Assembly (NCBI GenBank): GCA_963792415.1
Contig: CAWBVY010000006.1
Location: 288,001 to 352,000 of the forward strand
Length of the DNA stretch: 64,000 bases
Direction: 5' to 3'
DNA from: Candidatus Deferrimicrobiaceae bacterium
Lineage (GTDB): Bacteria; Desulfobacterota; Deferrimicrobia; Deferrimicrobiales; Deferrimicrobiaceae
Shown: positions 1 to 64,000 of the stretch, piece after piece
Layout of the letters: the number at the start of each line of letters is the position of its first letter
How positions within the stretch are numbered: position 1 is the stretch's first letter
Position numbers and translations under genes: made by a program
Notes under the pieces: model-generated
What the model was told of the DNA's origin: nothing
Databases searched by the model: none
What the model saw: the letters and a program-made list of their open reading frames with translations, nothing else

Positions 1-351
1 GCGGAAGACCTGGAAACGGTCACATGGAAGGCACCCCTTTCATAGGCATCCACGCGGGGGAGAAGGACATGGTGCGGCAGTTCGGTGTGGACACCGGCTT
101 TGGCTGGGTATCGGAACCTCGTTCCTCGAAGAAAACTTGGAGGGACAACCCTCGAGGTGCGCATACGAAACCTCCAGGTTCCGAAAGAAGACGCCCACCG
201 GGTTGTTGTGCCTCTGCGTGAATCTTTTTATTCGCCGGTTCGAAGCTGCCACTGACCTGCTCCCCTGCCTGTCGCACCCTCGCCCTGAATTTTCTCTTCC
301 TCGATCTCCGACAATGGGGTAAATAAAGGAATCACTACTCAGAGGCAGACG

Positions 352-805
352 ATGTCCGGGGTCCAACGAAATACCTTCCTTGCGGTTCTCCTGGCGACCA
401 CGATATCGACCCTGTTGGCCTGCTCCACTCTTTCAGCGGACGTCAAGGTCCTCCGCAATCAGGCAAACGCGGGAGACGTGGAAGCCCAATGCCAGCTCGG
501 GGTCATGTATGCCAACGGCGAGGGTGTCCCACAGGATTATCAGGTGGTATCGGAAGGCCGCAGAGCAAGGATACGCGGCTGCCCAGTACAACCTCGGCTT
601 GATGTATTCAAACGGTTCGGGCGTCCCGAAGGATTTCGTGCAATCGTATTTCTGGCTCAGCCTGGCTTCCTCAAGAACGTCAGGTGATGCAAACAAACGT
701 GCCTCCGAGGCAAGAGACCTGGCCGGAAACAAGTTGCCCCCCGATAAGCTCCTGGAAGCCCAGCGCATGATAACGGCATGGGAGAAATTGCACCTGCCGA
801 CGTGA
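352..805 (+). pseudogene. Sel1-repeat lipoprotein, frameshifted
   Basis: 352..~545 gives LLAC lipobox and AQCQLGVMYANGEGVPQDY; the Sel1 continuation RWYRKAAEQGYAAAQYNLGLMY is in another frame (ORF 380..805). Confidence 0.75.
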
Positions 806-941
806 TGCTTCAACGGACCTGCCCCCGGTATCGACAGCAGCAGTCCGACGCGGGAGACCCCGCCAAAACAGGTGACGGAAGGCTTCCGGCAATCCAGGTC
901 CGCAAGGGGAGACCCCTCCGGACCGTGCTATCTTGGGGCGA

Positions 942-2108
942 ATGAAGAACGTATCTACGAACCCGCGTTTCTCCCGCCGCGCCGAGGCGGTGACCCCGTT
1001 CCTCGCGATGGAGGTTTTCGAGCGGGCCAAGGCGCTGGAGGCCGAGGGGAGGGACATCGTTTATCTGTGCGTGGGGGAGCCCGATTTCCCATCGCCCGCA
1101 GTGGCATGCGAGGCCGCGATCCGGGGGATACGCGAAGGGGGGACCACCTACACCCATTCGCTCGGCCTTCCGGAACTGCGCGAGGCGATCGCGGAGCATT
1201 ACGCCCGGAGATACGGCGTCGCGGTCGACCCCGGGCGGATCATCGTCTCCTCCGGCACCAGCCCGCTCATGTTCCTTCTCTTTTCCGCACTGCTCGACAA
1301 AGGCGACGAGATCCTCCTTGCCGACCCTTGCTACTCCTGCTACCCCAACTTCATCCGCTTCCCGGGGGGGAATCCCTGCTTTCTCCGGACCCGGGAGGAG
1401 GACGGATTCCAGCCGCGCCCCGAGGAAGTCCGCCGTAGGATCACGCCGCGAACGCGCGGGATTCTCGTCAATTCGCCATCGAACCCGGCCGGCTCCCTCC
1501 TTCCCTCCGCCTGGCTCGAAGAGCTGGCTTCCCTGCCGATCCCTCTGATCTCGGACGAGGTGTACCATGGCCTGACTTACGAGGGGGAGGAACGCAGCGC
1601 CCTCGAGTTCGATCCGGAGGCCTTTGTCTTCGGGGGGTTCTCCAAGACCTTCGCCATGACGGGATGGCGGCTGGGGTACCTGATCGTCCCCTCATCCGGC
1701 GTGCGGGTTCTGCAGAGCCTGCACCAGAATTTCATGATCAGCGCGAACCACTTCGTCCAGCAGGCCGGAATCGCCGTCCTGAGGGAAGGACGGCGGGACG
1801 TGGAAATCATGCGGGACGCCTACGACCGGCGGCGCCTTCACATCGTCGAACGGCTTCGCGCGCTGGGCCTTGGCGTTCGCAGGATGCCCCAGGGCGCATT
1901 CTACGTGCTGGCCGACGCGCGTTCCATCCATCCCGATTCGCTGAAGCTCGCGATGGAGATCCTCGAGGCCACCGGAGTGGCCGTCACCCCCGGAATCGAC
2001 TTCGGCGAGGGTGCGCAGGGATATCTCCGCTTCTCCTACGCGAACTCGGTCGAAAACATCGATAAGGCGATGGACCGGCTCCGGGAGTACCTTTCGGCGA
2101 GGAAATAG
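942..2108 (+). CDS. PLP-dependent class I/II aminotransferase
   Basis: GEPDF, NSPSNPAG, SDEVY and FSKTFAMTGWRLGY motifs. Confidence 0.93.
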   Translation: MKNVSTNPRFSRRAEAVTPFLAMEVFERAKALEAEGRDIVYLCVGEPDFPSPAVACEAAIRGIREGGTTYTHSLGLPELREAIAEHYARRYGVAVDPGRIIVSSGTSPLMFLLFSALLDKGDEILLADPCYSCYPNFIRFPGGNPCFLRTREEDGFQPRPEEVRRRITPRTRGILVNSPSNPAGSLLPSAWLEELASLPIPLISDEVYHGLTYEGEERSALEFDPEAFVFGGFSKTFAMTGWRLGYLIVPSSGVRVLQSLHQNFMISANHFVQQAGIAVLREGRRDVEIMRDAYDRRRLHIVERLRALGLGVRRMPQGAFYVLADARSIHPDSLKLAMEILEATGVAVTPGIDFGEGAQGYLRFSYANSVENIDKAMDRLREYLSARK

Positions 2109-2282
2109 GAACCGCGAAATCCCCTTGTCCGGGAAGGGTCGTACCGAAGGATGCAGCGGGCGTCGTCGGAGCCGACAGGCTTCATGTCCTCGTGCTCCCC
2201 CCCCCTTGCATTTCGCCGCCGTTTATTGTATACAGTATGCAGATCAGTCTGCCTGCAGACGAATCCAATAAAGAGGTGACGC

Positions 2283-2381
2283 ATGAACTCCAAGATGACG
2301 CCTATGGTTTGGTTACTGCTTCTGACGGTAATCATCGGGTTCGGAGGGATCCTTTCCCTGGCGGTCAAGGCGATCCGCTAG
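2283..2381 (+). CDS. 32-aa single-TM small protein
   Basis: MNSKMTPMVWLLLLTVIIGFGGILSLAVKAIR* with AAAGAGGTGA RBS; below ORF-track cutoff. Confidence 0.45.
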   Translation: MNSKMTPMVWLLLLTVIIGFGGILSLAVKAIR

Positions 2382-2427
2382 CCGGTCGGGATATTTCCTG
2401 TCCGCCGGGCATTGAAACCCGTCATCC

Positions 2428-2520
2428 GGTCACAAGACGGTCACAAGCTCCTGCCGGAAAATCGATCCTTTATCCGTTAAGAGGATTTGGCGGAATCGAC
2501 GCTCGGGGTGCGCACCCGCA
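2428..2520 (+). repeat. att-like module copy C (arm repeats, 50 bp, core)
   Basis: GGTCACAAG at 2428 and 2439; GACGCTCGGG 2498-2507; spacer GTGCGCA; CCCGC. Confidence 0.75.
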
Positions 2521-2746
2521 CCCGAGCCTCTCGCGCCGCGCCGGTCCACCATCCGTCGCCATTCGGCCGTGTTGAGCCTCACCCCACCCCTGGTCCAACC
2601 CCAAGAATAAAGAATCCCCTCCTTCGCTTCGCGGTCCGGGAGTGTCGCCATGACGACGACCCGGGACATGCCGCAGGGAACCCCGCGCAGTGAAACGGAA
2701 TCTGAAATGGAAGCGCTCAATCTTTCGAGGGGCCGGAGGAAGGAAA

Positions 2747-3352
2747 ATGAGAGCGTTTCTGGAGCAACCGATGAGAAGATCCGACTTCCTCAGGTTCGGT
2801 TTCGCCGTCGCGGGAGCGTTGTTCCTTTCTCCGTGCCCCTGGTGGGAGAGGACCCCGGCCGCGGAAGCCGCAGAGGAGGCAGGGGCGCACCGGGGCGGAA
2901 AGGAGGAAACCATCAAGGTGTATTCCGTGGAGAAGAAGGAGTTCGTCACGGTCGGGAGAGTGGTGAAGACCGATGCGGAGTGGAAGAAGGTGCTGGAGTT
3001 CGAGCAGTACGTGGTGACACGGGAGAAAGGAACCGAGGAGCCATTTTCGGGGCAGTACGTCGATACCCGCGAAAAGGGGGTCTACCGGTGCGCCTGTTGC
3101 GGGAACGATCTCTTCCTCTCGGACACGAAATACGATTCCCGGACCGGGTGGCCCAGTTTCTACGCGCCCGTCGCCGAGGAGAACATTCGTCGGGAACCCG
3201 ACAGCGCCTCCCCCGCGATTCGCCCGGAGGTCCTATGCCGCCGGTGCGATGCACACCTCGGCCACCTGTTCCCGGACGGCCCGGGGCCGACCGGATTGCG
3301 ATACTGCATCAATTCGGCTTCCCTGGTTTTCATCAGGATGGAATGGAAGTGA
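2747..3352 (+). CDS. msrB: Peptide-methionine (R)-S-oxide reductase with Tat-like signal
   Basis: GTEEPFSG, CACC, GWPSF, CRRCDAHLGHLFPDGP, RYCINS; N-terminal RRSDFLR followed by hydrophobic stretch. Confidence 0.92.
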   Translation: MRAFLEQPMRRSDFLRFGFAVAGALFLSPCPWWERTPAAEAAEEAGAHRGGKEETIKVYSVEKKEFVTVGRVVKTDAEWKKVLEFEQYVVTREKGTEEPFSGQYVDTREKGVYRCACCGNDLFLSDTKYDSRTGWPSFYAPVAEENIRREPDSASPAIRPEVLCRRCDAHLGHLFPDGPGPTGLRYCINSASLVFIRMEWK

Positions 3353-3467
3353 CAGGAGCGCATCGAGGAAGTCCATGGAGAAACGGGAGCAAATCGGTGT
3401 AACATTACTCTACGGGATCGACGCGCAGGCACCGCTTCCAAGACCCGGAAAGGGGGAAACCTTCGCC

Positions 3468-3962
3468 ATGATCAAGGTGAAATCCTTTACCACCCAGCTC
3501 AAGATCTTCCAAACGCGTAACGAACTGGACGAACTGGACAAGGAGGTCAGCGGCTTCATCGCATCCCGGGGGATCAGGAAAGTGATCTCCATCAGCGATT
3601 CTTCCACGACAGGGAATTCGGGGGAAACGATCGGCCTGATCCGGGTGTTGGCTTACGAGGAGCCCGTGGCCGGATCCAGGGAACATTACCAGGAGCAGAT
3701 CGAATCCACGCTCAACGAATGGGGTGAAGAGATCGAAAAAATCCGGAAGAAGGCCGACAAACTGGGCGCGGAAGCCAGGGGCAAATACCGGGACCAGATC
3801 GCAGACCTGCGCGCCAGGCAGGAAACCGCAAGGGAAAAACTGGAGGACCTGAAGAGGGCCGGGGGGGAGGCGTGGGAGGATCTTCGGGGCGGTGCGGAAA
3901 CGGCCCTCGACGAACTGAAAAAGGGCGTGGAGGGAGCCGTCTCCAAACTTAAAAAAAGCTGA
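3468..3962 (+). CDS. Two-domain hypothetical protein with C-terminal coiled coil
   Basis: RBS GGGGGAAA; C-terminal half resembles small coiled-coil stress proteins (AWEDLRGGAETALDELK). Confidence 0.7.
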   Translation: MIKVKSFTTQLKIFQTRNELDELDKEVSGFIASRGIRKVISISDSSTTGNSGETIGLIRVLAYEEPVAGSREHYQEQIESTLNEWGEEIEKIRKKADKLGAEARGKYRDQIADLRARQETAREKLEDLKRAGGEAWEDLRGGAETALDELKKGVEGAVSKLKKS

Positions 3963-3970
3963 TCCGGTAC

Positions 3971-3997
3971 GACCGTTTTCAAAATAACCCGAAGGTC
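3971..3997 (-). repeat. tRNA-fMet-like att core, reverse orientation
   Basis: minus strand GACCTTCGGG-TTATTTT-GAAAACGGTC; plus strand ATAACCCGAAGGTC is identical to the tRNA-fMet anticodon 3' side. Confidence 0.7.
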
Positions 3998-4204
3998 TTG
4001 AGCTACCCCGAGGTATAAGGTAAGACCGAAAATCCTGTTTTGTCCCGAAGGATTTATCGTAAGACGCAAGCCGTCGCCATACTTATTGCAAGACATCCCT
4101 TAATGACTCTATGTATACGATATGGATTAATTTTCTGGCATGCAGGAGATCCCCCGACTTCACGAAAGCGGCGTTGGAGAGGGATCGACTCCCCGCATGT
4201 CGGA

Positions 4205-6937
4205 TTACGCTCTCTTCTTCCCCTTGCGGGTACGTGGTCTTTTCGGGATCCTTTTCCCGGGACCCTTCGCCGCCTTCTCGGACAATAACTCCAAGGCGCT
4301 TTCGAGCGTGATCGATTCGAGCGGGACACCTTTCGGCACCGTGGCATTGATCCCACCGTCGGTTACGTAGGGTCCATAGCGGCCGTCGAATAATCGGATG
4401 GCTGCCCCGGCCGGATTCACCCCGAGTTCCTTGAGCGGAGCCGCCTTCGCAGCGCCGAACGAACGCTTCCGGCCACGCTTCGGTTGGCGGAGCAACTCGA
4501 CGGCTTCATCGATCGTAATCGTGAACACCTGCTCATCGGATTCCAGCGACCGGAAATCGTCCCCATGCTTCACGTAAGGGCCAAAGCGACCGAAATTCGA
4601 TTCGACCGGTGCGCCGTTGTCCGGATGGAGACCGATCTCCCGCGGCAGCGACAATAATTTCAACGCGGTCTCCAGCGTGATGCCGTCGATCGATTCCCCT
4701 TCCGGCAGAGAGGCCCTCCGAGGCTTTGCGGGCTTCGTCCCCTTCGGAAGTTTCGGACCCTTCTTCTCCTTCTTCTCCTTCTTCTCCTTCTTCCCCTTCT
4801 CCGGCGTCTCGCCGAGTTGAACGTAGGGCCCGAACCTTCCGTCCATGACGTACACCGTCATCCCCGTCTTCGGATCGACGCCGAGTATTCTCGGGCCGGC
4901 GCTCTTTGCCGTCAGCAGCGCGAGCGCCTCGTCCAACCCGAAGTCGGCCGGGGCGATCCCGACCGCCAGCGACGCGGTGTTCCCCTCCCCGCCGACTCCC
5001 CGCTGGACGTAGGGTCCATACCGGCCGACCTTTATGACAATGGGTTCCCCCGTACCCGGATCCTCGCCGAGCGGATACGACGGATAATCGCCCCTGCGCT
5101 CCCTTCCCCTCTCGACCATGTTTTTCAGCCCGGGCCAATCCGGTCCGTCCGGTCCATTCCCGAAATAAAACTCCCGGAGGAACCCAAGACGCTCCAGGTC
5201 ACCGTTGGAAATGAGGTCGAGTTTCTCCTCGATGCGCCCGGTGAAGTCCATCTCGACCAGCGTGCGGAAATGTTCCTTCAGGAACACCGTGACGACGAGA
5301 GCCGTAAACGTCGGGATCAGCGCCTTCCCCTGCCGCCATACGTATCCTCGTTCCAGGATGGTCTTGATGATCGACGCGTAGGTGGACGGACGCCCGATGC
5401 CATCATCCTCCAGTCGCTTGACGAGCGACGCGTCGGTGTACCGCGCCGGTGGGGTCGTCTCGTGCGATTTCGGCAAAAGGTCCAGCAGTGACAACGCCGT
5501 GCCGCCGCCCGGCAGGGATACGCGGTCTCCCTTTTTGCATGCCGGAAGCACCGACTCCCGGTCCCCCAGGTCGGCCGCCGGATCGTCGCTCCCTTCCACA
5601 TAGGCGCGGAGGAATCCCGGGAACCGGATGACCTTCCCGGAAGCGGTAAAGACACACGGGGCGCCGCCCGCTCCGGCCGCCGTGATTTCGACGGCCGTGC
5701 GCAGCAGCTTCGCGTCGGCCATCTGGGACGCCACCGTACGTTTCCAGATCAGTTCGTACACCCTGGCTTCGTCCGCATGAAAGCGGCTTCCGGCCTTGTC
5801 GGGAGTCAAAGAGAAGTCCGTCGGCCGAATCGCCTCGTGCGCTTCCTGCGCGTTCTTGACCTTCGTCTGGTACCGGCGCGCGCCGCCGTAATACGCGTCC
5901 CCATACATCCCCCGGATCGTGCGACCCGATTCCTGCAGCGCCTTGTCCGACAACGTCGTCGAGTCGGTCCGGTGATAGGAGATCACGCCGTTATCGAACA
6001 GTTTCTGCGCCGCCGACATCGTCCGGTCGGCGGAGAGCCCGAGTTTCCGGTTGGCTTCCTGCTGCAGCGTCGAGGTGGTGAACGGCGCGGCCGGGTGTTG
6101 CGTCACGGGCTTTTCCTCCACCCCCGTGACCTCCCAGGGGATCGAGCCTCGCAACGTCTCCGCCAGCGCCGCGGAACTCGCACCGTCGAGCACCGTCACG
6201 GCCCCGTTCCCGGGCTTCCCCGTGGCGGCATCGAAATCCTTCCCGACGGCGACGCGCTTCCCATCCACTCGAACGAGCGTCGCCGTGAACTCCCGGCCTT
6301 CCCCGCTCAACGTCGCCTCAAGGTTCCAGAAGCCGGCTTTCCGGAAGGCTTTGCGCTCCTCCTCCCGCTCGACGACCAATCGCACGGCGACGCTCTGCAC
6401 GCGACCCGCACTCAGTTTTGGCGCGATCCACTTCCAAAGAACCGGCGACACCTGGTAGCCGAAGAGACGATCCAGGATCCGTCGGCTCTCCTGCGCATCC
6501 ACCAGGTTGCGATCGAGCCCGCGGGAATGTTCGATCGCGCCGAGAACCGCTTCTTCCGTGATCTCATGGAAGACGATGCGGTGAACGGGCACCTTCGGCT
6601 TCAACAGTTCGAGGAGATGCCAGCTGATGGACTCACCCTCCCGGTCCGGATCGGTGGCAAGGAGAACCTCCGACGCGTCCTTCAGGGCTGCCTTCATGTC
6701 ACGGATGGTACCCCTGCGGTCCGACGAGATGACGTAATACGACCGGAAATCGTTATCGACGTCCACCGCCATCGAGCCCCATTCCTTGTCCTTGATCGCT
6801 GCCGGCACCTCACTGGCGTTATTCGGAAGGTCGCGGACGTGGCCGACGCTTGCCATGACGCGATACCGGTTTCCCAGGAAGCCGGAAAGGGTACGGGCCT
6901 TCGTGGGGGACTCGACGATGAGTAATGGTATGGGCAT
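4205..6937 (-). CDS. topA: DNA topoisomerase I (type IA) with C-terminal repeats
   Basis: LIVESPTKA, ATDPDREGE, SAGRVQS, ISYHRTDS, GIGRPSTY; repeated GR(F/Y)GPYV C-terminal motifs. Confidence 0.96.
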   Translation of the reverse strand: MPIPLLIVESPTKARTLSGFLGNRYRVMASVGHVRDLPNNASEVPAAIKDKEWGSMAVDVDNDFRSYYVISSDRRGTIRDMKAALKDASEVLLATDPDREGESISWHLLELLKPKVPVHRIVFHEITEEAVLGAIEHSRGLDRNLVDAQESRRILDRLFGYQVSPVLWKWIAPKLSAGRVQSVAVRLVVEREEERKAFRKAGFWNLEATLSGEGREFTATLVRVDGKRVAVGKDFDAATGKPGNGAVTVLDGASSAALAETLRGSIPWEVTGVEEKPVTQHPAAPFTTSTLQQEANRKLGLSADRTMSAAQKLFDNGVISYHRTDSTTLSDKALQESGRTIRGMYGDAYYGGARRYQTKVKNAQEAHEAIRPTDFSLTPDKAGSRFHADEARVYELIWKRTVASQMADAKLLRTAVEITAAGAGGAPCVFTASGKVIRFPGFLRAYVEGSDDPAADLGDRESVLPACKKGDRVSLPGGGTALSLLDLLPKSHETTPPARYTDASLVKRLEDDGIGRPSTYASIIKTILERGYVWRQGKALIPTFTALVVTVFLKEHFRTLVEMDFTGRIEEKLDLISNGDLERLGFLREFYFGNGPDGPDWPGLKNMVERGRERRGDYPSYPLGEDPGTGEPIVIKVGRYGPYVQRGVGGEGNTASLAVGIAPADFGLDEALALLTAKSAGPRILGVDPKTGMTVYVMDGRFGPYVQLGETPEKGKKEKKEKKEKKGPKLPKGTKPAKPRRASLPEGESIDGITLETALKLLSLPREIGLHPDNGAPVESNFGRFGPYVKHGDDFRSLESDEQVFTITIDEAVELLRQPKRGRKRSFGAAKAAPLKELGVNPAGAAIRLFDGRYGPYVTDGGINATVPKGVPLESITLESALELLSEKAAKGPGKRIPKRPRTRKGKKRA

Positions 6938-7273
6938 ATTTCCTCGGTTTATCGAAGTTTGCTCGCCCGATCGCGAGCCCAGTCCATCATACCGCCTACC
7001 TTGTCTACCATATCCTGGCAATGAAATCGAAATTATCATGGGGAGAACGAAGGCTGGAAGACCGCTTTATCAGGTGACCGGTATTACTGAAAACGTAGAT
7101 TGGGATCGAGGGGGCCAGGACGCGATGAGATTCCAACGTCTCCTGTTGCCGCTGATTCCCTTCATGTTCTTCCTCCCCGGTGGCGGGCCTGTGCGAGGGG
7201 ATTGCAGTCCGTACGTCCTCCTGCGGCGAAAATCCCCTCGTCCGATCGGGACCCCAAAGGGGGGGGGCAGGTC

Positions 7274-7343
7274 GGACACAGTAGGGTCACAACTTTTCCA
7301 GTAATATAAAACACCCACCGGGCATCAAAAACCCGGCGGGTGT
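7274..7343 (+). repeat. Arm-type repeats plus hairpin (type-2 module)
   Basis: GGACACAGT/GGTCACAAC at 11-bp period, then ACACCCACCGGG...CCCGGCGGGTGT hairpin; homologous to 48125-48205. Confidence 0.65.
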
Positions 7344-7383
7344 CCCCTCTGCGATCCGGTACGGAAAGCGGAAATCTGACTTG

Positions 7384-7815
7384 TTAATCGTTCCGGCTTT
7401 TCTTTTCGTCGATAGATTTTAACAATATCAATTGGTCATCAAGTGCTGCAAGTGCACGATCCAACGCTTGTTGAGTATTTTTACACCAAGTAATCTTATG
7501 TTCTATTGTTCTAACAATAACTTCGTCAAGCTTGGACATTTTCGACAATACATCCTCGGATTGATCCTTCAATAACGGCTGCAATGTGGAATAATATTGG
7601 CCATAACTTTTTGACAAAGAGGACTGTACCTGGCGCCCCGTATCATCCAGGTAATCATAAGAACGATCTCCTTCCGGGGTAAGACAAATAACTTCTTCAC
7701 CATCATGATATGGCCTGTGGGGGGGTTCAATCCTTGAGTGGTTTAGCATGAAATCCGTAAAAGTATCCTTTATCTCTTTCGCCATGAGGTCAAGGGTATT
7801 CAATTTGGTTCCCAT
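7384..7815 (-). CDS. Hypothetical protein (AT-rich)
   Basis: 143-aa ORF with GGAGGGG RBS and upstream sigma70 promoter. Confidence 0.7.
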   Translation of the reverse strand: MGTKLNTLDLMAKEIKDTFTDFMLNHSRIEPPHRPYHDGEEVICLTPEGDRSYDYLDDTGRQVQSSLSKSYGQYYSTLQPLLKDQSEDVLSKMSKLDEVIVRTIEHKITWCKNTQQALDRALAALDDQLILLKSIDEKKSRND

Positions 7816-7878
7816 CGTGTGCCCCTCCGGAGCTTGGAATTTCCATGCGGAACGCCGCTGAGGTGGTCAAAGACTGCC

Positions 7879-7976
7879 AATATACTGTAAAGGAAATCCC
7901 GCGTCAACCGCGACCGACAGAAACCCTCGTTCCACTCCGAAAAAGGGTAGATGTTTGAAAGAGGTTTGCGTCCGTG
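7879..7976 (-). promoter_or_regulatory. Repeated promoter module (R2) with sigma70 TTGACG-17-TATATT
   Basis: minus strand TTGACG cgggatttcctttacag TATATT; homologous to 36772-36856 and 54661-54748. Confidence 0.65.
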
Positions 7977-8237
7977 CGCCCTCTGTTTACCGTCCTGCCT
8001 TCCGGGAGTTTCGACAATCCGGCAGCCGCTCATCAGGGACTGGCGCCATCATGCCCACGTCGATCCCCCCCTGGTCGCATTCCTGGACTTTTCCCCACGG
8101 CCCTTCTCCCCCCTCATCGGGAAAAATTATGCACATAAAGGGAAACTTTATTCCCTGAACAAGGAAGGGATCACGAATGGTACGACGTATATGCCAATAA
8201 TATTAAATAGTTAATATATTTCTCTCCTTGTCCTCTT

Positions 8238-8254
8238 TGGGTATCCAATTTGCA
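8238..8254 (+). promoter_or_regulatory. Possible sigma54 promoter of the multiheme cytochrome gene
   Basis: TGGGTATCCAATTTGCA has GG-N10-GC spacing, preceded by an AT-rich tract. Confidence 0.3.
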
Positions 8255-8438
8255 GTTTCTTTGGAGCCGGCGAAGGCCACTTCTCTTTAAGAAGAGATTT
8301 TCCGGGGTTCGCCGTACCGGGGGGATTCCACAGTCACCCACAGGATCGACGGGCGCCTGGACCCGGGTTCCTGCTACCGGGACCAAGGGAAGATCGACGT
8401 GAAGTGCAGGCAATGCCCCGGGCAGGACGGGAGGAGAC

Positions 8439-10265
8439 ATGATGTTCCCCACGCATTCTTTCCGGGACCTCCGGCATTCCACGCTGTCGATGATCCTCCT
8501 GGTCGCCTTCGTAGGGATTACCGGATGCGCGAACGACAATTCCTCCGGCGGCACGAGCAGCCCGCCGGATTGGGTGGTGCTTCCTTCCGGCGGCCAGCAC
8601 GCGAAATCCGCCACGCGCGACTACATCGCCAACAGCGAAAGCATCCCCTGCACGGAATGCCACGGTGCGGACCTCTCCGGCGGGACCTCACAGGTTTCCT
8701 GCTTCGGAAATCCCGCGGGTTGCCATCACGGTCCGGTATCCGGCTGGATCGCCACCTCTCCCGCGACTCAGAACCACGGCGTCTCCGCGAAACAGGCCCC
8801 CGGAAGCTCCGGCTTCGTCTCCTGCCAGATCTGCCACGGGAGATTCTTCTCCGGCGGCGAATCGACGGAGTCGTGCTTCCCCTGCCACGGGGTGAACGCG
8901 CCGCATCCGGCGCGGCCCTGGCACGGTCCCACGTACACCCACACAACTACCAACACGGAAAACGCGCAGGTCTGCGCGCAGTGCCACTTCCCGGGGTCCC
9001 CGAACAACCCGGCGAACCATCCGGCCATGCCCGCCGCGGCGGGAACGCCGCCCGGGTGCTTCAATAGCACGCTGTGCCACGGCGACACGGGTGCACCCCA
9101 CGCCGTTGGAACCACCTGGCGCGATCCCAACCCGCAGTTCCACGGGTTGACCGCGAAGCAGGATCTATCGTTCTGCCAGGGGTGCCACGGTACGCCCGGG
9201 ACGACCCTGTTCAACGGAGGGACCGCGCCAACCTCCTGCCAGTCCTCCACCTGTCACGCGCGCGCCAGGGCGCACCCGATCCCCTGGTACCAGACGTCCC
9301 AGCCGTACCCCTCCTACGTAGCTTCCCACCGGGATTCCGGGAACCGAAGCGTGGCGTGCGCCATCTGCCACAAGGTGGACGGACCCGGCACAGGGCCGGA
9401 CCCCACCGCACCGAGCTGCTTCTCCGTCTCTTTCGGCGGGATCCTCTGCCACTCCGGCGGTGCCGGCGGAGTGAATCACTCCGTACCGTTCCCGGGAGCG
9501 ACCCACACCTCGGCGGACCCGACGAGCTTCGATGCGGACTGCTCCGGGTGCCACGCGATCACGGGCGTCTCGCCGAGTTCCGTAGCGCCCCTCTGCACGG
9601 TGTGCCACCAAACCGGCTCGCCGCTGACATCGCTCAACTGCACCTCCTGCCATGGGGATCCGCCGTCCGGCGCGACCTATCCGAACGTGGCCGGCAAACA
9701 CGCCGTCCACGGTGCGCTCCCCGGGGCGGGGGTGTGCAACCCCTGTCACAACGGCCTGGACACCGGCACCCTGGAGCATTACAACCGTGCCAACGCGCGT
9801 CCGGGGAAGGATGCTTTGCGGGTGCCCCCGGGCGATATCGTCTTCCTGGCGGCGTACAACGCCAAAGCGGGCCCCGCCGCATTCGACAACGCGACCCTCA
9901 CCTGCGCCAACGTGAGCTGCCACGGCGGGCAGGCGACGCCCGACTGGCGGACGGCAACGGCCAACGCGATCGATGTCCCCAACGCGTGCCTGAACTGCCA
10001 CGTCTCCGGCACGACCCAGTACAACAGCTACTTCTCCGGAGAGCACGACAGGCACATCACCGAATTCGGGCTCAGCGCGACGACGTGCAAACTGTGCCAC
10101 GACGCGTCGAAGGTGAACGTGTCCGGCCACTTCCAGAACCTGGCCACGCCCGCTTTCGAGCAACCGGCCCGGGCGACGATCCTCCCCGCCGTCAAGTACA
10201 ACGGCAACACCTGCGATCCCAATTCGGGAGGACTCACGGGATGTCACAAGAAAGAGAGCTGGTGA
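8439..10265 (+). CDS. Multiheme c-type cytochrome lipoprotein (CxxxxCH/CxxCH type)
   Basis: 12 CxxCH plus 6 longer-spaced CXnCH motifs; lipobox VGITGC. Confidence 0.92.
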   Translation: MMFPTHSFRDLRHSTLSMILLVAFVGITGCANDNSSGGTSSPPDWVVLPSGGQHAKSATRDYIANSESIPCTECHGADLSGGTSQVSCFGNPAGCHHGPVSGWIATSPATQNHGVSAKQAPGSSGFVSCQICHGRFFSGGESTESCFPCHGVNAPHPARPWHGPTYTHTTTNTENAQVCAQCHFPGSPNNPANHPAMPAAAGTPPGCFNSTLCHGDTGAPHAVGTTWRDPNPQFHGLTAKQDLSFCQGCHGTPGTTLFNGGTAPTSCQSSTCHARARAHPIPWYQTSQPYPSYVASHRDSGNRSVACAICHKVDGPGTGPDPTAPSCFSVSFGGILCHSGGAGGVNHSVPFPGATHTSADPTSFDADCSGCHAITGVSPSSVAPLCTVCHQTGSPLTSLNCTSCHGDPPSGATYPNVAGKHAVHGALPGAGVCNPCHNGLDTGTLEHYNRANARPGKDALRVPPGDIVFLAAYNAKAGPAAFDNATLTCANVSCHGGQATPDWRTATANAIDVPNACLNCHVSGTTQYNSYFSGEHDRHITEFGLSATTCKLCHDASKVNVSGHFQNLATPAFEQPARATILPAVKYNGNTCDPNSGGLTGCHKKESW

Positions 10266-10297
10266 CGACCACATGACGTTTCAAATGGGGGATTAAC

Positions 10298-10651
10298 ATG
10301 CGCGGACCCCGTCTCCGGTCTACGATCCGATCCGTCGTCGCGATCCTTTGCGCCGCCTGCTTCCTCACCGTGAGCCTTGGATCCGTTTCCCGCGCGATCG
10401 CGGCCGACCCTTGGGAAACGTGGCCGAAAAAGACGACCGTCCCCGGCGTGGCGCCGAATCCGGAAACGGACGCGAACAGTGCGGCCAAGTCAGCGGAAGC
10501 GACGGAGAAGGAACCGGCGAAGGGAAGCTCCTCCGGAAGGAACTGGTGGATCGCCGCCGGGGCCGCCGTGGTCATCGGGATCGGGATCGCGATCGCCTCC
10601 GGCGGAGGCGGAGGCGGAGACAGCGGGTCGACGAACCCGGGCCACCAATGA
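10298..10651 (+). CDS. Secreted or membrane-anchored hypothetical protein
   Basis: signal peptide, C-terminal WWIAAGAAVVIGIGIAIA TM segment and Gly tail. Confidence 0.7.
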   Translation: MRGPRLRSTIRSVVAILCAACFLTVSLGSVSRAIAADPWETWPKKTTVPGVAPNPETDANSAAKSAEATEKEPAKGSSSGRNWWIAAGAAVVIGIGIAIASGGGGGGDSGSTNPGHQ

Positions 10652-10741
10652 GCGGAGGCAGCTCGCCCATCCGTTGAACCGCAGATCGTTTCCGCTTTCG
10701 TGAGGTAGAGGAATCCCATCCGATGCCCGATGGCCTCCCGA

Positions 10742-11560
10742 TCACCTCGAATGCGACGTAAGCACCACCTTCCTGGCGATTTTATCGACAACTCCCGGAG
10801 CCAGCAGCCTGATCCACGGCACGAGTCTCCCGCGCGTTGAAAGCGTGACCTCGCTCCGCCGGGCCGCCGCAGCCTCGACGATGCGCCGCGCGCACTCCTG
10901 CGCAGTCATTGTTCCTTTGCCGTACCTTCTCGCGTCCTGGCCCCGAGGGCGTCCGCCGCCATCGCGCACGTTCGCGGAGAAGCGGGTGGTGACGAAATCG
11001 GGATAGATGGTAGTCACCGAAACGCCGGAGTCCTCCAGTTCCATGCGAATCGCATCGAAGAACCCTGCCATCGCATACTTGCTGGCAATGTAGCTGCTGT
11101 AGTACGGAAAGGGGACCTTCGCCGCAACGCTGCTGACCGCGACGATCCTGCCTCTGGCCTGCGTAAGGTGCGGCAGGGCGTAATAGGTGCAGTAGACACT
11201 CCCCAGGAAATTGGTGTTCAGGACCTCGACGAAAAGAGCGAGCGAGGGAAGGTTGGCGAACCGGGCTCCGACGGCAAAGCCCGCGTTGTTGACGAGGGCG
11301 TCGATGCGACCATACGTCGTCAAAGCAGAGGCAACCAGAGCCTTGCATTGCCCCTCGTCGCTGACGTCCATCGGAACGGATACGGCCTTCGCCCCGAGTC
11401 GCCTGCACTCGGCAGCGACCGTTTCAAGGCGTTCGGCACTCCGTGCGGCCAGCGCGAGGAAGGCCCCCTCTCTGGCGAGATGGCAGGCCAACGCTTCCCC
11501 GATCCCGCTGGATGCCCCGGTGATGATCACAACCTGATCCCTGAAGCCCTCCGTACCCAA
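10742..11560 (-). CDS. SDR family oxidoreductase
   Basis: TGASSGIG, NNAG, YIASK. Confidence 0.92.
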   Translation of the reverse strand: MGTEGFRDQVVIITGASSGIGEALACHLAREGAFLALAARSAERLETVAAECRRLGAKAVSVPMDVSDEGQCKALVASALTTYGRIDALVNNAGFAVGARFANLPSLALFVEVLNTNFLGSVYCTYYALPHLTQARGRIVAVSSVAAKVPFPYYSSYIASKYAMAGFFDAIRMELEDSGVSVTTIYPDFVTTRFSANVRDGGGRPRGQDARRYGKGTMTAQECARRIVEAAAARRSEVTLSTRGRLVPWIRLLAPGVVDKIARKVVLTSHSR

Positions 11561-11787
11561 TGGCAGGCTCCTCTGCGGCCGAATTCACTCTTCCCTCCGT
11601 CGCGACACTATAAATCTGCGGAAACACCTGAGCAACCCAATCCCGGCCCCCGATCGTATTCCATTGGGAAATCCTCGAGCATGATGGGTTTGCGGGGGAA
11701 GGCATGAATGGGGCAGTGCAAGTGGATGCATTGGCGTTTGCCGGGAAGGTTTCCCCTGGGCCTGGAGGATGCTCCCGGCAGGGACGG

Positions 11788-11880
11788 TTATTTCGATAAC
11801 AGCCCCGCGTTTTGACAAGAATGGACCACCAACAGAACCGCCGCAAGCGTTACGATAATTACCATCAAACCGAATCTCAT
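11788..11880 (-). CDS. 30-aa small membrane protein or lipoprotein
   Basis: MRFGLMVIIVTLAAVLLVVHSCQNAGLLSK with GGGGGAGG RBS. Confidence 0.4.
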   Translation of the reverse strand: MRFGLMVIIVTLAAVLLVVHSCQNAGLLSK

Positions 11881-11915
11881 CCCTCCCCCCTTCCTGGATG
11901 TTTCTGTCCGGATCG

Positions 11916-12698
11916 TCAAAGGAATGTTCTCGTAACCATCCATAAGCCAACTACGATAATGGACATGCCGATGGCGCGACTTACCCAGTGCCCGGCGGGA
12001 ACGATTTTTTCGACCAGGACGTACACCGCGATCGTCGCCACCCAGAGAAGATTCATCACCCCCGCCACGAACAATAGCGTCATCAGAAGCCAGCAGCAGC
12101 CCACGCAATAGATGCCGTGATGAACTCCCATGAAGAAAGCACCCCTGTTGCCTTCCCGCCATTCGGTCAAGAAAAACCCGATCGGAGAGCGGCAATGCGT
12201 CAGACATGCACGTTTAAGGGGTGTGTACTGGAAAACCCCGGCCCCGATCAGCAGCACCCCCCCCAGAAGAGGGTTGTTGCTCACCATCATGGGGGAAAGA
12301 AGGGCGGCGCGATGAAGTCCCCACTGCGCGAACGTAGCGACGGCACTGAAAATCGTCCAGACCACGAGATAACCGGCAAGAAATACCCCTGTCGCCACGA
12401 TGGGGTTTTGTCGTTCGTGACGCCCGCGGGTTAATCTGGAAAACGTGAGGATCATGGGCGTAGCGGAGGGCGTCATCATCGCCACCATCATCACCGCCCA
12501 CATGAGGAACATCAGGACGAAATCCCCTATTCCCCATCCCTCCATCCGGGGCATGCTCATCCCCATCCCCATCGATCTTCCCATGACCCGGTCGAGGTAA
12601 AACATATACGCCCAGGCGATCGCGACGATGCCCGCAATGCCAAGGATGACGAAGGCCCGGTCCCGCTTCAGTACCGCTTCGGCGTTTCCCGATGCCAC
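11916..12698 (-). CDS. DUF2182 predicted metal-binding membrane protein
   Basis: MWAVMMVAMMTPS, KRACLTHCRSP, YCVGCCW. Confidence 0.9.
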   Translation of the reverse strand: MASGNAEAVLKRDRAFVILGIAGIVAIAWAYMFYLDRVMGRSMGMGMSMPRMEGWGIGDFVLMFLMWAVMMVAMMTPSATPMILTFSRLTRGRHERQNPIVATGVFLAGYLVVWTIFSAVATFAQWGLHRAALLSPMMVSNNPLLGGVLLIGAGVFQYTPLKRACLTHCRSPIGFFLTEWREGNRGAFFMGVHHGIYCVGCCWLLMTLLFVAGVMNLLWVATIAVYVLVEKIVPAGHWVSRAIGMSIIVVGLWMVTRTFL

Positions 12699-12701
12699 CC
12701 C

Positions 12702-13307
12702 TTAACTCCCCTGGTAGGAAAAGGGCGAAAAATACCCGTTTTTCCCCGAGATCTCCCAATGAAGACCATGGTCCTGATACTTCAGCCTTCCAGACTTTGC
12801 CACCACCGCTTTGTAGCCTGGCGCGATGCAAAGGGGATGACCATCGATGGTGACGTCGGCTCCGCCTTGACCTTCGATTGCCTCGATATCCGCTTCCGCC
12901 ACATCGGAAATCTTCAGGCTGCGTCGTTTCCCATCCGCCGTGAATTCGATCGGGACCTGCTTTATTCCCAGCACGTCGCCGACGTGGGAAACCAGCATCC
13001 CGGGATGTCCCCCCGCCTGACCGGTGAAGATCTGAGTCAATGCATCTTTCTGTTTCTCGGACGCTTTCTGATCGAAATACAGGGCTGCTCGCCATTTCAC
13101 TTCGGCCATATGCCCGGGAGAGTGCAATGCGAGGGCGACATTCAGGTTTCCCAGGTCGACACTCCCATAGGTCCCCTTGTCGATATGCCAGCCGACAAGG
13201 GCTGTGCATTCGCCATCGGTAGGGGCGCTCAAGAAAACACAGGGACAACCCACATCGCAGTTGCATGCCTCACAATAGGTCCCGTTCAAATTCCACTTTT
13301 CCGCCAT
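12702..13307 (-). CDS. DUF1326 protein
   Basis: YCEACNCDVGCPC; usual partner of DUF2182. Confidence 0.9.
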   Translation of the reverse strand: MAEKWNLNGTYCEACNCDVGCPCVFLSAPTDGECTALVGWHIDKGTYGSVDLGNLNVALALHSPGHMAEVKWRAALYFDQKASEKQKDALTQIFTGQAGGHPGMLVSHVGDVLGIKQVPIEFTADGKRRSLKISDVAEADIEAIEGQGGADVTIDGHPLCIAPGYKAVVAKSGRLKYQDHGLHWEISGKNGYFSPFSYQGS

Positions 13308-13639
13308 GACCCGGCTCCTTTCCATATGGGGTTCCATCGGTGATGCGGTGTTGAAAACCAAATCCCTACTATTTTGACTGGGTTTTATGAGGATGGTTTC
13401 CTCGAATGAGAAATCCCCGTGATCCGCTCCCGTAAGACCTCTCCAGTCCAACGGCACAAGGTATTCCGGTATTGCCCCATTACGGAAAATGCGTCCGGAA
13501 TCGGAGCAAAGTAGGGAGCCGGAAAGCAGCGGGGAACGCGGAAATCGTGACCCGGCCTCATATTTGACACTCCACGATATTCCCTGTATTTTTTCCCTGT
13601 TATCGTAGGCTTCATAACATTCCAGCGGGAGGTGTTCCG

Positions 13640-13870
13640 GTGAGTGGATCGCGGGTGGCAGCGGCAATCGTCATGTTGGCTCTGGTCGCATCCCTGGCAG
13701 GGTGTTGCGGAGGGAGCAAGACCGTGGAAAACACTCCCGTACAGGTTCAGACCAAAACGGCGGGAGAACAGTTGACGGACCTGCAGAAGGCGTACGAGAG
13801 CGGGGCCATCGACGAGAAGCAGTACAACAAGATGAAGAAGGACATCATCGATAAGTCCGGCGGGAAATAA
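13640..13870 (+). CDS. SHOCT-domain lipoprotein
   Basis: LAGC lipobox; LTDLQKAYESGAIDEKQYNKMKKDII. Confidence 0.8.
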   Translation: MSGSRVAAAIVMLALVASLAGCCGGSKTVENTPVQVQTKTAGEQLTDLQKAYESGAIDEKQYNKMKKDIIDKSGGK

Positions 13871-13874
13871 CCGC

Positions 13875-14303
13875 TTGATGCGACGGGGGCCTCGAGGAGG
13901 GGCATATGTTGCCGGTGTCGCGCTCGCCGGCTGCATGCTCCTCCTCCCTCGTCCGGCCCTCTGCGCGAATGCCGCGATGAAAGGGCCGCCCGCCGTTCCC
14001 CCGCACGTCTTCGTCGGCGACCGGGCGCCCGAGACGTCTTCCGTACGGCTGGCCTTCCTCGGGACGATCGAGCTGTTCCAGAAAAGGATATCCCCCATCG
14101 AGGGACCACGGTGCGGTTTCTCCCCTTCCTGCTCCGCCTTCGGCCACCAGGCGATCCGGGAGCAGGGCCCGGTCCTCGGGGTGATGATGACCGCGGACCG
14201 ACTGATGCGGGACACCATTTTGACCGTGCCCGGTCCGGGCTATACCGTTCTCCCGAACGGTTATTATCTCGATCCCGTGTCGAGGAATCTCCTTCACGAA
14301 TGA
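13875..14303 (+). CDS. YidD-like (hemolytic domain) protein
   Basis: ISPIEGPRCGFSPSCSAFGHQAI...DRLMR. Confidence 0.75.
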   Translation: MMRRGPRGGAYVAGVALAGCMLLLPRPALCANAAMKGPPAVPPHVFVGDRAPETSSVRLAFLGTIELFQKRISPIEGPRCGFSPSCSAFGHQAIREQGPVLGVMMTADRLMRDTILTVPGPGYTVLPNGYYLDPVSRNLLHE

Positions 14304-15193
14304 CGACGCGTCCCGGGGTTCTCCTCCTGCTGCTGGCCGCCTTTCTCGCCGCCCTCACGTCACCGTCGTGGGCGTCCGAAAAAGAGGTCGTCGTGACGGA
14401 AACGGTACAGCTGGGACTCGCCGACGCCTTCCTGGCCGAAGGCGAATATTACCGGGCGATCACGGAATACAAGAAATTCCTCTTCCTCTTCCCCGATTCC
14501 GGAAAAGCCGATTACGCGCTGTTCGGGATCGGAACGGCGTATTACCGGGGGGAGGAGTACGAACCGGCAGCGCGCACCTTCACGGCAGTGCAGGAAAAGC
14601 ACGGGAGGGGGGCGCACGCCGCGCCATCCGCGTATTTCGAAGGGGTCAGCCTGTGGAAGCTCGGGAGGTTTGACCGGGCGGATGCGGCGTTCGACCGGGT
14701 CGCTGCGCTGGACCCGGCATCGGAATACGCCCCCCTTTCCCGCATCGGGAAATCGCTCCTGTCGTATGATGCGAGGAACGTTCCCGGCTGCCGCGAGGAG
14801 CTTGCGAGATTTCTCGAAAGCTACCCGCAGGATGCCCGGGCGGGAAACGTCCGGCAAACCATCGCGCTGCTCGACAGGAACGGGGAGTTGCCCCGGAAGT
14901 CGCCTGCCGTCGCCGGTGTGATGTCCGCCGTCGTGCCTGGGAGTGGGTACATGTACGCGGGCCGCTACGGGGACGGCATCGTGGCCCTGATCGTCAACGG
15001 GGTGTTCATCGCGGGAGCGGTCGCGGCCATCCACCAGGAGAATTACGCCGTCGCTGCGATCGTGGGGGGGATAGGACTGCCGTTCTACATAGGGAACATC
15101 TACGGCTCCGCCAACGCCGCGACGAAGTGAAACATCGCCGTCCGGAAAGGGTTTCGGGAGGAGATCGCCGTCTCGCTCGACTATCGCTTCTGA
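14300..15193 (+). CDS. TPR protein with C-terminal TM segments; in-frame TGA at 15128-15130
   Basis: TPR helices (YYRAITEYKKFLFLFPDS); frame continues 20 codons past the TGA to ...SLDYRF*. Confidence 0.75.
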
Positions 15194-15295
15194 TCGCGCC
15201 AAGGGCGCCGGTCTTCCCCTGGTTCCGTAGACACCGGATCGATTGACAGGAGCATCGGCGGGCTTTGCGGTAAACACTTCTCCCGGGGGGTCCGA

Positions 15296-15763
15296 ATGCG
15301 ATATCTCATGATTCTGCTCGCATTCTTCATCGGCATGTTCCTGCCACTGCAGGCGGGCATCAACAACGCCCTGAAGACCGATATCGCCGACAGCACCCTG
15401 CTGGCGGCGTTTGTGTCCTTTGCGGTGGGAACACTTACCCTTCTCCTCTTTTCCGTGGCGACGGGGCAGCCGTTCGAGGCGCTTTCCTCCCTTCCGCATC
15501 TAACCTGGTGGAAGCTGGTCGGAGGGACCTTCGGTGCCTTATTCGTCTTCAGCACCATTTACCTTGCCCCCCGGATCGGGTTCGCCGCGATGGCCTCCCT
15601 CATCATCACCGGCCAGATCGTCGCCTCGCTCCTGATGGACCGGGCAGGCTTCCTTGGGGTCCCGGTGCGTGATATCTCCGTGGTGAAATTGTCGGGAGCG
15701 GTGCTGCTCATCGCCGGGATGATTCTCGTGAACTTCGGCGACCGCTTGTTCCCTCGAATTTGA
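15296..15763 (+). CDS. DMT family transporter (DUF606/YdcZ-like)
   Basis: PLQAGIN, SFAVGT, GQIVASLLMD. Confidence 0.88.
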   Translation: MRYLMILLAFFIGMFLPLQAGINNALKTDIADSTLLAAFVSFAVGTLTLLLFSVATGQPFEALSSLPHLTWWKLVGGTFGALFVFSTIYLAPRIGFAAMASLIITGQIVASLLMDRAGFLGVPVRDISVVKLSGAVLLIAGMILVNFGDRLFPRI

Positions 15764-15799
15764 GAAATCGTTCGCCCGGGAAGGCTCAGGAGGAAGGAC

Positions 15800-16300
15800 A
15801 TGTTCGGAACAGGTTCTCAAGAGGTACCAGTAACTTCAATAATCCTTGTTTTTTTCGCTATTTCGATTTGGGTTATTGTGGATATAGTAAAAAGTAATTT
15901 CGGCGGTAACGATAAGATCAAATGGATTCTTCTGGTAACATTTTTCCCAATAATTGGCATTATTCTTTATTATTACGTAGGGGTAAAGCAAAAAATCACG
16001 CCAAAAACCCATTATCCTTGCCCTAAATGCAGGGAATTCATACCACGAGAGGCGAATAACTGCAAGCACTGTGGATGTAAGTTAGCTCCAGATTTAATAA
16101 TAAACAAATCTAATTCGGAGATTGAAGAAATACAAAAGAATATTTACGATAGCATTGAAAATATATCAAAGGAATATATTATTTCATGTCCTTATTGCAA
16201 TCAATCCATCCGGTCTGATTCAAAAGAATGTCCGTTTTGCGCAATGTTTATTCCAGAGGACATCCGAAGAAATATAACAACTCCTACCCGCCAGACATGA
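15800..16300 (+). CDS. PLDc_N-like membrane domain plus zinc ribbons (AT-rich)
   Basis: KIKWILLVTFFPIIGIILYYYVG; four CxxC motifs. Confidence 0.75.
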   Translation: MFGTGSQEVPVTSIILVFFAISIWVIVDIVKSNFGGNDKIKWILLVTFFPIIGIILYYYVGVKQKITPKTHYPCPKCREFIPREANNCKHCGCKLAPDLIINKSNSEIEEIQKNIYDSIENISKEYIISCPYCNQSIRSDSKECPFCAMFIPEDIRRNITTPTRQT

Positions 16301-16345
16301 ATGCCGACATCTTGATTCGTACCCGCTTTCGCCGCCCCCGATGCC

Positions 16346-16500
16346 TTACTTCCCTTTCTCCACCGGCGCGAGAGTGACCGTCGCCTTGGCCACCAGCTTC
16401 TCCTTCCCGTCCCGGACCGCGTAGACTTCCGACTCCGCGACGATGAGATTCCGCCCGGGTCGGGCCGACTCGCCGTTCGTCAATGTCGCACGGACGATCC
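16346..16500 (-). pseudogene. 3' remnant of a PaaI/hot-dog thioesterase
   Basis: RPGRNLIVAESEVYAVRDGKEKLVAKATVTL; no N-terminus. Confidence 0.55.
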
Positions 16501-16523
16501 CATTCCGATAAGATAGGAGCATT

Positions 16524-17117
16524 GTGGCCCGCAACCCGACGCGCGAAGAAGCATGGACGATCCTCACGGATCACGTAAAAGGCCCAGGCCTCATCTCGCA
16601 CGCCCTGGCGGTCGAGGCCGTCATGCGACATTTCGCCCGGAAGAGAAACGCGGACGAGGAGCTGTGGGGCGTCATCGGATTGATCCACGACGTGGACTAC
16701 GAGGAACACCCCGATGAACACCTCCGGCACGCAACGGAGATCCTGCGGCGCCACGGGTGGCCCGAGGAGTGCGTACGCGCGGTCGCGTCCCACGGATGGG
16801 GATTGTTCACGGACGTCCCGCCGGTCACCGACCTGGAGAAGACTCTTTTCGCGATCGACGAACTGACCGGGCTGGTCGCGGCGGCAGCGCTCGTCCGGCC
16901 GTCGCGAAGCGTCCTGGACCTGCCCGTCAAGAGCGTCCTGAAGAAGTGGAAGGACAAGGGATTTGCCGCGGGTGTGGACCGGAAGGTGATCGAAAAAGGC
17001 GCCGCCCTGATGGAAGTACCGCTCGATCAACTGGTCGCGGACACCATCGAGGGGATGAAGACCGTCGCGGAAACGATCGGACTGAAGGGAAACCCGAACG
17101 GGACCCCAACTGCTTGA
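16524..17117 (+). CDS. HD-domain (HDIG-like) hydrolase
   Basis: SHALAVEAVM, GLIHDVDYE, SHGW, DELTGL. Confidence 0.9.
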   Translation: MARNPTREEAWTILTDHVKGPGLISHALAVEAVMRHFARKRNADEELWGVIGLIHDVDYEEHPDEHLRHATEILRRHGWPEECVRAVASHGWGLFTDVPPVTDLEKTLFAIDELTGLVAAAALVRPSRSVLDLPVKSVLKKWKDKGFAAGVDRKVIEKGAALMEVPLDQLVADTIEGMKTVAETIGLKGNPNGTPTA

Positions 17118-17237
17118 GACGCCTGCCCGATCGCGGCTTGGGCCCTTCGGGTTATCAGAGGCGTAAAATTGCCCGTGACCTGTAAAAGATCCCCCGGAAA
17201 GACCCGATAACAGGCGTATTCGGGAATTCCCACGGCG

Positions 17238-17888
17238 TCATTTCTTTTTCATCAATGCGTAAATGGCCTTATGAGTAATTTTCTTCCCCTGGACATCAAT
17301 CGTTTTCAGATCGTCGATTACGAATAATCTCCCGAACAGCAACTCCATCTCTTTTTCCGACGATAAGTACAGGACGGTACCAAGCGGTGTTTTTCTGTAT
17401 TTCCCGGAGCCACCGAATTGAGGGCTGTCTTCGCTGAAACACACCGACAAATATCGTCCGTTGGAATTCAATAGTCGATCAACGTTATTAAGATATTTTT
17501 CCCTGTCCTCAGGGAAAATATGATGTAAAAGTTCCCAGTCGTACACAAGATCGAACGTGGAGTGACACTCCGACAAGTCCCCTGTTACATCCGCCACCAG
17601 AAACTTGCAGTCAACTCCAGCCGTCAATGCCGAGGTTCTCGCAATACGAATGGCATTTTCGGAGATATCCAGGCCTGCGCAATCGTAGCCCATTTTAGAA
17701 AAATATATTACGTAGTTTCCCGCTCCACAGCCCATTTCGATTGCCTTGCAGGTCTTGTTGATATTTGCCGTTACCGCCGCTACCAATATTTCCGGCGGGG
17801 TCGCCATGTTCCACGGAATCGTATCGAGCGGAATGTCCCGATATATCCTCTCCATTTGTTCCTTGATCATGATCTTCTCCAAAAACAT
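17238..17888 (-). CDS. Class I SAM-dependent methyltransferase
   Basis: IEMGCGAG, GLDISENAI. Confidence 0.88.
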   Translation of the reverse strand: MFLEKIMIKEQMERIYRDIPLDTIPWNMATPPEILVAAVTANINKTCKAIEMGCGAGNYVIYFSKMGYDCAGLDISENAIRIARTSALTAGVDCKFLVADVTGDLSECHSTFDLVYDWELLHHIFPEDREKYLNNVDRLLNSNGRYLSVCFSEDSPQFGGSGKYRKTPLGTVLYLSSEKEMELLFGRLFVIDDLKTIDVQGKKITHKAIYALMKKK

Positions 17889-17942
17889 GTCCTCCGCGGA
17901 ATCATTGTCGGAGACTATCCATTCATTTCGTAGCTTCCTCCG

Positions 17943-18143
17943 TTATCCCCTGTCCGATGCGCCGCCGGACCGCCTCCCGGGATTTCGTGATGAGAAAACG
18001 CTCGTCCATAGGGTATTCCACAATGGAGCCGCAGCCGTCGCAGAAAGGGCAATACACGGCATTCAGCAGGTGATCGGCAACTCGGCACCGCCGAAATATT
18101 TCTTCCACCGGTTCAGGGAATCTTCTTTCCGTCTCGTCTCCAT
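17943..18143 (-). pseudogene. Doubly internally deleted DUF169 gene
   Basis: METRRKEDSLNRWKKYFGGAELPITC, NAVYCPFCDGCGSIV and MDERFLITKSREAVRRRIG match the start, middle and end of 56860..57606. Confidence 0.85.
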
Positions 18144-18185
18144 TTTTTGTCCGCCCCGGTCAACGCCTCGAAGCGAACAAGGTCC

Positions 18186-18428
18186 TTACGCCACAATACG
18201 CAGGGCGACATACGGAACCAGGTTGAACAGGATGATTCCAATCTTGAATATCGCTATCCCGATGTAATTCAGCGCATCGAATTGCTCGACCGACAGGCGA
18301 AACCATCTTCCGGTGATCCGATACAACATATCGTGTGCACGCGTGAAGAACAGAAACCAGATCAGGAGCATTCCGTAATTGATCAAACCACACCACAGAA
18401 GGAACTCTTCCACCAGCGTGATATTCAT
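18186..18428 (-). CDS. Small membrane protein (DUF6868-like)
   Basis: FLLWCGLINYGMLLIWFLFF...FKIGIILFNLVPYVAL. Confidence 0.75.
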   Translation of the reverse strand: MNITLVEEFLLWCGLINYGMLLIWFLFFTRAHDMLYRITGRWFRLSVEQFDALNYIGIAIFKIGIILFNLVPYVALRIVA

Positions 18429-18558
18429 CTTTTCCCCTCGTGTTTGCCAAGTTGCCAAACCAGGAACGGGATATCCCTTCGCACCCTTAGGGTACAGCGG
18501 AATCACTCAATGTCCGCATGGAAACTCACGGGCGTCGAGGCTTGAGCACCAGGATGCT

Positions 18559-18798
18559 TCACCCCCCAGCAATGGGTGGCGGAGATTCCATCATCTGGAT
18601 CTCCCACTCGTCCCGGGAACGGTCATACCGGAGGATGTAGCGGGCGCCGTCGGAGCCGTCGAGCTTTACGTACTCGTGGTCCTCCCCCCGCCACCGGTCC
18701 AGGACGCGCACCACCTCGACACGGCGCTCCCCGAGCAGGAAGGCGCGGGGCGTCTCCTCCGCCTTGTACCCTTCGTAGCAGACCACGCGGATCTTCAT
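18559..18798 (-). CDS. Conserved small cytoplasmic protein
   Basis: 79 aa, YEGYKAEETPRAF...YILRYD; truncated paralog at 58347-58478. Confidence 0.8.
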   Translation of the reverse strand: MKIRVVCYEGYKAEETPRAFLLGERRVEVVRVLDRWRGEDHEYVKLDGSDGARYILRYDRSRDEWEIQMMESPPPIAGG

Positions 18799-18829
18799 CC
18801 CCTGCCCAAAAAAACGAAACCGGGACTCC

Positions 18830-18916
18830 GGTCACAAGATCGTCGCAGATCCATCCAATAGATCGTATACTCTTTCAAACAAGATCCCTCGAAGAAACCG
18901 ACCTTCGGGGTGTGGG
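18830..18916 (+). repeat. att-like module copy D
   Basis: GGTCACAAG 18830, degenerate CGTCGCAGA 18841, GACCTTCGGG 18900-18909 (50-bp gap). Confidence 0.75.
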
Positions 18917-19011
18917 AACTATTTTATAGAATTACGTAAATGCAGGGATTCAAGCAATGGGGCGGGGTGACCCGCCCTTTGAGATACGACCAAGCCAATT
19001 TCACAAACCGA

Positions 19012-19308
19012 CTAGAGGATATAGGCGATGAGGGGTGAACTGGAATATAAGGAAGGACTTTCCGGTGTCATTCCCTCGAAACCGTCACGATATCCTCGGG
19101 TGTACGAATCGATGTAAGGGTCTCCGCTGCCGAGAACGGAGTAGTCGATAAGCATGTGGTGGTCATCGGTCCTTTCATCCGAAACACCGCGAACGTGAAC
19201 CTGTATCCCTCGGTGGTATCCACGGAAATACTCAGCCCGCTGCGGTTTCGAAGCCTCGACCATCCGGTCGATGATACTGAGCAGCGCCGGGCATTCTTTC
19301 CTTTCCAA
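19012..19308 (-). CDS. Hypothetical protein (YxRGY / DxYxxGY family)
   Basis: paralogous to 58841..59146 and 38857..39105. Confidence 0.7.
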   Translation of the reverse strand: MERKECPALLSIIDRMVEASKPQRAEYFRGYHRGIQVHVRGVSDERTDDHHMLIDYSVLGSGDPYIDSYTRGYRDGFEGMTPESPSLYSSSPLIAYIL

Positions 19309-19320
19309 CGTTATCCCCCC

Positions 19321-20076
19321 TTACCGGCTTAGGTCTCTTTTCCCTTGGTAATTTTGAGTCGACGATAGGCAGTCGATTATTCCCTTCGAAAGTCTTTCAC
19401 TCATCCAGGCGGGCAACCCTTCCAGAAATGCATGAAAATCCTTAATGCCGATAATATGTACGCCTCTAACCTTCTTTTTCACCTGCACATCCGCGTCCGT
19501 GAACACGATCACCGGTTTAGGTCTCAGAGTACAGACCCCTTTTTCCGTGAGAAGATCCCGGATCGAATATGCCTCTGCCCAGGCCTGCTTGATAAGGTCC
19601 TTCTCGAACGGTTCCCCGTCGCGCTTCAACAGATCCCCTTCACAGCTGACGACTCCCCGGTGGCTTTTCGTCTCGACGGTGAGGATCCCTTTCGTGGAGA
19701 TGACGATATGGTCGATGTTCCCCTTCTTGGATACGCAGTCATGAACAACAAAATATCCCGCCGGGAGTTCCCCCAGCGGATTGCCAGCCTCCTCTTCCGC
19801 AACAGCTCCACGGCGTGCATCGAGGGCCCGGTCGGAGTACGCCTCCGCCTTGCCGCCCATCGCGCTTACCCGGTAGAGGATGCCGACGAAGACGACGAGG
19901 GAGACCGGTATTCCCACTGTTGCGATCGCCTTGCTGCTCTTGCCGAAAAGGTATATCCCCACGAACACGATGATCAGGGCGATGAGCGCAGCCAACCACC
20001 GGGTGACTTCCATCTTTCGGACCCCTGCCCCGGCCTTGTTGTACACCGTCGCTCTCGTCGATCCGGATCCCGCCAT
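19321..20076 (-). CDS. Membrane-anchored NERD (nuclease-related) domain protein
   Basis: two TM segments, then GNIDHIVISTKGILTVETKS. Confidence 0.88.
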   Translation of the reverse strand: MAGSGSTRATVYNKAGAGVRKMEVTRWLAALIALIIVFVGIYLFGKSSKAIATVGIPVSLVVFVGILYRVSAMGGKAEAYSDRALDARRGAVAEEEAGNPLGELPAGYFVVHDCVSKKGNIDHIVISTKGILTVETKSHRGVVSCEGDLLKRDGEPFEKDLIKQAWAEAYSIRDLLTEKGVCTLRPKPVIVFTDADVQVKKKVRGVHIIGIKDFHAFLEGLPAWMSERLSKGIIDCLSSTQNYQGKRDLSR

Positions 20077-20315
20077 CCCCCTCCCTTTCACCGAGTACGG
20101 AATACCCTCCCAAGCGGGGAAACGCCGGAGGGCACGTTCCGGGAGCACAAAACCGTGCGGCCAGATCCCCCTCTCCAGATCTCTTTTCGGAAGAAGCGGT
20201 TACGATCTTTAAGGGAAAATAAGTCCTTCGGGGTGGGTGTGTACTAAGATACGGATGGACCGATCACGAGGGGCTGTTCAATACCTATATGTTTTCACTG
20301 GGGAAACGAGGAGAT

Positions 20316-21641
20316 ATGCAAACAGCGACGGCAAGTGATTCCCAAAGGGATTCGATATTCCGAGAGCAACTCGGACCTATTTCACTGGGTGTTGCATTAG
20401 CGGGATTTGGGATTACCGAGTTGGCATTGACGATGAAATGGATCGGAGGGCCACCGTGGAGAGTCGTTGCCGGCGCATTTGAAGCGGCAACCGTTGGCGG
20501 CATGGCGGACTGGTTCGCAATCAGAGCCCTCTTTCGGGAAATGAAAATCCCGATCGTAAAAATACCCATCCCTCACACCAATATCATCATCAAGAATCGG
20601 AAAAAAATTTCAGACGGCATAGTCGATCTGGTAGAGAACCGACTTCTCACGCCGTCAGCCATCAAGGAACGCCTGCAGGATTTCTCGCCCTCAAGGCACC
20701 TCCTGGATCGGGATCAACAAGGTGAGTGGATGGAGTTGATTCTTCCAGTTCTGAGGAATTTTCTTGGCGAGACCGTCGAGGCACTGTCGGGCGCGAAAGC
20801 GGTTACCTACATGCAAGGGATTCTTCGGGACGGCGTACGTACCATAGATTTTTCCCATCCTTTGGGGCGGTGGATGAAATCTTCGATGCAGGAAAAAAAG
20901 CACGAACCTCTGTTGGGATATTTTCTTGAATCCGTGGACAATGTCCTTCAGAGCAAGCAGGCGCAGGAGATCCTGCTAGGTTTTCTCAACCGCATGGTAA
21001 AGGAGTTAAGCGAGAAGAGTTGGCTCCATTCCATTGGATTGCGCTTATCTCTCAAAGTAATAAACGAGTCGGATTTGGCGGCACTTCTTCTACAGCGGGC
21101 GCTTGAAAACATTAATGAGGCACGGCACGACTCCAATCACCCAATCCGTCGCAGGATCGATGCGATTCTCTATGATGTCGCCTGCAGACTCGAGTCCGGC
21201 GACCCGAAAGCTGCGGCGATCATTCAGACTCTGACAAGCCAATTGGCGGAACGGGCAGAAACATCCACATGGATACGCAACCTGTTGCAGCATATCCACC
21301 ATGCGTTGGATCACGGACTATCGGAATCAAAATCAACCCTTGTGCGAGAAATACTCCGATTTTTTGATGAACAACTTGAAAAACTTCGGAATAATCAGGA
21401 TGACCGATCAGGTTTCGACGCCTGGGTGCGCGAGAAACTGATTGACCTTTCGATAAACAACAAAAACGAAGTTGGGTTACTCGTAAGAAAATCTTTAGAC
21501 AAGATGGACCCGGATACCCTGGTGAACCTGATTGAGAAAAAAGTCGGAAGAGATCTCCAATACATCCGTCTCAATGGAGCCGTGGTCGGTGGAATGGTTG
21601 GCGCGTTTCTGGCTATTCTGAAAATTGTCATTCACGGATAG
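20316..21641 (+). CDS. DUF445 family membrane protein
   Basis: EAATVGGMADWFAIRALFR, DLQYIRLNGAVVGG. Confidence 0.92.
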   Translation: MQTATASDSQRDSIFREQLGPISLGVALAGFGITELALTMKWIGGPPWRVVAGAFEAATVGGMADWFAIRALFREMKIPIVKIPIPHTNIIIKNRKKISDGIVDLVENRLLTPSAIKERLQDFSPSRHLLDRDQQGEWMELILPVLRNFLGETVEALSGAKAVTYMQGILRDGVRTIDFSHPLGRWMKSSMQEKKHEPLLGYFLESVDNVLQSKQAQEILLGFLNRMVKELSEKSWLHSIGLRLSLKVINESDLAALLLQRALENINEARHDSNHPIRRRIDAILYDVACRLESGDPKAAAIIQTLTSQLAERAETSTWIRNLLQHIHHALDHGLSESKSTLVREILRFFDEQLEKLRNNQDDRSGFDAWVREKLIDLSINNKNEVGLLVRKSLDKMDPDTLVNLIEKKVGRDLQYIRLNGAVVGGMVGAFLAILKIVIHG

Positions 21642-21708
21642 AGGCAGCATTCCCCCCGGTCCGCAATTAAATAGGATCTCCATTACAGGAAAAAGACTTC
21701 CTGGAAAC

Positions 21709-21730
21709 GACCTTCGGGGTGGTTCCCCGA
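21709..21730 (+). repeat. tRNA-fMet-like att core
   Basis: GACCTTCGGG-GTGGTTC-CCCGA. Confidence 0.75.
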
Positions 21731-21741
21731 TCATTTCCGGG

Positions 21742-22563
21742 TCATGTTTCGAGGAGAGAATTCCATTGTGCCCTCGTCAGAAAACTCCCCTCCACGTTCT
21801 CTTCCATCTCGCGAAACATGGCGAACGGAACGGTAAACGTGAGCATCTCCCTCCCGAGAGCTTTCCTCGTGTAGAACCGTGCGGAAATGTCGATATTTCC
21901 CACCACTGCTCTCGGGGCCTCCGACGTCGCCTCCCGGTACGGCAGGATGCCGACCGCCTGGCATCCTGCGACAAAGGGGATCGAAACGTTCTCGAATCCG
22001 GGGCGCCCGTAATTCGCCAGAACGACCAGCCCGGCAAGCTGGTCGGCATTCACCAGGAACGTTACCGTCACCGGCGCCTCCGCATCCGTAAACGTGTCAC
22101 CGAGCGGCTTGAAGAGAACGTATCGCTTCGGGATCTCCATCACGGGCATCCGGTCCACCATATCCTGCACAAGCCCGGGAGTCTTCTTGTATCCCTCCCC
22201 GTGGGCATAATGATCCAGAAATTCCTTCCTGGAGGCGAACGGCTCCATTTTCCGGATCTCTTCCCGGCCCTTTTCCCAGCCTTCGTTTCCCGAAGACAGA
22301 AAGTGGTAGAAGCAATCGATCCCTCCCGGGAAGTCGGGATACCGGTTCCCGAATCCCATCCCGACCGCCCCCCCGACACAACCGCAGGTATCGCGGTCAA
22401 GGACGGCGATCTTCCCTTTCGCCGCAGCGACGACCAGAAACATGACGCATCCCCAGCTGCCCTTGTCAAACTGCACGACGTTTTCCGGTTTATCGTCCGA
22501 CCAGTGGAGAGCCACGGGCCTGTGCTTCAGACGGATTGCCTCCGCGATCCTGCATCCAGGCAT
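21742..22563 (-). CDS. DUF169 protein
   Basis: PVALHWSD, TCGCVGGAVGMGF, GNIDISAR. Confidence 0.85.
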   Translation of the reverse strand: MPGCRIAEAIRLKHRPVALHWSDDKPENVVQFDKGSWGCVMFLVVAAAKGKIAVLDRDTCGCVGGAVGMGFGNRYPDFPGGIDCFYHFLSSGNEGWEKGREEIRKMEPFASRKEFLDHYAHGEGYKKTPGLVQDMVDRMPVMEIPKRYVLFKPLGDTFTDAEAPVTVTFLVNADQLAGLVVLANYGRPGFENVSIPFVAGCQAVGILPYREATSEAPRAVVGNIDISARFYTRKALGREMLTFTVPFAMFREMEENVEGSFLTRAQWNSLLET

Positions 22564-22640
22564 CGGTTCCCCCCCGGAAATATTTGATCTGCCGCGAATG
22601 GATCCGTACCCATTCTACCGATTTCCCTTATCATGAAGCC

Positions 22641-24092
22641 ATGCGAGTCGCACTCGTCAACCCGAACCGGATCAAGCCCCCCATTTCCCCCCTCGGGCTT
22701 GAATACGTGGGCGAAGGGCTCCTTGCCGCCGGACACGAGGTGAACATCCTCGACCTGTGCTGGGAAGAGCAGCCGGAAAAGGCGATCCCGGCGTTCTTCA
22801 AAAACCGGGAATACGGCCTGGTCGGAATATCGATCCGAAACACGGATGACTGCTCTTTCGCCACGCGGGAATCGTTCCTTCCCGGCTTCTCAGGCATCGT
22901 GGAGACCATCCGGAAACATTCCGGCGCCCCGATCGTCGCGGGAGGCGTCGGATTCTCCGTGATGCCGGAAGCCGTCATGGCCATCACGGGAGTCGATGCG
23001 GGAGTCGTTGGAGACGGGGAATTCACCCTGACAGGGATCGCAGACAGATGCCAGAGACAGGCATCCTGGGAGGACCTTCCAAACCTCGTCTTGCACCGGA
23101 ACGGGCTTTTCCGCCGCAACCCCGTTTCCACCGTTCCTCTCTCCCGGATCCCCCCGATGAGCCGAACCCTGGTCGACAATCGCCGATATTACCTCGAAGG
23201 GGGGCAGGCGGGAATCGAGACGAAGCGGGGCTGCCCGATGGGGTGCGTTTACTGCGCGGATCCGTTGGCCAAAGGGAGCTCGACTCGATTGCGTCCTCCC
23301 AAGGACGTGGTGGCGGAGCTGGGGCGCCTGCTGGGCCAGGGGATCGAGCACGTGCATACCTGCGACAGCGAGTTCAACGTTCCGGAAGACCATGCCCTCG
23401 AAATCTGCGGTGAAATCATCCGCAGGGGACTTGGTGACCGGCTCCACTGGTACGCGTACTGCAAGCCGGGACCCTTCTCGCGGGAGCTTGCGGGGCAGAT
23501 GCGCCGTTCCGGTTGCCGGGGAATCAACTTCGGGGCGGATAGCGGGGACGAAGGGATGCTGCGCCGTCTCGGGCGCGATTTCGGCCCCGGGGAGATCCTT
23601 TCCGCCGCCCGCTCGTGCCGGGAAAACGGGATCCCCGTCATGTTCGACCTCCTGCTCGGCGCCCCGGGGGAAACCAGGGAGAGCATCGCCCGGACGGTAG
23701 AGCGGATGATGGAGTCCGGTGCCGACCGCATCGGGGTCACGGTGGGGGTCAGGGTGTATCCCGGCACCCGGCTGGCGAAGGAGGTCCAACGGGAAGATCT
23801 CCGGAAAGGGCTCGTCGGGGGAAGCGACCTCCGGCATCCGGTATTTTTCCTGGAACCGGGGATCGCGCCGACCGTCTTCGATCAGCTCGATGCGCTCGTC
23901 GGCAACGACCCACGGTTCCTGTTCTTCGATCCCGATCGCCCGGATCGGAATTACAACTACAATGCCAACCAGGTCCTCATTCGCGCGATCCGCGAAGGAC
24001 ATCGGGGTGCGTATTGGGACATTCTCCGAAGGGTCCACGACAGACAATCTGCTCCCCCGGTAAACGCCGTTGAATCCCGCTCCACAGGATAA
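22641..24092 (+). CDS. B12-binding radical SAM protein
   Basis: N-terminal cobalamin-binding domain (PLGLEYV); RGCPMGCVYC. Confidence 0.9.
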   Translation: MRVALVNPNRIKPPISPLGLEYVGEGLLAAGHEVNILDLCWEEQPEKAIPAFFKNREYGLVGISIRNTDDCSFATRESFLPGFSGIVETIRKHSGAPIVAGGVGFSVMPEAVMAITGVDAGVVGDGEFTLTGIADRCQRQASWEDLPNLVLHRNGLFRRNPVSTVPLSRIPPMSRTLVDNRRYYLEGGQAGIETKRGCPMGCVYCADPLAKGSSTRLRPPKDVVAELGRLLGQGIEHVHTCDSEFNVPEDHALEICGEIIRRGLGDRLHWYAYCKPGPFSRELAGQMRRSGCRGINFGADSGDEGMLRRLGRDFGPGEILSAARSCRENGIPVMFDLLLGAPGETRESIARTVERMMESGADRIGVTVGVRVYPGTRLAKEVQREDLRKGLVGGSDLRHPVFFLEPGIAPTVFDQLDALVGNDPRFLFFDPDRPDRNYNYNANQVLIRAIREGHRGAYWDILRRVHDRQSAPPVNAVESRSTG

Positions 24093-24104
24093 GATTCGGA
24101 ATCC

Positions 24105-25436
24105 CTACCCCCCACCCGCATACCAGTCTTCCCGGGTCAGCGGCAGCCCGCTCTCCCCATCGAAGGTCTTGGAAAGGAGAACCTGGTACACGGTGTTCCG
24201 ACCCTCCCGAAATTTGTGAGCCGCACCGGCCAGGTACAGCCTCCATAGCCTGTAGGTCGTCTCGTCGGTAACGCTGCATGCCTCTTCGCGCCGGGCTTCC
24301 AGCCGCCTCAACCAGTGTCCGAGAGTGAGCGCATAGTGCTCCCGCAGACTCTCCACGTCGCGCACCTCGAAGCCGCTTGTCTCCGCCGCACGCAGCGTCG
24401 TGGCGAGAGGCAATAGTTCCCCATCCGGGAAGATGTAGGAATCGGAGAAAGAGGGCCCTGGGAGAGGGGGAAAGCCGGGATTACTGGCAATCCCGTGGTT
24501 CAGGAAGACGCCGGCCGGCCGAAGCAGGCGGAAGGCCCCCCGGAAATATTCCCGCAGCCGGGACTCGCCCACATGCTCGAACATCCCCACGCTGACCAGC
24601 TTGTCGTAGCTTTCCGGCGCGTCGATTTCCCGGTAGTCACGGACATCGACCCGGCAGCGGTCGGAGAGCCCGGCCAGGCGGATCCGTTCGTTCGCAAGAT
24701 CCGCCTGGGGTCTGCTCAACGTGATCCCGTGCGCCTGGACGCCGTAGTGCTTCGCCGCGTGGATGACCAGTCCTCCCCATCCACATCCGATGTCGAGCAC
24801 GCGATCATCGCGCTGCAGCCGGAGCTTCCGGCAAAGGTAATCCAGCTTCCGTTCCTGGGCCGAGTCCAGATTGTCGGCGGGATCCGTGAAATACCCGCAG
24901 GAGTACACCATCCGCTCGTCCAACCACAGGGAATAGAATGCATTGGACAGATCGTAGTGATAGGTGACGGCCTGCCGATCCCGCCCCATCGAGTGGAGGG
25001 GGCCGCGCAATCTTTCCGTCGGACGGGAGCCCCGGTGACGGCCAGAGGACGGCAGGGCGAGCAGAAGGCGGGCGAACCGGAGGCGCTCGGCCAAGCCGAG
25101 GCGCAGATGAACCAGGCGGTCCGCGAGGAAAAATGCGCTACCGATGTCCCCTTCGATGTCGAGATCGTTGTAGAGATACGCTTCGCCGAGGGCGAGTTCG
25201 CTCGGCGACCCGAACATTCTCCGGAATACGCCGGGATTTCGCAGGACCATTGTAAACCGCGAGGGTTCACTCGGCTCGGCGTCCCAGACGCTCCCGTCCC
25301 ACAACCGGAACGAGAAATCCCGGGGATGAAAGCCGTCGAGCACCTCCTGGAGGAAGGCAAGACATTTGGGGGCGATGCGATCGGAGGGGGCCGCGCCCGG
25401 TTTCCCGGGGGATGGGAGATCGACTCCGACTTGCAT
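24105..25436 (-). CDS. cfa: Cyclopropane-fatty-acyl-phospholipid synthase family methyltransferase
   Basis: HYDLSNAFY, YSCGYF, LDIGCGWG, VGMFEHVG, YIFPDG. Confidence 0.9.
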   Translation of the reverse strand: MQVGVDLPSPGKPGAAPSDRIAPKCLAFLQEVLDGFHPRDFSFRLWDGSVWDAEPSEPSRFTMVLRNPGVFRRMFGSPSELALGEAYLYNDLDIEGDIGSAFFLADRLVHLRLGLAERLRFARLLLALPSSGRHRGSRPTERLRGPLHSMGRDRQAVTYHYDLSNAFYSLWLDERMVYSCGYFTDPADNLDSAQERKLDYLCRKLRLQRDDRVLDIGCGWGGLVIHAAKHYGVQAHGITLSRPQADLANERIRLAGLSDRCRVDVRDYREIDAPESYDKLVSVGMFEHVGESRLREYFRGAFRLLRPAGVFLNHGIASNPGFPPLPGPSFSDSYIFPDGELLPLATTLRAAETSGFEVRDVESLREHYALTLGHWLRRLEARREEACSVTDETTYRLWRLYLAGAAHKFREGRNTVYQVLLSKTFDGESGLPLTREDWYAGGG

Positions 25437-25596
25437 GGTCCACCTCGCGCGTTGAGGAAGAAAACTCCGCACGCGCAATCGGAGAACTAGCCGTTACCCG
25501 AGGCCACCAAGGAATCGGAAAGCGTTTCCTCCGTTGAAAATATCCGAGCATTTCGTGGTACGTCAAGAGGCAATACAGGATTCATGATGGAGGGCG

Positions 25597-25606
25597 GACC
25601 TTCGGG
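25597..25606 (+). repeat. tRNA-fMet-like att core half-site
   Basis: exact GACCTTCGGG in the cfa-cysM intergenic region. Confidence 0.55.
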
Positions 25607-25851
25607 TTGGCTGCACCAAGCGAAAACCTTGTGCTCCGAGATCGCTTCGAGTCCCACAGGACTCCCCGGGCAGGACGAATCCGGGCGCTGGACGGTCGCT
25701 GTTCGAATCCCTCCCGGAAAATCGTGTTGTGATGAGGATGGCCCCATCATCGGGGAATCGTCGGACGCAGCCGTTCTCTCCCTCCGACTGTAGACGAAAA
25801 CAGTGATTTTGTGCATCATTAGAAACACCGCAGCTCCCGGGAGGGCCGAAA

Positions 25852-26784
25852 ATGTCTGTCGCAATCATGAATTCCCATGACCTCCGATCCTCGATCGGCT
25901 TCACCCCCGTTATCGAGCTTCGCAAGCTGAACCCCAACCCGGCGGTTCGGCTTCTTGCCAAGCTGGAAGGAAACAACCCGGGCGGTTCCGTCAAGGACCG
26001 TCCCGCGATGTTCATGATCGAGGGAGCGGAGAAACGGGGGGATTTGACACCGGGGAAGACGATCCTGGAGCCGACCTCCGGAAACACGGGAATCGCCATC
26101 GCGATGCTGGGAGCGGCAAGGGGGTACCGGATCAAGCTGGTGATGCCCGCCTGCGTGAGCATGGAGCGCCGTGCGGTCCTGTCGGCCTTCGGCGCGGAAC
26201 TCGTCCTCTCCCCTTTCGATGAGGGCACCGATGGCGCGATCCGGCTTGCGCACCGCATCCTCGAGGATTCTCCGGACGAATATTACATGCCGAACCAGTA
26301 CGCCAACCCGGACAACGTCCGCGCCCATTACGAAACCACGGGCCCCGAGATCTATCAACAGACGGAGGGGGAGATCGACTACTTCGTGGCAGGGATGGGA
26401 ACGGGGGGAACGCTCATGGGTACGGGCGCGTACCTGCGCAGCAAAAAGAAGGAGATCCGGGTCTTCGGGGTGGAACCCAAACCGGGCCACAAGATCCAGG
26501 GGCTCAAAAGCATGAAGGAGGCCATCGTCCCGGCGATCTACCGGGAGGAGAACCTCGACGGGAAATTGATCGTCGACGACGACCCCGCGTTTGAAACCAC
26601 CCGGCGCCTTGCGGTCGAGGAAGGGCTTTTCGTCGGGATGTCGAGCGGCGCGGCTGTGGCGGGCGCCATGGAACTTGCGAAGTGTCTTTCGTCCGGAACC
26701 ATCGTTGCGCTGTTACCCGACCGGGGGGACCGATACCTGAGCACCTCCCTGTTCCGGTCCACGTGCGGAGCCTGCCCTCCCTGA
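25852..26784 (+). CDS. cysM: Cysteine synthase (CysM-like)
   Basis: KLEGNNPGGSVKDR, PTSGNTG, GTGGT, PDRGDRYLS. Confidence 0.9.
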   Translation: MSVAIMNSHDLRSSIGFTPVIELRKLNPNPAVRLLAKLEGNNPGGSVKDRPAMFMIEGAEKRGDLTPGKTILEPTSGNTGIAIAMLGAARGYRIKLVMPACVSMERRAVLSAFGAELVLSPFDEGTDGAIRLAHRILEDSPDEYYMPNQYANPDNVRAHYETTGPEIYQQTEGEIDYFVAGMGTGGTLMGTGAYLRSKKKEIRVFGVEPKPGHKIQGLKSMKEAIVPAIYREENLDGKLIVDDDPAFETTRRLAVEEGLFVGMSSGAAVAGAMELAKCLSSGTIVALLPDRGDRYLSTSLFRSTCGACPP

Positions 26785-26844
26785 CGGAGGGAGGAAGCAC
26801 ACGGTGCCGCCGGGCGGCGCCCGATACCCCGCCAGGCGCCAATA

Positions 26845-27249
26845 TTATCGAATGACAACTTCCTTATGCATCAGCTTGAGGATCACGATGATGAGAAGGA
26901 TCAGGATCGCGATCCCGATGAGGACCCCGATCCCGTCGTCCGCCCCCGCCGCTGCCCGGTCGGCCAGGGAGGCCAGCCGGTGCAGGTCCTGCGCGCTCAT
27001 CGGCTCGACCTTCGCCTTCGCCTCCTCGGGCGACACGCCGTAGTCGACCAGCTTCTGGAGGACGATCTTGTTCTCGAGGAACGACTGAACCTTCGCCAAG
27101 TCCTCCGAACGAGCTTCCGCCTCTGAGAGATTGGAGGCGATCAGTCCCGCCTCGGCGACCCCCCGCAGCGATCCCAGCACGCCTGTCCAGCCCGCCATTG
27201 CCACCGCCAGCACAACGAACCAGCCCGCTTTCCGCAATGACGTCATCAC
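26845..27249 (-). CDS. PA2779-family protein
   Basis: LVDYGVSPEEAKAKVEPMS...AGADDGIGVLIGIAIL. Confidence 0.75.
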   Translation of the reverse strand: MMTSLRKAGWFVVLAVAMAGWTGVLGSLRGVAEAGLIASNLSEAEARSEDLAKVQSFLENKIVLQKLVDYGVSPEEAKAKVEPMSAQDLHRLASLADRAAAGADDGIGVLIGIAILILLIIVILKLMHKEVVIR

Positions 27250-27342
27250 CGATTCCTCCGTACCCTGTCCCGGTCCGGGATCGCTCCCGGACCGGATAAC
27301 TTTTCGAACCTTTTCCCCGCGGCGGCGGGGATGTTTCCTCCC

Positions 27343-27837
27343 CTACTCGTAGCGATGCCCTTTCTTATTGCCGTGCATGTCCCCCTTGTGCTTCCCGCCG
27401 TGTTTCCCGTGGCTCTTCTTCCACTGGCCGTAGGGGATTCGATTCTCGTGGGCATAGACAGTGCGGTAGTTCGCGGGAACCCTGTAAACAGGCGCCGGGA
27501 CGTGCCTTTGACCCACGGCCACCCACTTCCCGTTGTAGGCGCTGGCCCGGTACCACCGATCCCCCCGGCGGTTCCACCAACGGTTGTCATAGAAAAAGAG
27601 GTCGACGCTTACACCGGGTGCGAAGTAGACGTTCGACCTGGGGATAATCACCATTTCCGGGGGTTGATCGACATACACCGGCTGCGGAGCGACGATCACG
27701 GGGGCTGGTGCGACGGCAACGCCGACCGGAATTCCGAGATTGACGTTGACGTTGGTTCCGGCATAAACGGGGACTGCACTCGCGGCAAATCCTGAAAGAG
27801 CGAGAACCGACAGAAGCACAAGAAATCTTGTTTTCAT
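27343..27837 (-). CDS. Secreted Pro/Trp-rich hypothetical protein
   Basis: signal peptide, VNVNLGIP, FFYDNRWW, His/Lys-rich tail. Confidence 0.75.
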   Translation of the reverse strand: MKTRFLVLLSVLALSGFAASAVPVYAGTNVNVNLGIPVGVAVAPAPVIVAPQPVYVDQPPEMVIIPRSNVYFAPGVSVDLFFYDNRWWNRRGDRWYRASAYNGKWVAVGQRHVPAPVYRVPANYRTVYAHENRIPYGQWKKSHGKHGGKHKGDMHGNKKGHRYE

Positions 27838-28114
27838 CTCTTCCTCCGAATCTTCTTTCCGCCTTCGGAAATTTTCCTTCGTCGCCCGATGGACGAAGGG
27901 TGCGTCAGGCTTTTCATCGAGGGCTATCGGAATTCCCCACCTACGTGAATTTCAAAATTGTCATTGCGCTGATGATTTCGATATCCACACCTCCGGCAAA
28001 ACCCCGCAAAGGCCGGTTTTTAGGCAGTGCAGACTGCCCCGAACATCTGATCAAAGTGTTAATCACGAAGTATGCCAAGAAAGGAAAGTAACGATGAGGT
28101 GGAATCCAGATAAG

Positions 28115-28174
28115 TGACCGGATCCCCGATTTTACTCCAACCGGATGCGGGGATTATGGGATTCGACCTTCGGG
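28115..28174 (+). repeat. att-like module copy F (internally deleted)
   Basis: TGACCGGATCCCCGATTTTACTCCAACCGGATGCGGGGATT joined directly to GGATTCGACCTTCGGG; matches both ends of copies A and B. Confidence 0.75.
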
Positions 28175-28196
28175 GGATGCAGGCCGTGCGGATTCC

Positions 28197-30626
28197 CTAC
28201 GAGCGGATTTCCCGGCCGACCCGCTGAAAAAGCAGACCCGCCATGAGGTAGAGGAGCGCGCCGATCACAACCGTCCCGCGGAAGCCGAGCCACAAGGCTC
28301 CGATCGACGCGAGCGACGCCCCGGCCACGGAAAAGAAGCCGTTCGCGGCCCAGGCGAAAGGGATCGCCGAACCGCCTGCCGCGGCAAGGCGCGAGATCGC
28401 CGCCGGGAACGGAATCCCCATCAGGAACGCCGCCGGCGCGAGCGTTGCGACGAACGCGGCCGTCCGCATCGGCCACCCGCGCGCAAGCAGAGGGTTCGCT
28501 GCGGCCGAGAGCATGACGAACCCGGCTACGACGCACACCGCGATGCCCGCGAAGACCCGCCTCATCGCCCGCTCCGATTCCCATCGTCCGGACATGGCGC
28601 TCCCGATCCCGGAGAAAAAGGAAAATCCCCCGATCGCCAGGCCGGCGGCGCGGATGGTATCTCCGAGGACGAGGATGCCGGCCTTTAGGAAGGTGAGCTC
28701 CACCAGCATGTAACCCAGCCCGAGCGCCGAGAAGTAGCCGGCCACGGAGATCGTAGCCGCCTTCCCGGTTCCGTCCCGTGCGAAGGCGGCCGGCAGAAGC
28801 AGAAGCATCGCCGCAAGGACGAGCGACACGCCCAGCGAGAGCACCAGGAACACGATGCCCCACTCTACGAAGGGTATCCACTGGCTCCCGAGGAGCCGCT
28901 TGAACTCCGGCAACGTCCGCAGGCGCAGGAAGCGATGGAAGTACGGCGAGTCGTCGGTGACGGGCGAGAGGTCGAACAGTCCGGTATCGCTTCCCCCGGG
29001 CGGCCCGCTAATGGCATCGGAAACCGCGTCGCGCAGCGCCCGTTCCTCCGCGCCGCTTCCGGCTTCGGAACCCGCAGCGGGCCAGACCATCGAATACCCG
29101 TGGTCGGAGCAGAACCGCCTCACCCGTTCTATCTCTGCCGGATGAAACGGGGTGCGCCGCGCAACCACGGAAAAAGTCCCCCAGCCGTGGATCGCGGCGA
29201 CCCGATCGGCGGCGGGCACAAGGCGGGCGGCCGAGAGCTCGGCCTGGATCGTGCGGAGGATCTTTACGTTCTCCCTCGGGGGGGACTTGAGCCACCCCGA
29301 AAACGCGAGGAGTCCGCCCTCCCCCAGGCGGGCGAGCGCCGCCCGGATTCCCTCGCGCGTGAGGAGGAACGTCTCGCCGGTCGCGTGGACCCCGAGCGAG
29401 GAAAAGGTCGCCGAGGAGATGTCCGCGACCTCGATAACGTCGAAGACCCGTTTGTCCCGGGCGAGGAAGTTGCGCGCCCCTTCTTCCCGGATCTCGACGG
29501 GAAGAGACCCCGGCCATCCCCCCGAGAACCCGGAGAGGTCCTCGCGGACCAGTCGCACGAGTTCCTGCGCGGGCTCCACGATCGTAATGGCTGATGCGGC
29601 GTTCGCCGCGGCCGTCAACACCCCTTCCGTCCCACCGAGGCCGAGCAGGAGGACCCGCGGATGTTCAAAAAGCCGGTACGGGAGAACGGAGGGAAAATAA
29701 TCGAGATACGCGGGGGACGTCCTGAAACCATCCTTCGGAACGATTCCGCGCTGCTCGCCATCCGCGAACAGCGTTGCCTGCGGCGGGATCTCTCCCGCGA
29801 AACGGATGCTCAGCCCCGGCGCGCTGTGGACCCCCGGGGCAAAGAGTGCCCGGTAATCTCCCGAAATTCCGAAACGGTATGCGATCTCCCGCGCCCCCGG
29901 CAGGTTCCGGACGGCAGCCAGATCCTTGTAGGGCGAGAGCTTGAGATCCGCGGGCGGGATGACCGTGAGGAAGAGGATGGCGCACAGCGCGGCCACGCGG
30001 CCCTTTCGCAATCCCCCGCCCTTGTCCGAAAGGACAAAGGCGCACGCCACCGCCCCGAGCGCGAGGGGAAGCCGCAGGAGCCCCCCGGTCGGCACGAGCA
30101 TGAGGAACGGGAGCGCGACGAGAGCGCCGGCCGCCGACCCCGCGAAGGACGCCGCGTAGACCGGGCCGGGCCGCAAGCCGAGGAACGCGAACGGGATCGC
30201 CATCGCGCAGCCCGAAAGGAAAAAGGGCACGGCGAGAAGGAAGAAGAAGCCCCCGAATCGCGGCCACGCCACGGGATCCCACAGGAGCAGGAACGGGTCG
30301 AACGAGACGAACTGCGAGGCGCGGAACGCGAGGTCGAACGCCGGCGCGGCGAGAAGGACCATCCACGCGAAGAACCGGCCTGGAGACCTTTCAACGCGCC
30401 GCCGTGCGATCTGGAGCGCGACCCCTGCGCCCCCGAAGCCGAGCATCGCCTGTGAGACGATCAGCGGGACGAAGTGCGGCCAGAACCGGAACGACAGAAG
30501 GCGAATGAGGACGATCTCGTTCGCCAGCGTGGCCGCCGAAAGGAAGAAGACGGCGAGAACGATTCTTCCCGCCTTCGCGTCCGCGAAAACCGGATCCCCG
30601 CGGTCCCTTGGCGCTGCCGTGGACAA
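28197..30626 (-). CDS. Membrane-embedded spermidine-synthase-like methyltransferase
   Basis: N- and C-terminal TM bundles; LLLGLGG, IVEP, PVTDDSPYF. Confidence 0.8.
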   Translation of the reverse strand: MSTAAPRDRGDPVFADAKAGRIVLAVFFLSAATLANEIVLIRLLSFRFWPHFVPLIVSQAMLGFGGAGVALQIARRRVERSPGRFFAWMVLLAAPAFDLAFRASQFVSFDPFLLLWDPVAWPRFGGFFFLLAVPFFLSGCAMAIPFAFLGLRPGPVYAASFAGSAAGALVALPFLMLVPTGGLLRLPLALGAVACAFVLSDKGGGLRKGRVAALCAILFLTVIPPADLKLSPYKDLAAVRNLPGAREIAYRFGISGDYRALFAPGVHSAPGLSIRFAGEIPPQATLFADGEQRGIVPKDGFRTSPAYLDYFPSVLPYRLFEHPRVLLLGLGGTEGVLTAAANAASAITIVEPAQELVRLVREDLSGFSGGWPGSLPVEIREEGARNFLARDKRVFDVIEVADISSATFSSLGVHATGETFLLTREGIRAALARLGEGGLLAFSGWLKSPPRENVKILRTIQAELSAARLVPAADRVAAIHGWGTFSVVARRTPFHPAEIERVRRFCSDHGYSMVWPAAGSEAGSGAEERALRDAVSDAISGPPGGSDTGLFDLSPVTDDSPYFHRFLRLRTLPEFKRLLGSQWIPFVEWGIVFLVLSLGVSLVLAAMLLLLPAAFARDGTGKAATISVAGYFSALGLGYMLVELTFLKAGILVLGDTIRAAGLAIGGFSFFSGIGSAMSGRWESERAMRRVFAGIAVCVVAGFVMLSAAANPLLARGWPMRTAAFVATLAPAAFLMGIPFPAAISRLAAAGGSAIPFAWAANGFFSVAGASLASIGALWLGFRGTVVIGALLYLMAGLLFQRVGREIRS

Positions 30627-30638
30627 GCGGGGGCCCCG

Positions 30639-31349
30639 TCAGTGTCCAAGGAGGCGGACGAAGGCGACGGGAAGAACATTTCTTTGGGTAATCTCGCCTC
30701 GGGCGTCCTTCTCGATGAAGACGAGGTTCTGGGTCATGAAGGGCCCGCCGACCGGCATGATCATCCGACCCCCGTTCCCGAGCTGGCGCAGAAGAGGCGG
30801 GGGGATGTGCCCCCCCGCGCAGGTCACGATGATGGCGTCGAACGGCCCCTTCTCCTCCCAGCCGTAATAACCGTCCCCCTGCCGGAGGACGACGTTGCGG
30901 AACCCGAGGTCCGAAAGCGTCCGCCGGCTGCGGGCGGCCAGGGATTCGAGGATCTCCACGGAGTAGACCTCCGCGGCGAGCTTCGCGGCGACCGCCGCCT
31001 GGTAGCCGGACCCGGTTCCCACCTCGAGAACACGGTCGGTCTCCTTGAGGCGCAGGATCTGCGTCATGAAGCCGACGACGTAGGGTTGCGAGATCGTCTG
31101 CCCTTCCCCGATGGGCAGGGGATACGGTTCATACGCCTTCGCCCGGAACGAAGGGGGAACAAACAGGTGCCGCGGGACGTCCCGCATCGCGGCCAGAACG
31201 CGCGGATCGGAAACCCCATCGCGCTCGATCTGGTCGCGCACCATCGCCGCCCGCTTCTGCAGGTACGGGTCGTCTGTCGCCAGCGCCGGATGGAGCGCCG
31301 CCGACAGGACGGCCGCGGCGATCGTGAGAAGAGAGAGGGCAATTTTCAT
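30639..31349 (-). CDS. pcm: Protein-L-isoaspartate O-methyltransferase
   Basis: VPRHLF, GQTISQP, LEVGTGSGYQAA, GDGYYGW. Confidence 0.93.
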   Translation of the reverse strand: MKIALSLLTIAAAVLSAALHPALATDDPYLQKRAAMVRDQIERDGVSDPRVLAAMRDVPRHLFVPPSFRAKAYEPYPLPIGEGQTISQPYVVGFMTQILRLKETDRVLEVGTGSGYQAAVAAKLAAEVYSVEILESLAARSRRTLSDLGFRNVVLRQGDGYYGWEEKGPFDAIIVTCAGGHIPPPLLRQLGNGGRMIMPVGGPFMTQNLVFIEKDARGEITQRNVLPVAFVRLLGH

Positions 31350-31484
31350 GGCTTCCGCATCTCCGAAGGCGTCAGGATCGACTCCCTCCGTACGTTGTGC
31401 GCAATACCCACTATAATGTCATTGTATACGCAAATCGGAATGTGCCGTTGCGTCGTGTCACCATCCCTATCCCGCCACCTCATG

Positions 31485-31581
31485 GATCGCATACTCTTTT
31501 CAATGGGATCCCTCGCAGCAACCGACCTTCGGGTGGGTGAACCATGATTCGGGTGGACCGATAATCGAGGGGGGCAGGTCA
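31485..31581 (+). repeat. att-like module copy E plus outward IS3-like end
   Basis: 31485-31533 is homologous to copy D; TGGACCGATAATCGAGGGGGGCAGGTCA at 31554-31581. Confidence 0.7.
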
Positions 31582-31714
31582 ACATTCCAGCTGAAAACCC
31601 GGTGAAAACTTTTCGGGGGCCCGGGAATGGTTTTCTGCGGAGAACCGTTGTATAATCCAGCATTATTGCAGTCGAATCCACCGCCATACCGACAGGATAA
31701 ATGGAGGAAATCGT

Positions 31715-32041
31715 ATGCACAAACATGAATTCAATTTTGAAGACTTTATCGAGAACGTCAAGGATATGGACTATAACGACATCATGAATTATGGAAACAT
31801 GATAGTTACCGAAAGTGAAAGTTTTTTAAAATCACATCATGATGCCGGAATGGAAGTAAACATGGAAATGAAACAATATTCTGAAAAAATAAAGGCTTTT
31901 CTATTATTCATAAGTCAAGGCATTAAACCCAGATTCATAAGCGCGCACGACTTCAAACTGTATCGTATTGTCGTTGAGTTTCTGGTTGCCAAGGAACAGA
32001 TGAAACCGGAAGCGATCAACGTTTTTATCAGTTCAAAATAA
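31715..32041 (+). CDS. Hypothetical protein (AT-rich)
   Basis: GGAGG RBS, TATAAT upstream, 108 aa. Confidence 0.7.
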   Translation: MHKHEFNFEDFIENVKDMDYNDIMNYGNMIVTESESFLKSHHDAGMEVNMEMKQYSEKIKAFLLFISQGIKPRFISAHDFKLYRIVVEFLVAKEQMKPEAINVFISSK

Positions 32042-32072
32042 AAGATCTTCGCCCGCCAGCCATGCTCCCCCT

Positions 32073-32813
32073 TCAGGCAATTTCCGCCCTTGCGGCCGGA
32101 TTGAAGGGATTCGTTCGCACCGCCAGGGAAAAGAGGTAGGGGTAGTTCTCCTGGAGGTGTCTCATGTACGACAGCCATTCCGCCCCGAGCAGGACGTAAA
32201 CCCGCTTGATGTCTCCGATCAGGTGGTCATAGTCGGATTGCGGCAGAGAGGAAACGTCCCGCCGATTCCCCAGCTCCTCGGCAAGGTGGAACACCGCCCA
32301 CAGCAGCTCGGTGAACGCTTCGTGCTCCAGCAGGTTGGGATTTCCCAGCAGGCTCAACAGGAACTGCTTCTTCGCCATCAGAAAGGAGCACAGCTTTTCC
32401 CAGTCGATATCCGCGCGTGCAACGTTGTGGTCGAAATCCTGGAGGTCGCCCCGGGCCTGCTGGTATTCGGCCTCCCCCTATTCCGCACTTACCAGCAAGC
32501 GCTTCAGGGGCGCCTCCGCCTTCGGCTTCCTTTTCGAGAAGAGCCGGATCAGCTCGGTGCCGACCTCGCTGAAGAAGCTGCCGATCACCATGTTGAGTTT
32601 TTTCAGCATCGACTGTTTTTCACGGCGGCCCAGGAGTTCGTTGATGACCACCGTGACGAGGTACACGGAGACCGGCAGGAAAGCGAGCTGGACGAGCATG
32701 GTCTTGAAGATGTAATCGGCGTCCCGGAACACAAAGTAGTGGAAGAGGCTGAAAGCGACGGCGAACATCAGAAAGATCGCCGCCATCCGGCCTCGCCACG
32801 GAAGAAATTTCAT
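32073..32813 (-). pseudogene. Conserved membrane protein with in-frame TAG at 32478-32480
   Basis: ORFs 32478..32870 and 32073..32378 are in frame; LLEHEAFTELLWAVFHLAEEL motif. Confidence 0.8.
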
Positions 32814-33078
32814 TATCGCCCCCTCCTCGAAGGAGATTTTCTCCAACTTTAAAACCGATCCTCCGTTCACAAGACGTCCACAAACTCCATCCGGGGAACC
32901 GGCATTTTATCAGTTACGATGTGTTGGCGATATGAACCTCAAGGATGCGCGAAGAAAAAAGGGGGCAGAGGAAACGCGTTCCCCGGAAGTAGCGGTCGTC
33001 GCATGCAAAGCTTCGTGAAGCGCGTTCCACCTGCGGAGCATCTATTCTTCATCACCGAAAGAGAATGGGGGAAGGGAC

Positions 33079-34149
33079 ATGATCAAAACCGTCGGATATG
33101 CCGCTCAAGGTGCGACCACGCCGCTGGAAACCTTCCGTTTCGAGCGCAGGGAACCGGGGGAAAACGACGTCCGCATCGAGATCCTCCACTGCGGAGTCTG
33201 CCACTCCGACCTGCATACAGCGCGGAACGAGTGGAAGGGATCGACCTACCCCGTCGTACCGGGCCACGAGATCGTCGGGCGGGTGTCGCAGGTGGGCTCC
33301 GGGGTGAAGGGGTTCCGGCGGGGCGATCTTGCCGCTGTCGGCTGCATGGTCGACTCGTGCCGGAGCTGTCCCGACTGCATGGAAGGGTTGGAACAGTACT
33401 GCCGCAACGAGATCGTCTTCACCTACAACAGCAACGATCGGCACACCGGCGGAATGACCTACGGCGGCTACTCGGGCTGCATCGTCGTCGACGAGAGGTT
33501 CGTCCTGCGGGTGCCGGCGAACCTCGACCTCCCCGCGGTAGCCCCGCTTCTGTGCGCGGGCATCACGACGTACTCCCCGCTGCGCCACTGGAAGGTCGGG
33601 AAGGGCGACACGGTCGGCGTGGTCGGCCTCGGGGGGCTGGGGCACATGGCGGTCAAGCTGGCCAACGCTTTCGGCGCGACCGTGGTGATGTTCACCACCA
33701 CTCCGGGCAAGGCCGCCGACGCGAAGCGGCTGGGTGCCCATGAGGTAGTCATATCGAAGAACCCCGACGAGATGAGAAAGCAGGCGAACCGGTTCGACTT
33801 CCTCCTGAACACGGTGGCCGCGCCGCACGATCTCGACGCGTTCCTCAACCTGCTCCGGCGCGACGGCACGATGTGCATGGTCGGCGCCCCCGCACTGCCG
33901 CACCCGTCGCCCAACGTCTTCAACCTGATCTTCGGGCGTCGGAAGCTTTCCGGTTCGCTGATCGGTGGGATCCAGGAGACCCAGGAGATGCTCGATTTCT
34001 GCGGGGAGCATGAAATCGTGTCCGACATCGAGCAGATTCCGATCCAGAGGATCAATGAGGCTTACGAGCGGATGCTCCGGAGCGACGTGAAATACCGCTT
34101 CGTCATCGACATGGCGTCCTTGCAGAAGGAGAAGCAAGAAAGGCAATAA
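33079..34149 (+). CDS. Zn-dependent NAD(P) alcohol dehydrogenase (cinnamyl-ADH-like)
   Basis: CGVCHSD, GHEIVG, CxxCxxC, GLGGLG. Confidence 0.94.
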   Translation: MIKTVGYAAQGATTPLETFRFERREPGENDVRIEILHCGVCHSDLHTARNEWKGSTYPVVPGHEIVGRVSQVGSGVKGFRRGDLAAVGCMVDSCRSCPDCMEGLEQYCRNEIVFTYNSNDRHTGGMTYGGYSGCIVVDERFVLRVPANLDLPAVAPLLCAGITTYSPLRHWKVGKGDTVGVVGLGGLGHMAVKLANAFGATVVMFTTTPGKAADAKRLGAHEVVISKNPDEMRKQANRFDFLLNTVAAPHDLDAFLNLLRRDGTMCMVGAPALPHPSPNVFNLIFGRRKLSGSLIGGIQETQEMLDFCGEHEIVSDIEQIPIQRINEAYERMLRSDVKYRFVIDMASLQKEKQERQ

Positions 34150-34153
34150 GATA

Positions 34154-34188
34154 AGGGCGGACCGATCGGGGGGAGGCTGGTCCGCCCT
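34154..34188. terminator. Hairpin between convergent genes
   Basis: AGGGCGGACC...GGTCCGCCCT. Confidence 0.55.
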
Positions 34189-34212
34189 ATCCACTGAGAA
34201 CCAGGAGGAAGA

Positions 34213-34575
34213 TTACCATTCCCGGTAATTATAATTTCTCAACCTCCCGGTATTGCGGTCAAAGAGACAATTCAGTTCTTCACCCGTTTCCGTAGGTGTC
34301 GTCATCCCCATGCCCAAAAACCCCATTGAGACACCCCCGGAGACCGTCCCGAAATTCACTTTTCGCCATGTGTGCCATATGCCTTCCGGAGTCTCGATGG
34401 ATTGTTGCGGTGGCCCCATCGTCGGTATCAAATCGTCGAGAGTTGCTATGCCGATGTTCGAGGAGAGCCATTCATCAGATGCTTTGCGCTGAGCCGCTTT
34501 CCCTCCGCCGCACGAAAAAAACAGCAGGGGTATCAGGGTGCAGAGCATCAGGATAAGCTTCGGCCGAGGAGGCAT
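34213..34575 (-). CDS. Hypothetical lipoprotein
   Basis: LFFSC lipobox; MGPPQQS. Confidence 0.65.
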   Translation of the reverse strand: MPPRPKLILMLCTLIPLLFFSCGGGKAAQRKASDEWLSSNIGIATLDDLIPTMGPPQQSIETPEGIWHTWRKVNFGTVSGGVSMGFLGMGMTTPTETGEELNCLFDRNTGRLRNYNYREW

Positions 34576-34680
34576 AGGGAACGGCAACTTGCCCACAGAT
34601 GCCTTCTTTAACAAGGGGTTAGGAGCGGGTTCTCTCACTTTTCAACCCATATCGAAATGCCCGTATCGCACCTCGCCTCG

Positions 34681-34740
34681 GTCGTAATCCGTGAGTTCGA
34701 CATCGTAGGCATCCCCATTTTCAAATCGGAAACAAATGCA
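34681..34740 (-). pseudogene. 3' remnant of a HigB/RelE-type toxin
   Basis: CICFRFENGDAYDVELTDY resembles HigB C-termini. Confidence 0.55.
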
Positions 34741-34880
34741 CAAAGTGTAATCCGTCTCGTGACACATGTCAGCAGGAGCGTGCAATTGACGCGTAAGATG
34801 GAATCTCCGCGTATAATATATAATTGGATTACGAAACCTGCCACGCAGCACCATGGTTTGATTTTCATTCGGAGGGACAC

Positions 34881-35579
34881 ATGATCGACGCGGAAAACAG
34901 GGTGCGGCGGAGCGTAAAAATCACCGGGGCGGTGCTTGTGGGGGCCCTGCTGCTGTCGGCCGGATGTGCGACGAACCCCGACGGGACCACGGAGTACAAA
35001 CGCACGGCGACCGGGGCCCTGGGAGGCGCCGCGGTGGGCGCGGGCGTCGGGGCGCTGATCGCGGGCAGCGGGCACCGCGGAACGGGTGCTCTCATCGGCG
35101 GCGTCGTGGGAGCTGCCGGAGGGGGCGCAATCGGAAACTACATGGACAGGCAGGCGGCGGAGATGAAACGGAAGCTCCCCGAAGCCGCCGTCGCCCGCGA
35201 GGGAGACAAGCTGTACGTCGCTCTCCCCTCGGGCATACTGTTCGACGTCGACAAAACGGAGGTCAAGCCCGCGGCCAGGGATTCGATCGCGAAGGCGGCG
35301 GAGGTGCTGCTGAAATATCCGGACACCTACATCACGGTGGAGGGGCACACCGACTCCACCGGGACGGCGGAACACAATCAGAAGCTCAGCGAACGGCGAG
35401 CCGACGCGGTCCGGGACCAGCTCCTGAGGGACGGCGTCCCCGCGTCGAGAATGAGCATCAAGGGGTACGGGGAATCCAATCCCGTCGCCGACAACTCCAC
35501 TCCGGAAGGACGGCAGTCGAATCGGCGGGTTCAGCTCGAGATCCGGCCGAACGAGAAACTGAAGGCCCAGCAGGGCTGA
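34881..35579 (+). CDS. OmpA-family lipoprotein with glycine zipper
   Basis: LSAGC lipobox, Gly zipper, GHTDSTG, NQKLSERRA, NRRV. Confidence 0.93.
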   Translation: MIDAENRVRRSVKITGAVLVGALLLSAGCATNPDGTTEYKRTATGALGGAAVGAGVGALIAGSGHRGTGALIGGVVGAAGGGAIGNYMDRQAAEMKRKLPEAAVAREGDKLYVALPSGILFDVDKTEVKPAARDSIAKAAEVLLKYPDTYITVEGHTDSTGTAEHNQKLSERRADAVRDQLLRDGVPASRMSIKGYGESNPVADNSTPEGRQSNRRVQLEIRPNEKLKAQQG

Positions 35580-35774
35580 ACGGTAAAATCGATGGCAAAC
35601 CGTCAGCAAGAGGCCCAAATATGGTCAGAACATAAACGGGGAGACAATCGGCTGCGTCCTGTTCGTCGAAAACGGTGCTTCCCTTCATTTCTGGAACTCC
35701 ACGTCTGTTACGGCAACCTTGACCTTCTTCGCCCAATCTGATGGTGCTCCGACAATCGGCACGAATCATGGTTC

Positions 35775-35925
35775 AATGCCTGGTTCGCCTCATTCCACGC
35801 CTTGCTGACTTCATCGAGACCGTTCCTTGCGCTTTCCAGTTTCGCCTTGTCCAGATTCTTCGAAAGCTTCTCGCTCCTCTTGGGGACAGGGAGTCGATGC
35901 GGCTCTGGATGTCGGCGATCATCTT
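35775..35925 (-). pseudogene. Degenerate duplicate of the C-terminal part of the 35919..36560 lipoprotein
   Basis: KLSKNLDKAKLESARNGLDEVSKAWNEA versus KLPKNLDKAKLESAKSDLAEVSKSWDEA. Confidence 0.75.
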
Positions 35926-36560
35926 CCCCCGGCGGCAGGAGTCTCAACCGAATATTCCCGTCCTCGGAGGGTTCCTTCCGATGGGGGAGCCGACATCCCG
36001 AGGGAGGACATGATCTGGGCGGCCTTCTCCCTGGCACCATTCCCCTTCGCGAGGGCGTCCGCAAGGCTGCCTTCCTTGTAGGCCTTGCCCGCCTCGTCCC
36101 ACGACTTGCTGACTTCGGCCAAGTCGCTCTTGGCGCTTTCCAGTTTCGCCTTGTCCAGATTCTTCGGAAGCTTCTTGCTGTTGGACAGGGCATCGACGCG
36201 GCTCTGAATGGCGAAGATCGTCATCGGCATCCCGGCGTTCAGCTCCTCCCAATCCTTCGTCAGTTCGGCCTTCTTGGCCGCCGACGCGGAAACAAGATCC
36301 TTCGCTTGGGCGGTGACGGCGGTCGCGGCGGAAGTGGCTCCCGCGTAATCCCCCTTGGCGAAGGTGTCCTTCGCCGCTTTCAGGGCTTCTTCCACGGTCT
36401 TCACCTGGTCCGGGACGTACTTCATCGCCTCGGCCTTTGTGGAGTTCAGGGCCTCTTCCGCCGCCTTGAGCGCCTGCTCGGCGGGGGCCTTCTGGTTGGA
36501 GCACGCGGCGAGCGCGACGGCGAACAGGAAGCATGCGACGACCGAAAGAATTCTTTTCAT
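35919..36560 (-). CDS. Helical Ala/Lys-rich lipoprotein
   Basis: LAAC lipobox. Confidence 0.8.
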   Translation of the reverse strand: MKRILSVVACFLFAVALAACSNQKAPAEQALKAAEEALNSTKAEAMKYVPDQVKTVEEALKAAKDTFAKGDYAGATSAATAVTAQAKDLVSASAAKKAELTKDWEELNAGMPMTIFAIQSRVDALSNSKKLPKNLDKAKLESAKSDLAEVSKSWDEAGKAYKEGSLADALAKGNGAREKAAQIMSSLGMSAPPSEGTLRGREYSVETPAAGGR

Positions 36561-36771
36561 GATGGCATTCCCTCCTCCAGGGACGTTTACAGAGCGGGAA
36601 CGGAATGCGTCTATATGAAAAATGTACTACTTAATGTGGGGAAGAAGCAATATCCCAAGGGGCAAACGCCCCCCTGCTCTGCTTTCCCCTGAAACCCCTC
36701 CAACGTCGCAAGGGATTTACCCCTTCAAAGCGGCCTGCTTCCCAAAAACCGAAAACGGATCAATGGAGGAG

Positions 36772-36856
36772 TTCCCCTCGTCAACAGCGTCCCAGTGAAA
36801 CCCCCTGTCCCTCCCCCCCCGAAAAAAAGTTTGTTCACAATGGGTTAGCAGTCCGA
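36772..36856 (-). repeat. R2 promoter-like module copy
   Basis: CGTCAACAGCG...AAACCCCC...CCGAAAAAA...TTGTT...GGGTTAGCAGTCCG. Confidence 0.55.
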
Positions 36857-37035
36857 GCGGCTTCTCCCTCGCTTGTCCACTACTACGCCACCTGGCGCGG
36901 GAAGATTGCCGAAAAGGGCGAGTTCCCTTTCCGGCCGCGACAAGCGAAAAAGGAATTTTTTATCTGGATTGCTTTTCCCGGGGGATTACCCGGATAATGA
37001 GCTAATGTCTGCGACTGGAGCCTGCGTTGCCATCG

Positions 37036-37751
37036 ATGGTCATCGTGTGCAGGAGCTGCGGAGCCCGCTTCCGCATGACCCACGCGCTTTTTCAGGATGC
37101 GAAAGGGGCCCGCATCCGTTGCCGCAAGTGCGGCGGGCACATCGAGGTGCGGCACCCCGAGGCATCACCGGTCCCCCCTGCTCTTGAGGTGCCCGGCACA
37201 CTCGCGTACGAGCCTGCCCCAACCGCTTTTCCCGAAATACCGGAAGTCGTCCCCAAGGAAGGTCCTGTGACGGCCCCCGCGTTGCCCACCGAAAATCCGC
37301 TTGCTCACGCACCGTCGAGCGACGCCCTGGTGCCACCCGAAAAACCGGGGCCGGAAAAGGAAGCTCCCATGCCGGAGGAGGACGTCTTTTCCCCCTCCCC
37401 CCCACCTTCGAGCCGGGCGATACCGAACCGGAAGAAGAATCGAAGCACGCACCGCACGCCCCGGGGATGGAAACCGTTCCGCCTATGGACGCGCCGGATG
37501 CCGAATCCGCCATAAACGGCACCAGGGATGGTGTGAATGGGAAAATCTACGCTGTCTATCGTCTCGGTTACTGGAACAACAAGCTCGAACTCGTGGGGAA
37601 GGTGGTGGAACGTCGGAAGGAAGAGCGGAAGAACAATGCCGCGGATATGTTGCAATGGGCCCAAAAAATTTACGCAGCTTCGTCGATTGATTCAAGCATA
37701 TTCATCGTCAAGGAAGGCTCCCCTGGGGGGGCGATCTTCGGGGGCGCATAG
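37036..37751 (+). pseudogene. MJ0042-type zinc-ribbon protein joined by a frameshift to a small conserved domain
   Basis: MVIVCRSCGARF...IRCRKCG, Pro-rich linker, then KIYAVYRLGY...VERRKEERKNNAADML in a second frame. Confidence 0.5.
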
Positions 37752-38220
37752 GCCATCCTCGACCCTGTGAGGAGTATTGCTATACGCTAATCGATCTCCG
37801 ATTGTCATCTGTCAGGGACGCGAGGGAGAGCGTTCAACCCCTACTGTCCGACTGCTCCGCCCCACTATTGGGGGGAGATGATCGCAGTACCCTGATCCCT
37901 TATCTGGTGCGCGAAAGAGGACGGAGCCGGAGGGCCCCGTCCTCACTCCCATATGGGTGCGGATTTACCGCTATTTCCCTCATGCTCGATCCATCGGAAC
38001 CGGGGAGGGCACGCCCCGTCGTCTTTTCCTCTAAGGAAGCCCCTTGAGGATCTGGTCCATCTCCTGAGCCGAAAAGGCCTTGAGCGTCTCCGTCTTGGCG
38101 TTTCCCAACATCCCCAAGCCCAACGCCACGCGGGGAGTTCTCACATCAGAAAGTGAATGCCGAACGGCCAGCACCGACCGACTCCGCCGGTACTGGCCCC
38201 CCGAGCTTTCGTTTGCCGGG

Positions 38221-38424
38221 TTACTTCAGGATAAATCCGCCTGTCCCACGGACCTCCCGAGCAACCTCCGCCATTTCCTGCTTCGAGACGCGCCTCCCGC
38301 TTTGCACGATGTGGCTCAATTTGCACGCCTTATCGACGACACCGCTCCAGGTATGCTGCGTCGCTGTGTCCCGATCCGTGGCCTTTCCGTTCGCCGATCC
38401 CGTCCCGGGTTTTCCTTTTTCCAT
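38221..38424 (-). CDS. Small hypothetical protein
   Basis: AAGGAGG RBS, 67 aa. Confidence 0.55.
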   Translation of the reverse strand: MEKGKPGTGSANGKATDRDTATQHTWSGVVDKACKLSHIVQSGRRVSKQEMAEVAREVRGTGGFILK

Positions 38425-38856
38425 GGCGCGCCTCCTTTCCGCTGTTTGTTGTTTGCTCTCAACAACAGCATTACGAATGCCAATAGGAGCAGTAATTGGA
38501 GTTGGCCCCTAAGTAGCTATCTTTTAACAGTAAATACGGACAGCATGTTCGCGGGACGAATCACTCCTTTCCTGCGTGGTGGTGATATATGGTCTACATG
38601 TCAACATGTCGACATTTTACCCATTAGTGGTTACCGGAGACGCGCGGAACCCCGGGGCGAGCTCGTGGACCGAGACGATCTCTCTCACCGCCACAGCAAC
38701 TTACGGGCGCCTGCTCGGGACTTGCAGCCTCCAACGTCCGCGAACGCTCCCGCCCCGAGGGGGATCGTGGCGCGTCAGGGAACCTCCTGAAGATTTCACC
38801 CGCATCTTCCGATATACCGTACTGCCTCGTTTTTCGCCTGGGACAAGGAGGAGATT

Positions 38857-39105
38857 ATGGATAAACGAGAGGCGGAATACTGGCGCGGGTACGGTGAGGG
38901 GATCAATTACCGCATTCGGCAAAGGATGGGAGAATCCATCCGCGCGCATTATCGCCCGTCCGAAAAAGCCGCAGGTGAAAACGGCGATTCCTTTGTCGAT
39001 GCCTATGCCGAGGGGTACCGCGACGGTTGCAAAGAAGAAACCTTTTGTTTGGTGCTCCCCGAAAGGGATCCATCCGGCCGCCAACGATGGAACGGCGCAG
39101 CGTGA
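38857..39105 (+). CDS. Hypothetical protein (YxRGY / DxYxxGY family)
   Basis: AGGAGGAG RBS; EYWRGYGEG...GDSFVDAYAEGYRDG. Confidence 0.7.
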   Translation: MDKREAEYWRGYGEGINYRIRQRMGESIRAHYRPSEKAAGENGDSFVDAYAEGYRDGCKEETFCLVLPERDPSGRQRWNGAA

Positions 39106-39266
39106 CGGCGACCATTCGCCGATGGCTTACCCCTGGCGATTCATGAACAGATCGTGAATACCCGGAGGACACCCCTCACGCGAGCGAGGTTCCCCCGGGA
39201 CGCGACGAAAGGGGAAAAGCCGGGGTTGGGTGGGGGGTATGCGTACCGGATAGGTTTTACGGTCTT

Positions 39267-40277
39267 CTACGGCCGTATCTCAACAATCGTCCCATTCGGC
39301 GCCAACTTGCTAATTTCCTCTATTTCTTCGTCTGTTACGGCAATACACCCTTTCGTCCAGTCGACCTCCGTGTGAGCATCCCCTACCCAAGAGAAACCAT
39401 TCTTGATACCGTGGATCATGATGTCTCCGCCCGGAGAAACACCGAGTTCTTTTGCGCGATTTTTGTCCCTCTCGTTTGGATAGGAAATATGCAGAGAGAG
39501 GTGAAACCGGCTGTCCTTGTTTCTTCCATCGATGACATAGGTCCCCTCGGGGGTCTTGTTATCCCCTTGCCGTTCCTTTGGGCCGATTGGGTTCCCCCCC
39601 AGTGCGATATTGTAGGATTTCAGCACTTCACCCTGTGAGATCAACATCAATCGGCGTGCATTTTTTTCTATCAGGATCCTGTCTACCGATCCCTTCTGAA
39701 TCGCATAGGCGACAAACTTTTTTTCGAGCGCTTCAATCTTTTTTCCCAGCGTGACGATCTCATTCTCCTTGCCTTGGGCCTCGTGCCGGAGCGTTTCGAT
39801 CTGCATCTGCTGCGCGGCTATCGTCTTCTCCTTGCCTTGGACCTCGTGCTGGAGAGTTTCGATCTGCATCTGCTGCGCAGCTATCGTCTTATCCTTGAGA
39901 GCGACATTCCTGAAATTAAATATCATCATCTCGCTGTTCTGCCGATACTCGCTCCCCGGGTAATCCTTGACGAGTTTCTGAAAACATTCCAGGGATTTCT
40001 GATAATCTTTTTGCTCGTTCTTCGAATGGGCATAAACAATACCCATCTCGAACAGAGCCCTGTCTGCCGTCGCGGGATATTTATCGATTATTTCCGAATA
40101 CTTGTCCAGAGAGGCCGCGTAGTTTCCCTGATGATACAGATCATTCGCCTCTGCGAAGGTCGTCTTGGCGTGCCGCCCGTCGTTATAGTGACTGCAACCG
40201 GATAGGAGCATCGGTGCCATTATGAGGCAGATACAGAACGTGAATGGTCCGATGTGAAAGATTCTCGGCTTCCTCAT
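39267..40277 (-). CDS. Lipoprotein with TPR, coiled coil and YkuD L,D-transpeptidase domains
   Basis: LSGC lipobox; TPEGTY, IMIHG, WTKGCIA; 63-bp tandem duplication. Confidence 0.9.
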   Translation of the reverse strand: MRKPRIFHIGPFTFCICLIMAPMLLSGCSHYNDGRHAKTTFAEANDLYHQGNYAASLDKYSEIIDKYPATADRALFEMGIVYAHSKNEQKDYQKSLECFQKLVKDYPGSEYRQNSEMMIFNFRNVALKDKTIAAQQMQIETLQHEVQGKEKTIAAQQMQIETLRHEAQGKENEIVTLGKKIEALEKKFVAYAIQKGSVDRILIEKNARRLMLISQGEVLKSYNIALGGNPIGPKERQGDNKTPEGTYVIDGRNKDSRFHLSLHISYPNERDKNRAKELGVSPGGDIMIHGIKNGFSWVGDAHTEVDWTKGCIAVTDEEIEEISKLAPNGTIVEIRP

Positions 40278-40332
40278 TTTCCTAATCCCTTGGCAGAATC
40301 ATCGGGACAATCTCATATGATATGTAAAGAAA

Positions 40333-40356
40333 TGGCAGGGGCGTAAGCCCCTGCCA
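40333..40356. terminator. Stem-loop between the lpp-like gene and the LDT gene
   Basis: TGGCAGGGGC-GTAA-GCCCCTGCCA. Confidence 0.6.
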
Positions 40357-40408
40357 CCTGTTTGTCCTGAGCTTTGAAGCGAACGTTGACGACAGCCGTA
40401 CAAGTGAC

Positions 40409-40774
40409 TTACTTCTTCATCGACTTCTCGAAGGCGGCTTCCGCCTTTTTCGCTTTTTCATCGGCGATCCTTTCCTTTTCCGCTGCCACCCTTTCCCTTT
40501 CCTCTGCCTCCTTAATAGCATTTTCGGCGCGGACCGATGTTTCATCTGCCTTTACCTTGGCCGCATCTGCATTTACCTTGGCCGCATCCGCATTAACCTT
40601 GGCCGCATCCGCTGCAGTCTTGGCGGCTTGCGCATCCTTCAATGCCTGGTCCGCTTTCGCATCGATCATTTTCTGCTCCGCCTGCACTTTCTCGAGGTCA
40701 CCGGTTGTTGCGCAACTGAACATCAGAGTCGGGAGAACAAGCATCATCGTGATCAGGAACAGGTTTTTCTTCAT
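40409..40774 (-). CDS. Lpp/OprI-like alanine-zipper lipoprotein
   Basis: MFSC lipobox, ADAAKVN heptad repeats, C-terminal KK. Confidence 0.85.
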   Translation of the reverse strand: MKKNLFLITMMLVLPTLMFSCATTGDLEKVQAEQKMIDAKADQALKDAQAAKTAADAAKVNADAAKVNADAAKVKADETSVRAENAIKEAEERERVAAEKERIADEKAKKAEAAFEKSMKK

Positions 40775-40795
40775 CTCTCTTCACCTCCTTTCCGT

Positions 40796-42139
40796 TCAGT
40801 CTACTTTAACAGGTTCCATTACGATACCGTCGATCTCCAGATCTATTTTCAGGCGTTTCGCTGCCTTTTTGGCTTCACTGCGATCATGGAACGGGCCGGC
40901 GATAACACGGTAGCTGTCGCTCCTTTGGAACACCCGGGCCGGGATGGGTGGCCCCTGGTGATTGATGATGGCGGCAATCCTCTGAGCTTCAATCCTGTCA
41001 CGCCCATCGGCAGCCAAAACATACCATGCTTCCAGTTTCAGTGCCGGTATTTCCGGTTTGCCGTACAACGTCTCCGGGTGCTCGACTTCTACAGGTTTCG
41101 CGACCTCTTTTTCACTTCCCTGAATCAACTCGAAGATGGGAACCGGAATCCCCCGGGCCTCGGCCTGTGCTTCCTTGACCTTTTTCCAGTCGAGCGTGCG
41201 CCGGGCTTTCTTTTCAACCGTTCTCAATTTTTTATAGAGTTTCTCCGACTCATGAGCGTCCGACCCTTCCATGGGCGCATGCGCTTCCAGGTAAAGTACG
41301 CCATTGCGTTGCCCTATGAGATATGGCTGGTTGACAATGAGTACCGGTGTTTTCACCGGAGTGTCATCGAAGAGCGTCTTCACGTTTTCCGGATAGAGCC
41401 TCAGGCAGCCATTGGTTGCCGTAAGGCCGATGCTGGCCGGTTTATTGGTGCCATGGATCAAATAGCCCGATTTGCTCAAGTAGAGCGCGTATTCCCCCAG
41501 GGGATTTTCAGGCCCCGGCGGGACGGCTTTGGGGAGGATATCCCCTTTCTTGCGATGGTCCTCGGCAATCGAAGCAGGAACATGCCAGGTAGGCCGGGCC
41601 GCCTTGCGCGCCACATGCATCTTGCCCGTGGGGGTAGGCCGCTCGTCGGTGCCGACACCGACCGGGTAGGTCGTCACCGACAGGGACGTGCCATCCTCTT
41701 TATACTGAAAGAGCCTCATGGTGGCCAGGTTGATCACAATCCCTTTTCTGGGAGTGTCCGGCAGGAGAAAACTCAGGGGCAACAGGATACGCTCTCCGGC
41801 CTCAGGAACCCATACGTCTACCCCGGGATTCGCCGCACTGATTGCGTTGATCCCCAGACTGAAGTGTCGAGCAATATCCGGGAGCGTATCTCCCTTTTCA
41901 AGCCTGATAACCGCCAACCGGCCGATGACGTCTTCTCCTCGTGCAACCGGAAACCTGTTTCGCTCGATCTCCTTTTCACGGTGGCCTGGAAAAGAGTCTG
42001 CTGTCTCCTGGACACTTTTCATTGCGGCACATCCAGAGAGAGAGAAGATGAATATGCAGAGAGCCGCCAAACGAAACCGGTTGCAGGAGAGTGATCGATC
42101 ACGGGTTCGTAACATGGGTTCAGCAAGCACCTTTCTCAT
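40796..42139 (-). CDS. ErfK/YbiS-type L,D-transpeptidase with LysM and SPOR domains
   Basis: GDTLPDIARHF, PGPENPLG, LIHGT, TNGCLRL. Confidence 0.9.
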   Translation of the reverse strand: MRKVLAEPMLRTRDRSLSCNRFRLAALCIFIFSLSGCAAMKSVQETADSFPGHREKEIERNRFPVARGEDVIGRLAVIRLEKGDTLPDIARHFSLGINAISAANPGVDVWVPEAGERILLPLSFLLPDTPRKGIVINLATMRLFQYKEDGTSLSVTTYPVGVGTDERPTPTGKMHVARKAARPTWHVPASIAEDHRKKGDILPKAVPPGPENPLGEYALYLSKSGYLIHGTNKPASIGLTATNGCLRLYPENVKTLFDDTPVKTPVLIVNQPYLIGQRNGVLYLEAHAPMEGSDAHESEKLYKKLRTVEKKARRTLDWKKVKEAQAEARGIPVPIFELIQGSEKEVAKPVEVEHPETLYGKPEIPALKLEAWYVLAADGRDRIEAQRIAAIINHQGPPIPARVFQRSDSYRVIAGPFHDRSEAKKAAKRLKIDLEIDGIVMEPVKVD

Positions 42140-42243
42140 CGGCGACCCGGCGGTCTCAGCGAGATCCTGCAGGCGTTCCACCCCGCCTGACCTGACCCCT
42201 GTGATCGGTCTATCTATATCGTAGTGCAAAAATCCTCCGGAGC

Positions 42244-42392
42244 TGACCTGATCCCCGATATTTGACCAACTGGAGACGGGGATTTTCCCCTGCCGACCAC
42301 AAGACGGTCACAAGCTCCAGTCGCTGACTGGAAATTCTTCCAGACAAGGGAACTTATAGGATTCGACCTTCGGGGTGGTTTCCCGACCAGGT
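42244..42392 (+). repeat. att-like module copy A (most complete)
   Basis: IS3-like TGACCTGATCCCCG end, GACCACAAG/GGTCACAAG, 50 bp, GACCTTCGGG-GTGGTTT-CCCGACCAGGT. Confidence 0.82.
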
Positions 42393-42417
42393 GTCTGCGA
42401 AACCAGGGGAAGTCCAC

Positions 42418-44196
42418 CTATTCATCCTTGACGCAGCGAACGGATCGACCGGTCGTGATGGACGTCCAGAAATACGATCCATCAACGCCGCTATAGTTGA
42501 CATCCAGCCCTCTTCTCCATGCCTCGACGTTATTGCCGTTGAGACTGGAAGTCCAGAACGATGCCTGAACCTCGACGGAGAAGAAAACCACGTTATCCCC
42601 GCTGGGATAAAAGCCCCCGCCCGGAAGACCTTCGAAACCGGAGTCGCCGCACGGAGTCCTCCCCTGGCACAGGCCTGCCGATTTCAGCCGATCGCCGGCC
42701 GGAGCGCCGCAGAAAGTATCCGGATAATTGCCCCCCGGATACGGGGAGCAGCCACCGGGCCCGAGAGCATTCGCCAGCGTGACGTACTCGGGGTCGCTCG
42801 GGATGTGCCAACCGGAGGGACAGATGCCCCGGGACTTCTCGGTTTGCGCCCCGCACATCGCCTGGTTCCAGGTATACAGGCCTCCGTAGGTCTCACAATT
42901 GCTCCCCGAATCTTCATAGCAGAATTTCTTTATGGAGGCACAGGACGTGCCTTGCCCATCCGCAGAGGGAGTTGCGGTTCCGACATCGAGATTCCTCGCG
43001 ATCCAGCACTGGGTCCCGATCTGAACCGTGGGATAGCCCTCGCCCGCATACGTCAACACGTCGCCGCAGACCTCCCAGGGGGCCACGACGACCGTCACCG
43101 TGTACTCCTGCGTCGAGGCGTCCGCGGCCGTGACCGTGTAGACAACGGGGTTCGTGAAGTCTTGCGCCACTCCCGATGCCGGGGCGATGCTTGTCCCCGT
43201 GTGGACGATCGTCGGGACGAGCGCCGTGACAACCGTGCCCGCGGGGAGCGTCGCGTCGATCGTATGCGATGCCTCCAAGATGGTTCCCTCCGCGCCAGGA
43301 GCGGCGAAGTTGAACGTCGTAATCTCCTTGCTGCTGCTCGGCGCTACCGTGACCGTCACCGTGTAATCCTGCGTCGAGGCGTCCGCGGCCGTGACCTTGT
43401 AGACAACGGGATTCGTGAAGTCTTGCGCCACTCCCGATGCCGGGGCGATGATTGTCCCCGTGTGGATGATCGTCGGGACAAGTGCGGTGACTGCCGTGCC
43501 GAACGGCACCGTCACGGCAATCGTATGCGATGTCTCCGTAACGGTTCCCACCGCATTGTAATTTGCAAAACTGAACGCCGTAATGGCTTTGGCGGTTCTC
43601 GGCGCCACGGTGACCGTCACCGTGTACTCCTGCGTCGAGGTGTCTGCCGCAGTCACCGTATACACGACCGGATTCGTGAAGTCCTGTGCAACCCCCGTTG
43701 CGGGAAGGATGCCTGCTCCCGTATGGAGTATCGTCGGGACAAGCGCCGAGACATCCGTGCCGGACGGCACCGTCACGGCAATCGCATGCGATATCTCCGT
43801 AATGGTTCCCACCGCGTCGTAACCTGCAAAACCGAACGCCGTAATGGCTTTGGCGGTGCTCGGCGCCACCGTGACCGTCACCGTGTAATCCTGCGTTGAG
43901 GCGTCCGCGGCCGTCACCGTATATATCACCGCATCCGTAAAATCCTCCGCGACTCCGGTCGCGGGACTAATGCTTGCTCCGGTGTGGATGATCGTCGGGA
44001 CGAGCGTCGTGACATCCGTGCCGAACGGCACCGTCACGGCAATCGTGTGCGATGCCTCCGAAATGGTTCCCTGAGCAGCAGGATTTTCGAAGCTGAACGC
44101 CGTAACGGATTTGGCGTTACTCAGCGACGAATCCGAACAACCTGTCAACGTCATTCCCAGGGCCACAAAGAGAACCCCCAACAACATCCGTTTCAT
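42418..44196 (-). CDS. Lipoprotein with four ~80-aa Ig-like (DUF5018-like) repeats and a FISUMP domain
   Basis: LTGC lipobox; 240-bp repeats; IGTQCWIARNL, YGGLYTW, GICPSGWHIPS, SVRCVKD. Confidence 0.88.
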   Translation of the reverse strand: MKRMLLGVLFVALGMTLTGCSDSSLSNAKSVTAFSFENPAAQGTISEASHTIAVTVPFGTDVTTLVPTIIHTGASISPATGVAEDFTDAVIYTVTAADASTQDYTVTVTVAPSTAKAITAFGFAGYDAVGTITEISHAIAVTVPSGTDVSALVPTILHTGAGILPATGVAQDFTNPVVYTVTAADTSTQEYTVTVTVAPRTAKAITAFSFANYNAVGTVTETSHTIAVTVPFGTAVTALVPTIIHTGTIIAPASGVAQDFTNPVVYKVTAADASTQDYTVTVTVAPSSSKEITTFNFAAPGAEGTILEASHTIDATLPAGTVVTALVPTIVHTGTSIAPASGVAQDFTNPVVYTVTAADASTQEYTVTVVVAPWEVCGDVLTYAGEGYPTVQIGTQCWIARNLDVGTATPSADGQGTSCASIKKFCYEDSGSNCETYGGLYTWNQAMCGAQTEKSRGICPSGWHIPSDPEYVTLANALGPGGCSPYPGGNYPDTFCGAPAGDRLKSAGLCQGRTPCGDSGFEGLPGGGFYPSGDNVVFFSVEVQASFWTSSLNGNNVEAWRRGLDVNYSGVDGSYFWTSITTGRSVRCVKDE

Positions 44197-44520
44197 CCGT
44201 TGGCTCCTTGAATGGTTACTTGGCAACGATTTCCGAAAAAACCGTGCAGGTTCCATTGTCACGAATCCAGGGATCCCGGCCGTTCCACATTGCCATTGAC
44301 GTTGCTTATCGCGCTCACCCGTTCCTTTCTTCATTTAATTCTCCCGCCCGGATGACCTACCTGCCCTGAATCCATACCAGTTGCGAAAGGGATCTCTTCG
44401 GGTACAGGGAACTTGGCACAGGGCCAAAGTCCAGAAAACTTTCATTTGTGGCATGTTCCAACAAGAAAGGGGATGCCGGATTGTACCGGACTCTCCTGTG
44501 TTTCCACAATGTTGCCGAAG

Positions 44521-44573
44521 TAACCTGCCCCCCGTCTTATACCAAATGGACGAGGAAATCGGGGACGAGGTCA
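44521..44573. mobile_element. Degenerate mini-element of two IS3-like ends
   Basis: TAACCTGCCCCCCG...ATCGGGGACGAGGTCA. Confidence 0.45.
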
Positions 44574-44586
44574 AAGGCCAACAAGG

Positions 44587-45189
44587 TCACCCAGGTGGAA
44601 GATCGTAGGAAACCTTCGATTCATTTCCTTTAACAATGCCCTTCTTGATGAGCTCCGCAATGATGCGCTCTACCTCCGCCTCGGAAAGGGGGGGCTTCCG
44701 AAACCATGAGTTGATCGTGGCAGCCAGGGTTTTCCGTGTTCTGGGTTTGGCGGCGCCACTCTTCGCCAAATTGGCGATTACTGCCGAAACCCGATCAGGC
44801 GCGGACTTCGAGGTTGCCAGCTTAACAAGCGGCAACTCCAGGATGGTTTTGACTCGACTGGAGGCAATCTTCTTGCTCTTCAAGTACTGAATCAGAGGAT
44901 CAAAGCCGGTATCTTTTGAAACGATATAAAAGTTAGCGTCCGGCTCTTTTGCGGAAAGCTGACCGATGTAATAGGCGATGTGGAAATCAAGAGCGTTACC
45001 GCCGGTTCCCGCGATCTTGATGTATTTGGCTCGATCGCCCAATCGCTGCAACACCGAAGCAACCTCGTACGTCACCTTGGCCTGATTTGCGCCCACAAAA
45101 ACGATGACGCTGAAATGTTCACGCTCCAGCGCAGCCATTGCCTGAGGCTGAACATTTTCATAATCGATTAAGACGTAGGTATTTTTCAC
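44587..45189 (-). CDS. PIN/NYN-like domain protein
   Basis: VLIDYENVQP, NALDFHIAYYIG, IVSKDTGFDPL. Confidence 0.88.
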   Translation of the reverse strand: MKNTYVLIDYENVQPQAMAALEREHFSVIVFVGANQAKVTYEVASVLQRLGDRAKYIKIAGTGGNALDFHIAYYIGQLSAKEPDANFYIVSKDTGFDPLIQYLKSKKIASSRVKTILELPLVKLATSKSAPDRVSAVIANLAKSGAAKPRTRKTLAATINSWFRKPPLSEAEVERIIAELIKKGIVKGNESKVSYDLPPG

Positions 45190-45626
45190 CGCGCAACGCT
45201 CCTCGTGGGCTCTAATTTTGTAATATCCGAGAGGAAATCTCGGGCGGCTTGCACCACTATCCCCATCGTATCCTTCGGTTTGTTCCTGTACGGGCCGAAA
45301 TGGCGTCGATCCCCCGCGAGAAAATGCGTTGCCTTGCACCGCTGTGCCGAGGCGAACACAGGCCGATCCTTCTCAGGGAGTGAAATCGTGCACCGCTCTC
45401 CAGCAACATCAGGAACAAGGTGGACTGTCTCCAGAATCTCGGCCAACCGGCCAAGAGCTGCCGGATGCTTCCTATCCAGGTTCCGTCGTGCCTCCGCAAG
45501 GCAATACGCGCTGGTCACGACCTCCCAACTCCCCGCCGCAGCCAGATCGATCACAAGCGACGCCTTCCCTTCCGGGTTGCGAGCGGCGGTGAACAGCACG
45601 TCCGAGTCCAGGAAAAGGCGTATCAA
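45186..45626 (-). CDS. PIN-domain (VapC-like) toxin
   Basis: LFLDSDVLF, EARRNL, KDRPV, GDRRHFG. Confidence 0.85.
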   Translation of the reverse strand: MIRLFLDSDVLFTAARNPEGKASLVIDLAAAGSWEVVTSAYCLAEARRNLDRKHPAALGRLAEILETVHLVPDVAGERCTISLPEKDRPVFASAQRCKATHFLAGDRRHFGPYRNKPKDTMGIVVQAARDFLSDITKLEPTRSVAR

Positions 45627-45874
45627 CGCTTCCGTCCAAGCCTCTTCAGGATCCTGGACCGCTCGCCGGGAGCAAGCCGGTCTTCCCGCTCCCATCGGCC
45701 GATCTCTTCGTCCGTATAGGTGTCCAACTCCACAACGGCAGCAGGCCGAAGCACCAGTTCCCCTTTCCGGTCCTCGACAACCAGGACCCCGCCCGGCTTG
45801 ATCCCGAGGCGCCTCCGCATGGACGCAGGCAAGGTAATCTGCCCCCTCCCGGAAACGACGACATTCCCTTTCAT
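45623..45874 (-). CDS. AbrB/MazE-family antitoxin
   Basis: RGQITLPASMRRRLGIKPG; overlaps the toxin start. Confidence 0.9.
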   Translation of the reverse strand: MKGNVVVSGRGQITLPASMRRRLGIKPGGVLVVEDRKGELVLRPAAVVELDTYTDEEIGRWEREDRLAPGERSRILKRLGRKR

Positions 45875-45890
45875 AACGCGCCTCCCATCC

Positions 45891-45925
45891 GATATTCCGT
45901 AATGCAGTCTAACTGATATTCCGTA
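45891..45925 (-). promoter_or_regulatory. Direct-repeat operator candidate of the TA operon
   Basis: GATATTCCGTA at 45891 and 45915. Confidence 0.5.
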
Positions 45926-46063
45926 TTTATGCAACTGACCTGCCTGACCTGCTTCCCGGTAATCGTCCAGCTGGTCGAGGGAATTTGCGCTGGAATCCGT
46001 ACAGCTGGCAAACCTCGTGCAAACAACAATCGAGTTTTGTAACCCTATTGGTATACTTCCACC

Positions 46064-46366
46064 ATGCGTCGCCTCCTCCTGGCCCTCCTTTTTCTCCTGC
46101 CTCTCGCGCTTCCTTTGTCATGCGGCGACTCATCTGATACATCGACCATCACAGGAGATTTTGTGGTCCGCTTCGAGCAAATTGGGGGTGGATGTTGGAA
46201 CCTTGTGGCGACGGACAATACCCTCTATTTCCCCATCAACCTTGACAATGTTTATCAAATCGACGGACTTCGCGTGGCGGCATCTCTTCAGTTGCCGACC
46301 GCCCCATTCGGGACCTTTTGTCCCGGCCAACCGATGGTTGTCATCAAAATCGCACCGCTGCCTTGA
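46064..46366 (+). CDS. Hypothetical lipoprotein
   Basis: LPLSC lipobox; GGGCWNLV. Confidence 0.7.
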   Translation: MRRLLLALLFLLPLALPLSCGDSSDTSTITGDFVVRFEQIGGGCWNLVATDNTLYFPINLDNVYQIDGLRVAASLQLPTAPFGTFCPGQPMVVIKIAPLP

Positions 46367-46651
46367 ACGCAGCCAAACCCGTTCCCTCCCAATAGGACTA
46401 TCCGAGCGGGGGACATATCTTCGGACGCCACACGGACCGTAAACCCCGTGCGTTATCTGGCCTGCTTGAGGAGTAATAGAGACATCGCCGGCAGGGTGTT
46501 GAAGAGTGAAACCCCTGATGCGGGTGGAACGATCACGGGGGCTGGTCATTCCCCTGCCCCTGGAAGCAGGTGATCGCAAGCGAGAACTGCTCGTGCGGTA
46601 CATCCACGGAACGAAGGAAACGGAATCGCACCTACGGCGGGGAGGTTGCAG

Positions 46652-47050
46652 ATGAGGCGACGGGCTTGCGTGGTGATCCTCACGGCGATCCTCGCCTGGC
46701 CGTGTCTTCAGGGGTGCGCTGAAACCGTCATAGTTGGTGGTGGTGGGAAGATTGGATCGGCAAAGGATCGTGCGCCGGTACTCGTTACGGAGAACGGAAA
46801 AGATGTGGTTGGTTGCGAGTTCATGATGAACTTTGAGCAAAGCAGGCCGTGGGGCGGGTTACTCCTTCAAGAGGATGCCATGGAAAGAGTCATCACAGAC
46901 CTTACATATGAAACAGTCGATGCGGGTGGGAACGTATTGCTCATACGGAAGAAACAAAAGGGTTTCAATGGATCATCCGCTTCAGGGGATGTCTATCGTT
47001 GCCCGGACAACAATGCTCCTGCTCCTCCCCCGCAACCGACCCCAAAATAA
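46652..47050 (+). CDS. Hypothetical lipoprotein (DUF4156-like)
   Basis: LQGC lipobox; GGNVLL...GDVYRCP. Confidence 0.65.
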   Translation: MRRRACVVILTAILAWPCLQGCAETVIVGGGGKIGSAKDRAPVLVTENGKDVVGCEFMMNFEQSRPWGGLLLQEDAMERVITDLTYETVDAGGNVLLIRKKQKGFNGSSASGDVYRCPDNNAPAPPPQPTPK

Positions 47051-47159
47051 TCGTCCCCTCACATCCACCGGACAGCGGACAGCCCCGCTGGGGTGCCGTT
47101 CGAGTCCGTCCGGTTGAGCCGCGGGTTAGGCCCGACCGTGTTGGATGTCGGGCCTGAGC

Positions 47160-47504
47160 TCACTCTTGCCTGACGATATCGACCGAGATCTCCACCGCCG
47201 GAATCGTTCCCCTGTTCTCAAGCCAGTGTGTGGTGTTCCTATCCTCGGGCCAGCCCACTCCCGGCCCATAGTCCGTAGCGACTCCATTTCGATGGTCAGT
47301 GATCGTTCCTTGCAGTATATAGACGGTGCCTGGTCTGCCTTTGTGGTCGTGAATCGGGCCGAAGACGCCTCCAGGCTCGAAGGTCACCATACGCATTCGA
47401 AGTTGGCGCCCTGCCATGCCCTCGATCTCAGGGCCAAGGTCAACCGATGCAAGCAACTTCACCGTTACACCTTTCGTCTCAGGTGCCACCTGTTCGTTGC
47501 TCAT
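47160..47504 (-). CDS. Cupin-domain protein (integron cassette)
   Basis: HDHKGRP..YILQG; bounded on the minus strand by GTTAGGC and GCCTAAC. Confidence 0.85.
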   Translation of the reverse strand: MSNEQVAPETKGVTVKLLASVDLGPEIEGMAGRQLRMRMVTFEPGGVFGPIHDHKGRPGTVYILQGTITDHRNGVATDYGPGVGWPEDRNTTHWLENRGTIPAVEISVDIVRQE

Positions 47505-47530
47505 CGTGCTCTCCTCTCTGTAGTTCCAGG

Positions 47531-47605
47531 GCCTAACGCTCAGGCTGAGCTGCGGGCGCTCAGCGAAACTCACGGCGAGCCGTCAGCTTCAGCCTGTGGT
47601 TAGAC
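47531..47605 (-). mobile_element. Integron attC site
   Basis: minus strand GTCTAAC-cacaggctgaagctgacg...cgcagctcagcctgagc-GTTAGGC, imperfect palindrome with extrahelical bases. Confidence 0.85.
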
Positions 47606-47681
47606 AGCTTTGTTATGATCTGAAATTGTCACCTGCATGCCAAAGCCGGGAAACTGCAGCGTACAGACTGTCCACTCACCT

Positions 47682-48053
47682 TCACCAGGTTTGAGTAGCA
47701 GAATCGATGGTAACGGCCAACGTGGCTCGCAGCCAACTGTATTTTGCTTTCATGAAATCAAAATCAGGTCCGGATGTTATAAAGGTCCCCTTTCCCTTGA
47801 TCAAAAAGCCGGCACCTGCTCCGTGCAAGCCCTTGACCTTGCTGCTTCCCAGCGTAATCAGCACATCAGGGTTGTGGGCAACGTTAACCTCTGTCTTATT
47901 CATGTATCCCGCAGGAATGAACAACCGCCCGTCCGGTGATATCCTGAGGTAGCTATTCCAGGTGTTGACCATATGCGGCCCATCCTTTCCCAATGTCGCA
48001 ATGGCAACAACCCCATCCTGTTTCATGATTTCCAGCAGCTTTTCCGGGATCAC
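47682..48053 (-). CDS. Pyridoxamine 5'-phosphate oxidase-like FMN-binding protein (integron cassette)
   Basis: GVVAIAT, PHMVNTWNSY; GTTAGAC core at 48086-48092 and inverse core at 47599-47605. Confidence 0.85.
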   Translation of the reverse strand: MIPEKLLEIMKQDGVVAIATLGKDGPHMVNTWNSYLRISPDGRLFIPAGYMNKTEVNVAHNPDVLITLGSSKVKGLHGAGAGFLIKGKGTFITSGPDFDFMKAKYSWLRATLAVTIDSATQTW

Positions 48054-48124
48054 CGTGACTACCTCCCTTTTTCGTTTGTTGTTCTGTCTAACAGTTGATC
48101 AGACAAATGAACGTGAATTCTCGT

Positions 48125-48205
48125 GGTCACAATTTGGACAGAAAAAAGTCACAAGAATTTTCAAAAATAAAACACCCACCGGGTTGTGGATAACCCGGTG
48201 GGTGT
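48125..48205 (+). repeat. Arm-type repeats plus hairpin (type-2 module)
   Basis: GGTCACAAT/GGACAGAAA/AGTCACAAG at 11-bp period; ACACCCACCGGG...CCCGGTGGGTGT hairpin. Confidence 0.65.
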
Positions 48206-48307
48206 ATTCTCCTCTTCCAATCGACGGACGATGTAACCCCGAGGTATCCCAAGAACCGATATCCTGGCGCCCCCGAAATTCTCGAATCCTTCGCTTGAAT
48301 AGAACGT

Positions 48308-48613
48308 TTATGCTGTTCCTCCTACCGGGAGATCCCGGAAGGCTTCGTCCGTGATGCGGTCCAATCTCGTCACCTGCATCCCCGATTGCGCTGCCGTCAA
48401 CCGGGCGAGGATCTCCGGGTTCTGCGTGTGGATTGAGTCCAGCAGCCCGCACAACTCCGGCAACTTCCCGGAGACGACTTGCGCGATGCTGCCGCCGCAG
48501 TCGAGCGAGATGATGATGGAGTGCCCGCTGTCGGGCGCGACGGTGCTGACGGTCCCATCCTTGTGTGTTATGACGATCTTCTCGATGGATTTATTTTTCG
48601 TCATGATTTGCAT
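48308..48613 (-). CDS. Hypothetical protein
   Basis: GAGGAAAGG RBS, 101 aa. Confidence 0.55.
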   Translation of the reverse strand: MQIMTKNKSIEKIVITHKDGTVSTVAPDSGHSIIISLDCGGSIAQVVSGKLPELCGLLDSIHTQNPEILARLTAAQSGMQVTRLDRITDEAFRDLPVGGTA

Positions 48614-48876
48614 CCTTTCCTCTCAATTTCTCGCGCTATTTGGATGCTCTGCTCATACTTATGGTTCCGCCTGCAGCAGAACCCGTCCCATCTATCGAAG
48701 AAGAACTCGATTGAGATGATGGAGCGGTTGTCGGACCGCAAGTGGCGCGAACCGCTCGGGCGGGACATCTTCGGAAGGAAGGAAGGAAGCGGAACAGCCC
48801 CCAAAATACCATGAGCGCCGTCTCTATCGCTGCCGCGACGATCAGGAGAGGAAATATAACGGTGGGTGGAAAACGA

Positions 48877-48908
48877 GGCGAGCCGTCGGCTTCAGCCTGT
48901 TGTTGGGC
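48877..48908 (-). mobile_element. Truncated attC (inverse-core half)
   Basis: minus strand GCCCAAC-aacaggctgaagccgacggctcgcc, near-identical to half of the 47531-47605 attC. Confidence 0.75.
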
Positions 48909-48955
48909 GGCAATTATTACGGCTTTGAAAAATTAGGGGCCGCATATTGACGACT

Positions 48956-49963
48956 CTAGGAAGCGATTATGCCTTGGCCAGAACTTAGTATTCGTGCGGC
49001 CTCTTCGGCCATTGTATGCACAATTTCTGCGGCTGGTTGGATACGGGACGCCAAACCGACGCTCTGTCCGGCATATAAACACATGGACTCCAACTGTCCG
49101 ATCGCACCCGGTTCCGGATAGGATGCTTCGTAGCGTCTTATTAAGTTTCCATCACCATAAGTTCCTATCACTTCGCTTTCATTTGGACGGTGGCCTCTCG
49201 GCGGATTTCCAGCTGCCTCCCATTGCTCAATCGTGTCATTACGCAGCGATCGATGGGGAGAATCGGGCCATCCAATGTCAAATAAAGTCGAATACACTGC
49301 ATCGGTTTCTGCGGCTTGTAAGAGCTTCTGTTGATATACAGTGTGAATTACAGCTTCTTCGCTCAACAAGAAGCGTGTACCCACCCATACGCCGGCTGCT
49401 CCCAGCATCAACGCGGCAGCAACACCGCGTCCATCAGCGATACCACCTGCGGCAATGACGGGTTTCGGGGCGACCGCATCCACCACGCGGGGCACCAACG
49501 GGAAGGTAGCCACCTTTCCCCATACATGTCCGCCCGCCTCCCAACCTTGAGCGACAAGAATGTCCACCCCTGCCTCACTGGCAAGGCAAGCCTCGGCTGC
49601 GCTTCCAATCGTGTGCATGACCAATGCCCCCGCAGCATGAACACGCTCGATATATTTTGATGAGTCACCATAGAAAAAAGAAATGATGGGCACGCCTTCT
49701 TCCAAACATATCGCCAGTCGTTCATCTTGCGGCCATGCCAACACCAGATTGACTCCGAAAGGACGACTGGTTAACGAACGGGTCTTGCGGATAACTTGGC
49801 GAGTGCTTTCCAGATCGCGCCATGTTGCGGACAGCATCCCTAACCCACCCGCATTGGAAACAGCCGCCGCCAATTCCGGACTTACGGCATTCGACATCGG
49901 GGCCAGGATGATCGGTATGTCGATATTCAGTAAACGAGTCAAGGAGGTCTGAAATTTCAGCAT
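48956..49963 (-). CDS. Nitronate monooxygenase family flavoprotein (integron cassette)
   Basis: AVSNAGGLG, QGWEAGGH, AAGGIADG; GTTGGGC core at 50004-50010. Confidence 0.9.
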   Translation of the reverse strand: MLKFQTSLTRLLNIDIPIILAPMSNAVSPELAAAVSNAGGLGMLSATWRDLESTRQVIRKTRSLTSRPFGVNLVLAWPQDERLAICLEEGVPIISFFYGDSSKYIERVHAAGALVMHTIGSAAEACLASEAGVDILVAQGWEAGGHVWGKVATFPLVPRVVDAVAPKPVIAAGGIADGRGVAAALMLGAAGVWVGTRFLLSEEAVIHTVYQQKLLQAAETDAVYSTLFDIGWPDSPHRSLRNDTIEQWEAAGNPPRGHRPNESEVIGTYGDGNLIRRYEASYPEPGAIGQLESMCLYAGQSVGLASRIQPAAEIVHTMAEEAARILSSGQGIIAS

Positions 49964-50047
49964 TGCGTGTATCCTTTCACGATAAAGGTGATTTTACGCA
50001 GCGGCCCAACGAAATTCAGACTGCCTGCTGGTCTGCCGAATTACCAA

Positions 50048-50145
50048 CCCGAAGGTCTTGATCCGAGACTCAACGACGAACGCTCCGGCTTAGCTGCGGG
50101 CACTCGGGAATTTCGCCATGTGAGCCGTCAGTTCCACGGCGATGA
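50048..50145 (-). mobile_element. Reverse att core adjoining a degenerate attC
   Basis: CCCGAAGGTC at 50048-50057; 50075-50145 aligns with the 47531 attC (AACGCT..GGCT.AGCTGCGGGC...GAGCCGTCAG). Confidence 0.6.
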
Positions 50146-50185
50146 CCCGATCGTGCCCAATCAATGTTGCTCGATCAAGCAAGGG

Positions 50186-51274
50186 TCAGGCTGCAAAACG
50201 GCGCACCGCGTCTTCGTTCCAGTCCACTCCTGTGCCGATGGCGTCGCCGACAATCGCCAAGCCCTTCTCGACCCGCAGCGGCTCCGCGAGGATGGGGTTC
50301 CACCAGTCCGCATATTCAAGCCAATGCGCCGTCGGAGTGCAACACAGGAGGCGCGCACTGATCTCCGGCCAGAGGTGGTTCGAAACGAGAATACCTTTCG
50401 CGTGCGCGAGCGTCGCGGCCCTGAGCCAGCCAGTCACTCCGCCAATCTTCATCACGTCGGGCATGACAAAATCAGATGCTTGCGCCTCGATGGCGTGCTG
50501 CATGTCCAGCGTTCCCCACCAGTTCTCTCCGCACTGGATTGGGGTTCGTGCCTCGCGCGCGACGAGCGCGTGCCCGGCGTAGTCGTGGGCGAGCGTCGGT
50601 TCTTCAACCCACGTGAGGCCTTCGTCGTCGAGAACCCGCAGTCGCTCTACGGCCTCTATCGGAGTGAGGCACTGGTTGTAGTCCACCATGATGGCCATGT
50701 CGTTACCAGCGGCCTTGCGCATGGCCCGCACAACGGCGACGTCCTCTTGCACAGTGGGGTAGCCGATCTTTGCTTTGATGCCCGTGAACCCTTGCGTCGC
50801 CCAACGTTCGGCGGCCTTCGCGCAACCTTCCACGCCATCGTACCCGACTGCACCGTAGGGGCGCACGGGCTTCTCCACCCCGCCCAGCAACCGCACCAGC
50901 GGCATGCCGTGAACGCGGGCCAGCGCATCCCACAGTGCCATGTCTATCGCAGCGAGCGCGATACCGACAAGGCCTTGCGTCCCAAGCAAGCGGAATCGCT
51001 TGGCGAGTCTTTGCTCGATATCGGCAGGAGCCAGCACTTCACCTTTCACCAGGGCCTCAAAATTCCGAATCAACTCGGCAGTCGGCTTGAGCGCGGCGGG
51101 CGTGTAGGTGAACACGATGCTGTGCCCGCTGATTCCGGTATCGGTGACAACGTCCGTCAAGACCAGGGGCGACTCGGTAATCACGCCGCCCGCGGTCCGA
51201 TGGGGTTCCGTCATTGGCACGCGGACCGCCCGCACTCTGAAGCCTTGAATCGTCGGCGACGAATCCCCCGGCAT
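50186..51274 (-). CDS. Mandelate racemase (enolase superfamily)
   Basis: KAKIG, VDYNQ, WVEEP, GENW, MPDVMKIGGVTGW, AHWLE. Confidence 0.9.
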   Translation of the reverse strand: MPGDSSPTIQGFRVRAVRVPMTEPHRTAGGVITESPLVLTDVVTDTGISGHSIVFTYTPAALKPTAELIRNFEALVKGEVLAPADIEQRLAKRFRLLGTQGLVGIALAAIDMALWDALARVHGMPLVRLLGGVEKPVRPYGAVGYDGVEGCAKAAERWATQGFTGIKAKIGYPTVQEDVAVVRAMRKAAGNDMAIMVDYNQCLTPIEAVERLRVLDDEGLTWVEEPTLAHDYAGHALVAREARTPIQCGENWWGTLDMQHAIEAQASDFVMPDVMKIGGVTGWLRAATLAHAKGILVSNHLWPEISARLLCCTPTAHWLEYADWWNPILAEPLRVEKGLAIVGDAIGTGVDWNEDAVRRFAA

Positions 51275-51513
51275 ATTCTCCTCCTCAGATCAGTACGCCC
51301 AATGCTCCTGCTTGGCAGCGGGATTATGGTCTTTTCTTGGGGTAGTTGATAACTCCAATTCCCGTTATTCGAAACACTTGGTTTCACATTGTAGTGGAAT
51401 ATCGATTCCTGCGGGGAAGGAGATGGGGGGGTATCGGCGGAGCAGATTTTTTCCTGCCGGACTTATACATCGCTTTTAGAATTGTTCATTGTCGCTCGAT
51501 TGAAACTCGGGAG

Positions 51514-53142
51514 TCACCCGGGCCGTCTGGGCAAATTTTTGAATAACGCCTTCCCCCGATCGGTCCATCCGTCAAGTGAAGCCCCGGCGGTTGCCGTCAT
51601 CACGACCACCCCGAAATCGCTTACAAGAGACCACACGATCCACCAAAAGGGAGATCGATCAGGATTCGGCATGAATGGATAAAAGGGACCGAGGAAAATC
51701 CCGGAAAACAGAAAAACCAACACCGCGAACCCCAGAGCACGCGGTCCGGCCGATCCCCTCTTCCGTGCCGAGAATCCGGCAGCCAGAGCAGCCGCCGGGC
51801 TAACCGGCGGCATGATCATCTCGATCCGATTATAGCCACCTGAACCAAAGAACAGGAATGCGCAATTCGCCGTCGTCAAGACCGCAATGGCAACCGTTCC
51901 CACAGCAATTCCATAGAGGGATGAGTCAAGAAAGCCGACTCCCGGCTTTTCATTCGATACCGTGGTATCCTCTGTCGGCGTTCCCGGAAAGACGGGTAGG
52001 CCACGGGGTGCATCGCCCTCCTCCGCCTCCTCTCCCTCCATGACCCCGGGAAGAATCCCGTCCCCCATCCCCGCCAGCAGTTCGATCCGCTGACGGACAG
52101 TAGGATGGGCGGACCATATTCCTTCCCACCACCTCCCTGACCCCGGCGGATCAACGATGAACAGGTGAGCCATTGCATGGGATCCCCTCAATGATCCTTT
52201 CCCCGTTCCGGCGATCTTCGCCAGCGCCGAGGCCAGGGAGGGTGGATTCAGGGTCAAACGCGCCGCGTCCGCGTCCGCGAGCAACTCCCGCTGACGGGAA
52301 ATGGCCAGCGGAAACAGCAATCCGATCACGGGCGCGACGAAGAAAGCGTAGAGGACCACGCCGGCCTGAACCAGCACCCAGGTGCGCAACTGACCGGTCG
52401 GATCGAGTTCGTCAAAGCTCGAAAGGCCTCCCGCGTAGTAGAAAGACAGCAGGAACATCTGGCCGACAAAGAAAAGGGCACCGGCACCCAGCAGCCAGTG
52501 AACGTGGTACAGGAAACGGATCGGGGCGGTCAGCAACCGGAACGGCAGCCGCAGGATGGCCCCCATCGCCGCAACCATCGTGTTCAACCGTATATCCTGG
52601 TTCCCGATGTGCGAGATTTCATGGGCAAGGACCCCCTCCAGTTCCCGGGGGGTCAGGAGGGACAGCAGCCCCCGGGTGACCACGATCGAGGAGCGATCTG
52701 GGATAAGGCCAACGGAAAAGGCGTTGGGAACTTCCGTCTCGACGACGTATAGCTTCGGGAGGGGCAGTCCGGTGCCAATGCAAAGGTCCTCCACGGTATC
52801 CCACAGTCTCTTCTCCCGGTCGCGTCCCAGCGGCCTGGCCTTTGCCATCCGCAACGCGAGCCGGTCCGCATAACGGTACTGGACGTACAGCGCCGCCGCC
52901 AGAAGAACCGGGGTTATGGCCCCCGCAAGCACCAAATATGCAGTGAGTCCTTTGCGGGCTTCCTGCATGAAATCCATCAGGCCGGGCAGGAACATCACGA
53001 ACCAGATGGGGAGATAGGAGGAGAACCACCCGACGACCGGAAGCAGCGCCAATCCGAAGATTCCGAGCATGAGACGAGTGTTCCTGCGGTTCGCGTCGAT
53101 CCTGTCGAAGACGACCACTCTACGCGGCGCGGTCCCGGGCAT
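51514..53142 (-). CDS. M48/HtpX-family membrane Zn protease with extra C-terminal TM domain
   Basis: PNAF, AHEISH, RELLADA, AHP. Confidence 0.85.
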   Translation of the reverse strand: MPGTAPRRVVVFDRIDANRRNTRLMLGIFGLALLPVVGWFSSYLPIWFVMFLPGLMDFMQEARKGLTAYLVLAGAITPVLLAAALYVQYRYADRLALRMAKARPLGRDREKRLWDTVEDLCIGTGLPLPKLYVVETEVPNAFSVGLIPDRSSIVVTRGLLSLLTPRELEGVLAHEISHIGNQDIRLNTMVAAMGAILRLPFRLLTAPIRFLYHVHWLLGAGALFFVGQMFLLSFYYAGGLSSFDELDPTGQLRTWVLVQAGVVLYAFFVAPVIGLLFPLAISRQRELLADADAARLTLNPPSLASALAKIAGTGKGSLRGSHAMAHLFIVDPPGSGRWWEGIWSAHPTVRQRIELLAGMGDGILPGVMEGEEAEEGDAPRGLPVFPGTPTEDTTVSNEKPGVGFLDSSLYGIAVGTVAIAVLTTANCAFLFFGSGGYNRIEMIMPPVSPAAALAAGFSARKRGSAGPRALGFAVLVFLFSGIFLGPFYPFMPNPDRSPFWWIVWSLVSDFGVVVMTATAGASLDGWTDRGKALFKNLPRRPG

Positions 53143-53664
53143 GGCGGGAATCCTCACGGGGCTTCGGACAGTGCTCGGGTCCCCGTTTGTCCAGAGTAGT
53201 GGAAAAAAAGACGGGGGAAAACAACAAACCAACCAGGCGGCGCTGACCGCCCGCCTGAAACTTCTCCAACCGCACAAGGGGTTTCTCCCTGAGGTGGTCC
53301 AGTCCTCAACAATCGAAACCGAATCAATGAAAAGATTCCGCCCCAATGTCTTCCGCATGAACGGACGGAAATCCAGTCACCAACTTCATTAAGCGGAGAT
53401 GGAGCAATCATCACCCGATATCCTTATAGGCATAGGCAAAATCCGAGTCGAAAGAATGATTACATTGTCTTTGCGGTCCGTGCGGACTCTGACGGAATTC
53501 CCTCTACACAGAAGGAAGGGTTGGGAGGAGCAGGTCAAGGCTCTTGGCCGATCTTTCTTCGCCTCTTCGTGATTCCCGGAATCCAGCGGAATCGGGAATC
53601 CCATTAACGGCAGGGAGAATCCAAGCCTTAACTCCTGCACTGAAAAGGAGAAGAGGAGGTTTTT

Positions 53665-53850
53665 ATGGCGAAGGTCATAAGTTGTCGGGACGCGGGCGTG
53701 GATTGTGATTTCGTGGCTCGGGGGGAGACGGAAGAGGAACTGTTTCGTAACGCCTTTGAGCACGGAAGGAAATTCCACGGCATGAAGGAAATTCCAAAAG
53801 ACCTCCAGGAAAAGATGCGAACGCTCATTCGGGAGGAGAAAGCGGCGTAG
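53665..53850 (+). CDS. DUF1059 small protein
   Basis: CRDAGVDCDFVARGETEEEL...HG. Confidence 0.85.
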   Translation: MAKVISCRDAGVDCDFVARGETEEELFRNAFEHGRKFHGMKEIPKDLQEKMRTLIREEKAA

Positions 53851-53888
53851 GAGAGGCCCGGCGAAAACGATCACGCCTTCCTTCAAGC

Positions 53889-53918
53889 AAGGGCCCGGGG
53901 TACTTCACGGGCCCTTTT
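53889..53918 (+). terminator. Rho-independent terminator
   Basis: AAGGGCCCG...CGGGCCCTTTT. Confidence 0.6.
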
Positions 53919-54003
53919 CTCAAAATCGAGCCGGAAACATTACGCCCGGAAGGTTCAAGTCCCCTCCCGGCAGTGATACCCCTCTTCCCGCCTTCCCCGT
54001 CGT

Positions 54004-54582
54004 CTATTTCGGGGGGATCGGGGCCGGCACCATGTTGCGGACGGGGGGAAGGGACATGAGATAGGCGAACATGGCTTTCAGGTCTTTGTCGCTCGCCTGC
54101 TGGATGCCCTGCCAAGGCATTGGAGGCAACAAGGGGCGACCACCGGGTGTTTTTCCCGTCCGAAGGGATTTGATGAATGTATCCTCTGTCCATGCGCCGA
54201 TTCCGGTTTCCTTGTCGGGGGTGAGGTTCGACGCGAAGCTGATTCCCCAGGGACCAGCCCAACCGGTCAGGTCGTTGGTGCACAAACCGCCCCAGGAGTT
54301 CGGCCCGATGACGCCCTCCGGGATTGCGGGAACCTTCTCCGAAGAAGGGAATCCTGAAAGAAGCCGCTTCGTGTCCAGTGCGGGACCTTTCCCGGTCATC
54401 ACTTTCGGCGTGTGACAGTCGTGGCACCCTCCGAGGGTCATCAGATATTTTCCACGTGCAAGGGTCGCAGAAACGGGCTTCGACGCAGGATCCTTCCCCA
54501 TCAGGGGCTCCGCCGCCAGTGCGCTCGCAACGAAGCAACATGCCAACACCGGCACACCGATAAATTTCCGCAGCGTGTTCAC
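54004..54582 (-). CDS. Periplasmic c-type cytochrome
   Basis: signal peptide, GCHDCHTP, NLTPDKETGIG, LPPMPW. Confidence 0.88.
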   Translation of the reverse strand: MNTLRKFIGVPVLACCFVASALAAEPLMGKDPASKPVSATLARGKYLMTLGGCHDCHTPKVMTGKGPALDTKRLLSGFPSSEKVPAIPEGVIGPNSWGGLCTNDLTGWAGPWGISFASNLTPDKETGIGAWTEDTFIKSLRTGKTPGGRPLLPPMPWQGIQQASDKDLKAMFAYLMSLPPVRNMVPAPIPPK

Positions 54583-54660
54583 CCCGCACCTCCTCGCGAT
54601 GATGTTCGCCCTATGGAGTAACGCTCTCCGTTTGTGGGGTGTATGTCAAAATAAATGCGC

Positions 54661-54748
54661 AAAGGAAATCCAGCGTCAACCGCGTATCCGAAGAACCCCT
54701 TTTTCACCCCGAAAAAGCGAGTTGTTTGCACGGGGTTTGCAGTCCGTT
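54661..54748 (-). repeat. R2 promoter-like module copy
   Basis: AAAGGAAATCCAGCGTCAACCGCG...CCGAAAAAG...GGTTTGCAGTCCG; homologous to 7888-7976. Confidence 0.65.
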
Positions 54749-54814
54749 TGGCTTACCCTTTTAATAACCGAGGTACGTCCGTACGATTTTCACACGAAAA
54801 TACGGGTGGACCGT

Positions 54815-55183
54815 TCATTGAATCTCCATGGGCGTCACGAGCTGGAAATAATTATTGTCCGGATCGGCGAAGGTCGCGATCATCATTTTCGGATCTTCCT
54901 CCGGAGGGTAAGGCTCCGCGACTACCGCTGCCCCGAGCTTTTTGATTCTTTCGAATTCTCCCTCTACATCCTTGGTCTCGAAATTGAACATCATCCTTTC
55001 GGGGTTCGCGTTCCTGCCTTGGATTTTGTCATGCGGGCCAACAATGATGAATCCCTTGCCGACCATGAATCCGTTGTAATCGCCTTCCGACCACTCGGGA
55101 TCCTTCTGAAAAACCCGCTTGTAAAAATCCGCGAGTTTTTTTGGATCCTTCGAAAAAACCAGGATGGAATTGAAATCCAACAT
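54815..55183 (-). CDS. VOC/glyoxalase family protein
   Basis: LADFYKRVF...FADPDNNYFQL. Confidence 0.85.
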   Translation of the reverse strand: MLDFNSILVFSKDPKKLADFYKRVFQKDPEWSEGDYNGFMVGKGFIIVGPHDKIQGRNANPERMMFNFETKDVEGEFERIKKLGAAVVAEPYPPEEDPKMMIATFADPDNNYFQLVTPMEIQ

Positions 55184-55351
55184 GATCTTCACCCCCTTTT
55201 CACATTTTGATGCGTCGAGAACACGGCATCGTTTCCCCCGCCGGGGATTTGTCCGCTGCAAGCAGTGGGATCAGATTGCGAATGCCCGCTGCCATCCCCG
55301 CATCTAATTACCAACGAGATGTGCGGTCAGTCAGAGAGGGAGGGCAATCCC

Positions 55352-55684
55352 ATGGAACTTTCGGATAAGCGGTGCGTTCCATGCCGGGGAGGAGTTCCGG
55401 TGTTGGGAGCGGAGGAGGCGGAAAGGCTGGTTGCCCAGGTCCCCGGTTGGTCTCTCGAGGAGGATGCAAAAGGTATCCGCCGGGAATTCCGGTTCCGGAA
55501 TTTTGCAGAGGCAATGATGTTCTCCAGGCAGGTCGGAGAACTCGCGGAGGTCGAGGGGCACCACCCGGATCTGTCCATCGGTTGGGGTTACTGCACGGTA
55601 CGGTTCCGGACCCACGCGATCGGGGGTTTGCACGAAAACGATTTCATCATGGCGGCCAAAGTGAACCGCCTTGTCCCCTCTTAG
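55352..55684 (+). CDS. phhB: Pterin-4-alpha-carbinolamine dehydratase
   Basis: CVPCRGG, EGHHPDL, THAIGGLHENDFIMAAK. Confidence 0.9.
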   Translation: MELSDKRCVPCRGGVPVLGAEEAERLVAQVPGWSLEEDAKGIRREFRFRNFAEAMMFSRQVGELAEVEGHHPDLSIGWGYCTVRFRTHAIGGLHENDFIMAAKVNRLVPS

Positions 55685-55776
55685 GCCTCCCCTTCCTGGT
55701 CCCAATCCCCAACAGGGCATTGAATTCCAGACAAGAAAAAGGGGGTCACGATTTCTCGTAACCCCCTGATTTTATA

Positions 55777-55813
55777 TGGTAGCTTGGCCAGGATTTGAAC
55801 CTGGGACCTTCGG
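55777..55813 (-). pseudogene. Degenerate 3' half of initiator tRNA-Met (att scar)
   Basis: minus strand CCGAAGGTC-CCAGG-TTCAAAT-CCTGG-CCAAGCT-A-CCA followed by terminator-like hairpin 55741-55766; no 5' half. Confidence 0.75.
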
Positions 55814-56056
55814 CTAGAGTTGTTCCTTTCTCAGAAATTTTCCGTTTGCCGCATCGAATTTATAGAATGAATCCCCTTCCTGAACCGTCCATTCGGCGTT
55901 GGTTTTCTTGCCGAGGGACATCTTCGTTCCGTACTTGTTGGGCTTTAGTCCGTTTTTTTTCGCCTCGGTCATGATCTTGTTGCTGTCCGCGAATTCACCG
56001 ACGGGATGAAGATCAATTAAAGGATTCGCCTGGATCCACTCAGTGAGGTTCTCTGT
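55814..56056 (-). pseudogene. 5'-truncated gene remnant (about 80 codons)
   Basis: open frame TENLTEWIQANPL...FDAANGKFLRKEQL* with no start; its stop abuts the tRNA remnant. Confidence 0.5.
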
Positions 56057-56057
56057 T

Positions 56058-56528
56058 TCACCTTTTCTTTTCCTTCTTGGGTGGCGTGCAAACCTCTTCT
56101 AACAGTGCATCATTTGCGGTTTCTGGTTCAATATTCTCCCATTTCGCGGGAGAAATGAATTTTTTATACTCATCTTTCATGGATATATAATTAAATTCGA
56201 TAGTTTTCATTAAATGAGCGCTGCAGTCTATTTCTAATAATGCCGTTGCTTCCTTATAAATACGTGTATCTTTTTTATCGTTAACTGGTTCTCCGAATTT
56301 TATCCACACCTTTACATTGTTGTTTCTTTTTATTATACTTTTAGTATCGTAAAAATATATCGTATCATCAATAAAATCTATTGCATAATTATTCCATCTG
56401 CTACGATCAGGAGAAAAGCCATATACAACATTATCTTCTATCGTATTGTCGGTACTTTTCGACATTGCCATGGCGTGCAGGAAGATTAAAAATAGGAAAA
56501 AAAATATCAAAAGCCCTGCGCGTCTCAA
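56058..56528 (-). CDS. Surface-adhesin-E-like secreted protein (AT-rich)
   Basis: YFYDTKSI, KVWIK, EIDC, WENIEPET...VC; TTG start with CAGGAG RBS. Confidence 0.7.
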   Translation of the reverse strand: MRRAGLLIFFFLFLIFLHAMAMSKSTDNTIEDNVVYGFSPDRSRWNNYAIDFIDDTIYFYDTKSIIKRNNNVKVWIKFGEPVNDKKDTRIYKEATALLEIDCSAHLMKTIEFNYISMKDEYKKFISPAKWENIEPETANDALLEEVCTPPKKEKKR

Positions 56529-56703
56529 AATCGTCTCCTGTCCCTCAGCCCATTTCAACAGCAAGACTTCGAACTGCCACCAGAACATCTCAAAAGATGA
56601 AAACCCCACTTCCAAGTTCGATACACTTACAAAAACATTTCGTATTCTCATCGGCAATACCACGGGACTTCTTCAACAGTTCCGGCTCGCCCCGGATGTA
56701 AGG

Positions 56704-56842
56704 CGACCTGATCCCCGATTTTAGGCCAACTGGACGCGGGGATTTTCGCTTGGTCACAAGACGGTCACAAACTTCAATCGAGGATTGGAAATTCTTTCAG
56801 CCAAGAGAACTTATTGGAATCGACCTTCGGGGTGCGCCCCGG
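56704..56842 (+). repeat. att-like module copy B
   Basis: aligns end to end with copy A; GGTCACAAG/GGTCACAAA at 56752/56763; GACCTTCGGG 56822-56831. Confidence 0.82.
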
Positions 56843-56859
56843 GGATGATCCGTTACCCC

Positions 56860-57606
56860 CTACCCCATTCGCCGCTGGACCGCCTCCCAGGATTTTGTAA
56901 TGAGAAAACTCTCGTCCATGTTGTTGATCATGGCGGCGAACTTGTTCATCGGCATGGCGAAGCTCAGCGTCGAGCCTGGGACAAAGGGCCTGGCGGAAAC
57001 GTCGAACATCCCGAGAACGGCCCTCGGGTGGGACGCACCGATCTCGAGGAAAGGGAATTTCACGATGGAGCCGCAGCCAGCGCAGAAAGGGCAAACCACG
57101 GCATTCAGGTCGGCCTCTTCGAAGCCGGCCAGCGTGTAGAGTCCCGAAAGAACATCCGGAGGGGCGAAGAAGACGGCCACCTGAGGTGCATCGGCTTCCC
57201 GCAGTCTGTCCCATCTCTTGAAAACGATGTGGCGGGCCGGCGCCGTGAAGGAAGGCGAACGCGCTTCGAACTCCTTCACCAGCTCGGGAGATTTTTTGTA
57301 CCGTATGCCCTCCAGCATCCCCGGGATGCCGCACGAGAGAAAGTGTTCGAAATCCGGAGGGACGCCCTGCGTGAAGCCCAGGTAGCGCTTCCCACCGCTG
57401 CAGCCGATCGCAGCAACGTCGAACAGCAGGCTTTCCCCCTTGCGGATCTTCGCAAGGTCCGCGATAAAGCACCGGTGGCCTTTCGCCGGCTCCGCCCGAA
57501 CGGCCGCCCCTTCATCGTCGGTATACCAGCAGGTGATGGGCAGCTCGGCACCGCCGAAATATCTCTTCCACCGATCCAGGAAGTCTTCTTTGAGTCTCAT
57601 GTCCAT
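56860..57606 (-). CDS. DUF169 protein
   Basis: IGCSGGKRYLGF, PFCAGCGSI, GMFDVSARP. Confidence 0.88.
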   Translation of the reverse strand: MDMRLKEDFLDRWKRYFGGAELPITCWYTDDEGAAVRAEPAKGHRCFIADLAKIRKGESLLFDVAAIGCSGGKRYLGFTQGVPPDFEHFLSCGIPGMLEGIRYKKSPELVKEFEARSPSFTAPARHIVFKRWDRLREADAPQVAVFFAPPDVLSGLYTLAGFEEADLNAVVCPFCAGCGSIVKFPFLEIGASHPRAVLGMFDVSARPFVPGSTLSFAMPMNKFAAMINNMDESFLITKSWEAVQRRMG

Positions 57607-57724
57607 ATTCCCTCCTCCTCCATCAATGCATCGAAGCGGAGATGAACGGAAAATGCATTACCACCCATAGGGTACAATGGAATCACTCAATGTCGGCGTG
57701 GGAACTCACGAGGGGGAAATACCC

Positions 57725-58300
57725 ATGAAGAAGTCCTTTGGCGCAAAGACGCTTGCATTCCCCACCCCGGTTTGGGTGGTGGGGACTTATGACCGGAATG
57801 GAAAACCAAACGTGATGACTGCGGCATGGGGCGGAATCTGCTGTTCCAGCCCTCCATGTTTGGCCGTCTCGCTCCGGAAGGCCACCTACACATACGGGAA
57901 CATCGTGGAGCGGAAGGCATTCACGATCAGCGTCCCCTCCGAGAGCCATGCCCGGGAGGCGGATTACATCGGCATGGTTTCAGGAAAGAACGTAGACAAG
58001 TTCGTTGCCGCCAAGCTCACCCCCGTCCGGGGCTCCCTTGTGGACGCGCCGTATATCGGGGAGTTTCCCCTCGTCATCGAATGTCGACTTCTCCATACCA
58101 TCGAGATCGGCCTGCACACCCAGTTCGTCGGGGAAATCCTGGATGTCAAAGCGGAAGATTCCGTCTGCGACGAGAAGGGATTTGTCGATATCGAAAAAGT
58201 GAAGCCGATCCTCTTCGCTCCGGAGATCAATACCTACCACGGGGTCGGCAGGCTTCTTGGTCACGCCTTCTCTATCGGAAAGGATATTCGAGCGAGGTAG
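57725..58300 (+). CDS. Flavin reductase-like protein (flavoredoxin)
   Basis: [28 protein letters not shown]. Confidence 0.9.
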
Positions 58301-58346
58301 GCTTCAACGAAGGGACCGCTCGGTCAATCCCTGAGGATAGGATGCT

Positions 58347-58478
58347 TCACCTGCCCGTCATGGGTGGCGGCAATTCCATCATCTGGATCTCCCACTCGTC
58401 CCGGGAACGGCCATAACGGAGGATGTAGCGGGCGCCGTCGGAACCGTCGAGCTTTACGCACTCGTGGTCCTCCCCCCG
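58347..58478 (-). pseudogene. 3' remnant of the 18559..18798 paralog
   Basis: RGEDHECVKLDGSDGARYILRYGRSRDEWEIQMME, near-identical DNA. Confidence 0.8.
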
Positions 58479-58542
58479 CCTTTGGCTCCCTTCGGCTCCA
58501 TCGCCGCCGCACGCCAAGCGGCTTGAGACGGCGGAGGCAGAT

Positions 58543-64000: not shown

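Follow-up and report, generated by a model that had tools for sequence, protein, structure and literature searches.

A fixed-spacing arm-core module in low-GC islands of Deferrimicrobiaceae, probably an attL-type site of lambda-Int-like elements accreted at a tRNA-Met(CAT) gene

Lambda integrase (Int) acts on att sites that hold both arm-type and core-type integrase binding sites, and the classical attP has arms on both sides. In an integron, a resident integrase gene stands beside a primary site, and short cassettes with one recombination site each follow as a same-strand array. Accretion has been described in streptococcal islands, where decayed elements without an integrase (CIMEs) keep their att sites (PMC5704250). 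The tandem ssrA islands of Dehalococcoides were described as having many direct repeats of the ssrA 3' end within ~100 kb downstream, in low-GC and highly variable DNA, and some of these islands, without an integration module, were proposed to be CIMEs (PMC3146451). Prochlorococcus tycheposons are tyrosine-recombinase elements that build genomic islands at tRNA genes, and repeated integration pushes older elements inward, leaving partial tRNAs and degenerate integrases (bioRxiv 10.1101/2020.12.28.424599). Here, a repeated module in a low-GC island of a Candidatus Deferrimicrobiaceae genome (G000) is compared with these systems.

The window, the whole 64,000-nt stretch that was analysed, is the main part of a low-GC island (~58% GC vs ~65% for the genome) at about 276-356 kb of contig C6. 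The island lies on the 3' side of a tRNA-Met(CAT) gene (C6:354364-354440, - strand) and ends at the 3' end of that gene; beyond the right end of the window there is an IS and then the tRNA-Met(CAT) gene, and no tRNA gene was found inside the window. Three tRNA-Met(CAT) genes were detected in the genome using ARAGORN, and the one beside the island is presumably the initiator tRNA, as judged by its sequence. The same placement on the tRNA 3' side was found in G046, G011, G016, G017, and G024, and the same scpA-scpB-rluB-tRNA-island synteny recurs in a complete genome of another genus, where a module stands at the start of the low-GC stretch behind the block. A Pfam scan of 65 window ORFs gave no integrase, relaxase, or conjugation gene, and there was no PF00589 match inside the window.

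A sequence-only reading of the window had proposed direct repeats with an 11-bp period at an invariant 50 bp from a core, in four dispersed copies. Its repeat ends, core starts, and gap were borne out: each of the four full copies consists of two GGTCACAAG-type repeats (11-bp period), a gap of exactly 50 bp, and the core CGACCTTCGGGGTG, which is equivalent to a start-to-start distance of 58 nt between arm 2 and the core in 4/4 copies. Using a sequence-only covariance model built from ten copies, nine module copies were matched in the window (four full, three core-proximal, and two decayed), 9/9 on the + strand. Three of them were absent from the earlier copy list: the one at 21668-21722, which is core-only, and the two decayed ones, at 32861-32939 and 90-161. 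The features are as follows.

42244..42292, + strand: left hairpin segment (HP) of the copy from which the study began, TGACCTGATCCCCGAT...CGGGGATTTTC (family D7), found in a subset of copies only
42295..42314, + strand: pair of arm-type direct repeats, GACCACAAG and GGTCACAAG, 11-bp period
42315..42363, + strand: arm-core spacer, with the palindrome CTGGAA-ATTC-TTCCAG, which includes the A/T-rich box GGAAATTCTTCC, and with a small hairpin, AAG..CTT
42364..42381, + strand: core CGACCTTCGGG followed by the 7 nt GTGGTTT; conservation among copies stops here
56705..56838, + strand: full copy, with HP at 56705-56752, arms at 56752-56771, and core at 56821-56838
2424..2514, + strand: full copy without HP, with arms at 2428-2447 and core at 2497-2514
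18826..18916, + strand: full copy without HP, with arms at 18830-18849 (the second degenerate) and core at 18899-18912
28116..28177, + strand: HP and core, with arms and spacer deleted
31478..31537, + strand: spacer and core, akin to those of the 18826 copy; an IS-type inverted repeat (..GGGGGGCAGGTCA) comes next
21668..21722, + strand: core-proximal partial copy between convergent genes
32861..32939, + strand: decayed copy with arms CCGTTCACAAGACGTCCACAA and a degenerate core
90..161, + strand: decayed copy with spacer and degenerate core CAACCCTCGAGGTGCGCA
55735..55813, - strand: direct repeat of the tRNA-Met(CAT) 3' part (tRNA positions 41-77, 35/37 identical) and terminator
48106..48215, + strand: relic of a P-arm segment (GGTCACAAT ... 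AGTCACAAG and a terminator hairpin)

The four full copies were aligned without gaps over 80 nt from arms to core (family D5). Doublets with the 11-bp period start at 2428/2439 and 56752/56763, and degenerate doublets at 18830/18841 and 42295/42306; in the arm test, the arms were two 9-bp repeats with an 11-bp period, distinct from the core sequence. Across the 2.84-Mb genome, the exact 14-mer CGACCTTCGGGGTG has four occurrences, every one inside the window and on the + strand, and GGTCACAA occurs eight times in the window, again all on the + strand, vs 1.44 expected, with at least eight occurrences in 0/100 shuffles. Relationships between copies were also as first described: the 42244 and 56705 copies have 83% similarity across ~130 bp, the copy at 28116-28177, proposed to be an arm-deleted derivative, lacks the arms and the spacer of the 42244/56705 type, and 31478-31537, proposed to be related to another copy, matches that at 18826. 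Part of the likeness comes from segmental duplication of gene blocks (17939-20215 resembles 56849-60226, and 2129-2205 resembles 18613-18689), so the four full copies are not fully independent. The 2424 copy has a complementary arm after the core, giving a long hairpin, and in three genomes a 79-aa gene accompanies the 18826 copy. Genes adjoining the modules are unrelated to each other (YkuD-SPOR, Adhesin_E, and the 79-aa protein here; RHH-RelE and HigB-like genes in relatives), and their orientation around the module is mixed.

A profile search across related genomes had been named as a check in the sequence-only reading, and this search, run with the covariance model, detected the module in 17/28 genomes of its genus and, outside it, in three others, or 25/77 genomes of the class and 4/19 genera, all in one family. 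Genomes carry 1-8 copies, clustered and on a single strand (8/8 on G010:C37 and 6/6 on G002:C4), and neighbouring sites lie 0.6-1.3 kb apart at at least eight loci; in G014, G002, G005, G010, G041, G043, and G046, their distances are 0.64-1.3 kb. The argument had been that spacing conserved despite sequence drift points to constraint, and that variable spacing in further copies would count against it. The wider set of 33 collected copies backs the argument, with arm 2 at exactly 58 nt from the core in 22 of the 25 arm-bearing copies while their spacers are 49% identical. Exceptions measure 55, 57, and 70 nt, and the 70-nt copy has three arms. Among the 22 copies of equal spacing, mean pairwise identity was 71% in the arms, 49% in the spacer (range 27-80%), 88% in the core, and 27-29% in the flanks, that beyond the core being 27%; the module is thus bounded, with its sequence kept at both ends and its middle kept mainly in length. 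A full or nearly full palindrome ACCTTCGGG-N7-CCCGAAGGT is present in about 5/33 copies (G017, G041_5089, G021_25540, G042_10707, and G043_7162), and CCCGA alone is kept on the far side of the palindrome in about half of the remaining copies. Copies also differ in the 7 nt that follow CGACCTTCGGG, of which at least two classes were distinguished (GTGCGCA, GTGGGTG, and others).

The core shares a short stretch of sequence with the tRNA gene. Its reverse complement, CACCCCGAAGGTCG, shares the exact 10-mer CCCGAAGGTC with the tRNA, where it forms the anticodon-stem 3' strand and the variable loop; in the 42244 copy, the reverse complement of 42364..42381 contains CCCGAAGGTC, which is tRNA-Met(CAT) positions 40-49. 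The core-tRNA match has a score of 10 vs 6.6 +/- 1 for shuffles, and at most 2/200 shuffles reach it in 17/33 copies, these copies being non-independent. The place marked by CCCGAAGGTC is also where fragment repeats of the tRNA begin. BLAST of the tRNA against the genome found a second, partial copy at window positions 55777-55813 on the - strand, followed by a copy of the tRNA terminator, and this repeat (55735..55813) is an attR-type island boundary. Fragments are also present in seven loci of relatives, and 11 further full or partial ones were counted in relatives' loci; the fragments of relatives start at tRNA positions 33-41 and are always oriented as the tRNA. Repeated tRNA 3' fragments are the signature of repeated site-specific integration into a tRNA gene, and this signature is known for genomic islands in general (Islander, PMC4383910). 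The module lies on the strand opposite to the tRNA or fragment in 7/7 loci, so that the reverse-complemented core is co-oriented with the tRNA.

The arm motif was also found at the tRNA junctions themselves. In three relatives, doublets of the TTGTGACC or TGTGCCC type, with the 11-bp period, come directly behind the terminator of tRNA-Met or behind a fragment of the tRNA: CCTGTGACCAATCTGTGCCC follows the tRNA terminator immediately in G046, CTGTGCCCAATTTGTGCCCAA follows it closely in G024, and TTTGTGACCAGATTGTGACCAA comes soon after a tRNA fragment and terminator in G011. In G024 and G011, the doublet is followed by an adjoining full-length integrase gene. In G005 and G010, 130 nt separate the doublet CTTGTGTCCAAATTGTGACC from a tRNA fragment that comes after it; the doublet is part of a segment homologous to window positions 48106-48215, where a relic of this segment was seen. 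Different doublets, ACTCATAAC and CTTATCACA, accompany further elements at this tRNA, as expected if arm sites correspond to different integrases.

The integrases at the G024 and G011 junctions are 61-69% identical to P0001, the integrase encoded near the tRNA in this genome, and have ~22 more N-terminal residues; in P0001, these ~22 residues, which are most of the arm-binding domain, are missing. P0001 was the sole member of its family, and no full-length member was found in this genome (G000), the integrase and IntI searches having covered the genome outside 72 kb of contig C6. An AlphaFold model of a paralog (39-row alignment, mean pLDDT 83.1) has three strands and a helix at the N terminus, and in a comparison with full-length lambda Int, residues 1-342, it gave Z 20.9 and rmsd 6.5 over 311 aligned residues for 1z1b_B, with similar results for 1z1g and 5j0n. 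By this model, the junction integrases of the relatives are of a lambda-Int-like three-domain fold. Distant homologs of the family carry the Pfam domain PF12167, Arm-DNA-bind_2; in close paralogs Pfam made no arm-domain call, and the first 60 residues of two paralogs gave no Pfam family at E values up to 10. The integrase family was present in 17/17 module-positive genomes of the genus vs 2/11 module-negative ones (one-sided Fisher ~8e-6), a co-occurrence and a figure that are overstated because the genomes are kin. One complete related genome has modules and, as integrases, XerC and XerD only. In G000, G011, G016, G017, and G024, the gene upstream of the tRNA, in divergent orientation, is a close relative of P0001 (86-90% identical); a truncated integrase kept beside the tRNA across a genus is unusual.

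Breaks in homology were located by comparing the window with relatives and with contigs of related strains. Homology between G014 and the window begins one base after the core (28177|28178), and related-strain contigs on 40800-44400 diverge at 42373-42378 on the module side and at 42379-42382 on the other side, with one strain form joining 42143 to 42417 through 15 other letters, that is, with no module. These contigs come from RNA libraries and are used as records of variants, not of transcription; coverage gaps (runs X1-X4) say nothing on expression, and the small word shares of all 18 RNA-library runs are uninformative on expression or habitat. Three genomes share the module and its left-hand gene and have unrelated right flanks from ~7 nt after CGACCTTCGGG. 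In G005, one flank follows a module directly, and in G014, this flank comes after a second module, with an RHH-RelE (toxin-antitoxin) pair between the two modules, a difference that would result if a gene pair had been inserted at a core together with one site. Some homology breaks fall inside modules or elsewhere, the region being a fine mosaic, and other processes also shape it. The 7-nt classes at the core did not match the tRNA anticodon loop, nor was there a match between putative partner sites, and because of the mismatch with the anticodon loop no matched attL/attR pairs were obtained.

Taken by the terms of the sequence-only reading, an arm-plus-core att site, the module fits the tRNA island, the fragment repeats, the shared 10-mer, the arms at tRNA junctions, the breakpoints, and the spacing. 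It is probably an attL-type site, consisting of a core and one arm, of elements mobilised by a lambda-Int-like integrase and accreted at tRNA-Met(CAT). These elements would form a small integrative family standing in tandem 3' of the tRNA gene. Given in the sense of the tRNA (the - strand of the window), the module starts with the conserved half-core CACCCCGAAGGTCG, which in some copies is one half of the palindrome ACCTTCGGG-N7-CCCGAAGGT, and continues with a ~50-bp spacer with an A/T-rich box, two CTTGTGACC arms, and sometimes HP. The two arms, one helical turn apart, would be bound by the N-terminal domain of the integrase, and the core by its core-binding and catalytic domains. Through the fixed 58-nt distance, and probably a bend in the A/T-rich spacer, one protein could bridge arms and core, and the distance may be held because one protein must reach both. 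Strand exchange would take place at or just after the core, which would explain why the sequence beyond the core differs among copies. The strictness of the spacing suggests that the module is built for reading by an integrase, and we infer from the sequence that protein binding, bending, and recombination would occur at it. The 56705 copy is a candidate attL of a ~1-kb one-gene element, the other end of which would be the tRNA fragment at 55777-55813; its excision would leave an empty site, 55776|56839, joined through one CCGAAGGTC.

The nine copies in the window are most likely orphan sites of decayed elements, similar to CIMEs, since there is no full-length integrase of the family in the searched genome and P0001 has lost most of its arm-binding domain; they could be used at most by an integrase supplied in trans. 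Each module has one arm cluster, and its tRNA-derived part of 10 nt is insufficient to restore the tRNA. The Adhesin_E gene that adjoins the 56705 copy occurs in G002 without either site.

Other explanations were weighed against the same data. The module could be a small-RNA gene or a regulated promoter module, in which the repeats would be an operator or -35-like element, the A/T-rich box a -10 element, and the hairpins part of a + strand transcript, and several observations agree with this: most of the 33 copies have, as seen by eye, a -10-like hexamer (GAWAAT, TATACT) 17-18 nt downstream of the second GTCACA, differing hairpins (e.g., CTGGCAA/TTGCCAG and CATCAAG/CTTGATG) occupy the same place in some copies, the fold around the core is better on the + strand in 24 copies vs the - strand in 8, and a 226-nt RNA-library contig covers 42192-42417 exactly. 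That contig, however, is no proof of transcription, a sigma-70 scan of three window copies gave 0 promoter-like sites, and the register of the hairpin between the A/T-rich box and the core differs among copies. Folding was weakly better than that of shuffles (mean z about -0.9 to -1.0), and a folded RNA made of the whole module was rejected as the main reading, with z from -0.3 to -2.9 and predicted structures that differ between copies. There was no Rfam 15 match in the window at gathering scores and none on the modules of eight loci at E values up to 1, a transcript would enter the 3' end of a convergent gene in 17/31 copies, and the tRNA context, the fragment repeats, and the motif beside integrase genes would be left unexplained, so this explanation is considered improbable. 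It is even harder to credit that the module is a MITE derived from an IS3-family IS, moved by the IS transposase and tolerated only in a single orientation with respect to the adjoining genes. HP indeed begins with 13 nt (TGACCTGATCCCC) that equal the left inverted repeat of an IS3-family IS located 2 kb past the end of the window, the 42244 copy has a right flank that looks by eye like an IS-type inverted repeat, the module is absent at the 42244 locus in related strains, HP-like pieces are found elsewhere in the genome, and a 70-bp palindrome of two such repeats is present at 60364-60435. Against this, HP is absent from most copies, most copies have no matching terminal inverted repeat at the core end, there is no target-site duplication, conservation is in the arms and core and not in the ends, and copies are confined to tRNA-linked islands and to one strand; the IS pieces are better read as separate insertions beside or into modules. 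The sequence-only reading had itself named a fragment of a known IS, MITE, or ncRNA family as a finding that would refute it; there was no Rfam match and no target duplication, and MITE-type ends were lacking in most copies.

Same-strand repeats after gene 3' ends, in low-GC DNA where small unrelated genes and toxin-antitoxin genes abound, and with neighbouring copies 0.6-1.3 kb apart in relatives, also recall the attC sites of a classical integron cassette array. This identity has a negligible chance of being correct: no integron integrase was found in the searched genome (the best TIGR02249 match had 83 bits vs a cut-off of 265, and the nearby integrase 38 bits), RYYYAAC...GTTRRRY ends were not seen by eye, and it is sequence rather than structure that is conserved. 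A looser resemblance to integrons is also doubtful and carries somewhat more weight, namely that the tRNA-Met locus is an integron-like gene-capture platform using a lambda-type integrase rather than IntI. Such a platform would have a resident integrase gene divergent from the tRNA, the CCCGAAGGTC region of the tRNA as its primary site, and a same-strand array of one- or two-gene cassettes with 0.6-1.3 kb between neighbouring sites, each cassette with a single one-armed att site in strict 58-nt arm-to-core phase, and cassettes would be excised as circles and re-inserted at any core. The idea keeps this small share of our belief on account of the close sites, the 10-nt tRNA part, the one-armed phased layout, and the retained truncated integrase. 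Three further candidates were rejected. The module was considered as a promoter of the next gene, eight same-strand genes starting 168-180 nt after the core, but their leaders are unrelated; a Xer/dif system was considered with XerD 10 kb away, and nothing ties XerD to the sites; and replication-coupled single-strand transposition was considered with an orientation that follows GC skew and gene direction (three regions), which the tRNA orientation explains equally. Some of the downstream leaders have their own promoter-like TTGACA-type boxes, as seen by eye, and a terminator scan of three copies gave one terminator-like site, on the - strand at 18818-18833.

As an attL-type site of accreted elements, the module resembles lambda att sites in that its arm repeats, arranged in tandem at a spacing of roughly one turn of the helix, have a sequence unlike that of the core, with ~50 bp and an A/T-rich stretch between the two, and in that relatives have a three-domain integrase with an N-terminal arm-binding domain. 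It differs from them in having one arm cluster per module, with no IHF, Xis, or Fis sites identified in it, a core derived from a tRNA, and, in this genome, an integrase without most of the arm-binding domain; the module is known from sequence. Like CIMEs, the units in the window keep att sites without integrase and transfer genes, but unit sizes go down to 0.6-1.3 kb and one or two genes, no more than 10 nt of the tRNA survive in the site, and no conjugation or mobilisation genes were seen. The Dehalococcoides ssrA islands share with this island the repeats of an RNA-gene 3' end in a low-GC variable region and the existence of islands without an integration module; they involve a serine recombinase and a 20-bp ssrA repeat, whereas a tyrosine integrase, tRNA-Met(CAT), and arm-type repeats are found here. 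Tycheposons likewise build tRNA-gene islands from tyrosine-recombinase elements but belong to another lineage and have other integrases, and the available portion of their description contains no fixed-spacing arm-core module. The capture-platform idea shares with the integron the resident integrase beside a primary site and the same-strand array with one site per cassette, and departs from it in that IntI is absent from the searched genome, the arm-core sites are conserved in sequence and are not folded attC hairpins, and the cassettes are putative. The system is of a known kind with unusual cassette-like features.

The module is an exact sequence marker for the ends of elements in flexible islands, here those of a bacterial family that is uncultured, and the islands of this family appear to be built by site-specific accretion at a tRNA-Met gene. 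The 58-nt distance is held across four genera despite drift of the spacer, so the copies are a natural data set on the geometry of arm-binding integrases. The target motif lies in a very conserved region of the tRNA and could serve as an integration tool, and if the short units are mobile, they would represent a cassette-capture system parallel to integrons.

A complete IS3-family insertion sequence lies just past the right end of the window, with the island on one side and the tRNA-Met gene on the other.

C6:352939-354170 (positions 939-2170 of L002, a locus outside the window), insertion sequence with HTH_21, rve and rve_3 domains

Its inverted repeats start with TGACCTGATCCCC. Within the window, a palindrome of about 70 bp at 60364-60435 consists of two inverted repeats, TGACCTGCCCCCCTCAAATCGGTC...GACCGATTTGAGGGGGGCAGGTCA, and looks like a miniature insertion sequence derivative; single copies of its repeat were found at 31554-31580 in the window, at approximately 870-935 of L002, and at approximately 9370-9407 of another locus, L013. 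The 46-nt hairpin segment carried by some of the att-type modules (TGACCTGCCCCCCGG..ACGAGGGGATTTTCGC) is also present at other genomic positions, on either strand, as copies without arms or core:

C6:546362, - strand, hairpin segment
C9:24795, + strand, hairpin segment
C9:49298, + strand, hairpin segment
Window 7228-7273, - strand, hairpin segment

A similar segment at 45946-45993 is located immediately upstream of the second of two island genes:

Window 44587-45339, PIN7-domain gene
Window 45623-45934, MazE-type antitoxin gene

Duplicated sequence was also identified at the scale of genes, with window 17939-20215 and 56849-60226 forming a segmental paralogy of approximately 80% identity that includes DUF169, 79-aa, 98-101-aa, and NERD-domain nuclease genes. 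The DUF169 gene has an internal deletion in the first copy, and a flavin reductase gene is an insertion in the second. Two tandem repeats are contained within coding sequences:

Window 43090-44071, 261-bp repeat, 3.8 copies, 81% identity, within the gene for a 638-aa DUF5018/Fib_succ_major protein on the - strand
Window 60966-61355, 84-bp repeat, 4.6 copies, 95% identity, within a Sel1-repeat ORF (60353-61435, + strand)

The integrase gene near the tRNA-Met gene is P0001, and an ORF6N-domain gene is found upstream of it in this genome.

C6:355753-356775 (L002 3753-4775), integrase P0001

Compared with its paralogs, P0001 is missing about 22 residues at the N-terminus; even so, 12 or more genomes within the genus keep it as an open frame, at 86-92% identity, and the P0001-type gene is divergent from the tRNA-Met gene in all five genomes checked. 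In the relative G024, the arm motif is present as a perfect palindrome, GGTCACAAATTGTGACC, in the interval separating the tRNA from the resident integrase gene (L062 8393-8409), and this palindrome could serve the same DNA-binding domain as a regulatory site. Different direct-repeat pairs occur directly past the tRNA-Met terminator in three other relatives, namely two copies of ACTCATAAC in G011 and G017 (loci L058 and L064) and two copies of CTTATCACA in G016 (L061), and these pairs probably represent the arm sites of different kinds of integrase using the same tRNA.

What the first reader, a model, noticed from the sequence alone, without database searches (positions are those of the whole stretch)
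55698..55816. Degenerate 3' half of tRNA-fMet linking the core motif to a tRNA att site
Seen: on the + strand the order is arm-like GGTCCCAAT (55698), terminator-like hairpin (55741-55766), reverse complement of a T-arm, acceptor stem and CCA (55777-55804), then GACCTTCGG (55805-55813), where tRNA similarity stops just short of the anticodon loop. The stop codon of a 5'-truncated gene abuts it. Established: this layout is typical of the tRNA-restoring arm of integrative elements. Inference: it identifies the ancestral target of the recombinase and shows crossover at the anticodon loop into a non-tRNA site.
Basis: partly seen in the sequence, partly recalled or inferred. Interest (0 to 1): 0.72.

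Follow-up and report, generated by a model that had tools for sequence, protein, structure and literature searches.

The report
Displaced tRNA-fMet end marking island junction
This short stretch is a slightly decayed copy of the last 37 bases of the cell's initiator tRNA gene plus its terminator, left behind when foreign DNA was inserted into that gene, which sits intact 10.6 kb away; this is an ordinary genomic-island scar, though it lies in an unusually long row of such scars with no integrase gene among them.

Summary
On the minus strand, 55777-55813 matches positions 41-77 of the genome's only initiator-type tRNA-Met gene at 35 of 37 bases. No other tRNA matches beyond a 15-base T-arm.

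The repeat is really 84-90 bp, because the terminator hairpin is copied too. This is the classic pairing of a tRNA gene with a displaced 3' fragment. It is not an insertion into a non-tRNA site.

The shared block at many junctions is CCGAAGGTC (3' strand of the anticodon stem plus variable loop), just 3' of the anticodon loop.

Three things are unusual:
- The 10.6 kb interval holds no integrase. It has an IS3 transposase and three internal core copies.
- The core recurs 12 times in 66.5 kb, against 0.55 expected.
- The only cognate tyrosine recombinase lies on the 5' side of the tRNA. It lacks about 22 N-terminal residues found in element-borne paralogues, yet is under purifying selection.

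A sister species has the same junction without 4.45 kb that G000 carries exactly between cores.

I read this as tandem accretion of integrase-less islands at tRNA-fMet. An integron-like role for the resident recombinase remains possible but is weakened.

The parts
55805..55813 (-). Core CCGAAGGTC, tRNA-fMet positions 40-48; the junction point where tRNA identity begins.
   Evidence: The base to its left (G) already differs from the tRNA (C).
55777..55804 (-). Copy of the tRNA-fMet T-arm, acceptor 3' strand, discriminator and CCA. 26 of 28 bases match; CC is changed to AA in the acceptor strand.
55740..55767 (-). Intrinsic-terminator hairpin copied together with the tRNA end (12-pair stem, T run).
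   Evidence: It lies within the 84-90 bp repeat found.
55724..55813 (-). Whole distal repeat copy. The partner copy is window-equivalent 66311-66400, inside and just after the intact tRNA gene, outside the window.
   Evidence: 84 nt, 94.0%; 90 nt, 92.2%
55698..55736 (.). Stretch of 37-38 nt holding GGTCCCAAT and CCCCAACA. It is an indel polymorphism, not a conserved arm.
   Evidence: Absent in G011 and skipped by a contig of run X1. Motif counts.
55265..55684 (+). Pterin-4a-carbinolamine dehydratase gene, convergent on the fragment's terminator. The same linkage is found in species G011.
   Evidence: Pfam PF01329, E 1.2e-29. Window 54808-55813 is 91% identical to G011 L016 3659-2684.
55814..55972 (-). 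Orphan open frame whose stop abuts the core (open for 88 codons back to 56080).
55814..56821 (-). Segment S3, carrying an adhesin-E-like gene (56058-56663). It is bounded by cores and has no recombinase.
   Evidence: The same gene in G021 is bounded by degenerate cores.
56822..56830 (-). Internal core copy. It is followed by a non-tRNA 'type A' arm with CTTGTGACC twice (56752, 56763).
56831..60232 (-). Segment S2: NERD-domain gene, flavin reductase and small ORFs. No recombinase. A diverged second copy lies at 17939-20237.
60233..60272 (-). Two core copies 31 bp apart (60233-60241 and 60264-60272).
60273..60362 (-). Arm to the left of core 60264. In G011 this arm is joined directly to core, tRNA fragment and dehydratase gene.
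   Evidence: 90.1% over 101 nt
60273..64000 (-). Segment S1: Sel1-repeat gene and unknown genes. It runs on beyond the window to the tRNA, through an IS3-family transposase at window-equivalent 65096-66127.
18900..42373 (-). Further exact cores in the same orientation at 18900, 21709, 25597, 28165, 31524 and 42365. Degenerate cores at 20223 and about 2497-2509.

Best explanation
The stretch is the distal copy of an att direct repeat made by tyrosine-recombinase integration into the initiator tRNA-Met gene.

DNA entered at the core CCGAAGGTC, in the 3' strand of the anticodon stem plus the variable loop. The incoming DNA supplied a new T-arm, acceptor strand, CCA and terminator, so the tRNA stayed functional. 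The previous 3' end with its terminator was pushed 10.6 kb downstream, where it now decays (two substitutions in the acceptor strand).

The 10.6 kb between the two copies is a composite of three recombinase-less segments separated by internal cores. It is part of a longer row of core-bounded, low-GC segments built by repeated integration at the tRNA and at att junctions that carry the tRNA end, followed by loss of the integrase genes. This is tandem accretion of cis-mobilizable-type elements.

Shown:
- the repeat, its orientation and its extent;
- the absence of an integrase inside the interval;
- an indel bounded exactly by cores between two species;
- element-borne integrase paralogues sitting in the classical position in relatives.

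Inferred:
- strand exchange occurs inside the 9-mer;
- element-borne integrases (now lost from this genome) did the work.

Unresolved: whether the displaced end was the chromosome's own or came from an earlier element.
For: 1. Best tRNA match is tRNA-fMet, 35 of 37 bases, the top hit among 56 tRNAs.

2. The repeat covers 84 nt at 94%, or 90 nt at 92%. It includes the terminator, runs in the same orientation with the fragment downstream of the tRNA, and is the only other copy in the genome. This is the signature the Islander paper uses to map islands (PMC4383910, abstract and search-strategy passages).

3. Recombinases in the interval: of the 13 ORFs I tested between fragment and tRNA, none has a Phage_integrase domain and one is an IS3 transposase. 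Across all 70 ORFs tested by Pfam, only one has PF00589, and it lies beyond the tRNA. tblastn with that integrase against the 72 kb region finds only itself; the next hit has E 0.23.

4. Core enrichment: [AC]CCCGAAGGTC occurs 12 times in 66.5 kb against 23 times in the other 2.77 Mb, so 0.55 are expected. There are 11 exact CCCGAAGGTC in the window, 9 of them on the minus strand. With up to 1 mismatch there are 23, against 10.0 +/- 3.4 in shuffles, and 0 of 100 shuffles reach 23.

5. In G011 the arm left of core 60264 (90% identical) is joined through one core to the tRNA fragment and dehydratase gene (91% identical). G000 therefore carries 4,450 extra bp exactly between cores.

6. Relatives hold integrase paralogues (58-71% identity) convergent on the tRNA-fMet 3' end or on a tRNA-fMet fragment. 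In 18 of 25 more distant homologue loci, a tRNA gene of another identity lies just downstream on the opposite strand.

7. G021 holds at least 4 further tRNA-fMet 3' fragments in its array, next to different neighbours. G011 holds 4 fragments and G016 holds 2.

8. GC content is 0.51-0.62 across window 2-68 kb, against 0.63-0.70 on both sides.

9. A contig of run X1 bridges the junction between core/fragment and segment S3 (L001 633-1013, 3 differences). That run may be the sample the genome was assembled from, so it is not independent support.
Against: 1. There is no integrase inside the interval, so it fails Islander's integrase filter.

2. The internal junctions nearer the tRNA (56822, 60233, 60264) carry no tRNA 3' half, although under simple successive integration at the tRNA they should be younger than the well-kept fragment at 55805. 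This forces either insertion at the fragment-bearing att junction or arrival as a ready-made composite.

3. The dehydratase gene is next to a tRNA fragment only in G000 and G011 among the 27 genus genomes that gave matches. More cores lie beyond it. So 'displaced native end' is not shown.

4. No contig in 4 runs joins across two cores, so there is no direct sign of excision. The runs are held as contigs only, so this is weak.

5. All genomes here are metagenome assemblies, and repeats of this kind invite misassembly.

6. I defined cores by an exact 9-mer, so the 'minimal shared block' is partly circular. What the data add is that identity to the tRNA drops to 0-3 nt on the left and 0-2 nt on the right at most junctions.
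Confidence: 0.8

Rival explanations
1. Integron-like platform. The tyrosine recombinase fixed on the 5' side of the tRNA-fMet gene acts in trans on bare cores. It captures, excises and shuffles recombinase-less multi-gene cassettes, and the fragment is one cassette junction of that system.
For: - It is the only integrase of this family in the genome.
- A resident-type copy (81-92% identity) is present in 15 of 24 other genomes of the genus, full-length and without stops in 10.
- It always lies upstream of and divergent from tRNA-fMet wherever the flank is assembled: 7 loci, and 8 of 13 resident-type loci.
- dN/dS against 10 orthologues is 0.16-0.30, with no gaps over 328-331 codons.
- It lacks about 22 N-terminal residues that the element-borne paralogues and distant homologues have. 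By recalled analogy with lambda-type integrases, that region would be the arm-binding part.
- Cassettes are shared between species in different orders, with breaks at cores. Some pieces are 94-99% identical where core genes are 88-92%.
Against: - G004 and G006 (both 97% complete) lack the integrase block. There the tRNA lies 0.2-0.9 kb from the conserved genes that flank the integrase in G000. Yet both hold displaced tRNA-fMet fragments.
- G016 has an intact resident integrase, but only one other core in the 37 kb downstream.
- In G021, which has the largest array seen, the resident gene is in two pieces with two stops. This could be an assembly error.
- It is not an IntI: TIGR02249 scores 38 bits against a cut-off of 265.
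- The junctions do not fold like attC sites. z-scores run from -1.3 to +1.8 for the 9 junctions, and -1.7 for the tRNA itself.
- Genes in the segments face both ways.
Confidence: 0.12
2. An element that once targeted tRNA-fMet crossed over into a non-tRNA site, carrying its tRNA-restoring arm with it.
For: Within the window no tRNA gene is present, and a protein-coding gene lies next to the fragment.
Against: - The intact tRNA-fMet is 10.6 kb away, in the right orientation and configuration.
- The fragment's left neighbour is an element arm. Its right neighbour is the tRNA-type terminator, followed by the same gene as in G011.
Confidence: 0.04
3. Not site-specific recombination. Instead, a segmental duplication, homologous exchange or assembly artefact copied the tRNA end.
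For: All the genomes are metagenome bins. An 84-90 bp repeat can mislead assemblers. The contigs from the sequencing runs break at the core.
Against: - The repeat starts exactly at the same 9-mer that bounds many other segments, both here and in four other species.
- The same junction is found in an independently assembled species.
- A contig of run X1 bridges the junction.
Confidence: 0.04

Closest known systems
Genomic islands integrated in tRNA genes by tyrosine integrases, mapped as tRNA gene plus displaced fragment (Islander; PMC4383910, passages read). This includes the 'anticodon-centred' class of crossover sites.
   Same: An intact tRNA gene plus a 3' fragment downstream in the same orientation. 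The fragment runs to the CCA end. Identity starts beside the anticodon loop. The interval is 10.6 kb and has lower GC.
   Different: There is no integrase gene in the interval. The identity block starts 2 nt after the loop rather than in it. The repeat also includes the terminator. The only cognate integrase lies on the 5' side of the tRNA.
Tandem accretion and cis-mobilizable elements (CIMEs) of streptococcal ICE/IME families (review PMC5704250, passage read).
   Same: The elements keep att sites but have lost their integration genes. [quoted passage not shown] This is what the G000/G011 difference looks like.
   Different: I saw no conjugation or relaxase genes among the 70 ORFs tested. There are many more units (at least 10 cores). 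The target is a tRNA-fMet gene in a Candidatus Deferrimicrobium-type genome. Some arms have a conserved non-tRNA filler where the tRNA end would be.
Chromosomal integrons (IntI, attI and attC cassette arrays).
   Same: A recombinase gene is fixed next to the primary site. A long array of recombinase-less units follows, with sites mostly in one orientation. Units are shared and reordered between species.
   Different: The recombinase is a phage-type integrase, not IntI. The sites are a 9-13 bp core with arms, not folded attC. The units hold several genes in both directions. The recombinase is missing from some species that still have fragments.

Membership tests
Bacterial initiator tRNA (identity of the target gene) | CAT anticodon, mismatch at positions 1:72, and three consecutive G-C pairs at the bottom of the anticodon stem (criteria recalled). 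| tested here: met
   The sequence printed shows C1 opposite U72 and GGG/CCC closing the anticodon stem. The other two CAT tRNAs lack both features.
tRNA-gene island (Islander definition, PMC4383910) | A full tRNA gene and a cognate end fragment on the same replicon. | tested here: met
   35 of 37 bases, reaching the CCA end; both lie on contig C6.
tRNA-gene island (Islander definition, PMC4383910) | The 3' fragment lies downstream of the tRNA gene, in the same orientation, 2-200 kb away. | tested here: met
   Both copies are on the minus strand, and the fragment is 10,587 bp downstream.
tRNA-gene island (Islander definition, PMC4383910) | A tyrosine integrase gene inside or overlapping the interval. 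| tested here: not met
   None of the 13 ORFs tested in the interval has PF00589. tblastn with the cognate integrase finds nothing there.
Cis-mobilizable element / tandem accretion (PMC5704250) | att sites retained on both sides, integration and transfer genes lost. | tested here: met
   Cores lie on both sides of S1, S2 and S3. No integrase or relaxase domain appears in the ORFs tested.
Cis-mobilizable element / tandem accretion (PMC5704250) | Derived from an ICE or IME, and mobilizable in cis by a functional neighbour. | not testable with these tools
   No functional element is present in this genome. Integrase-bearing relatives exist in G011, G024 and G002.
Integron | An IntI-type integrase. 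| tested here: not met
   TIGR02249 scores 38.0 bits against a cut-off of 265. NF011946 scores 18.4 bits against a cut-off of 435.
Integron | attC-type sites that fold as imperfect hairpins at each cassette boundary. | tested here: not met
   Single-strand DNA folds of 9 junctions give z-scores from -1.3 to +1.8.
Lambda/P4-type integrase with an arm-binding N-terminal domain | An N-terminal arm-binding segment before the SAM-like core-binding domain. | tested here: inconclusive
   The resident protein lacks about 22 residues present in the paralogues. However, no Pfam arm-binding model hits either form at E <= 1. The function of that segment is recalled by analogy.

The most novel reading that the evidence does not exclude
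In this genus, a phage-type integrase has lost its N-terminal segment, become fixed beside the initiator tRNA gene, and is kept by purifying selection. It would then serve as a resident, core-only recombinase that captures and reshuffles recombinase-less multi-gene cassettes at a 9-13 bp site copied from the tRNA's anticodon stem and variable loop. That would be an integron analogue built from a tRNA gene and a lambda-type integrase. The fragment at 55777-55813 would be one of its cassette junctions.
Probability: 0.12. Interest if true: 0.8.

Novelty: new member of a known kind. Interest (0 to 1): 0.4.

Why it matters
The fragment itself is a textbook island scar. Its value is that it anchors the repeated 'core motif' of this window to a concrete target: positions 40-48 of the initiator tRNA. 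It also shows that nearly the whole window is a graveyard, or array, of segments inserted there.

The locus offers three things:
- A natural series of att junctions, in several species, from which the recombination site of an uncharacterised integrase family can be read.
- A clear case of integrase-less segments inserted exactly at an att junction.
- A conserved, N-terminally shortened integrase on the 'wrong' side of the tRNA, whose role is open.

If that protein acts on bare cores, it would be a second, independent route to integron-like gene capture.

Tried and rejected
- Rfam scan of 54000-58000 at E <= 10: 6 weak matches, none a tRNA. The best is CsrB at 20.2 bits against a gathering score of 71. 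Discarded as chance.
- PF00589 search of the window's own genome: it masks 72,000 bases, which probably include the window. I therefore did not use it as evidence of absence inside the window. I relied on Pfam scans of ORFs and a local tblastn.
- Far-flank synteny: window 1-3400 maps to scattered places in 5 relatives. This gave no simple 'empty site'.
- Laying contigs of 4 runs on L001 1-14000: no contig joins two cores. One X1 contig joins L001 699 to 11324. I read this as a strain variant that lacks 37 nt and has an undecayed fragment, not as an empty site, because the contig ends 4 nt before the core. Parts without cover are not evidence.
- Homologue search for the abutting ORF: it found only itself, and only lengths of 48-154 aa were searched.
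- PADLOC on 10 cargo proteins: 0 of 10 hit.
- Single-strand folds of the junctions: no consistent hairpin.
- Alignment of 'type A' arms with tRNA-restoring arms: inconclusive on whether the filler is a decayed tRNA end. One search shows only that, at the place orthologous to window 2428-2509, G002 has a decayed tRNA end plus terminator in front of the same arm repeats.
- GGTCCCAAT as an arm site: rejected. An 11-mer, ATCCCCAACAG, is shared in inverted orientation by the flanks of the two terminator copies. It is unexplained and was found post hoc.
- Sequence search of solved structures with the integrase: only weak matches to tyrosine recombinases (Int, XerA, XerD). Not informative.
- Literature (listings only, plus the passages read): these five searches turned up no paper describing islands or cassette arrays at tRNA-fMet in Deferrimicrobium or MBNT15. 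The one paper holding 'tRNA-fMet', 'integrase' and 'integration site' (PMC12429752) concerns tRNA genes carried by prophages. Five searches are too few to claim absence from print. Supplementary files and the Islander database tables, which may list initiator-tRNA islands, were not seen.

Full report
**What is there.** The window is contig C6 288001-352000 of an 11-contig, 2.84 Mb genome. Read on the minus strand from 55813 downward, the sequence runs as follows:
- CCGAAGGTC;
- a T-arm (CCAGG TTCAAAT CCTGG);
- CCAAGCT, then A and CCA;
- an A/T-rich spacer;
- a 12-pair hairpin with a T run (55767-55740).

The hairpin scores as a terminator and folds at -26.6 kcal/mol, z = -5.5. ARAGORN finds no tRNA in the window, and Rfam finds none around the site. 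That is expected for a half tRNA.

**Which tRNA.** ARAGORN finds 56 tRNA genes and one tmRNA in the genome.
- A short-word BLASTN of the fragment against those 56 gives one strong hit. It is the tRNA-Met(CAT) at C6 354364-354440 on the minus strand, positions 41-77, 35 of 37 bases, E 8.6e-13.
- The runner-up is a 15-base T-arm match to tRNA-Val.
- The matched tRNA is the only one of three CAT tRNAs with a C1/U72 mismatch and three G-C pairs at the foot of the anticodon stem. By recalled criteria that makes it the initiator.
- Both differences lie in the acceptor 3' strand (CC changed to AA), which would unpair G4 and G5.

The intact gene lies at window-equivalent 66364-66440, 2.4 kb beyond the window end. 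It has the same orientation as the fragment, and the fragment is 10,587 bp downstream of it.
- A BLAST of the tRNA with its flanks against the whole genome shows that the second copy is 84 nt long at 94% identity. Self-comparison gives 90 nt at 92%.
- The copy covers tRNA positions 41-77 plus the terminator hairpin.
- There is no third copy in this genome.

A tRNA gene with a displaced 3' fragment downstream in the same orientation is the signature of tyrosine-integrase integration into a tRNA gene. The incoming DNA restores the gene, and the displaced fragment marks the far end of the island (PMC4383910, abstract and method passages). So the fragment does not show insertion into a non-tRNA site. 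It is also the displaced copy, not the restoring one.

**Where the exchange happens.** The 9-mer CCGAAGGTC is tRNA positions 40-48, the 3' strand of the anticodon stem plus the variable loop.
- At the fragment, the base to the left of the 9-mer already differs from the tRNA.
- At most other junctions, identity to the tRNA extends 0-3 nt to the left and 0-2 nt to the right.
- A few junctions in relatives keep CTCATAAC to the left.

If one recombinase family made them all, the exchange lies inside the 9-mer, two bases 3' of the anticodon loop. This is an inference, and it is partly circular because I located junctions by the exact 9-mer. Degenerate versions exist: CCGAAGGAC at 20223, CCGAGCGTC at about 2500, and CCGAAGCTC and CCGCAGGTC in G021.

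**What lies between the two copies.** I tested 13 ORFs in the interval.
- They include an adhesin-E-like protein, a flavin reductase, a NERD-domain protein, a Sel1-repeat protein, an arylmalonate-decarboxylase-like protein, several proteins of unknown family, and an IS3-family transposase (225.6 bits).
- None has a Phage_integrase domain.
- tblastn with the cognate integrase finds nothing there or anywhere else in the 72 kb region.
- Three internal cores (56822, 60233, 60264) split the interval into segments that I call S3, S2 and S1.

By Islander's own rules the interval passes the fragment, configuration, orientation and length filters, and fails the integrase filter.

**A row of such junctions.**
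- [AC]CCCGAAGGTC occurs 12 times in the 66.5 kb up to the tRNA, and 23 times in the remaining 2.77 Mb, so 0.55 are expected.
- In the window there are 11 exact CCCGAAGGTC, 9 of them on the minus strand. With one mismatch there are 23, against 10.0 +/- 3.4 in shuffles.
- GC content is 0.51-0.62 from about 2 to 68 kb, and 0.63-0.70 outside.
- Several junctions are followed by a shared 'type A' arm of about 130 nt: core, about 50 nt of non-tRNA sequence, then CTTGTGACC-GTC-TTGTGACC. TTGTGACC occurs 8 times in the region out of 22 in the genome, always on the minus strand.
- The same paired repeat follows the tRNA end and terminator in relatives, where an integrase gene comes next.
- At the place orthologous to window 2428-2509, G002 has a core, a decayed tRNA-fMet end and a terminator in front of the same repeats.

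So the arms come in a tRNA-restoring form and a non-restoring form.

**Comparative evidence for insertion at cores.** In species G011, the arm to the left of core 60264 (90% over 101 nt) is joined through a single core to an undecayed tRNA fragment, the same type of terminator and the dehydratase gene (91% over 1007 nt).
- G000 therefore has 4,450 bp (the 22-nt spacer between the twin cores, then S2 and S3) exactly between cores that G011 lacks. Which lineage gained or lost it is open.
- The S3 gene recurs in G021 at 94% identity, between two degenerate cores and with different neighbours.
- The NERD segment recurs in G000 and twice in G024, next to a core each time.
- G021 has at least four further tRNA-fMet 3' fragments in its array. 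G011 has four fragments and G016 has two.

**The integrase.** One tyrosine recombinase of 340 aa, with the catalytic residues in place, lies at window-equivalent 67753-68775. It is on the 5' side of the tRNA and is separated from it by an RHH/PIN pair and an ORF6N gene.
- Distribution: resident-type copies (81-92% identity) occur in 15 of 24 other genomes of the genus, and 10 of those are full-length without stops. Wherever the flank is assembled, tRNA-fMet lies upstream and divergent.
- Selection: against 10 orthologues, dN/dS is 0.16-0.30 with no gaps.
- Paralogues: element-borne paralogues (58-71% identity) sit in the classical place, convergent on the tRNA end, in G011, G024, G002 and other records. 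In 18 of 25 more distant homologue loci, a tRNA-Leu, Gly, Ser, Ala or Arg gene lies just downstream.
- N-terminus: compared with the paralogues, the resident protein lacks about 22 N-terminal residues. By analogy this would be part of an arm-binding domain, but no Pfam model supports that for either form.
- Family: it is neither IntI nor XerC/D by NCBIfam cut-offs.

**Why I do not adopt the integron-like reading.**
- G004 and G006 (each 97% complete) have the tRNA only 0.2-0.9 kb from the conserved genes that flank the integrase in G000, so the integrase block is absent. Yet both hold displaced tRNA-fMet fragments.
- G016 has an intact resident gene but almost no array in the 37 kb downstream.
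- In G021, with the largest array, the resident gene appears broken.
- The junctions do not fold like attC sites, and genes in the segments face both ways.

These points lower that reading but do not exclude it. I give it 0.12.

**Open points.**
- It is not settled whether the displaced end is the chromosome's own. In favour: the linkage to the dehydratase gene is shared with G011, and the terminator type is the common one. Against: the linkage is seen in no other of the 27 genus genomes with matches, and more cores lie beyond.
- The junctions nearer the tRNA lack a tRNA end although they should be younger. This points to insertion at the fragment-bearing junction, or to arrival as a composite.
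- The source of recombinase activity in this genome is unknown.

**Verdict.** The mechanism is ordinary tRNA-gene integration, with the partner copy outside the window. The surroundings are an unusually long, integrase-less accretion array with a conserved, shortened integrase on the 5' side of the target. Related records carry titles naming Candidatus Deferrimicrobium sp. or 'Deltaproteobacteria bacterium' metagenome bins.

Noticed in passing
L001 11535-12230 (window-equivalent 66535-67230, beyond the window): An RHH antitoxin-like ORF and a PIN-domain (VapC-like) gene sit directly upstream of the initiator tRNA gene, and the PIN gene is conserved there in G011. From memory, some VapC toxins cleave initiator tRNA. 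The adjacency may be coincidence.
   Followed up: no
window 2428-2509, 42245-42373, 56705-56830, 28116-28173: A shared non-tRNA 'type A' arm follows the core and ends in CTTGTGACC-GTC-TTGTGACC. At the place orthologous to 2428-2509, G002 has a decayed tRNA-fMet end plus terminator before the same repeats. The array therefore seems to reach almost to the window start.
   Followed up: partly
window 17939-20237 and 56849-60246: A NERD-domain segment is present twice at 78-92% identity in blocks. The copies differ by an inserted core-plus-arm at 18900 and by the flavin reductase gene.
   Followed up: partly
window 55706-55716 (+) and window-equivalent about 66284-66303 (-): The 11-mer ATCCCCAACAG is shared, in inverted orientation, by the flanks of the two terminator copies. 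CCCCAACA occurs twice, 12 nt apart, next to the intact tRNA. Possibly arm-type sites of another integrase subfamily; this was found post hoc.
   Followed up: partly
window 60361-60434 and window-equivalent 64872-64932: A 74-nt near-perfect palindrome lies beside the arm of core 60264. A related 61-nt arm lies near the left end of the IS3-family element. Possibly a MITE-like derivative of the IS ends.
   Followed up: no
G000 contig C6 about 60950 (outside the window): CTCATAATCCGAAGGTC, an fMet-like anticodon loop plus core, lies about 190 nt downstream of a tRNA-Arg(CCT) gene.
   Followed up: no
G000 contigs C1 188 kb, C3 0.3 kb, C9 3.3 kb, C6 568 kb: Other tyrosine-integrase genes or remnants lie next to tRNA-Thr(CGT), tRNA-Arg(TCT) and tRNA-Ala(GGC) genes. 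tRNA-Thr(CGT) is present on three contigs. These are further island sites.
   Followed up: no
window 43079-44126 and 60852-61432: Internal tandem repeats of 261 bp in a 638-aa DUF5018/Fib_succ surface protein gene, and of 84 bp in the Sel1-repeat gene.
   Followed up: no
G004 C203 and G006 C13 (loci L080, L081): In two species, the block of integrase, ORF6N and PIN is absent between tRNA-fMet and the conserved upstream genes. In G004 part of the neighbouring 560-aa gene is absent as well. The block is therefore an indel within the genus.
   Followed up: partly
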